DNA of 35,023 bases from Candidatus Hermodarchaeota archaeon (GCA_048885865.1 JBHLLF010000028.1:1-35023), one strand, 5' to 3'; positions 1-35,023 are shown, numbered from the stretch's first letter. A program made the numbers and translations. Notes: generated from the sequence alone by a model not told the origin.

Positions 1-83
1 CCAAATCCTCCTACTCCATGCATTTTGAAATCAATCAAGGTAGTATTATCGTTTATTTTACCTGGCACTCTTATTGCTGTCAT
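1..83 (-). CDS. Partial CDS (N-terminus), possibly MBL-fold metallo-hydrolase
   Basis: Own translation MTAIRVPGKINDNTTLIDFKMHGVGGFG runs off the window edge, with a purine-rich GGGGAGA upstream. It resembles MBL-fold N-termini from memory; the catalytic motif is outside the window. Confidence 0.45.
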   Translation of the reverse strand, partial: MTAIRVPGKINDNTTLIDFKMHGVGGF

Positions 84-206
84 TCCATTATCTCCCCTAT
101 AGGTTGGCTCTCACTTGGTTGCCTGGTAGCAGATAAATTCTCTCGTTCACTGAATAATCAATAACTCATATATGGAAGGCTTCAACCACAGCAGCCCCTG
201 CTGGAG

Positions 207-2234
207 TTGATGGTTTTAACCTCGGATACACGCAGTGACAATGCAGATGTCAAAGCTAGAGAGATTCTCTCAAAGATGACATTGAAAGAGAAATTCCAGA
301 TGTTGACAAGTCCGGGCTATCGACGGATCTATTCAACCAAACCAATCAAGCGTCTTGGTATTCCTTCGTTCAGAATGACAGATGGACCGCTTGGCATTGC
401 GTATCACTCAGGTGGCTTCAAGAGATGCACAAGATTTCCTGCAACGATTTCAGTTGCTGCAACATGGAATAGATTGTTGGCGAATAAAATGGGCATGGCC
501 ATAGGAGAGGAGATTCGTGCTATCAATCGACACTTGCTGCTAGCTCCGGGTATCAACATTGCCCGAACACCGCTGAACGGGAGGACCTTTGAATACTTCA
601 GCGAAGACCCCTATCTGACAAAAGAACTATCTATTCAACTTGTGAAGGGAGTGCAGAGCAAAGGTGTTGGAGCCTGCGTAAAACACTACGCAGCGAATAA
701 TCAGGAGATTGACAGAAGATTATGCAACTCAGTAGTAGATGAAAGAACCCTGCATGAAATATACCTACGAGCCTTTCGTGAAGTTGTCATGGAAGCAGAC
801 GCATGGTCAGTCATGGGAGCTTACAATAAAATAAATGGGGTTTATGCGTGTGAGCATCCATATCTCATTCGAGAGATTCTGATGAACAGATGGGGGTTCA
901 AGGGATTTGTAGTGACAGATTGGTTTGCTACACGTCCATATGAGACTACTGAGGGATGTATCAATGCGGGCTTGTCATTGGAGATGCCTGTTCCTTCTAA
1001 ATACAAGCAGAAGACGTTGTTGAATGCATTTAATGAAGGTAAATTCACAGAAGCGACTCTGGATGAATTGGTGTTTCGGGTGTTGCGCGTGATGCACTTA
1101 GCAGGTGCATTTGAAGAAAGAGGCACCGTGTCCAAGGGGTCAAAAAACACAAGTGAGCACCAGAATCTAGCTCGGCAAATTGCGGAAGAAGGAATGGTTC
1201 TCTTAAAGAATGAAGGTCCAATACTACCCTTGAACCTCGAAGACATTGATACAATTGCACTGATTGGTCCCAACCTGAAGAAGAGATTTGGTAGGATACT
1301 GTATGGAGGATCTTCAGCAGTCTGGCCTCCCTATGAGATTTCGCCCTTGACAGGCATGCAGGAGATACTCAAGGGTAAGGCCAGAATTGTGAAAGACGCA
1401 TCATCTGCAGACGCTGCTATTCTCTTTGTTGGATTGAATCATGGTAAAGGTCAGGACTCTGAAACATATGACCGCGCAGAGCTTGGACTCCCTGAAGAGC
1501 AGGTTCAACTGATATGTGACACAGCTAGAGACAATCCAAATACAATCGTTGCTATTGTTGCAGGCAGCCCTATCGCAATGAACGACTGGCTGGAAAATGT
1601 GCCTGCAATCCTTGATGCATGGTATTCAGGAATGGAAGGTGGAAGAGCAATTGCCAACATGCTCTTTGGAGATGCATATCCGTCAGGCAAACTTCCAATT
1701 ACTTTTCCAAAGAAGCTGACCGACTCACCTGCCCATAGCACAGGTGACCCAAGGAATTACCCCGGCGATGAAGAAAAGAATGTATACTATGACGAAGGAA
1801 TTTTCGTAGGATATCGGTGGTTTGATGAAAAGGAGATTGAGCCACTATTTCCATTTGGCTATGGCGTGGGCTATACTTCATTCGAGTTTGGAGATGTTCG
1901 TCTTCAAAATGACAAATTCTCAGGAGTAACCGATTCAATTAGTGTTGAAGTGGATTTGGAAAACGTTGGAGAGAAAAATGGAGCTGAGGTCATTCAGATT
2001 TATTGCCGTGATATAGAGAGTTCTGTTGAGAGGCCGCCCCAAGAGCTGGTAGGTTTTGAAAAAGTGGTTTTGCAGCCGGGCGAGAAAAAGTCAGTACCTG
2101 TTTTGATAAAGGCAAAAGATCTGATGTTCTACGATGTAAATAGGCATGATTGGCATCTGGAACCAGGAGAATTCGAGCTAAGAATTGGAAACTCAAGTAG
2201 AGATCTATTCTCCAATCTGAAGATTAGCTGCTGA
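207..2234 (+). CDS. Glycoside hydrolase family 3 (beta-glucosidase/BglX-like)
   Basis: MTDGPLG, LLAPGINIARTPLNGRTFEYFSEDP, CVKHY, the VVTDW nucleophile motif and a C-terminal Fn3-like domain (GAEVIQIY...ELVGFEKV). No signal peptide. ATG at 210 is an alternative start. Confidence 0.95.
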   Translation: MMVLTSDTRSDNADVKAREILSKMTLKEKFQMLTSPGYRRIYSTKPIKRLGIPSFRMTDGPLGIAYHSGGFKRCTRFPATISVAATWNRLLANKMGMAIGEEIRAINRHLLLAPGINIARTPLNGRTFEYFSEDPYLTKELSIQLVKGVQSKGVGACVKHYAANNQEIDRRLCNSVVDERTLHEIYLRAFREVVMEADAWSVMGAYNKINGVYACEHPYLIREILMNRWGFKGFVVTDWFATRPYETTEGCINAGLSLEMPVPSKYKQKTLLNAFNEGKFTEATLDELVFRVLRVMHLAGAFEERGTVSKGSKNTSEHQNLARQIAEEGMVLLKNEGPILPLNLEDIDTIALIGPNLKKRFGRILYGGSSAVWPPYEISPLTGMQEILKGKARIVKDASSADAAILFVGLNHGKGQDSETYDRAELGLPEEQVQLICDTARDNPNTIVAIVAGSPIAMNDWLENVPAILDAWYSGMEGGRAIANMLFGDAYPSGKLPITFPKKLTDSPAHSTGDPRNYPGDEEKNVYYDEGIFVGYRWFDEKEIEPLFPFGYGVGYTSFEFGDVRLQNDKFSGVTDSISVEVDLENVGEKNGAEVIQIYCRDIESSVERPPQELVGFEKVVLQPGEKKSVPVLIKAKDLMFYDVNRHDWHLEPGEFELRIGNSSRDLFSNLKISC

Positions 2235-2274
2235 CATTTAGCTTGAGAGATCAACTCCTTACATGGTCTTAGCT

Positions 2275-3777
2275 CTAAGTCCTGAACTGCTTTCCTTCTC
2301 TCTTGCACAATATCTGGACTACATTCCTGCCTGTGTAGATGCTCCCGGGCACACCTCCGCCTGGCAGAACCCAGTGGCCTGCCATATAGAAGTTCTCCAA
2401 ACCAGGGAGTGTTCGAGGAATCATCTCGGTCAATGTGTTCCTTGTCAATAGCCACCCCATCGGAGATCCCTTGTCGTTTAGGGTGTATCTCCAAGAAGTG
2501 TACGGAGTTGCGACATCAATCATTTCGACCTGAGAAGTAATCCCGGGATAATGAACTTCGAGACGCTTGATTATCTCTTGTGCAATCTGATTCTTGACTG
2601 CTTTATACTGTTCATGGTTCTGTCGAAGGTTGCACCAGTACTCCCAATCGGTTTCTAGCATGACTTGAATGACAGTCTTTCCTTTTGGAGCAAATGCATC
2701 GCCATAGTTCATGACTCTCAATGGTAGACATGTAATTGAGCGTCCAGCATATTCGAGTGGTTCCTTCAGTACATATACAGTGAACGGCGCTTCTGCCTCG
2801 AATTCCCTATTTACACCTAGTGACACTGCTACCATTGGGTCATAGGGCTTCCATGTGTCGTAGCGTTTCTGGATCTTATCATCGACATACCTGCCGCCCA
2901 GCATGTCGAAGATTGTGCTTCTGCCATCAGCAGCAGACACGATACTATCTGCTCTGTGCTCAGTTCCATCAGCAAGAACTACACCAACGGCCACATCATT
3001 TTCAACCAAGATTTTCTCGACTTTTGATCGATATTGAATCTCTCCCCCAAGTGACTCGTACTTCTTTACAATAGCTTCAATGAATTCGTGGCATCCTCCT
3101 TTGAAGAGACCTAGGAATCCGCCAGCCACAGTGGCCATAATCATTATCACAAACCAGAACGAGATGTCAGGAGCAAATAGGTTCCTGATTAGCGTCTTCA
3201 TAAACGGGTCCTTGTAATATTCAGAATACCCAGCCGCAGTCTTGGACCACCTGCCCATGAAATACTTCATGAAGCCACGCATATTCCACATGTCTTTCAG
3301 TGAATCAAAGCGTCCTCTCAACTCCGGTGGAGCTGTGCTCATACCCAAGTCGGTCAACAGGGGCGAGTCCTTCATCCATCTCACCTCTTTAATAAACGCC
3401 TGAATCTCATCGGCGTCTTCCGGAGAGAGTTCAACTAGGTTTCGCTCGAGTTTCTCAAGGTCCATTGTGAATTCAGCGACCTTTGATCCAGTTTCATCCA
3501 CAAACCGCATATACTTAGTCATGTCCGCTATCTCATACGATCCAACTGCACCAATCTCTTCGTACACATCATATATTGACGTTCCTGGCTTGTGGCAGAT
3601 TAAGAAATGAATTCCGCCATCTATCAGGTACTCTCCCCTTCTCCAAACAGCCGCGACCCCGCCTGGCTTTGAGTGATACTCAAAGATTCTGCTCTTATAG
3701 CCATTTTTCTGTGCATAGCAGCCCGTGGAGAGTCCTCCCAACCCCGCTCCTATTATTATCATTGATTTCTTGCTCAT
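2275..3777 (-). CDS. NAD(P)/FAD-dependent oxidoreductase, phytoene desaturase-like family
   Basis: N-terminal IIIGAGLGGL...FEYHSKPGG Rossmann motif, DGGIH, and C-terminal ATPYT..RYT and LENFYMAGHWVLPGGGVP. Confidence 0.88.
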   Translation of the reverse strand: MSKKSMIIIGAGLGGLSTGCYAQKNGYKSRIFEYHSKPGGVAAVWRRGEYLIDGGIHFLICHKPGTSIYDVYEEIGAVGSYEIADMTKYMRFVDETGSKVAEFTMDLEKLERNLVELSPEDADEIQAFIKEVRWMKDSPLLTDLGMSTAPPELRGRFDSLKDMWNMRGFMKYFMGRWSKTAAGYSEYYKDPFMKTLIRNLFAPDISFWFVIMIMATVAGGFLGLFKGGCHEFIEAIVKKYESLGGEIQYRSKVEKILVENDVAVGVVLADGTEHRADSIVSAADGRSTIFDMLGGRYVDDKIQKRYDTWKPYDPMVAVSLGVNREFEAEAPFTVYVLKEPLEYAGRSITCLPLRVMNYGDAFAPKGKTVIQVMLETDWEYWCNLRQNHEQYKAVKNQIAQEIIKRLEVHYPGITSQVEMIDVATPYTSWRYTLNDKGSPMGWLLTRNTLTEMIPRTLPGLENFYMAGHWVLPGGGVPGSIYTGRNVVQILCKREGKQFRT

Positions 3778-3783
3778 CTCTCC

Positions 3784-4275
3784 TCACTCCATTTCTTCAC
3801 TTGTAAGATATTCCAAAACCTTCTCAAGAGCTGCATTCCAAACTCCAATTCCTTTGATTTCAGCATTCACAGCTCTATTCAGCGCAGTGTCTTTCTTCTT
3901 ATTCCTAGCCAAGAGATCTCTCATGCTGGCGATGAAATTCTGGTTCACAATGATAAGCTGTTGAAGCATTGACATGCCCAAGTTTGTCGAGGACGCGACC
4001 CGGTACCGATAGCCAGTCTTTCGAGACCCGCTTTTCTCAACAACACCATAGGTTTCGAGAACTTTGAGTGCGCGATTGACAGAAGGGATTGAAGTAGGGT
4101 ATTTCGATTCAGGGAAGAGTTCTCGTAGTCGTGCTGAGATTCCTCTCTGTGTCCACTCTCGGGGTTCAAGTAGCATTAGCCCCTCAATCCAGCCGCAGTA
4201 CTCGGGATACCCATATTGGTCATAGATAGTTCCTATAGTGGTTAGGAATTCTCTACGTAGCTTATAACTTGTCAA
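3784..4275 (-). CDS. GbsR/MarR-like winged-helix transcriptional regulator
   Basis: YGYPEYCGWIEGLMLL...SIPSVNRALKVLETYGVVEK...YRY wHTH pattern. The likely start is TTG at 4275 after GAGGAG, because the ORF-track start overlaps the divergent gene. It ends 6 nt before the oxidoreductase start, so the two probably form an operon. Confidence 0.75.
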   Translation of the reverse strand: MTSYKLRREFLTTIGTIYDQYGYPEYCGWIEGLMLLEPREWTQRGISARLRELFPESKYPTSIPSVNRALKVLETYGVVEKSGSRKTGYRYRVASSTNLGMSMLQQLIIVNQNFIASMRDLLARNKKKDTALNRAVNAEIKGIGVWNAALEKVLEYLTSEEME

Positions 4276-4318
4276 CTGCAGCTCCTCACAAGAAATATAG
4301 AAAATGACGAATTTAAGT

Positions 4319-4336
4319 ATTTCAGTATTCTGAAAT
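4319..4336. promoter_or_regulatory. Inverted repeat, candidate operator
   Basis: ATTTCAG-TATT-CTGAAAT (7-4-7) sits next to a minus-strand TATA-like CTTAAAT, upstream of the regulator in a divergent intergenic region. Confidence 0.4.
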
Positions 4337-4435
4337 TTTGAAATTATTAGGATTAGACAAGTCGAAGGCCGTGTCTTGCTTTCAGAGATGAACTTTAAGG
4401 CAAATTGCACCTCTGCACCTTGAGGGAGATTCAAT

Positions 4436-5218
4436 ATGCAGACCATGACTGATAGTATAAGAAATTCAGGTGTTCTTGATATTCGAGATAGACTGTCATT
4501 CATTTCTGGAGGGAGGGTCTTGGATGTGGGAACTCAGCAAGGCCGTTTCATTACTGTCATGATGAAATTCATGGAAAGCTATGAATCATTCGTTGGCATT
4601 GATATATCAGAGGCAGTTTTGGAGAAAGCTAGAGAGGCCATCACTGAGGATTTCGTTGAGTTCAAACTCATGAATGCCGAGGAACTTAGTTTCGAAGATG
4701 AATACTTTGATACGGTATGCATATCCCACTCTCTTCATCATCTCGACAGTATAGATAACGTTCTTGGGGAGATGCGGCGTGTACTAAAAGCAGGTGGACA
4801 TCTGATTCTTCAGGAGATATTCTCTGATGATGATCAGAGCGATGCACAGCAGACTGAGATTCTCACACATCACTTAGATGCAAGAATGGACAGAATCGAG
4901 GGGACTCCTCATTTTGATACACTTTCAAGACGACAGATTAAGGATATTGTAAACGGACTGGGAATGAGCGCCGTTGAAGTGTTCGAAACGGCATGGGGAC
5001 TTAATTGTCTAGATTGTGACGTGGCTGAGCAATGCGAAGATCCCAAGAGCGAATACAACATGAAACATGGTCGGGAGGAAATTGAAGATATTCTGAAAAG
5101 GGCGCAGGATCAGCCAGGGACTGATGGCATTCAACAAGAAGCCAAGCTCCTTCTTGATAGGCTGGAAAGAACCGGCTATCAATCCGCTTCGCTCCTATTC
5201 TTCGTCTGCAAGAAATAG
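4436..5218 (+). CDS. Class I SAM-dependent methyltransferase
   Basis: RVLDVGTQQG, VGIDIS, MNAEELSFEDEYFDTV, SLHH, EMRRVLKAGG. Confidence 0.92.
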   Translation: MQTMTDSIRNSGVLDIRDRLSFISGGRVLDVGTQQGRFITVMMKFMESYESFVGIDISEAVLEKAREAITEDFVEFKLMNAEELSFEDEYFDTVCISHSLHHLDSIDNVLGEMRRVLKAGGHLILQEIFSDDDQSDAQQTEILTHHLDARMDRIEGTPHFDTLSRRQIKDIVNGLGMSAVEVFETAWGLNCLDCDVAEQCEDPKSEYNMKHGREEIEDILKRAQDQPGTDGIQQEAKLLLDRLERTGYQSASLLFFVCKK

Positions 5219-5236
5219 TGCAATGGGTTGGAGAGC

Positions 5237-5338
5237 CTACTTCTTGATTCGTTCTTCTTCAATTCGTTCAAGTGTGACTAGAGCTGAGATACAAACATCC
5301 ATCGTCATACTCGGATATTGATTCTCTACCTTCTCAAC
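5237..5338 (-). pseudogene. 3' remnant of a paralog of the 6965-7324 gene
   Basis: Own translation VEKVENQYPSM-TMDVCISALVTLERIEEERIKK* aligns to IERLENRYLSM[17 aa]TMDDYINALLTLEKIEDGRIKQ*. Confidence 0.8.
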
Positions 5339-5384
5339 GGCAGAAGTTATTAATCAGCTTCATTTCTACTATTGACTTGTCGAA

Positions 5385-6911
5385 ATGCTTGAAGGGACGC
5401 GTGGTAGCTTGGACCCAGTTGGAACCATAACGAAATACTATCCGTTTGTTGATGAGAAAACTAGGTCCATCCTGAATTCCCTCATGAAGGACTCGAAGAA
5501 CTACTTCGATTTTGTAGGACGTTTAAGTGCTTTTGTGCTTGAGAATGAAGTTCCACTCAATTTAGCTTTTCTCGCAGCAGTCCATGCGTGGTGGTGTAGA
5601 GTAAAAGATATCATAGATGCAATTCAGGATAAGTACAAAGATACTCCGTGTATAAGGCCATGGGCATTTCACCTTGATTCGATGGAGAGAGACCAACTAT
5701 GGTTCCATGATTCAGTCGTCGACGCCATAGAGGGCTCACTGGACAACTCTATAGCCGATTGGATGGTAGTGGAGCTTCACATTCTTCACGCCTTTTTTCA
5801 CTATCCAATAGGTGAGGTCCCAAGTATTCTTGAGCCTACTAGGAAGGCAAAGGCCCTGATTGATGCCAACCCTCTTCTAGCCTGCTATGAGCCTACGGTC
5901 ACAACCTTCGAAGCCTATGCAAAAATGGGAGAGGGCAATCAGAATGAATCGCTCGACTTGGTCAGAAAGGGCAAAGAACTCGCCAAGAAAAATGACGACC
6001 CACTGTACAAGTACATGAACATGCTTCGAGAGGGGAATATCCTTAGGTGTTCCAGAGTGCATGACTCAATCATCGTATTCGAAGAGCTCTACAAACTGGC
6101 AGAAGACCTAGGAGTGCCTAGTCTTATCAGCGAAGTTCTGAACGATTCATCCATTGCATTTGAAGCTGTCGGAGAATACGATCTTGCGATTTCTTGTCAT
6201 GCTGAGATTTTAGAGATGGCAGCTGGCAAATGCGTCAGCGACACAACCTACATGCTTCTCTCCCGATTGTTTGCCACATTGAATGAAGGTATTCAATCTA
6301 TGGAATGGATTGACCACGGATTTGAATGCAGTGGTCCTATTGCAAGCCCCCCCTTGTACTACTATAAAGCCTGGTCGTTGGCTCTACAAGACCAAACTAG
6401 TGAGGCTGAGAAATATCTGGAAACTGTCTATCCTATGATAATGAAAGCTGGCGTAGAACTTCATCTACTCAACTACTATCACATTTCAGGAGTTGTTGAA
6501 CTAAGAAAGGGCAATCTATTAGCTGCGATGGAGCGTCTCACAAAAGCGTGGGAAATGGCCTTGCGCCTGCCTACAGGGACAAATCAGAATCGGATTCTCC
6601 TTGACTTGGCCCGAGTCGAGATTGCACTAGGAGGTCAATCGACAGACGCTGGCGCACGTGTCCCAGGAGAATGGCTCTCTAAGCTTGAAACTTTCGCATT
6701 GGAAAAGAATCTACCTGGCCTTCAAATGTACGCCGCATTGCTGAAGTCCGAATTTTGCATGAAACAAGGTCAGCTCGAAGATGCTCTTGAAACCCTTCGA
6801 AGCGCGCAGAATATCACTGATTCTTCGGGTGTCAAGACTCTGAGGGGTAGGACCTCTTCTCAAATTGAAAAGATAAGTGTCCTTATGGCAGACAGGAGTT
6901 CAATATCCTGA
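5385..6911 (+). CDS. TPR-like helical repeat protein
   Basis: Repeated helical motifs (VLNDSSIAFEAVGEYDLAISCH, GQLEDALETL). The N-terminus PVGTITKYYPFVDE resembles a family I recall as expanded in Thorarchaeia. Confidence 0.75.
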   Translation: MLEGTRGSLDPVGTITKYYPFVDEKTRSILNSLMKDSKNYFDFVGRLSAFVLENEVPLNLAFLAAVHAWWCRVKDIIDAIQDKYKDTPCIRPWAFHLDSMERDQLWFHDSVVDAIEGSLDNSIADWMVVELHILHAFFHYPIGEVPSILEPTRKAKALIDANPLLACYEPTVTTFEAYAKMGEGNQNESLDLVRKGKELAKKNDDPLYKYMNMLREGNILRCSRVHDSIIVFEELYKLAEDLGVPSLISEVLNDSSIAFEAVGEYDLAISCHAEILEMAAGKCVSDTTYMLLSRLFATLNEGIQSMEWIDHGFECSGPIASPPLYYYKAWSLALQDQTSEAEKYLETVYPMIMKAGVELHLLNYYHISGVVELRKGNLLAAMERLTKAWEMALRLPTGTNQNRILLDLARVEIALGGQSTDAGARVPGEWLSKLETFALEKNLPGLQMYAALLKSEFCMKQGQLEDALETLRSAQNITDSSGVKTLRGRTSSQIEKISVLMADRSSIS

Positions 6912-6964
6912 ATCTGGAGTCCGTCTGTGGTGGTGTGAAGAAGTTGCTTGGAAGGGGACTAACC

Positions 6965-7324
6965 TTATTGCTTTATTCTCCCATCCTCAATCTTCTCAAG
7001 CGTTAGAAGTGCGTTGATGTAATCGTCCATTGTCTGGGTTCTCTCTTTCAAAGTCAAACTTGAATCAAGAATCCGCTTCCTCAACATACTCAAGTACCGG
7101 TTCTCAAGCCTCTCGATATAGGTTGACGATCCCATCTTTGTCACTTTGATTCTTGGTTGACTCTGTATGTATTCGATTAGTCTGACCCAGCTTTCAGCAG
7201 TTACTGGATTGAGGCCAATCCTTTGGAACTCGGACTTTGGAAATGGTTCAGGCTGAGCCTCGATGAAGCTGAAGATAGACTCTGCTCGTTCGGCCAGTGT
7301 TCGTCGACGCCTCTTTTTGGACAT
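6965..7324 (-). CDS. Small basic protein, putative winged-helix DNA-binding protein (119 aa)
   Basis: Start MSKKRRRRT at 7324, probably leaderless, with TTTATATA about 25-30 nt upstream. AESIFSFI..FPKSEFQRIGLNPVTAESWVRLI..IKVTKMGSSTYIE fits an HTH plus wing (inference). Confidence 0.7.
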   Translation of the reverse strand: MSKKRRRRTLAERAESIFSFIEAQPEPFPKSEFQRIGLNPVTAESWVRLIEYIQSQPRIKVTKMGSSTYIERLENRYLSMLRKRILDSSLTLKERTQTMDDYINALLTLEKIEDGRIKQ

Positions 7325-7342
7325 AATACAATATTGTATTAT
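7323..7342. promoter_or_regulatory. Perfect 20-bp palindrome, candidate operator
   Basis: ATAATACAATATTGTATTAT is its own reverse complement. It overlaps the start codon of 6965-7324 in the divergent promoter region shared with the eutA-like gene. Confidence 0.65.
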
Positions 7343-7415
7343 ATAATATATAAACATATCTTTTATATGCAGGTCCTATTTCATCGATATCAGAACTTCA
7401 ATTGGATGGACCAAC

Positions 7416-9455
7416 TTGATTGAAGATGCTGTTGGAAACATGCAGTCTCATGTCATTAGTATCACTAGAGGCTTCTTCGAAGAACATTTCCCTGATGATG
7501 CAGAAGCCATGAGTACGGCATTCGCTGAAAAATACACATCGCTAGTAGGGCAGCAAGAAAGAGAAGACGCCACTGAAGTAGAAGGAATGCGAAACCTCAT
7601 TGTTTCCTTTAGGCCGGCGTTATCGTATGCCCTGCAACCATGTGAAGAATTTGACATGCTTATGACTATGATGTTGTATTCGTTCAAGGCTTCTTGGGAC
7701 GGAGCACACCGAAGAAGGTCGAAGCCTCCTCCCAAAAAAGGACCAGTCATGCCAGGCAGCGATCAGTCAGTGAACCTCGAATTCTATTGCACAGTATGCG
7801 AACAGGTTATTGATGTGCCTTATCAGAGGAAGATGGAGATTCTCAATTCTGAGGAAGAAGTTGAGCTTCCAACCCACTGTGGTAAGTCAGTTAAGATTAG
7901 AATTTCTAGAAAGATGGAAGAGCCAAAGGTGGAAGAGGCTGAACAAGAGGAGCCAATCGAACCCATCGAATTGCTGATGGGTCATGTGCCAGCTGATGAC
8001 GTTGAGTACATGAAGGTTCTTAGTGTCGGGATTGATATTGGTTCATCCACATCTCATCTCATTTTCTCTCGACTCACACTCAAACGGGAAACAAGCCTGT
8101 TCAATATCACGAATCGTTTCAACCTCGTCGACCGAGAGATCATCTACGCAAGTTCTATTATCTTCACGCCACTCATCGACCGATACAATATCGATGTCGA
8201 GGCTGTGATCGAGTTTTGTGAGGAGGAGTACAAGAAAGCCGGAATAACTCCGGAGATGGTTGAAACAGGCGCAGTTTTAGTTACAGGGGAGACTGCCAAG
8301 AAGGAAAATGCTGCAGTGATTGTTAATCGTCTATCATCCAAATCTGGCAAATTTGTTAGTGCAGCCGCTGGTCCAAATCTTGAATCCCTTCTAAGTGCTA
8401 TGGGAAGTGGGATTGTTGATCAATCGCTCTTCAGCCAGAAATCACATTTGCATGTTGACATTGGTGGAGGAACTAGCAACCTTGCTATTGTATCCCGTGG
8501 TCAGGTTCTAAGCACAAGTTGCATCAATGTTGGCGGCCGTTTGCTTGGGATTGATAAAGACCTCAAGATTTGGCGAATAGATGGCCCTGCACAATTCCTC
8601 ATGAGTGAACTAGGTATGCAGTATCAAATTGGTGATACCATTGCTGAAGAAGATGCAAGGAGTATTGCTAAAGAGTTTGCGGAAGCACTGTTTGAAGTAA
8701 TGCAAGGTCCAGCTGAGAGCAAAATTGCTAGGGAACTGATGATGACGGATGATTTGGATTTCTCAATCAAGATAGATGCCTACTCCTTCTCAGGTGGGAT
8801 TTCTGAGATGTTCTACGGCAGCGATGAGACCTTCGATGATATCGGAGTTATGCTAGCAGATGAAATCAAGGCCCTAGTCGAAGACAAAGGCTTGCCAGTG
8901 GTAGAGCCTGACAATAAGATTCGAGCCACAGTCATCGGCGCTGGAGCCTTTTCTCTCTCGGTGTCGGGCTCAACTACTTTCTTCGGTGAGGGCATTGAAC
9001 TACCACTCCCTAACATACCTGTTCTCCCTGTAGGTTTAGATAATGAGGAATTCTCTCCCGAAAGGCTGGTCAAGGAAATCCGTAGGTCATTCACAACTTT
9101 TGACATGATTGAGGGAGAGGATATTGTCGCCTTATACTTCAAAGACCGAGTCATATCTAGAGAATATATAGGCGATGGGTGGCTTCCACCATTTGCAGCG
9201 TCAATAGAAGAAGCTATGTCAAATTCTGTTTCAAAAAGGAAACCTATCATTTTGATATTTGGATACGATGTAGCCAAGAGACTGGGTCTCGCGATAAGGG
9301 ATGAAACTTCTATCAAGACTAACATTCTGGTTCTAGACGAACTGCTGCTGGAAGCAGGTGATTGGATAGATATTGGTGAACCCCTCAAAGGCACAGAAGC
9401 TTTTCCTGTCACTGTGAAGAGTCTTGTGTTCAACAAGAGCAAGAAGTATTCCTAG
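7416..9455 (+). CDS. eutA: EutA-family (ethanolamine ammonia-lyase reactivase-like) ASKHA ATPase with N-terminal extension and Zn ribbon
   Basis: VLSVGIDIGSSTSHLIFSRL, TGAVLVTGETAKKENA, FVSAAAGPNLES, HVDIGGGTSN, IRATVIGAG, GDWIDIGEP, PVTVKSLVF. About 195 extra N-terminal residues include CTVC...HCG. Confidence 0.85.
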   Translation: MIEDAVGNMQSHVISITRGFFEEHFPDDAEAMSTAFAEKYTSLVGQQEREDATEVEGMRNLIVSFRPALSYALQPCEEFDMLMTMMLYSFKASWDGAHRRRSKPPPKKGPVMPGSDQSVNLEFYCTVCEQVIDVPYQRKMEILNSEEEVELPTHCGKSVKIRISRKMEEPKVEEAEQEEPIEPIELLMGHVPADDVEYMKVLSVGIDIGSSTSHLIFSRLTLKRETSLFNITNRFNLVDREIIYASSIIFTPLIDRYNIDVEAVIEFCEEEYKKAGITPEMVETGAVLVTGETAKKENAAVIVNRLSSKSGKFVSAAAGPNLESLLSAMGSGIVDQSLFSQKSHLHVDIGGGTSNLAIVSRGQVLSTSCINVGGRLLGIDKDLKIWRIDGPAQFLMSELGMQYQIGDTIAEEDARSIAKEFAEALFEVMQGPAESKIARELMMTDDLDFSIKIDAYSFSGGISEMFYGSDETFDDIGVMLADEIKALVEDKGLPVVEPDNKIRATVIGAGAFSLSVSGSTTFFGEGIELPLPNIPVLPVGLDNEEFSPERLVKEIRRSFTTFDMIEGEDIVALYFKDRVISREYIGDGWLPPFAASIEEAMSNSVSKRKPIILIFGYDVAKRLGLAIRDETSIKTNILVLDELLLEAGDWIDIGEPLKGTEAFPVTVKSLVFNKSKKYS

Positions 9456-9476
9456 AAAGAGATTGCGTCACACGCT

Positions 9477-9773
9477 CTAATCTCTCACACCTAAGATTAC
9501 CAGATCCTCCAGTGCTTGAATGCCTCTCATTTGATTAGCTTCCAAGGATATGAACTGACTCTCTCCGAGTTCGACTTCTCTGTCACCTGACGTGATAATT
9601 GCTTTCCCTTTCAGTACAAGGAAGAACACAGAGTGATTCGCCATGTGGGGAGGGATTCTTCCTCCGTGTCCAAGGGAAATCCGCAAAACGGAATATCCCT
9701 CTCTTTCCGCCAATACGACTTTGTTCGGGCCCTTCGGGAAGACAAGGTTCTTAAAAACGTCGCCGCTAGTCAT
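9477..9773 (-). CDS. Cupin domain protein
   Basis: GGRIPPH...FFLVLKGKAIIT...VELGESQFI double-stranded beta-helix pattern, 98 aa. Confidence 0.8.
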   Translation of the reverse strand: MTSGDVFKNLVFPKGPNKVVLAEREGYSVLRISLGHGGRIPPHMANHSVFFLVLKGKAIITSGDREVELGESQFISLEANQMRGIQALEDLVILGVRD

Positions 9774-9833
9774 TGGTGTTCACGAGGATGTTGTCCACTG
9801 CTTCAGTATATAAACAATAGTTAATAGTCACAA

Positions 9834-10373
9834 TTAGATCCAGCGGCGGACATGCTTCTTGAATTCTAGATACTCAGCTCCAAATTCCTCTTCCAGAATA
9901 ATCTCTTCCCTCTTGATGAAGTGTCTCAAGACAAAATAGACAAGTACAAGGCAGACTGCAGTTACAAAGCTACTCCAAACTATCACCAATCCGAGAAGCG
10001 CCAAGAGGCCTCCTAGATATAATGGGTTCCGAGAAAACCTGTAAGGTCCCACTACGACTAGTGCTTCAGGTTTCTGCATAGGCTCTCGATTTCTTAGACT
10101 TATTCTTCCTATGTATAGCAGAGTCCAATTTGCCCATATTATCAAGAACATGCCAACTATGATTAATGGAACTCCGATGAGATTGTAGGGTTGAGGTATG
10201 ATGTCTACTGGAAATGTGAATATGTCTACGAGGACTTGTGTATCGACATCGAAGATGAAAAATGGAACAAAGATAACATAGGCTAAGATTGTTGAAAGTA
10301 TGATAATCCATAACCCTCTCAAAGCGATGTATGTTCTCGGGCGTCTTTCTTTAATCTCTTCAACGTCAACCAT
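9834..10373 (-). CDS. ICMT/PEMT-family membrane methyltransferase
   Basis: LVVVGPYRFSRNPLYLG and IKREEIILEEEFGAEYLEFKKHVRRWI. Confidence 0.9.
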   Translation of the reverse strand: MVDVEEIKERRPRTYIALRGLWIIILSTILAYVIFVPFFIFDVDTQVLVDIFTFPVDIIPQPYNLIGVPLIIVGMFLIIWANWTLLYIGRISLRNREPMQKPEALVVVGPYRFSRNPLYLGGLLALLGLVIVWSSFVTAVCLVLVYFVLRHFIKREEIILEEEFGAEYLEFKKHVRRWI

Positions 10374-10395
10374 TCAAACACCGTCTTCGCTAGCA

Positions 10396-10914
10396 TCATT
10401 GCTTCGATAACATTAGAGCTTGCTGGGCTGAATCAATCAGCCTCTTCTTTGCTTCACTAATGTGCTCTCCTAACTTCCTCAACCGGGGATCATCTGGATC
10501 TGCAGTAAAGCTATGCTCCTTGTATTGACGGACTTCATAGTTGTAAATATCAAAAACTGAAAAGGCATCAGCTAGGGCTCTTCTTAATTGAGGTGCAATT
10601 CTATCCGGAATGCCCGTTCCCTTGACTGCTGTCCAGGTTGGAGAGTACAACTCATCTATGGTGACCCGACCAGCTAATTCCTGAATCTCCCTTAATTCTG
10701 CGATTAATTCGTTCTTGACCCAATTGGCTCTTGATTCCGCTCTGTTAGCCCCGAATGCTTCTCCAAGTGCTATAGCAATAAGCACACCAAAGAACGTAGC
10801 TATCAGCTCGATAATTAGCGGTTCAGTTGGCAAGAAATCACGGATGAGAATTGTTGCTGCGGCGATAAGCACCAACGCGAAGGCCCCAATAAGCCACCAG
10901 TATGACTCTCGCAT
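10396..10914 (-). CDS. Hypothetical membrane-anchored protein
   Basis: Two N-terminal TM helices followed by a helical soluble domain. Probable start MRESYWW at 10914; the ORF is open to 10968. Confidence 0.7.
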   Translation of the reverse strand: MRESYWWLIGAFALVLIAAATILIRDFLPTEPLIIELIATFFGVLIAIALGEAFGANRAESRANWVKNELIAELREIQELAGRVTIDELYSPTWTAVKGTGIPDRIAPQLRRALADAFSVFDIYNYEVRQYKEHSFTADPDDPRLRKLGEHISEAKKRLIDSAQQALMLSKQ

Positions 10915-11223
10915 ACACTCTCGACTCTCTTCGCTCCTAATCAGTATTCTTCTTTGCCGAATCACCAAACTGGTTCATGCCTGCAATGAATCAATACATC
11001 TCCAGCTTGTCGCTTCCATTCTTCAATTAGAAGTCCCATCCAGGTTTCGAGTTCCTCAGACGGGGAATCAGAAGGATGCGCAATGTCAGCTAAAGCTTAG
11101 ACAAAGCCCGATACTTGATCACTTTGGCTAACTCATTTGACATAATTGTTGGAGAAGAAGTACTATAGAAGGAGAAGTTCAACCAGATGTGGGATGAGGG
11201 ATAAGTGCTTCCCCAGTGAGAAA

Positions 11224-11733
11224 TCACCCCCATGATACTATCCTGGTCCTCAAGAATCCTGTTAGTGTCGCAGACCAACCGGTCGATGGGCCATCAGTTT
11301 CAATCCAGAAGACGAGAACATAGGAACCAGAAGGTATACTCTCTGAGATGGGATAAGAGGATGCGCCAAAGAACCAGCCGGCCCAGAACGCATCAAGGTC
11401 ATCAATATCCCACTCTTCTCCCGTCATTATGCCGCGGACTTCCGTTATGTTGAAGATTACCTCAAATTGTTCCAATGGTAAATGATAGAGATTCCAGAAT
11501 GTGTCACAGTCTGTGTAGTTCTCACCAGAGTCTATGTTGAATTCAAAAGAGAGTTCTGCATTGGTATCTGAACTGGCCACAGCAAAGCTGGTGAAATAAT
11601 AAGCAGGGTAGAACTCAATATCTGTGTAATCCTTGTTGAAGAGTAATCTCTCTTGAGGAAGCGATAGAATTTGCAGAGCAAGGAGGACAATGATTACACT
11701 AATGACGGCTGAAGCTTTAATACTCCTCTTCAT
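11224..11733 (-). CDS. Hypothetical exported/membrane-anchored protein
   Basis: Basic plus hydrophobic N-terminal signal, then an acidic, aromatic, beta-rich domain. Confidence 0.7.
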   Translation of the reverse strand: MKRSIKASAVISVIIVLLALQILSLPQERLLFNKDYTDIEFYPAYYFTSFAVASSDTNAELSFEFNIDSGENYTDCDTFWNLYHLPLEQFEVIFNITEVRGIMTGEEWDIDDLDAFWAGWFFGASSYPISESIPSGSYVLVFWIETDGPSTGWSATLTGFLRTRIVSWG

Positions 11734-11996
11734 TTGAAATTCACACGATTGCGTAATTTTGCCATAATTATCATTAGATGAGAATTTAAACTATTGCCCA
11801 TTGATTTCGGCTTTGCTTGGACAATTTGGCTCTCTTTTGAGAAATACGCTAGTCCTTCCAGTATTCTATATAATAGAAGAGAAATCTGTTGAATGATGGG
11901 GGATTAATCAGATGTGGATGAGGGAAAGGAAATACCTAGTAGAATGAGTCGCTAGAAAATGGTATTTAAGCCAGACATGAAACCTGAGAATCTAAT

Positions 11997-13349
11997 TTGA
12001 AGATTCTTGACTACTCTCGGCTCAGAGCAAAGGAATTCACTGGGCTGTCCACGTTCCAATTTCTCGCTTTCTTCCGAAGGTCGATAGTGTATACTTTCTT
12101 GTCTATCTATCTGAGATCCCTGGGCCTCTCGACAACAGAAGTCACATTGATGGCGACTGTGGGAATGATTGGCAATACTCTTGCACAGTCATTGCTCTGG
12201 GGCAATCTGCTAGACAAGTATCGAAGACCTACCGAGTTCGTTGTCATGGGGGAATTCTTTGCAGGAGTCGCACATATCTTCATGGTTCTTGGGTATATGT
12301 TCTTTCTCGGATTGAATCAGTTGATCATCGCTGGCTATGTCATAATCTTCAGTCTAGGAGGAATTGAGGTCTTCTGGAGTATGTCAAACGTTGGATGGTC
12401 AGCGTTGATATCCGAATTGACTGAGGATGATGAAAGGAAGCAGCTGATGGGCCAATTCTCAATAATCGGAGGATTTGGAGGAATTGGTGGTGCCATTCTT
12501 GGAGGCGTTCTCTATGAAAATGGCGTAGGGTTTGCCAGCGGAATTATCTTCATTATCGCTGCTGTTGTCATGATATTCTCGAGTTTCATTGTCTACTTCT
12601 CAGTCAGATTGAGCAGGGATGAAGGACTACAGAAGAGCAGCAATTCTTCAGAGCAGTTTCCACTTAGCAATCTCTCTTCTCAGCTTCGGATGGGATTCCT
12701 TCTCTTCATAGTTGCCTTAGTATTCATCAATTTCGGAAGGAACTCGGTTGCAATCATAACAGCCCTATTCATCCAGGATCCAACAGGTTTCAATGCGACT
12801 GGAATAGAGATTGCATTCTACAGCAATGTCAGGAGTATTGCATCCATGATAGCTGGCTTGGTCGTTGGATCAGTTGTTGCCAAGGCTGATGACAACAGAG
12901 TTATGGTGATCGGAACAGCTCTTTCCATTGCCGGTATTTCCTGGTTGATAGTTGCCCCGACATTCTCCTTGGCTCTTTTGGCATCTTTTCTCAGGGGGGC
13001 ATCGGAGGTCATCATTAACGCATCAAGCTATTCCATCGTAGCTAGAATAACGCCTAAGGAGTACCGTGGTAGGCTGTTTGCCTATTACAATGCGACGTTC
13101 TTCCTAAGTTGGGGGATAGCAGCCACTCTGATTGCTGGACCAATTGCGGACATACTAATTGGTCAAGGATTCTCAAACGCAAATGCGTACAGAGGTAGTT
13201 TCGTTGCTGCTATACTTCTCATCTTCATTGGAGTGGCCATTCTCCTTTATTCGTATAGGTATATCCGGAAACACAATCTCTACGAGTTCAACGAAATCGA
13301 AGTTCCGCCTCTTGAGCCTGAAACGGACACGAGATACGAAGCTCTATAG
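11997..13349 (+). CDS. MFS transporter
   Basis: About 12 hydrophobic segments, with WGNLLDKYRR and ITPKEYRGRLFAYY loop motifs. Confidence 0.9.
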   Translation: MKILDYSRLRAKEFTGLSTFQFLAFFRRSIVYTFLSIYLRSLGLSTTEVTLMATVGMIGNTLAQSLLWGNLLDKYRRPTEFVVMGEFFAGVAHIFMVLGYMFFLGLNQLIIAGYVIIFSLGGIEVFWSMSNVGWSALISELTEDDERKQLMGQFSIIGGFGGIGGAILGGVLYENGVGFASGIIFIIAAVVMIFSSFIVYFSVRLSRDEGLQKSSNSSEQFPLSNLSSQLRMGFLLFIVALVFINFGRNSVAIITALFIQDPTGFNATGIEIAFYSNVRSIASMIAGLVVGSVVAKADDNRVMVIGTALSIAGISWLIVAPTFSLALLASFLRGASEVIINASSYSIVARITPKEYRGRLFAYYNATFFLSWGIAATLIAGPIADILIGQGFSNANAYRGSFVAAILLIFIGVAILLYSYRYIRKHNLYEFNEIEVPPLEPETDTRYEAL

Positions 13350-13544
13350 AATCCATCCCGTTATTTGACGGATTGTTTAATCGCTGGAGACTTTGGAGGA
13401 TGTGATTTCCCGTGAGACTGCTCGGTACTATCACAAGGTATCAAATCAGCTTCTGGGAGAAGCAGAAGCAACGCCCGGGATATATACAATATTTATTATT
13501 ATTATGATATATCATATACTAGGAGTGTTTATGGAGGCATTGAT

Positions 13545-13706
13545 ATGTCAAACTCTCAAGTCTGCAGATTCAGTTATAGAAACGGATCGAAGTCTTTCCG
13601 TCTCAATATTCGGTACCATCCTGTGGGCTCAAAGCAGCCAGAAGAGATAATGGCTAATTTCGTTGATATTCTTAGATATGCACTTGGTGTATCCTTAGGC
13701 AGTTAA
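13545..13706 (+). CDS. Unannotated small protein (53 aa)
   Basis: ATG at 13545 after GGAGG: MSNSQVCRFSYRNGSKSFRLNIRYHPVGSKQPEEIMANFVDILRYALGVSLGS*. An AT-rich promoter-like region lies upstream. Confidence 0.45.
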   Translation: MSNSQVCRFSYRNGSKSFRLNIRYHPVGSKQPEEIMANFVDILRYALGVSLGS

Positions 13707-13819
13707 TTCAGAATTCTTCTTCTATATCATTTATTTACACAATTGCGTCATGAGGCGCGTTCTATCGACCAGATTTGTTATAGCGCAGTAATGCCCTTTC
13801 GTTCCAGGGAATATTCAAC

Positions 13820-15304
13820 ATGGACGGCACTGAAGAGGAGATGAATGGGACCCCCGTTGATTTTGATGAGCGTTTGCCGCTAAGATCGAAGTTCGCCTTT
13901 GGTTTATCTCAGGCGTCCATTAACATCCTTCAAGTCATTGCACTAGGATCAGCAATCACTTTCTACTACAATGTTAAGTTAGGACTAGGCGAAGAATGGG
14001 TTTCTCTTGCTTGGCTATTATTTGCCTTTTGGAACGCGATTAATGATCCTCTCTTTGGAATTCTTCAAGAGAGGATTGATACGGACATCGGACGGCGGAT
14101 TCCTGTCTTGCGCTTCGGAGCCCCTGTTTATACGATTACTTTTTTCATATGCTGGTTTCCGTTCTTGGGTAGCACGCAAATAGCCCTCTTCTGGAACTTT
14201 CTACTCGTCTTGTTCCTTTTCGATTCAATGTTCACTATGGTTGGATTAGTGCAAACAGCGTTGCCTGCTGAAATGTGTTTAACGCAAGAAGCTAGGTCTG
14301 GGCTTAGTTTGTATAATGTGGTTTTAGGGTCCATTGGTGGCCTATTGGGGATGATTATTCCATTGGTCCTCCTTACCGATGAATCCACGACTGAGCTTAA
14401 TCCTCTATTCAAGCCAGTGATGGTCTTAGCAGGCTTGATTGCAGGGACAATCCTGTTTCTTTCAAGTTATGCTCTCACGGAAAACGAGTATGCCAAGACT
14501 GAGAAGCCTCTTAGCTTCAAGGATTCAATGGTTGAGACTCTCAAGAATAGGGAGTTTCTGGCATTTGAGGCAATGAATTTCCCTCGTGAGTTTGCCTTCA
14601 CGATAGTGACTGGTTCCATGATTTATTTCGTACAGTTTGTTCTGGATTTGCAGGGCTTCATGGCTTCTGTTCCCCTAGCAGCCATTTTCGTCGTTATGCT
14701 CATCTTTAGTTTCTTGGCTGACAGAATGGTGAAGAAGCGGGGATTAAAGCAGGTCTATATTATTGGATCAGTGATAGGTGGTGCTGGGCTCTTCTTATTG
14801 TTGTTCGCTGGAAGTATGCAATTGGCAGTGATGCTATGTTTTGCTGTGGTAGGAATCGGCCTAGCTCCAGTCCTCTTGATTTTCAATCCATTGTTGGCCG
14901 ACGTTATGGATTACGATGAGCTGCTAACAGGCAAAAGACGAGAAACAACTTACGCAGGAATGAACGCGCTGCTCACAAAACCAGCAATCTCTATTGCCAA
15001 TGCGCTGTTCCTGCTGATAATCAGTGGATTTGGCTTTGACAATACTCAAACTACGCAGTCAGAATCAGCAATCCTCGGAATTCAATTGGGATATTCACTA
15101 GTTCCAGCAATAGCATTCATACTTAGTGCCATTGCACTCTGGAAGTTATACAGGTTAGATGGCAAAGAGTGGATAGAAAGGAAGGTCGAATTGGGTAAGA
15201 TACGTTTGCGTAAAGAGAGGGAATACATTGAACGTCTTCAAAAAGAAGGCAAGATATCCAAGGTTTATCAGAGAATCTATAGAGAGTCCCAGGATGCGAC
15301 ATGA
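13820..15304 (+). CDS. MFS transporter, glycoside-pentoside-hexuronide (MelB-like) family
   Basis: WNAINDPLFGILQER...GRRIP, LLADVMDYDELLTGKRRETTYAG, GFDNTQTTQSESAILGI. Confidence 0.92.
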   Translation: MDGTEEEMNGTPVDFDERLPLRSKFAFGLSQASINILQVIALGSAITFYYNVKLGLGEEWVSLAWLLFAFWNAINDPLFGILQERIDTDIGRRIPVLRFGAPVYTITFFICWFPFLGSTQIALFWNFLLVLFLFDSMFTMVGLVQTALPAEMCLTQEARSGLSLYNVVLGSIGGLLGMIIPLVLLTDESTTELNPLFKPVMVLAGLIAGTILFLSSYALTENEYAKTEKPLSFKDSMVETLKNREFLAFEAMNFPREFAFTIVTGSMIYFVQFVLDLQGFMASVPLAAIFVVMLIFSFLADRMVKKRGLKQVYIIGSVIGGAGLFLLLFAGSMQLAVMLCFAVVGIGLAPVLLIFNPLLADVMDYDELLTGKRRETTYAGMNALLTKPAISIANALFLLIISGFGFDNTQTTQSESAILGIQLGYSLVPAIAFILSAIALWKLYRLDGKEWIERKVELGKIRLRKEREYIERLQKEGKISKVYQRIYRESQDAT

Positions 15305-15329
15305 CAGGCTGACCATTGAGAAGTACCTG

Positions 15330-15767
15330 TCACAATTCAATGGTATACTTTGAGCTAGTTTCGTGATGGTCGAATAGTATCTTCTTCAAATCAAGTCTAA
15401 TCAATGTGAAATTGGTGTCCTCAGGTGATTGCCAATATCCTGAGAACCAAGGGATAACTGATGCAACTTCATTGCGTGTACTCTGGTCTTCAACGATGAT
15501 GGCCTCAGCAGTCGCCCTCAAACAACCTGTCCTCTTTTCACCAGGAATGACAAAAGTAAACTCCACATTTGAGTTCCTGCGTATTTGGCTTACTTTGTCA
15601 TCTGCTGTTCTGGTGACAACCCAGAGATTATCATTGTGGACTGTTAATGCCATCATTCGTACACGTGGTTGGTCCTCATCCAAGGTTGATAGGTGCACCA
15701 ATCCCCCCGCCTCGAATAGCGGCCACACTTCGGAAAGCGGCATTCTTTCAGGATAGGTCTTCTTCAT
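15330..15767 (-). CDS. Pyridoxamine 5'-phosphate oxidase-like flavin-binding protein
   Basis: VHLSTLDEDQPRVRMM, TRTADDKVSQIRRNSNVEF, YWQSPEDTNFTLIRL. Likely start at 15767. Confidence 0.85.
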   Translation of the reverse strand: MKKTYPERMPLSEVWPLFEAGGLVHLSTLDEDQPRVRMMALTVHNDNLWVVTRTADDKVSQIRRNSNVEFTFVIPGEKRTGCLRATAEAIIVEDQSTRNEVASVIPWFSGYWQSPEDTNFTLIRLDLKKILFDHHETSSKYTIEL

Positions 15768-15834
15768 AATGAGGATGAAACATGGCGGGATAAAAAGGTA
15801 CAACATCCAAGCAAGTCTTGTGCTTGGCATTGAC

Positions 15835-16668
15835 TTAGCCGGCCAGAGTCCACACGTAACCTTTCTTTTCTCTTGATAGCCTCTTGGTGATTCTTTCCTC
15901 TTGTTCCAGCAGAATTAGATTTCTAGGGACACGATCCTTGCACTCATCTGATTCCTTAGAAGCCTCTTCAATGATTTCTGATGTCGTTGCTTCGCCAAGA
16001 CGTTCTAGGATTCTGATGACCCTCTGCTTGGTATCAGGGCTTTCAAGATCCATACGCAGTGCCTTTATGATGAGTGTGAATGCGAGAGCAACTTCTGCGA
16101 TGACTGCAAAAATCACTCCGTAAGTCGACAACCAAATAGCGCCAGACATGATAGTATGAGTCAGACTTTGGAAGATGTAGCCAATTGAACCACCAATTAT
16201 CAGCGAAATGCCCAGCACCCTTCCAAGGTAGCCTGATATGAAAACCAAATACCCTACTGCTATCAGGTGAAGTCCAAAGATGGCTATTCCAAAGAGCAAC
16301 ACTTGGTAGAAGAATGGTATCTCGGCGAACAGCAATACCATACCTGCAATGAAGATTAACAGCTCTATCCACCGCAATCCTTGGGCAATTCTGGAAAGAT
16401 TCTCATTCACTGAAGTTAGAACATTGTTCAGTGGAAAAGGAATAATCAGGCTAAAGAGCGACAAGAAGAAAAGAGCGGCGAACACCCCAATGAGGAGAAA
16501 TACATTGGCTTTGACACCCTGAATTGCAGTTAACATGGCTTCTCCTGGAACATAGTACAGTGAATTCAAAGAGAGAAATACGAGAGCACCAAGTGCTATT
16601 CTAATTAGGATGAATATTCCTGAATTCCTTGCGCACCCTCGCCTTTCTAAGGACAATCCTTGACTCAA
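15835..16668 (-). CDS. Multi-pass membrane protein (DUF4386-like) with C-terminal winged helix
   Basis: About 6-7 TM segments (HLIAVGYLVFISGYLGRVLG), then RVIRILERLGEATTSEIIEE...LEQEERITKRLSREKKGYVWTL. Confidence 0.7.
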   Translation of the reverse strand: MSQGLSLERRGCARNSGIFILIRIALGALVFLSLNSLYYVPGEAMLTAIQGVKANVFLLIGVFAALFFLSLFSLIIPFPLNNVLTSVNENLSRIAQGLRWIELLIFIAGMVLLFAEIPFFYQVLLFGIAIFGLHLIAVGYLVFISGYLGRVLGISLIIGGSIGYIFQSLTHTIMSGAIWLSTYGVIFAVIAEVALAFTLIIKALRMDLESPDTKQRVIRILERLGEATTSEIIEEASKESDECKDRVPRNLILLEQEERITKRLSREKKGYVWTLAG

Positions 16669-16909
16669 TCAATCTCCTCCAGATTCTTCTCTAAGGGTAT
16701 TACAATAGATGTTGTCTAATTCCATCAATGTCCTGCAGCAAGCCACAAATAAACTGTTAGGGATTGGAGATAATCCCTTTCATTGACATTAGCCGTTCCC
16801 TAATATGACTAATTTCCCTGATAGTCAAGCTTTCGACCATCGCTGGCTTCCAATTCCCCTATCATGCTTATTAAGTGGCTTCAACATGTTCATCTTATGC
16901 GTGACTGTG

Positions 16910-17791
16910 ATGCATCTAAAAGGAATTGAGAAACTGCGAGAGAAATTGCCCGACTACCCTGGAAACCGAATAGGCTTCATTCTTCTAAAGGGTTTCTTTG
17001 GGATGATATTGGGCTACTCCATCATGATATTCCTAGACATAGTTGCCCGCATTCTTCCCGACATCGCCTTTCTAGGGTCCATTGAACCCTATTTGCCGTT
17101 TGTTGGCAGTGCCATTGTTGGAGGAGTTGGAATATTACTCATCAGAAGAATCTGGGACCTTCGGGATGAAAGGAAAAGGGAATACGGGGATTTGGCATAT
17201 CAGAAAATGATTCCGATTGGAGTATCGGGGGTCTTCCTTGTCCCCGCGGTTATCTTCCATGCGTTTACATCTATTCGATCCCTACCACCTGGACCTCCCA
17301 TTAACGATCTGACATCTCTTTGGTCACAATCCCTTCTCGCAATAGTTGGTATTCCGACAGAGATTGATGTCATTCTTCGGCTGGCAATCAGCTCAATTCT
17401 TATCCTCATTGGTATCCTGCTTGTAAGGAGTGCAATCTTGACTTTTGGGATAGACTACATGACAGTTGTCTACCTATACTTCCCAGAAGAATCGAAAATC
17501 CAACAGAGTGAGATCTACTCTGTCATTCGCCACCCCGCCTACCTTGCTGTTGTTCTCTTTGGAATGGCGGCCCTTTTCTTCAGGCTTTCTGTCTATTCGA
17601 TTGGATTCTGCGTCATTATCTATGCATTGCTGAGGCTCCATATCCGAAGAGAAGAGAGGGAGCTTATTGAGAGGTTTGGAGATGGTTATTCTGATTATAT
17701 GAGGAGGGTTCCGGCGCTATATGTTCGTCCAAAGAATTATGGCAAGTTTTTCAGGTTCCTCAGGGGAAGTGATTTAGCGGAAGTGAGTTAG
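16910..17791 (+). CDS. ICMT/PEMT-family membrane methyltransferase (long form)
   Basis: IYSVIRHPAY and IRREERELIERFGDGYSDYMRRVP. Likely start MHLKGIEKLR at 16910; the ORF is open from 16805. Confidence 0.85.
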   Translation: MHLKGIEKLREKLPDYPGNRIGFILLKGFFGMILGYSIMIFLDIVARILPDIAFLGSIEPYLPFVGSAIVGGVGILLIRRIWDLRDERKREYGDLAYQKMIPIGVSGVFLVPAVIFHAFTSIRSLPPGPPINDLTSLWSQSLLAIVGIPTEIDVILRLAISSILILIGILLVRSAILTFGIDYMTVVYLYFPEESKIQQSEIYSVIRHPAYLAVVLFGMAALFFRLSVYSIGFCVIIYALLRLHIRREERELIERFGDGYSDYMRRVPALYVRPKNYGKFFRFLRGSDLAEVS

Positions 17792-17889
17792 CTAGTCTAT
17801 TTCGCAGATGAACCCTCTGAATTCATGAAAAGATTCTTGTTCCTGCGGTCCATTACTCAGTTTCTAGAATAAGCAGGGACTCGTCAGAT

Positions 17890-18912
17890 ATGAAGGTCTT
17901 GGGATACGCAGCAAGAGGAGTTGGACAGGCGTTAGAGCCATTCACGTTTACGCCGCCCAAACTGGGCGAACATGATGTCCGGGTTTCGATAACGCACTGT
18001 GGTATGTGCCATTCCGACATCCATGCCATCGACAACTACTATGGAATAACGACCTTTCCCTTTGTCCCAGGTCATGAGGTAGTTGGGCATGTATCGGATG
18101 TTGGTCGCGAGGTATCTGACGTAGAAAAAGAGGATCGGGTAGGCATCGGCTGGCAAGGCCGTTCTTGCATGCAATGTGAGTGGTGCCTACAGGGTGAGGA
18201 GCAACTCTGCATGGATATTGTTCCGTCAGGAACTTGGGTGCCCTACGGCGGCTTTTCCACCTCTATCAGTGTGGACAGCCGCTTTGCCTATCCGCTTCCA
18301 GATGCCATGCGCTCTGAGGTGGCCGCAGTGCTCATGTGTGCCGGCATTACAGTTTATTCCCCACTCCAATCGCACGCAGCGAAAAAAGCACAGAAAATTG
18401 GCATCATCGGTGTGGGAGGGCTGGGCCACCTTGCATTGCAGTTCGCCCACGCGCTCGATTACGAAGTAACCGCTATTTCCTCGTCTCCCGATAAGGAGGA
18501 CCAAGCCCATGCCTTTGGAGCAGACCATTTCATCGATTCGCATGATGAGGCCAGCTTGCAGAAATCTGAGTTTGGCTTTGACATGCTGCTATGCACCGCT
18601 TCCGGCAAGATAAACTGGGGACTGTTGTTAAACACATTGAAGAAGAATGGGCGTTTTGTTCTTATTGGATTCCCAGACGTATCCTTCAATTCGACTGATC
18701 TGGTGGCGCACCAACTGTCGATTACGGGGTCATTCCTTGGCAATCGGGCTACAATGCGGGAGATGCTCTCGTTTGCGCAGAAACACGACATCGTGCCCAA
18801 AGTAGAGTTGATGCCGATGACGGATGTAAATGAAGCAATTCGAAAGGTGAGAGAGAACAAGGCACGCTATCGAATCGTGCTATTCAACGACATCGCCGAA
18901 AAGGGAGTCTAA
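17890..18912 (+). CDS. Zn-dependent NAD(P) alcohol dehydrogenase/aldehyde reductase (YahK/Ahr-like MDR)
   Basis: CGMCHSD, PGHE, the structural Zn site CMQCEWC..C, MCAGITVYSPL, GVGGLGH, ARYRIVL. Confidence 0.95.
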   Translation: MKVLGYAARGVGQALEPFTFTPPKLGEHDVRVSITHCGMCHSDIHAIDNYYGITTFPFVPGHEVVGHVSDVGREVSDVEKEDRVGIGWQGRSCMQCEWCLQGEEQLCMDIVPSGTWVPYGGFSTSISVDSRFAYPLPDAMRSEVAAVLMCAGITVYSPLQSHAAKKAQKIGIIGVGGLGHLALQFAHALDYEVTAISSSPDKEDQAHAFGADHFIDSHDEASLQKSEFGFDMLLCTASGKINWGLLLNTLKKNGRFVLIGFPDVSFNSTDLVAHQLSITGSFLGNRATMREMLSFAQKHDIVPKVELMPMTDVNEAIRKVRENKARYRIVLFNDIAEKGV

Positions 18913-19001
18913 GCAAGAAGGAAAATGCGCTAGTGAACAAGTTTAAGGTCACCTGGCTTTGGAATCATCTTAGGGCAGTCACTACTCTTTGAGGAATCAT
19001 T

Positions 19002-19979
19002 ATGAAATCTACAGATGGCGCTACAACTCCGGAGATACGTGAGCTAAGGCCAGATGAATACGATGAATTCGTGACACTTATGGAGCTCGCTTTCAAGGAT
19101 AGCATTGAGGAGGACCGGCTTGACGCAGATGAAGTGCGGAAGATATTGAAGAAGGTTCAAACTCGAGTCTACAAAGTCCTTCAAAGAGTCCTAGGAATGA
19201 GAATGGAGTTCTACGTTGCTGAAGTGGAAAACACCATTGCAAGTGGGATTCAATTAGGTATTGAAAAAGATGAGGTCTATGTGGGTAATCTCATGACACA
19301 TCCAAAATACCTGCGGCAGGGGCTTGCAAGAAAGTTGCTTCAGCTAACGTTCGAACGAGCTCGTCAGTTGGAAATAAAGAAGGTGCGACTTGATGCAAGG
19401 GCAGACAATGTAAATGCAGTAAGTCTATACACTTCGGAGGATTTCCAAACAACACTTCACTCTGGTCGTTTTGAATTAGATTCTGTTGCGGAGATTACTA
19501 GGAGCACAACCGATGATGTGGTTGTCCGTGAAGTCAATGAAGTTCCTATTACTGTTATAGACGCAATGTTGGATGCTTCCTTTCCCACGTCATATCTAGA
19601 AGCCAGGGGACGTGCGAAGTTCCTCAAGGATCTTATTCCCTCCAGAGCCCTACGTTTCTTTGCGGGAAGGCTCGGAGGACAACTAATCCACAACTATGCA
19701 TTCTATATGAAGGGAGATGAGGATCCTCGTGGCATCATCGAAGCTTCTCAATCAAGAATTGAACAAAGAATTCGTCTTTCATCACCGATTCTTCTTGAGA
19801 AGGACAATGGCCTATTGTTGGATGTAATCCCGAAGGTTCTCGAAATCGAAAAAGGATACAGAGGAGTGACGACTGCCTCTATCAACTGCTCAATGCATCG
19901 AACTGATGCCATAGCGAAAATTGAGAGTCTAGGTTTCAAGAAGTTTCGTGAGAGCGTATCTATGACTAGAAGACTCTAG
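19002..19979 (+). CDS. GNAT N-acetyltransferase
   Basis: VGNLMTHPKYLRQGLARKLL acetyl-CoA motif and DNVNAVSLY. A second, degenerate GNAT-like half is likely. Confidence 0.85.
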   Translation: MKSTDGATTPEIRELRPDEYDEFVTLMELAFKDSIEEDRLDADEVRKILKKVQTRVYKVLQRVLGMRMEFYVAEVENTIASGIQLGIEKDEVYVGNLMTHPKYLRQGLARKLLQLTFERARQLEIKKVRLDARADNVNAVSLYTSEDFQTTLHSGRFELDSVAEITRSTTDDVVVREVNEVPITVIDAMLDASFPTSYLEARGRAKFLKDLIPSRALRFFAGRLGGQLIHNYAFYMKGDEDPRGIIEASQSRIEQRIRLSSPILLEKDNGLLLDVIPKVLEIEKGYRGVTTASINCSMHRTDAIAKIESLGFKKFRESVSMTRRL

Positions 19980-20026
19980 GCTGAATTTTGGCAGATGTGC
20001 ATGACACGTTTCTATCCGTGATTAGT

Positions 20027-20101
20027 GCCATTTTTGCCTACATTCTTAATCCAGTTTGAAGTATTTTCTTTAAGCTGAGCCGGTTCGGCGGAATAGCCAT
20101 G
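20027..20101 (+). pseudogene. Decayed copy of tRNA-Cys promoter plus 5' end
   Basis: 20027-20049 matches 30024-30046 at 19/23. 20075-20101 matches 30073-30099 at 22/27, and all five differences are transitions. Spacing between blocks is 25 vs 26 nt. Confidence 0.8.
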
Positions 20102-20177
20102 TCTTCGCTGATTCTCTGCTCATAAATACCGATTGCACCAGAAGCCAATATACTTCATAGAAGCAAGATTCGTTGGC

Positions 20178-20828
20178 CTATACAAATCTCTGTTCCCTGC
20201 GTAGAATGAAACAGGCTAGCACAGCCAACCATAACATGTATCCATAGACCATGATTCGCTCTACAACTCCAACCCATGGAGTTGGGAGTCCTTCTTCAAT
20301 TTGAGCAACTCCCAGAAACGGTAAGGCACCCAAAACAAGGTAGACGACAATAGTTCCTACCGAGTATATGCCAAACCGCTTTCCAAGTGCTTTAGCTCCA
20401 ACTCCGAGAGACAACAGAATGAAGATTACCGTCACACCAGCAAGAATTTGGTGCATGGCATTGGAAAGTGATGTCGCAGCCTCACCGGGATTCATTGGGA
20501 AGAATAGTCCTATTATGCCTGAGGCCATGTATCCAAGAAGCAGACCTGCCATGATATGTGATGTGTGTTTTCCACCAGCGCTTCTCCAGACGCCCATTAG
20601 GAATGCGGCTACAAGAATATTGTACAAGAAATATAGGGGAACGACAAGCGATCTCGATGGAGCTCCAATCGCGCTTAGTTCACTGATATATTGAGAGGCA
20701 AAATCATAGTTACCCCATGTGATACCTCCAAGGATGTCAGTGGCAACATATAGCATTGAAGAAAGGATGCCACAGAAGAGCGAAATCTTGCGCAATATAT
20801 TAGTTGTTTCTGCCAATTCGAATCCCAC
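20178..20828 (-). CDS. DUF998 family membrane protein
   Basis: YDFASQYISELSAIGAP, FFPM, H in TM, GVVERI. Confidence 0.85.
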   Translation of the reverse strand: MGFELAETTNILRKISLFCGILSSMLYVATDILGGITWGNYDFASQYISELSAIGAPSRSLVVPLYFLYNILVAAFLMGVWRSAGGKHTSHIMAGLLLGYMASGIIGLFFPMNPGEAATSLSNAMHQILAGVTVIFILLSLGVGAKALGKRFGIYSVGTIVVYLVLGALPFLGVAQIEEGLPTPWVGVVERIMVYGYMLWLAVLACFILRREQRFV

Positions 20829-20851
20829 CTCAGATTTGCTGCATACTAGGA

Positions 20852-22054
20852 TTATTTCCCGGCTAGTAGTTCTGTCATGCCAATCGAATCATAAATAGCA
20901 TTACGAAGAGCTATATCCCGAGGATCATTTGGGAATGAAGTACCCAATCCATTCAGAACATATCCATAGCCTATCTTGGTTTCAGGATCAGCAAATCCAA
21001 ATGACCCTCCAGTCCCTGGCATCCCAAAAGAGCTTGGAGAACCGAATGGATTTTTTGGAAGAGGTCTTGCGAAACCAAGTGAGTAGCTCGTGTCAGTTTT
21101 CAGGGCTCCATCACGGAGCCCGCGTAGAGGAGCAGTGGGTGGAGCTATAAGCTGCTTAAGCGTTTCCTTTCGAAGCCCAATTTCCTTTCCACCTGTCGCG
21201 AAAACGCTGTATGCATAAGCTATGGCACGAGCTGTTCCTACTCCGCCCCCAGATGGGACTTCATAATTCCGGGCATAGATGCGATCTTCGTCCAAACAAA
21301 ACTCGGTTCCCATTAACGCACGGCGAATTGCTGACCTTGGGTTCATTGATGAAAGAATCATTCCTACTGGCACAGAACGCATCGCTGAAAAACCGAACTT
21401 GACCTGTCTTAGGGAAGCTAGTCTAGAATTCGGAATATCCTCTGGAAGTCGAATGTAGAAGTCGATACTTAGTGGAGTGGCAATTTCGTCTTGAAAGAAT
21501 TTTCCTAAACTACGCCCTTTTGGATCGACCCTCCTCAGGAGCTCACTTTGGTAGAAACCTAGAGTAAGGGCATGGTAAGTATGTTGTGATCCTGGCTCAT
21601 ATGCTGGTTTCTGCTTAGCAAGAACGACTGCTAGGCGATCGAGGTCTGCTATTATCTCCTTATCACCTAACTCATCGAATGCAAAGAGACCTGCTTGATG
21701 CGCCATTAGCTGACGGACGGTGATTTTCCCCTTACCATTTTGGGCAAACTCAGGCCAATACCTTGCGACAGGTTCGTCATAGTCAAGCAAACCCTGCGAA
21801 TGGGCTAGCGCCATGGCTAAAGCTGATAGTCCCTTTGTGGTCGACCACACAAGCACCATGGTATCTTCTTCCCATGGTTCTCCTGTAACTTCATTTCTAA
21901 TCCCGCCCCAAAGGTCGACTACTTTTTCTCCCTGGTAATAGACGCAACACGCTGCACCAAGTTCATTGCGGCTCCTGAAGTTCTCAATGAAGACTTCCTG
22001 TACAGCTGCAAAATCTGGCTTGACGAAGCCTGATATCGTGATGTCTTCTATCAC
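20852..22054 (-). CDS. Serine hydrolase, beta-lactamase class C/esterase family
   Basis: WSTTK (SxxK), YWPEFAQNGK, LMAHQAGL, YHALT, GTGGSFGFADP. Likely GTG start at 22054. Confidence 0.92.
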   Translation of the reverse strand: MIEDITISGFVKPDFAAVQEVFIENFRSRNELGAACCVYYQGEKVVDLWGGIRNEVTGEPWEEDTMVLVWSTTKGLSALAMALAHSQGLLDYDEPVARYWPEFAQNGKGKITVRQLMAHQAGLFAFDELGDKEIIADLDRLAVVLAKQKPAYEPGSQHTYHALTLGFYQSELLRRVDPKGRSLGKFFQDEIATPLSIDFYIRLPEDIPNSRLASLRQVKFGFSAMRSVPVGMILSSMNPRSAIRRALMGTEFCLDEDRIYARNYEVPSGGGVGTARAIAYAYSVFATGGKEIGLRKETLKQLIAPPTAPLRGLRDGALKTDTSYSLGFARPLPKNPFGSPSSFGMPGTGGSFGFADPETKIGYGYVLNGLGTSFPNDPRDIALRNAIYDSIGMTELLAGK

Positions 22055-22198
22055 CCTGATACCTTCAATGATTGACTTTAACTGAGTAGGCTTGTATAGG
22101 TTAATATATCCCTTTTGAAGGCGACACGCCAACGTGCAAGGGAAAATGCGCTCTGGCAATCTCAAGCATCGGAAAATTCGTACAGGAAGTCTTTCATC

Positions 22199-23029
22199 TT
22201 GACTACAGCAAGAAAGGGCTCAAATGCGTCTTTCAAAGAAATAACGCGAAGGTCTACAAGGCCTATAGAGCTTCTCAATAACCTCGCGCCCAAACACCGC
22301 ATCTACGGTCTTGTCGAGATCGATGTCACAGAAGCCCGCAAATTCATTTCAGAGATTGAAGCGAAGACCGGAGAGAAGTTGTCCTTTACAGGCTGGGTAG
22401 TAAAGTGTGTTGCACAGGCCATCAGTGAACACAAAGAAGTGCAAGCCATAAAAAAAGGGAAGAAGAAGTTGATTGTCTTCGACGATGTCGATGTGGGTAT
22501 GATAATCGAACGGCAGAAAGAATCCCAAAGGTTTGCTACTGCATATTGTGTTAGGAAAGCGAATGAAAAAAGCTACAAGCAAATACATGATGAGATTCGT
22601 CAAGCTCAGAGGGGAGAGGTTACTGAGAGCAATGGTTCTAGTGACAAGCCTCCCAGGTCGGTTAGAATCTTTTCCCGCTTGCCAAACCTTCTGAGAAGGT
22701 TCTATTGGAGAAAGATAAGGTCAGACCCATTTCTCAGGAAACGTCTCATGGGTACAGTCGCAGTTACTGCAGTAGGAATGTTTGGGAAAGGCGGAGGGTG
22801 GGCTATTCCAATAGGTCTACATTCTGTTGTTTTTGCGCTAGGCGGGATTTCCACAAAGCCAAGAAATTATGAAGACCCGACTGAGCTTGGCGAATTCCTT
22901 AACATGACAGTGATGTTTGATGAGGAAGTATCTCTTGGGGCTCCGGCTACCCGGTTCCTTGCCAGACTCTCTGAGCTCATGCAAACGGGCTTTGGACTAG
23001 AGAAAGATGAGCATAAAAACGGATCGTGA
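22199..23029 (+). CDS. Stand-alone 2-oxoacid dehydrogenase E2 acyltransferase-like domain, catalytic motif degenerate
   Basis: VEIDVT, KLSFTGWVVKCVAQA, GTVAVTAVG, GAPATRFLARL. No lipoyl domain. FDEEVSLG replaces FDHxxxDG. Likely TTG start at 22199. Confidence 0.85.
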   Translation: MTTARKGSNASFKEITRRSTRPIELLNNLAPKHRIYGLVEIDVTEARKFISEIEAKTGEKLSFTGWVVKCVAQAISEHKEVQAIKKGKKKLIVFDDVDVGMIIERQKESQRFATAYCVRKANEKSYKQIHDEIRQAQRGEVTESNGSSDKPPRSVRIFSRLPNLLRRFYWRKIRSDPFLRKRLMGTVAVTAVGMFGKGGGWAIPIGLHSVVFALGGISTKPRNYEDPTELGEFLNMTVMFDEEVSLGAPATRFLARLSELMQTGFGLEKDEHKNGS

Positions 23030-23033
23030 AATA

Positions 23034-23348
23034 ATGATTATTGAATACTACCACGTCTCAAAATAAGGAAATGGCGTTAGAATCGCTGAGGATTTCGAGA
23101 GAATCATGGAGGCTAGAACTGTCACAGTTAACATATCTCATGTCAAAAAGGTGAAACCTCAAGAGATACCAGCTCCTGATCTATATGTGTTCAGCTCGCC
23201 TGGCCGCTTTGGCAAGCCCGCCAAAGAAATGCGTAAATTCTTGGAAAGCATCATTTTGACTCCAAATACAAGATATGCTCTATTGACGACGCAAATGGCT
23301 CCAAAACCGGATAAGAAGACTGGTAGATTGCCTACAATGATATGCTGA
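23034..23348 (+). pseudogene. Flavodoxin-like pseudogene
   Basis: MIIEYYHVSK*GNGVRIAEDF...DLYVFSSPGRFGKP with an in-frame TAA at 23064-23066 in the phosphate-binding loop. The C-terminal part is missing. Confidence 0.75.
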
Positions 23349-23352
23349 CAAT

Positions 23353-24354
23353 ATGAGTGTGACCAAAATGTTTCTTGAACTCTCCATGGTCTTCCTAGCA
23401 GTACTATTTGTGTGGATTTTCATATCATACAGAGGTTGGAAGCGGAATTTACTCACATCTCTAAACGAGAACAGCAAAGTTGCAATGACTTCACTAGGCG
23501 AGATTGAATATACCATGAAAGGAAGTGGACCAGTGCTATTGATGCTGCATGGCAGTCCAGGTGGATATGATCAGTGCGCTCTTGATATGGAGATGTGGGT
23601 TGACCATGGATTCTCCTTGTTAGGAATCTCAAGACCAGGATACTTGCGTACCCCATTGAGTACAGGAGAAACATTCGAAGAACAAGCAGATGCAATTGAA
23701 GCATTATTGGATACACTCGGTATCTCAAAAGTAGCTATTCTTGCACCTTCAGCTGGAGGTCCTATAGGTCTACACTTTGCCTTGCGTCATCCAGATCGAT
23801 TAAGCTCTCTTATTCTGATGGCGGCAGTCAGCAATGAATATAGTGTGAGTCAGGATCAATTGGATTCACTACTTGGTAGAATATTCCTATCGGATTCTGG
23901 AGCTGACTTTGGAGCATGGTTGTATGATATTCTAACGAGGCGCTGGACTACCATGTCGTTAAAGGAAGCGCTCAAAGAAACCATGATTGTTGATTCTGAG
24001 GAGCGGAATAAATACGTTAAACAAGTGATGGACACCCCAGAGCAAGTTGATTGGTATAAGAGGTTCATTCGCACGACGTGTCCGATGAGTCCAAGAATGA
24101 TTGGCTTGCACAATGACATTGAGCTGCTTCAACAGGTCTCTTTTACCAGCCTGGAAGATGTAAAATGCCCAACATTGGTGATTCATGGTACAGTTGATGG
24201 GGATGTGTCTTTCGCAAACGCTGAATTCTTGGCTTCTTCTATCCCGAATGCCAAATTGTACAAGCTTGAGAACATAGGGCACGTAGTCTGGCTGGGAGAA
24301 CATGTTCCTGATATGAATTTGGAACTCGTTCGATTTCTCAAGGAAAACTCATAG
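23353..24354 (+). CDS. Alpha/beta hydrolase with N-terminal membrane anchor
   Basis: LHGSPGG, the APSAGG nucleophile elbow, PTLVIHGTVD, GH. Confidence 0.92.
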   Translation: MSVTKMFLELSMVFLAVLFVWIFISYRGWKRNLLTSLNENSKVAMTSLGEIEYTMKGSGPVLLMLHGSPGGYDQCALDMEMWVDHGFSLLGISRPGYLRTPLSTGETFEEQADAIEALLDTLGISKVAILAPSAGGPIGLHFALRHPDRLSSLILMAAVSNEYSVSQDQLDSLLGRIFLSDSGADFGAWLYDILTRRWTTMSLKEALKETMIVDSEERNKYVKQVMDTPEQVDWYKRFIRTTCPMSPRMIGLHNDIELLQQVSFTSLEDVKCPTLVIHGTVDGDVSFANAEFLASSIPNAKLYKLENIGHVVWLGEHVPDMNLELVRFLKENS

Positions 24355-24420
24355 GTGCAGATTGATGACATTAGTTATTAGGGAGGTCGTTTGACAAAAG
24401 CCAGTAGGGAGTTGGAAATT

Positions 24421-25017
24421 ATGGGATTCTTTAAACGAGATGAAAAGAAATCAGATGATCCAGGCAAGGATGCCAAAAAAGCTCATGAACTATTCATAAA
24501 AGCAGAAAAGCTAAAGGATAAGGGAGATTACAAAAAGGCTGAGAAGTTGCTGGATGATTCAATTAAGCTGGATCCAACAAATAATGAAGCCTGGCTCAGT
24601 AAAGCCGCAATGTATATAGTAGCTGACAAGTATAATGATGCAATCGAAGCTTCTCGAGAATCGATTAAACTAGATGATTCAAATCCGCGAGCGTGGGGAG
24701 CATTAGCTGTCGCATTGGGGGATTCTGGCAAAATAGATGAAGCTGAAGAAGCTCTCCTCAAGGCTATTGAACTTGAACCAGATGGTAAAGGATGGCTATT
24801 CACATTGGGAGGTCTCTATTTAAACGCGGGGAAGTGGGCTGACGCTCAAGAACGGCTAGAGCGAGTCGTCCAGATTGACCCTGAATTTCTACCCGCACAC
24901 CACCTTCTGTTTCAAGTCTACACAGCACAGGTTTCACTAGCTACCGACCCAAAGACTAAGAAAGAGTTTGCCCTAAAGGCTGCAATGGCCTTGATGAAAT
25001 ACGAAGGAAAGCTCTGA
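24421..25017 (+). CDS. Tetratricopeptide repeat protein
   Basis: Canonical TPR units (AWLSKA...SIKLDDSNPRAWGALA...AIELEP). ATG at 24421; the ORF is open from 24391. Confidence 0.9.
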   Translation: MGFFKRDEKKSDDPGKDAKKAHELFIKAEKLKDKGDYKKAEKLLDDSIKLDPTNNEAWLSKAAMYIVADKYNDAIEASRESIKLDDSNPRAWGALAVALGDSGKIDEAEEALLKAIELEPDGKGWLFTLGGLYLNAGKWADAQERLERVVQIDPEFLPAHHLLFQVYTAQVSLATDPKTKKEFALKAAMALMKYEGKL

Positions 25018-25092
25018 CATTGAACACAGCTGCATGAGAGAATCAGACATCGAGCTTATAGGGGCTGTAAGTAGATTTTCTCTCGTGATGGT

Positions 25093-25560
25093 ATGACTCA
25101 CCTTGTTGCATATTACTCTCGAACAGGAAACAACCGGACTCTCGCAGAGAAAATTGCAGAGGCACTCTCTGCTGACATTGATGAAATTATAGATAAGAAG
25201 AATCGCAAAGGACGGCTCAACTGGCTCCGAGCTGGACATGATTCCAGGGATGGAAGGCTCACACAGATTGAATACAAGAAGAATCCCCAAGGCTGCGACA
25301 CAATCATAATTGGAGCTCCAATCTGGGCTTGGAGTCCAATTCCACCACTTCGCACCTATCTACAAGAAGTTGACTTGAAAGGCAAACGAGTAGCATTCCT
25401 CATCTGTTCTCAGACTGAGGTATACAAAGACATGTTTCAAACTCTGGCTGAAATGACTCCTGATTCAGAGCATATCGGGAACTTTGGCATCCAGGAAAGA
25501 CGGTTCAAGAACGAGGATTACAGTGCAGACCTTGAAGCCTTCATTGAGAAAATCAGGTAG
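25093..25560 (+). CDS. Flavodoxin family protein
   Basis: LVAYYSRTGNNRTLAEKIA, IIIGAPIW, LKGKRVAF. Confidence 0.9.
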   Translation: MTHLVAYYSRTGNNRTLAEKIAEALSADIDEIIDKKNRKGRLNWLRAGHDSRDGRLTQIEYKKNPQGCDTIIIGAPIWAWSPIPPLRTYLQEVDLKGKRVAFLICSQTEVYKDMFQTLAEMTPDSEHIGNFGIQERRFKNEDYSADLEAFIEKIR

Positions 25561-25602
25561 GTTATACCTTTTCTAAAACATGATATAGCTTAATCAGTCC
25601 AA

Positions 25603-26343
25603 TTGGCTCGACTGAGTATGACAATTCTCCCCAATGTTCCAGACAATTTTCAACCGACCTATGTGGACCTAGTTCTAGCTGCTTTTGCTGCAATCGGATT
25701 GCCATTCGCTGCTGCATTTCTCTTTAATGCGACAGGAGCACTGATTCCATTGATTCTTTACTATGGTGTGTTCTGCTGGGCAATCGTGAGATGGCGGCGG
25801 GGAGGAGTTGGGTATGAGATAAACCGGGGAGAAATTCGGAAGCAGTTTGCAAGCTATGTAAGCTCGCTCTTCTTGGTGATACTTATACTTCAGCTGATTC
25901 TAGTCGGATTCGAGTTCGTCACTCTTCAGCGTGTATCAGATTTCAATCTCCTAGGATTCATGATCACACTTGTAATCTGGGCTCCCTTGAATGCATTTTC
26001 TGAACAGCTAATCTGGATTTATACCTTCGACTCCTATGCAGAGTTCTTCAAGGACGGTCCAAAGAGAAAGGTGATGATTGCAGTTGGAGGTTTACTGTAT
26101 ATTGCTCTCATCAGTCTGATTCATGTACTATTTTGGATCTTGGTCCTTCCTGAGGGACAATATGTTTTCCCAATCAGCGAACTGTTTGTTCCCATTCAGA
26201 CAGTGATATCAATTGGCTACATCTTTCTATATAGAAAATCGAAGAGCATGTGGCCCTTGGGAATTATTCATGTGCTGATAAACATCACAGCGATTGCACT
26301 AAGTGGATACTCGATTCTTCCAGTCCTGCTAGTATTGAGCTGA
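25603..26343 (+). CDS. Multi-pass membrane protein, distantly CPBP/Abi-like
   Basis: About 7-8 TM segments. NAFSEQLIW, SLIH and IIHVLIN resemble degenerate CPBP motifs. Confidence 0.6.
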   Translation: MARLSMTILPNVPDNFQPTYVDLVLAAFAAIGLPFAAAFLFNATGALIPLILYYGVFCWAIVRWRRGGVGYEINRGEIRKQFASYVSSLFLVILILQLILVGFEFVTLQRVSDFNLLGFMITLVIWAPLNAFSEQLIWIYTFDSYAEFFKDGPKRKVMIAVGGLLYIALISLIHVLFWILVLPEGQYVFPISELFVPIQTVISIGYIFLYRKSKSMWPLGIIHVLINITAIALSGYSILPVLLVLS

Positions 26344-26406
26344 TATGCGCCAATTTTCCGAGAATCTAGCAAAGTGTTAAGGATACAGCAGGATGTGCAA
26401 CTTCCC

Positions 26407-27027
26407 ATGAAAAAGGATCCCAAGGATATCGTAAGAGAGGGATATGACAATATAGCTAGTCAATATGATGAGTACCGTGATCCCTTCAATAACAAAGCGG
26501 AGCTTAATGAGTTAATGAGTCTAGTTGAACCAGGCGGTCATATTCTAGATGCTGGTTGCGGGTCAGGTGTAGTTTCCCGAGCTCTTATTGACAATGGATT
26601 CCAAGTAACTGGGGTTGACATCTCTCAGAAGATGATTGGTATCGCGAGGCAACGTATACCAGAGGCAGAGTTCATAGTAGGAGATATGGCTGCTCTTGAG
26701 TTTGACAACGAAACCTTTGATGGTATTGTTTCAGCATATGCCGTCTTTCACATCACAAGGACCAAGCACTTCAGCCTTTTCCAAGACTTTCATCGAATCC
26801 TGAAAAAGGGTGGAGCCCTACTATTCAGTATTGGCTCAAAAGAAACAGATGGCACAGATGGCATATGGGAGTGGGAGGAATTTCAATCTGTGCCGATGTT
26901 TTGGAGCTACTATCCTCCATCGAAGACTGTTGAACTACTCGACTCTGCTGGTTTTCAGATTGTGTTTTCGAGAAATGTTCAGCAGGCTGGAGAAACACAC
27001 CACTGGATTCTTGCAAGAGCGAAGTAA
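26407..27027 (+). CDS. Class I SAM-dependent methyltransferase
   Basis: VREGYDNIA, ILDAGCGSG, VTGVDIS, ILKKGGALL. ATG at 26407. Confidence 0.93.
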   Translation: MKKDPKDIVREGYDNIASQYDEYRDPFNNKAELNELMSLVEPGGHILDAGCGSGVVSRALIDNGFQVTGVDISQKMIGIARQRIPEAEFIVGDMAALEFDNETFDGIVSAYAVFHITRTKHFSLFQDFHRILKKGGALLFSIGSKETDGTDGIWEWEEFQSVPMFWSYYPPSKTVELLDSAGFQIVFSRNVQQAGETHHWILARAK

Positions 27028-27108
27028 TATTCCACACAAATCATACTGAATCTATTTATCCTGCTTTCCTCTGACCATATAGCTAACTATTTCGAGAGGG
27101 AGCTATCA

Positions 27109-27309
27109 ATGAATAGGTTTCAAGCTACAACTATCTTGGGTATCTGTACACTTTGCTCGGCAGCAATTCCCTTCTTGCTTCCACGTACTGTTACCGCGGG
27201 AAGTCCACTCCCGGATCCACCCATGCTCTCAGCAATGATTGCCTTAGCAGGTATCATTGTGCTCCTAATTGCAGTCGTATTCAAGTTCAAACCAGTACCT
27301 GCAAATTGA
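27109..27309 (+). CDS. Small two-TM membrane protein
   Basis: 66 aa with two hydrophobic helices; GAGGGAG upstream. Confidence 0.65.
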   Translation: MNRFQATTILGICTLCSAAIPFLLPRTVTAGSPLPDPPMLSAMIALAGIIVLLIAVVFKFKPVPAN

Positions 27310-27405
27310 AAATAGGATAGAACTGAGAAGTACAACTCGGTCTTGTTGAGAGTTAGATACTTCTTCTAGAGTGTTAGGTAAGACTTCTTGGTTTGGTGAG
27401 GTTTA

Positions 27406-28230
27406 ATGAGATATGGAATCTATATTTCGAATTATGTTTTGGATGGGGATCCTAGGAAGTTTATGAAATTGGCTAAAGAAGCCGAGGAATGCAATTGGGA
27501 TGGCTTCTTCATGTGGGACCATATTAATCCTAAACCTGGATTCAAAGATGGCGTCGCTGATCCTTGGATTACACTATCTGGCATAGCTGCTGTTACAGAA
27601 AGAATTCGAATAGGAACCACTGTTACACCACTTCCTCGAAGACGTCCGCAAAAAGTTGCACGAGAAACTGCATCTCTTGACGTCCTTTCCAATGGACGTC
27701 TAATTCTTGGTGTTGGTCTGGGTGGTCCATCTGATGCCGAGTTCGAATGTGAAGACACGAGTGCAAGAATAAGGGCGGAGAAGCTCGATGAGTCATTGGA
27801 CATAATTACCGGTCTTTGGAGCGGCGAACCTTTTTCATTCCAGGGAAAGCACTACACGTTCGATGAAGTAGCTTTCAAGCCAATACAAATTCAAAAACCA
27901 AGAATACCAATCTGGTGTGCAGGGTCGTGGCCGTTGAAGAAGCCTTTTGAAAGAGCTGTCAAGTACGAAGGTGTATTTCCGCTAGGCCATCGTGGCGATT
28001 TGGAGTTATCAGATTATGAGGAAATAGGAAACTTCGTTAAAAAGCACCGAACAAGCAAAGATCCTTTTGATATTGTGTGCATGGGTGTATCAACTGGAGA
28101 TTCAAAGAAAGATTCTTGGATTGATGTATGCGCTGAATATGGTTCAACTTGGTACGTAGAGGTAATATGGAAAGGTAAAATGGAGGATGCCCTCAATGTT
28201 GTACAAAGGGGACCTCCGAGATACTCATAG
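27406..28230 (+). CDS. LLM-class flavin/F420-dependent oxidoreductase
   Basis: WDGFFMWDH, DPWITLSGIAAVTERIRIGTTVTPLPRRRP, SNGRLILGVGLG. Confidence 0.93.
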   Translation: MRYGIYISNYVLDGDPRKFMKLAKEAEECNWDGFFMWDHINPKPGFKDGVADPWITLSGIAAVTERIRIGTTVTPLPRRRPQKVARETASLDVLSNGRLILGVGLGGPSDAEFECEDTSARIRAEKLDESLDIITGLWSGEPFSFQGKHYTFDEVAFKPIQIQKPRIPIWCAGSWPLKKPFERAVKYEGVFPLGHRGDLELSDYEEIGNFVKKHRTSKDPFDIVCMGVSTGDSKKDSWIDVCAEYGSTWYVEVIWKGKMEDALNVVQRGPPRYS

Positions 28231-28361
28231 ACATATGAATCCCGATTTTTAAAAAATCATCTTTCATGATGAAGAGAGAAATAACATTCAGGCATAGCAT
28301 TTTGAAACGCTGACAGGTGCTATCAGCAATTCGATAAGGAAACTGTCTTCTTTTTCCTTTG

Positions 28362-28799
28362 CTATTTGGGGAAGAACTTCCTGTACGGAAGGAGGAGTCC
28401 CACGAGCGATATACTCAGAATCGGGACCCACTGCAACATCTGGTAGACATCACCAATATAGAAAGTGTTGAAGAGTCCAGTGCTCACCAAGAGAGCAGAC
28501 ACTAACCAAAGGGTATACCAAGCCCATTTTTCTCCATTCCTAAAGCCCGTGAGGGTTATCGCTAAGACAAAGAGGGACCAACTGACCTTGAGGAGACCCA
28601 GACTCCCGTATAGCCAGAACGCAAATTCCATGGCCACCGGACTCGACATTTCGAGCTCACTCAAGGACACGTTCAAGACAAGCTGAACGTCATCTACAAG
28701 TAATTCGCGGGGAAGGAAGATCTGGTACAAGCCAACCACCAACCACAACAGACCCAAAGCTAGGTACACCATCCACCCATACTCATTTACTCGTTCCAT
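28362..28799 (-). CDS. Hypothetical four-TM membrane protein
   Basis: Four hydrophobic segments; FRNGEKWAWYTLW. Confidence 0.75.
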   Translation of the reverse strand: MERVNEYGWMVYLALGLLWLVVGLYQIFLPRELLVDDVQLVLNVSLSELEMSSPVAMEFAFWLYGSLGLLKVSWSLFVLAITLTGFRNGEKWAWYTLWLVSALLVSTGLFNTFYIGDVYQMLQWVPILSISLVGLLLPYRKFFPK

Positions 28800-29039
28800 C
28801 AGAAAATCTCCGACACACGTCTATTCTAGAGGTTAAAAAACTGATGCACGCAGTTATAGACAAAAGCAGATTAACTCCGGTGCAAATCGTTGCAATATTT
28901 ATGGATTATTCCATTTCAGGCAAAGACTTACCACTCTTTATTTCTAAAATCGATATATGGGCAAACCCTTTTTTTGATAAACGAATATAGAGGATGATTA
29001 ATTCCTTGTCGCGTGGACAAGGGATGGGAGGATAATTGT

Positions 29040-29849
29040 ATGAAAACAAGATTGGTGCACTTGATTGCAGGATGCACAATGCTTGTCCTTTGCATCTCAA
29101 TATGCACAACGACTTCAAATGCGGCACTTGTCTGGCAAGACAACTTCGATGTCCCAGGTCTCGAAGATTGGATAATATTCGCATACGAAAATCTTAACGA
29201 TACGGACCCGATGGAAGGCAACTTCTCAGATGCATCTGGCGCTTTAGAAGTGCTTGATGATGATATGAACTTTGCCAGACACCTCAGTACTACAAGCGTA
29301 GGGACTTGGAGTTTCGATATGTTTGTGCCAGAGAATGAAAATGTTGAGTGGGCTACGTATGTCTATATCATGTCTAACGGGTCCAGGCAAATCCCAACAT
29401 ACCCATCTGATTTTATTGCTGTTGGAGCTTGGAATCGGGAAATACAATATCTGTGGAGTTTCATCGTTTGGACGATGAACGGATTGGATTGGATTATTCA
29501 CAAAACTATCTATAGGAATCCCGGATGGCACCACATTGACGTGAGCAGGACAAATGATGGTCACTTCTATGTCTGGTTCAATGGAACTCTTGAAACCGAC
29601 TTTATTTACAATGATGTCACACGCTCTACTTATCTTGAGTTCTACTCCTACAATGCTGCTGGTGCTGCAATCGACAACCTCGTTGTCAGGGACGATTTTC
29701 CCATACCTTTCCCTACCCCTACGCCTACCCCTACTCCTAGCTCTACACCTCCACCCCCACCGCTCCTGCCTTGGGATCTGATTGCCGTCGGAGGCGGTGG
29801 TGCTCTAGTTGTCATAGTGGCAGCAATTGTTTTCCTAAGACGAAGATAA
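29040..29849 (+). CDS. Surface protein: signal peptide, beta-sandwich (ConA/LamG-like) domain, Pro/Thr linker, C-terminal TM anchor
   Basis: VWQDNF, GWHHIDVSR..FYVWFNG, IDNLVV, (PT)n-Pro linker, TM followed by RRR. ATG at 29040. Confidence 0.75.
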   Translation: MKTRLVHLIAGCTMLVLCISICTTTSNAALVWQDNFDVPGLEDWIIFAYENLNDTDPMEGNFSDASGALEVLDDDMNFARHLSTTSVGTWSFDMFVPENENVEWATYVYIMSNGSRQIPTYPSDFIAVGAWNREIQYLWSFIVWTMNGLDWIIHKTIYRNPGWHHIDVSRTNDGHFYVWFNGTLETDFIYNDVTRSTYLEFYSYNAAGAAIDNLVVRDDFPIPFPTPTPTPTPSSTPPPPPLLPWDLIAVGGGGALVVIVAAIVFLRRR

Positions 29850-29865
29850 ATAAAACATGAGGGAT

Positions 29866-29897
29866 GAGGGTCCCCTAAGACCCTCTACTCTTTCTTC
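29866..29897 (+). terminator. Hairpin plus pyrimidine tract after the surface-protein gene
   Basis: GAGGGTC-CCCTAA-GACCCTC stem-loop followed by TACTCTTTCTTC. Confidence 0.5.
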
Positions 29898-30076
29898 AGA
29901 GTTATATTCCTACATACACCCGAACACTGAACCAAACGAAGAATCTACTCCTGTGTTAGTATGGCATTTTTAGTATGCGGATATATGGTTCGAGGATAAT
30001 CTGAGCGTCTTCAGAAACTGCACGCCAATTTTGCCGATATCCTTAAAATCCAAGAGGCACTGCTTCACATAACTGA

Positions 30077-30151
30077 GCCGGTTTGGCGGAGCAGCTACGC
30101 GACAGACTGCAGATCTGTTTTACCTGGGTGCAAATCCCAGAGCCGGCTCCA
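30077..30151 (+). tRNA. tRNA-Cys (GCA), intronless, CCA encoded
   Basis: Acceptor GCCGGTT/AGCCGGC; D arm GCG..CGC; anticodon arm ACAGA-CTGCAGA-TCTGT (GCA at 30109-30111); T arm CTGGG-TGCAAAT-CCCAG; discriminator U then CCA. TATA-like CTTAAAA about 30 nt upstream. Confidence 0.95.
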
Positions 30152-30157
30152 CTTCTT

Positions 30158-31006
30158 CTAATCAACACGTATTTTCCTTGAGAATTCTAAGGGCGGTTGT
30201 GCTGGGTCTTTGTGGAGCTTTGGGTCCCAATATAGTTCGTCACAGAAATCTCCACTGAATAGAGTCTGAGTTCTTCTCATCTGGACATTCTGATTTCTCC
30301 GGTTGCCTATCACCATACCTGGATAACATGTGACCAAATACCCCACCTCTGGGTCACTGACATTCTTCAGAGATTCGTGGGCTACGCACTTGTCAAACTT
30401 ACCTAGAAACATGCCGTCATCAATTCCTGCGACAGCGAAAGAAAATCCCCCACTCTCAGCAAGACCACTGGTGAAGTTCTTGCTAAACTGTGAAATCTTT
30501 GTCAAGTCGGGTTCTAGTCTAGCCTGCTTATCAGCCATTGAATCAACTGCATCTTTGTACACTCTGATTCCTTCTTCTCTTCCCAACAATTCAACAAGGA
30601 CTCTAACCATCTCATAGAATAGAATGTTCTCTGCCTTTTCACGGTCGATATACAATATCCTAGAATCTTCAGGATTCTTGGTTACACCTTTCTGTTGAAT
30701 CAAGTGGCTAAGAATTAATCTTGAAGCAGGGAGTAGTAACTCTAATTCCTCACTGAGAATGGGAAGTTCATTTTTGATTTCATCAAGACCAATCGCACTA
30801 TAGTCAACATCTGCAGCACCTTCATTTCTTGACCATGCTGATATGACCTGTTCTGCAAATTCATTGATGGTACTTTGGATTCGGTCAAGAATAGATTCCA
30901 ATGTTTGTTCTAAACGTTTGAGTGTCCTGAGTGTGAATGAGTGAAGATTGATCTCGATTGTGGCTTCGGAATTATACGAATTGAAGGACTCATAGTCAAG
31001 CGTCAT
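30158..31006 (-). CDS. Protein with C-terminal ATC-hydrolase-like (V4R-related) domain
   Basis: FDKCVAHESLK..PEVGYLVTCY...MRRTQTLFSGDFCD matches the L-2-amino-thiazoline-4-carboxylic acid hydrolase family pattern from memory. It has a helical N-terminal extension. Confidence 0.7.
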   Translation of the reverse strand: MTLDYESFNSYNSEATIEINLHSFTLRTLKRLEQTLESILDRIQSTINEFAEQVISAWSRNEGAADVDYSAIGLDEIKNELPILSEELELLLPASRLILSHLIQQKGVTKNPEDSRILYIDREKAENILFYEMVRVLVELLGREEGIRVYKDAVDSMADKQARLEPDLTKISQFSKNFTSGLAESGGFSFAVAGIDDGMFLGKFDKCVAHESLKNVSDPEVGYLVTCYPGMVIGNRRNQNVQMRRTQTLFSGDFCDELYWDPKLHKDPAQPPLEFSRKIRVD

Positions 31007-31049
31007 AATAATTCAGTCCGAGTCCTTCCTAATAATGCCAATGTCCAGC

Positions 31050-31075
31050 GCAAATCCCAGAGCCGGCTCCACTTC
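31050..31075 (+). repeat. tRNA-Cys 3'-end duplicate (att-like)
   Basis: 26/26 identical to 30130-30155. Confidence 0.95.
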
Positions 31076-31209
31076 CTGTTCTATATCAAGAATAAATCAG
31101 CCGACAGGTCTTTCTCTTATCTCATGTCTCTGCTGAGGTCCGACTCATACCGGCTCCATTTATTCTCCGCAAGTTTCTTTTAGGAGCAGACCACTCATTT
31201 GTGGCTGCA

Positions 31210-31575
31210 ATGAAGGAGGACAAGTATCTCATCACGTTCAATCTCTTGATCCTGTTAGCTTTGGTGCTACAATTCCTTGCCCTTTGGGGATATACTCCAC
31301 CCCTCAACATGATTGGCACAATTGCATTAGCTTCCTTAGCATTGATTGGATTGACAATAGGTTTGGTCGGACAATATCGCAACCCAATCGAGATATGGGG
31401 TTCAGTAACGGTCTCAATTGGTCTAGTCATAATGACTTTCTTTGTACTGCCATGGTCGTTTCATCCTATCTTTCTAGGTATAGGACTCATCCCTTACATC
31501 TTAGGGCTATATCGCCAACAGCAAGAAAGCGAAAAAGGAGAGTCATCAACGGTCAATGATGATTCATTGGCATGA
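31210..31575 (+). CDS. Hypothetical four-TM membrane protein
   Basis: Hydrophobic segments and a charged tail; ATG at 31210. Confidence 0.7.
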   Translation: MKEDKYLITFNLLILLALVLQFLALWGYTPPLNMIGTIALASLALIGLTIGLVGQYRNPIEIWGSVTVSIGLVIMTFFVLPWSFHPIFLGIGLIPYILGLYRQQQESEKGESSTVNDDSLA

Positions 31576-31635
31576 ATTCATCTTCTGATGCGGAATATTT
31601 CGTCCTAGCAATAGAAAAGAGATGTGGGAGGAATC

Positions 31636-31729
31636 ATGGAATTCGGTGCTTCTTCAATAAGCCCGAAATTGAAGGATGTCAAGGCCTCTCATGAGTTTTA
31701 CAATAAAATGGGATTCGGGGAATTTCACT
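31636..31729 (+). pseudogene. Truncated VOC/glyoxalase family gene
   Basis: After GGAGG: MEFGASSISPKLKDVKASHEFYNKMGF, resembling the VOC N-terminus (M.LGAFSISL.VKDI.AS..FYEKLGF). Similarity stops at the stop codon of the convergent gene. Confidence 0.7.
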
Positions 31730-32236
31730 TCACGATTGACCAGCTTCTAATGGTGAACGATATCCCAATTCTTTGAGCTTCTTGTATAGGTGCTTTGTGG
31801 ATTCCACGGTTCCCGAACTTCTCCATCGGGCAGCAATATAGGGCTCAATAGATTCGATTTTCTCATACCATGACACGCAAAAAACAGCTAGAGCTTCGGG
31901 AACTAAGTTTGCACTTGTTGCTTTTGCTTCGATTAGCTTGCCCATTGAATCAAAGAAAGATGCAGCGAGGATGAATTTTGCATACGCACCTGGATTAGAC
32001 AATGGACCGTACTTCTCAATGAAATCTTCCGGGCCGCTCCAATTCCATTCACGAAGGATTTCAGACACCATTTCAATAAACTCTAGGTCAGCTTGGCTGT
32101 GAAAATCTAGAAAAACTGATGCCTGCCGTGACTTTGCCAAATTCCTCAATGAGAGAACACTCATAATAACAGCAAAGACTACACTCATCGCTGCAATTAT
32201 GATTGAAATTGATTCTGGATTTAGCTCAAACTGCAA
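31730..32236 (-). CDS. Membrane-anchored hypothetical protein (DUF4760-like)
   Basis: N-terminal TM, then KSRQASVFL, DFIEKYG, FFDSMGKLIE. Confidence 0.7.
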   Translation of the reverse strand: MQFELNPESISIIIAAMSVVFAVIMSVLSLRNLAKSRQASVFLDFHSQADLEFIEMVSEILREWNWSGPEDFIEKYGPLSNPGAYAKFILAASFFDSMGKLIEAKATSANLVPEALAVFCVSWYEKIESIEPYIAARWRSSGTVESTKHLYKKLKELGYRSPLEAGQS

Positions 32237-32256
32237 TTGGATTACACTCTATTTTT

Positions 32257-32904
32257 CTATTTCATCACCAAAGATATTGCCTCGGAGGGGCAAGTAGATA
32301 CGCAGAGGCCGCATCCGTAGCAAAGATCATCATTCACTTTCAACTGGCCATCAATAATTTCTCTTGCTCCAAAATGACACCGCTTGACGCATGTTCCATC
32401 ATTGACACACTTCTCCAAGTCTGTGACTGAAATTGCATCAGAGGTAATCAGGTCTGGATACATTTTATGCCGGAGCACAGCTGAAAAAATCGCACAACAA
32501 GTAGAGCAGCAACCACAAAGGCGGTTCACTTTGTCATCCCACATTGCGTACGCCATATGAACAAGTCCTGCTTCATTGGACATTTTCAATGTTTCAATCG
32601 CTTCTTCCTTTGTGATCTCTACAGTGTTTTGATTCTTATAGACATCAGTGTCAAGGAGTGGTTTTGCAGTATCCCAAGCAATGCATGTTCTCCGCGGAGA
32701 ATCACAGTTTTGCATCATGGTCCTACAAATGCAGTCTGAGAGGTAGATGTGTTCGGCATCCTCAAGGTATCTCACAGCTTGGTCAATATTGAGAATCTTA
32801 GGTTCTGCCTTCAAATCCACATTGACAGGAATTGTGATAGCTGTATGCCACCTTTCGAAATTCTTGATTTGCTCCAACATCTTCGGATCCCAGTCTCTCT
32901 CCAA
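32257..32904 (-). CDS. 4Fe-4S dicluster domain protein
   Basis: CICR..C..C, LCGCCSTCC, CVNDGTCVKRC, CYGCGLCVSTCP. Confidence 0.9.
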   Translation of the reverse strand: MERDWDPKMLEQIKNFERWHTAITIPVNVDLKAEPKILNIDQAVRYLEDAEHIYLSDCICRTMMQNCDSPRRTCIAWDTAKPLLDTDVYKNQNTVEITKEEAIETLKMSNEAGLVHMAYAMWDDKVNRLCGCCSTCCAIFSAVLRHKMYPDLITSDAISVTDLEKCVNDGTCVKRCHFGAREIIDGQLKVNDDLCYGCGLCVSTCPSEAISLVMK

Positions 32905-33017
32905 TATTCACTCATCCTTTCAGAATTTGAATTTCAGAGCATGAAGAAGGTTGATTTAAGTTGTACTACCGTTGGATAGTCAAATCTGGTCCTTTTGATG
33001 TAAAATTAGGCTTTTGG

Positions 33018-33671
33018 CTAACGTTCAGCTAGTTTCTGTGCATCATACGCAAGTGCTACAATTACTACGATTGGCATAAGGATGACCATGGCGAGGGAGA
33101 AGACCACCATTATGCCCGCTGTTGCGGTAACATCCAGGGGCAGGCCAAAAATCTGGATTCCAACCGCTGTCCAGAACACAATAACGAAGAGGATGAGTAG
33201 TGACGGCCATAGCTTTGCCAAGAATACTCGACCAGGAAGACGTTCACGCCACCAATTCAAGGGTCTATTAATTTTGGTTGCGATTCCAACAGCAAGGAGA
33301 GATAGGAAGATTGGGGCAAAGCCACCACCGACGAGAAAGACAGTAAGAGTGAGGATGAGCAAAACACTCGCCCCATATTTTCTCTGAACAAAGAAAGCAG
33401 CCCAAACACAGACTATTATGCCAAAGATCACGGCAAGAATCCCTGTCCAAAGGAAGCTGGGCACGATTGTCAGAGCGGTTTCCATGCCGCCCTCCCAGAA
33501 TCTGATGTCATCACCAATGGCATCTATCATTATCCCACCTGTTGGTGTATCACCCTGAAGGATCTCAAAGATGCCATGCTCAATGCTCGCAAGACCAACG
33601 AGAATTCCATAGGTTGTAGCTACCGCTCTCGCTGCATTTGATTTGAGCCAATTCCCTTCCGAACGTGTCAT
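33018..33671 (-). CDS. Hypothetical multi-pass membrane protein
   Basis: EHGIFEILQG, ALTIVPSFLWTGIL, LVGGGFAP; about 6 TM segments. Confidence 0.78.
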   Translation of the reverse strand: MTRSEGNWLKSNAARAVATTYGILVGLASIEHGIFEILQGDTPTGGIMIDAIGDDIRFWEGGMETALTIVPSFLWTGILAVIFGIIVCVWAAFFVQRKYGASVLLILTLTVFLVGGGFAPIFLSLLAVGIATKINRPLNWWRERLPGRVFLAKLWPSLLILFVIVFWTAVGIQIFGLPLDVTATAGIMVVFSLAMVILMPIVVIVALAYDAQKLAER

Positions 33672-33937
33672 AGCGAATCAACAATCAGACTGCTCACTGA
33701 TATAAGAGCCTGATGCTTCAAAATCAAACTTAGCACATTATTCAATCAAATATCTGTAATAGAATTCTTTTGGAAGTTTCGAGATTCTCGTACGCTATCC
33801 ATTCAGGCGCAGCATGTGCTGTTGTCCCACACCAATCTCGCTTTTGCACCCAGTTGGCAAGATTCACAGCAACTCCTCGTAAGAAAGATAAGCAAGTAAG
33901 ATGGCAAAAAGAGTAACACCATGGTGTGTGGTTAGAA

Positions 33938-34324
33938 ATGAGCGGGGAAATTCCCAGCTTTGCCAAGTATGTGTTTCTACTCGGCTTCATTGCTTCTATC
34001 GTATTCGGAGTATGGACCTTTCTATCTCCGGAATCGTTTAGTGCAATCACCGAATGGCCAGATGAACCTGCGTCGACTCGACTAGTAGGATCATTCCTTA
34101 TTTCACTCTCAATCGCGGCGCTTCTAGCCTATCGTGCTTCTTCCTGGAAAGATGTGGAGCTCTATGTGCTGATCATCATTCTGTGGATGGTCCTAGGTAC
34201 AATATCACTGGTCTGGGCCACGCTGGTGGTACCGCTGCCTATCATTGGTTGGGCACTTGCTGGTCTGCTGATGTTATTCTTCGTCTTGTACCTGTACGTC
34301 TACATGCAAGGAAGGGCCAGTTGA
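33938..34324 (+). CDS. Hypothetical four-TM membrane protein
   Basis: Four TM segments; WPDEPASTRLVG. ATG at 33938. Confidence 0.75.
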   Translation: MSGEIPSFAKYVFLLGFIASIVFGVWTFLSPESFSAITEWPDEPASTRLVGSFLISLSIAALLAYRASSWKDVELYVLIIILWMVLGTISLVWATLVVPLPIIGWALAGLLMLFFVLYLYVYMQGRAS

Positions 34325-34478
34325 AGCTCATACTGAGCATAGCTAAGCACTGAATCTATGGAGCTGAACAAATAGCTCCTCCCGTAGTGAAATTGAGGTC
34401 AATAATTCATTTCCCTCGCGCGATACCATACAATTTTCACCAGGATTTGCGATTTCGAGTTATAAGGAGAGTTTTTGC

Positions 34479-35023
34479 ATGAAAATAAAATTCGGAGTCC
34501 ATATTGAGCCTCAGTTAGGGTATACTTTCGACCAAGCTTTGGCAATCGCCTTGGAAGCGGAGAAGATTGGCTACGAGTCCTTCTGGTGCAGTGATCATCT
34601 CTTTCTCAATGAGAATTCTGCGGGGCAGAATTGCATGGAGGCATGGACTCTCCTTTCTGCTCTGGCTGCGAAGACATCGAAGATTCGACTGGGTACTATG
34701 GTGACATGCAATTCGTATCGTCCACCATCAATACTGGCCAAAATCGCTGCAACAATCGACATGATCTCCAACGGTAGACTCTGGTTCGGCTACGGAGCCG
34801 GTTGGAAGAAGGATGAATACAGAGCGTACGGGTATGGCTTTCCAAAGATACAGATTCGCATGGATATGATGGAAGAGGCTCTACAGATTATCAAACTCCT
34901 TTGGACGGAGCCAAGTCCCAGTTTCAAGGGCAGGCATTACTCAATTGAGAATGCCTTCTCTGCTCCGAAACCTGTTCAAAAGCCGCATCCTCCGATACTC
35001 ATTGGGGGTGACGGAGAAAAGCG
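34479..35023 (+). CDS. LLM-class probable F420-dependent oxidoreductase (partial, runs off window)
   Basis: Own translation MKIKFGVHIEPQLG..GYESFWCSDHL..EAWTLLSALAAKTSKIRLGTMVTCNSYRPP..SNGRL..PKPVQKPHPPILIGGDGEK, with AAGGAG upstream. Confidence 0.92.
   Translation, partial: MKIKFGVHIEPQLGYTFDQALAIALEAEKIGYESFWCSDHLFLNENSAGQNCMEAWTLLSALAAKTSKIRLGTMVTCNSYRPPSILAKIAATIDMISNGRLWFGYGAGWKKDEYRAYGYGFPKIQIRMDMMEEALQIIKLLWTEPSPSFKGRHYSIENAFSAPKPVQKPHPPILIGGDGEK

Follow-up and report, generated by a model that had tools for sequence, protein, structure and literature searches.

Directly behind the tRNA-Cys gene of an uncultured Asgard archaeon (Thorarchaeota), known from a metagenome-assembled genome, we found a one-gene islet that is bounded on both sides by the same 26 bp of tRNA tail and carries no recombinase. 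We read this islet, with moderate confidence, as the latest unit of a cassette stack that grows by addition, inserted by one crossover in the tail with the enzyme acting in trans. That it is a discrete cassette inserted in trans is the part of the reading that we consider probable; within that part, a site-specific enzyme falls a little short of an even prospect, and host homologous recombination is a minor one. The anatomy of the unit was observed directly, along with a slot whose content varies between relatives, pairs of occupied and empty sites that break in the tail, and no detectable recombinase genes. The islet is not a one-off but one unit of a lineage-wide pattern.

A Single Gene between Two Copies of the tRNA-Cys Tail

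The window, by which we mean the whole stretch of 35,023 nucleotides analyzed, is one entire contig (C28) of the source genome, a metagenome-assembled genome of 3.58 Mb in 117 contigs that is 87% complete. Its tRNA-Cys(GCA) is the sole tRNA found in the window by ARAGORN and Rfam and the sole tRNA-Cys detected in the assembly, and it encodes its CCA, as do the other tRNA genes of the genome. The last 22 nt of the gene, GCAAATCCCAGAGCCGGCTCCA, and the next 4 nt, CTTC, make up a 26-mer, GCAAATCCCAGAGCCGGCTCCACTTC, that recurs with zero mismatches, the two copies starting 920 bp apart (Table 1). The repeat begins at the second base of the T loop (position 55) and extends across the encoded CCA, and none of 100 dinucleotide shuffles of the window produced a match, even with up to three mismatches permitted. 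The insert is flanked at both ends by a direct repeat of the 3' part of tRNA-Cys, and the tRNA gene itself is intact. We found no inverted repeats at the ends of the one-gene unit and neither a conserved core-type motif nor dyad symmetry to the left of the distal copies.

The sole long ORF between the repeats is the cargo gene; 2 nt separate its stop codon from the left repeat, and 43 nt its ATG from the right one. The repeat and the gene were described in the same way in the first-pass annotation of this DNA. On the coding strand, an ATTATTA (31030–31036) is centered ~27 nt before the ATG; as read from the sequence, it is likely the archaeal TATA box of a leaderless mRNA, with a presumed promoter function. 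The G+C content of the islet is the same as that of its surroundings.

Table 1. Features in and around the tRNA-Cys locus of the window
Feature	Position	Strand	Remarks
Decayed copy of tRNA-Cys promoter and 5' end	20027..20092	+	17/18 bases over CTGAGCCGGTTYGGCGGA, similar leader
tRNA-Cys(GCA)	30077..30151	+	Intact, CCA encoded; ARAGORN and Rfam (53.3 bits)
Proximal copy of 26-bp repeat	30130..30155	+	T loop position 55 to CCA, plus CTTC
Cargo gene, 282 aa, PF14196 (ATC_hydrolase-like)	30158..31006	-	Frame intact
Spacer upstream of cargo ATG, 43 nt	31007..31049	-	Holds TATA-like box
Distal copy of 26-bp repeat	31050..31075	+	DNA on its left unrelated to tRNA
Leftover, 74 bp, right end of another cassette	31076..31149	.	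From strain comparison
Older decayed tail copy	31133..31158	+	T-arm-like hairpin, then exact CCGGCTCCA
F11, 124-aa membrane protein, next unit	31201..31575	+	Shared with relatives
F3 (168-aa membrane protein) and F13 (215-aa 4Fe-4S ferredoxin-domain protein), older unit	31730..32904	-	
Distal genes F12 (217 aa, -) and F2 (132 aa, +)	33018..34324	.	Shared with G010, G002, and G013

The cargo protein matches PF14196 just above threshold (30.7 bits against the Pfam gathering score of 28.1, residues 129–255); its relatives, nearly all from metagenome-assembled genomes of Thorarchaeota (Asgard), are annotated as PF14196-like too. We regard it as a putative ATC_hydrolase-like member of a Thorarchaeota-specific branch of the family. 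It has no NCBIfam match and no PDB relative by sequence. The closest relative (P0002), on a 2690-bp NCBI contig, is 97% identical, and the next ones are at ~60%. Homologues in three sister genomes (G004, G005, and G007; 58–63% identity) reside at another locus, one without a tRNA, and that locus is not conserved in the source genome. The cargo is therefore a divergent copy from within the phylum and not a displaced native gene of the genus. A metagenome scan with the cargo protein recovered distant relatives alone (at most 61% identity), none of them beside a tRNA-Cys tail; two metagenome relatives adjoining a tRNA-Leu were taken as ordinary synteny. The family name refers to a cysteine pathway, and its link to tRNA-Cys is probably a coincidence.

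Independent Contigs and Strain Variants

We found the cargo joined to the tRNA tail in public contigs from four independent studies (sediment, mangrove, soil, and one unlabelled) at 97.6–100% identity. A single contig from mangrove (X5) covers positions 30122–31445, running through the right repeat into the next gene, and another (X2) covers 30122–31148. The first pass had called the insertion recent. The perfect repeat agrees with this, but recency is relative, the cassette being common to strains that have diverged by ~2% and recurring across the four studies.

Two strain variants differ in this region. The first has 652 nt of other DNA after tRNA-Cys and rejoins our sequence at 31098 (joint 30151>31098). 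In the second, the cargo and the right copy are joined to 31163 (joint 31075>31163), so that 31076–31162, the 87 bp between two tail copies, are missing. On the basis of these two strains, the 74 bp after the right copy represent the stump of another cassette. A back-joint of a circle was not found among the public contigs, which cannot show rare forms and speak neither for nor against one.

Older Units and the Slot in Related Genomes

The tRNA-Cys locus of the window contains a 9-nt remnant in addition to the two tail copies. This remnant, the exact CCGGCTCCA of the decayed third copy, lies at 31150–31158; the decayed copy is orthologous to a copy with three mismatches in G010, where the same 124-aa gene (F11) follows downstream. 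F11 adjoins tRNA-Cys directly in G084a, is enclosed between two tail copies in G084b and G075, and occupies the second position in these two genomes as well as in G010, G002, and the source genome. In G083, it is missing after the shared unit. The F3 and F13 pair likewise varies in its position: it directly follows tRNA-Cys in the closed genome G004, bounded at +2149 by a decayed tail copy, comes third in the source genome, and is missing between F11 and F12 in G010. We recognized no tail copies around F12 and F2, and no convincing tail remnant at the older junctions F11/F3, F13/F12, and F12/F2.

The locus is present in seven other genomes of the genus, and none of the seven carries the cargo gene there. 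Directly behind tRNA-Cys, the eight genomes of the genus have at least six different contents. Where the source genome (G000) has the cargo gene, G010 has two genes for ICMT-like membrane methyltransferases, G002 has one such gene, G004 has the pair of F3 and F13 (ferredoxin), G013 has a fragment of F3, and both G011 and G006 have an arginine-deiminase-like gene; the contig of G016 ends 818 bp after tRNA-Cys, and its first-slot content is therefore not readable. Decayed tail copies follow the first units at +1190 in G010 and at +852 in G013, in addition to that in G004. The comparison of relatives advised in the first-pass annotation thus showed different cargo or none, and the gene is not fixed at this position.

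In other genera of the family, we mostly found a conserved gene row directly behind tRNA-Cys. Two pairs of related genomes provide occupied and empty states of the site: a 1272-bp unit in G083 is absent from G075, and an 855-bp unit in G084b is absent from G084a. In both pairs the break is inside the tRNA tail, and the units show the presence and absence among relatives, broken at the att sequence, that is typical of elements targeting tRNA genes. Tails of tRNA-Cys occur in two to three copies on one contig in 8 of the 52 family genomes having the tail; two of the eight, G080 and G061, contain two full tRNA-Cys genes each, with the trailers duplicated. Gene content differs between close relatives, most strongly adjoining tRNA-Cys, and the units behind the gene behave as modules. 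The tRNA-Cys gene is the anchor of this cassette stack.

The opposite side of the gene shows related traces. About 10 kb upstream of tRNA-Cys, the promoter and 5' end of the gene recur in decayed form, which suggests that the upstream side is an insertion zone, too. Elsewhere in the same window, a decayed copy of the C-terminus of the gene at 6965–7324 flanks a single TPR gene. The genes upstream of tRNA-Cys are F39 and a luciferase-like monooxygenase.

Tail Copies across the Genome

We scanned the genome with the tails of all its 30 tRNAs and found at least 16 stray copies that run from the T arm to the CCA, behind the genes of tRNA-Ala, -Gly, -Tyr, -Leu, and -Cys. The search proposed for further single genes between tRNA ends thus yielded many in this genome. 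Stray copies lie, for example, behind tRNA-Gly at +1214, behind tRNA-Tyr at +11.4 kb (perfect over 27 nt), behind tRNA-Ala(TGC) at +5.3 kb, and behind a tRNA-Leu at +346. The largest array is on contig C54, where the last 22 nt of tRNA-Ala(CGC) are present 10 times on the same strand with zero to three mismatches. The units of this array consist of one to three tightly packed ordinary accessory genes each, for an amidohydrolase, a MarR regulator, a methyltransferase, a flavodoxin, an LVIVD-repeat protein, a solute-binding protein, a beta-lactamase-fold hydrolase, and a luciferase-like monooxygenase. Tail copies of tRNA-Ala are clustered in many of the genomes of this genus, the closed G004 having five. 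With up to three tail copies in the tRNA-Cys loci of relatives and ten in the tRNA-Ala array, the loci have the repeated tails of an additive island.

The copies are 22 to ~40 nt long, and their left ends in six different tRNAs cluster at positions 49–55, in the T arm, being nearly uniform over the 10 tRNA-Ala copies. According to Williams in 2002, a start in the T arm is reportedly a known sublocation class for tRNA-targeting integrases. All copies have the direction of the tRNA, whatever the orientation of the genes, and were found behind the cognate tRNA only. We rejected a retro-element using the tail copy as its primer-binding site because the copies are always oriented like the tRNA and confined to the cognate gene, split tRNAs because the copies have neither a 5' partner nor a bulge-helix-bulge context, and target-site duplication by a transposase because we found no terminal inverted repeats and no transposase and the copies vary from 22 to ~40 nt.

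Search for an Enzyme

Whole-genome profile searches, in which the controls were positive, gave no match for tyrosine recombinases (PF00589, PF16795), serine recombinases (PF00239), LAGLIDADG (PF14528, PF00961) and HNH (PF01844) nucleases, TnpB (PF07282), or Cas1 (PF01867). At 87% completeness, and with plasmids and viruses often lost from metagenome-assembled genomes, these negative results do not prove absence. Within the islet, where the first pass had seen no recombinase, the only ORF is the PF14196 gene, and tBLASTn with the family's own integrases detected neither an integrase nor a fragment of one, there or in ~20 comparable units of the genome and its relatives.

Tyrosine recombinases are sporadic in the family, with 30 matches in 16 of 41 genomes, and none of the 30 is within 90 kb of tRNA-Cys. 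The 52 family genomes showing the tRNA tail contained no complete integrase-bearing element at tRNA-Cys, and the integrase loci of the genus (in G011, G016, and G004) have no tRNA or tail repeat nearby; the closed G004 has one unrelated tyrosine recombinase. A "tRNA-Ser" that ARAGORN placed beside an integrase in G019 was a false call. Pattern scans of IMG/VR with the tRNA-Cys tail returned nothing, or unrelated phage tRNA clusters and chance matches. A helper element or tRNA-targeting integrase was found neither in the source genome nor in the closed G004 or IMG/VR, and metagenome-assembled genomes may miss plasmids and viruses. The annotated tRNA-Cys units of relatives contain no nuclease gene, and the LAGLIDADG matches of the genus are in frames of 600–1200 aa with no tRNA nearby.

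Proposed Mechanism

The anatomy of the islet is what would be expected if a small circle and the tRNA tail had undergone one reciprocal crossover. The cassette appears self-contained, comprising an ORF with a putative promoter and the 26-bp tail copy of tRNA-Cys. It would have arrived as a circle of ~920 bp, or as part of a composite circle joined to a helper element, and a single crossover in the final 26 bp of the tRNA gene plus trailer would have sufficed: the cassette would then supply the working tRNA-Cys with a new 3' end, the proximal copy, while the old 3' end and everything behind it would be pushed 920 bp downstream. Since the cassette has no recombinase of its own, the crossover would be made in trans. 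As the agent we favor a site-specific, tyrosine-type recombinase encoded by a transient helper that would integrate beside the unit, carry it, and leave, and the boundaries in the T arm fit such an enzyme. Once established, units could spread, be lost, and be reordered among related genomes by recombination at the tail copies, and ordinary homologous recombination in shared flanks could produce the same turnover. From these patterns we infer that the intermediate was circular, where the crossover fell, and what kind of enzyme made it; the agent may be something other than a tyrosine integrase.

Several findings count against a recombinase in trans. No helper was found, the arrays are without a conserved motif on the element side, and the same window contains comparable duplications of the 3' end of a protein gene and of a tRNA promoter and 5' end. 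With anchors so diverse, one site-specific enzyme would be insufficient, and the process would have to involve many specificities or be driven by homology. Taken together, the lack of a helper and of an element-side motif and the diversity of the anchors leave room for host recombination or for displacement driven by a nuclease.

A broader proposition, which we put forward tentatively and would not ourselves expect to hold, is that Thorarchaeota acquire genes by a general integron-like system with no array integrase, in which compact, self-promoted single-gene cassettes are added at conserved anchors. The anchors could then be tRNA tails and also the ends or promoters of ordinary genes, and the displaced end of the anchor might stay behind as a fence after every insertion. 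The agent of such a system might be an unrecognized enzyme family or host recombination acting on ~20–30 bp of homology.

Alternative Explanations

We consider it unlikely that host homologous recombination alone produced the islet. Here, RadA would mediate single crossovers of circles carrying a short stretch of the anchor, these being circularized fragments or popped-out cassettes, as in insertion-duplication; long duplications would soon be lost and only those of ~22–29 bp would survive. The genome, where we detected no known recombinase, homing nuclease, TnpB, or Cas1, agrees with this, as do the several kinds of anchor in one window (tRNA 3' end, promoter and 5' end, and protein-gene 3' end), the full-length tRNA-Cys duplications with duplicated trailers in G080 and G061, and the deletion in one strain between two copies that share merely ~9–12 nt. 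The lengths and the boundaries point the other way: repeats of 22–26 bp reach at best the minimum length at which homologous recombination is usually efficient, and random fragment ends would not yield the clustering in the T arm across six tRNAs. The origin of each new unit of gene plus tail would also be left without explanation.

The first-pass annotation had offered two origins, a circle of about 0.9 kb mobilized in trans or the precise residue of a larger element. The compactness of the islet and the lack of an integrase fragment in ~20 units argue against slow decay. For a larger, integrase-carrying element at tRNA-Cys to have been whittled by deletions to one gene is, in our judgment, improbable. 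Such elements classically leave a partial tRNA repeat beginning in the T loop, and arrays formed by repeated use of one site, with degenerate remnants, are known (PMC6563490, PMC9897764, and bioRxiv 10.1101/2020.12.28.424599). Here the deletions would have left no noncoding debris, with spacers of 2 nt and 43 nt, and no fragment that the family's integrases recover by tBLASTn; moreover, no complete integrase-bearing element was present at tRNA-Cys in 52 family genomes, and the 2.6-kb element that PMC6563490 reports as the smallest cryptic integrated one in archaea retains an integrase. A unit so compact, with its own promoter and no debris, and so many units in parallel make it unlikely that a large element decayed slowly.

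Displacement by a homing nuclease has precedents in the WHO elements of yeasts and in the mobile endonuclease ORFs (mORF) of fungal mitochondria. A free-standing nuclease would cut the tRNA tail, repair from an occupied allele would bring a replacement tail and passenger genes while the old tail was pushed downstream, and the nuclease gene would later be lost. This would explain many kinds of anchor without an integrase, and we nevertheless regard it as highly improbable: LAGLIDADG and HNH matches are missing from the genome, the annotated tRNA-Cys units of relatives lack a nuclease gene, and the LAGLIDADG matches of the genus reside in 600–1200-aa frames away from tRNAs. The two tail copies are moreover identical, and the new end is thus not a cleavage-resistant variant.

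A chimeric join at shared tRNA sequence during assembly or binning, which a metagenome-assembled genome of 117 contigs and the coexistence of strains with different cargo in the same samples (loose ends at 30151 and 31153) might suggest, has a negligible chance of being the explanation, as single contigs of other samples and studies (X5 and X2) run from inside the tRNA through the cargo and the right repeat, and the 31-mers from which they were built exceed the 26-bp repeat in length.

Significance

The genomes of Asgard archaea are large and rich in genes, and much of their DNA was acquired horizontally. To our knowledge, few mechanisms of horizontal gene flow have been described for them. 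The locus provides a clean, datable case of one gene added at a defined site with no recombinase in the unit, and, along with the tRNA-Ala array and the stacks of sister genera, it points to routine gain, loss, and shuffling of single accessory genes. If short-homology host recombination or a new enzyme is indeed responsible, this would be a new mode of cassette capture. Tail copies of tRNAs may also be used as markers that delimit the flexible genome in Asgard metagenome-assembled genomes.

The tRNA-tail scars of integration, the tandem reuse of one site, and additive islands are already known (PMC9897764, PMC6563490, PMC10872708, and bioRxiv 10.1101/2020.12.28.424599). What is unusual is their combination: self-promoted single-gene units set edge to edge, in arrays of up to 10 and with no recombinase or fragment, spread over many tRNAs and over a whole family of Asgard archaea. 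We found no description of such a combination in Asgard archaea in the literature searched.

Comparison with Known Systems

A transposon or casposon with target-site duplication does not match the islet, the unit having no terminal inverted repeats and the genome no detected Cas1 or TnpB. WHO and mORF elements differ in that the unit here has no nuclease gene and the replacement end is the same as the displaced end.

Integron cassettes, including the archaeal ones (Ghaly et al., bioRxiv 10.1101/2022.02.06.479319), resemble the units described here in being small, mostly single-gene, and devoid of an internal recombinase, and in being stacked at one site with the newest beside the attachment site. 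In contrast to them, our arrays have no intI or attI beside them, and the cassettes are self-promoted and lie in both orientations. The attC site, an imperfect inverted repeat of 55–140 bp, is also missing: the repeat is a plain tRNA tail of 22–26 nt and therefore forms no attC-type palindrome.

Archaeal integrative elements (SSV-type, pNOB8-type, and the iMGEs of Thaumarchaeota; PMC6563490) share with the islet the direct repeat of the tRNA 3' part, the restored tRNA gene, and the tandem reuse of one site. They are at least 2.6 kb long and contain an integrase, whole or split by integration, whereas the islet has 0.9 kb and none.

The CIMEs of Streptococcus thermophilus are cis-mobilizable and are mobilized by accretion with an ICE. 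Like our units, they have att copies on both sides and no mobility genes, and the integrase comes from a related element that integrates beside them. CIMEs derive from ICEs by decay, measure several kb, and have a known helper, in contrast to the single genes found here, which have their own predicted promoters and for which we found no helper. A review treats CIMEs together with IMEs (PMC5704250).

In Prochlorococcus, leftover material beside tRNAs builds islands after the integration and excision of tycheposons (bioRxiv 10.1101/2020.12.28.424599). The islands of Hackl et al. show the order seen here, with insertion proximal to the tRNA, older material outward, and partial tRNA copies between the units, and they consist mostly of left-behind cargo, with ordinary niche genes, rather than of active elements. 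Tycheposons, in contrast, include 937 integrase-bearing elements as well as fragmented integrases, and their excision has been shown by PCR; in the present Asgard host, we found no integrase, fragment, or helper, and the units are mostly of one to three genes with almost no spacer.

The island fGI-2 of "Ca. Methylopumilus" is an additive island in which the last 20 nt of tRNA-Lys recur as delimiting copies (PMC10872708). As here, direct tRNA-tail copies of ~20 nt bound strain-variable accessory DNA, with no integron parts. It differs in being bacterial and in having units from 330 bp to 42 kb, and its mechanism is likewise without explanation (PMC10872708). In the genome studied here, by comparison, the copies start in the T loop, include the encoded CCA, and are found at many tRNAs of one genome.

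Tail copies elsewhere in the source genome

Stray repeats of tRNA 3' ends (tail copies) were found at several loci of the 117-contig source genome, the most extensive being an array of tRNA-Ala(CGC) tails on contig C54 (table below), in which successive copies are separated by close-packed accessory genes, one to three per interval. The copy at the head of the array resembles a tRNA 3' half and is preceded by an A+T-rich, promoter-like stretch; ARAGORN called no full tRNA-Ala at this position. The array head is orthologous to that of a five-copy array in G004, a closed genome of the same genus.

On contig C9, a probable intron-bearing tRNA-Leu has a copy of its own tail 346 bp downstream; beyond that copy comes a gene distantly paralogous (28% identity) to the PF14196 cargo gene of the window, and relatives of the cargo gene were found 54 nt from a tRNA-Leu(GAG) in two metagenome cases. 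The tRNA-Tyr repeat on contig C23 encloses metabolic genes together with genes for an SSB-like protein, an Arf-like GTPase, and TFIIB, with no integrase among them. Profile searches of the 3.58-Mb source genome (87% complete) gave no match to tyrosine or serine recombinases, LAGLIDADG, HNH, TnpB, or Cas1, and tyrosine recombinases, any XerA-like one included, were detected in only 16 of the 41 family genomes. Four paralogues of F3, a family of 168-aa membrane proteins, are encoded in the source genome (contigs C5, C54, C84, and the window's own contig, C28), and three of them are located directly behind a tRNA or within a tail-copy array (tRNA-Cys, tRNA-Ser(TGA), and tRNA-Ala).

Repeats in the window and in the family genomes

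Coordinates of tail copies and related repeats in the source genome
Feature	Contig (locus)	Position	Description
tRNA-Ala(CGC) array	C54 (L094)	1-15492	10 copies of last 22 nt, all on one strand
tRNA-Ala(CGC) tail copies	C54	136, 1637, 2265, 4311, 5183, 6261, 8206, 12891, 13596, 15300	
Probable intron-bearing tRNA-Leu with tail copy and cargo paralogue	C9 (L098)	59240-60261	tRNA not called by ARAGORN
tRNA-Tyr tail repeat	C23 (L095)	5332-16803	Last 27 nt, perfect, 11.4 kb downstream
Decayed copy of tRNA-Cys 5' region: promoter, leader, and bases 1-14	Window	20027-20092	~10 kb upstream of the tRNA
Diverged C-terminus copy of 119-aa protein (gene 6965-7324)	Window	5237-5338	Minus strand, intergenic

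Two family genomes carry two full-length tRNA-Cys genes, spaced 3.3 kb apart in G080 (L052) and 9.8 kb apart in G061 (L056). As the trailer sequences following both genes are nearly identical in each genome, the second gene represents either a segmental duplication that included downstream DNA or an insert carrying its own tRNA-Cys. In the window, the decayed copy of the tRNA-Cys 5' region matches the original at 17 of 18 bases over CTGAGCCGGTTYGGCGGA, and the insertion zone may thus extend to the upstream side of the tRNA as well.

The C-terminus copy in the window reads VEKVENQYPSM...ERIKK* (E value 5e-8 against the 119-aa protein; tBLASTn, local search) and, together with the gene itself, encloses a single TPR gene; the pair is an end displacement of the same kind as those of the tRNA tails, here affecting a protein gene.
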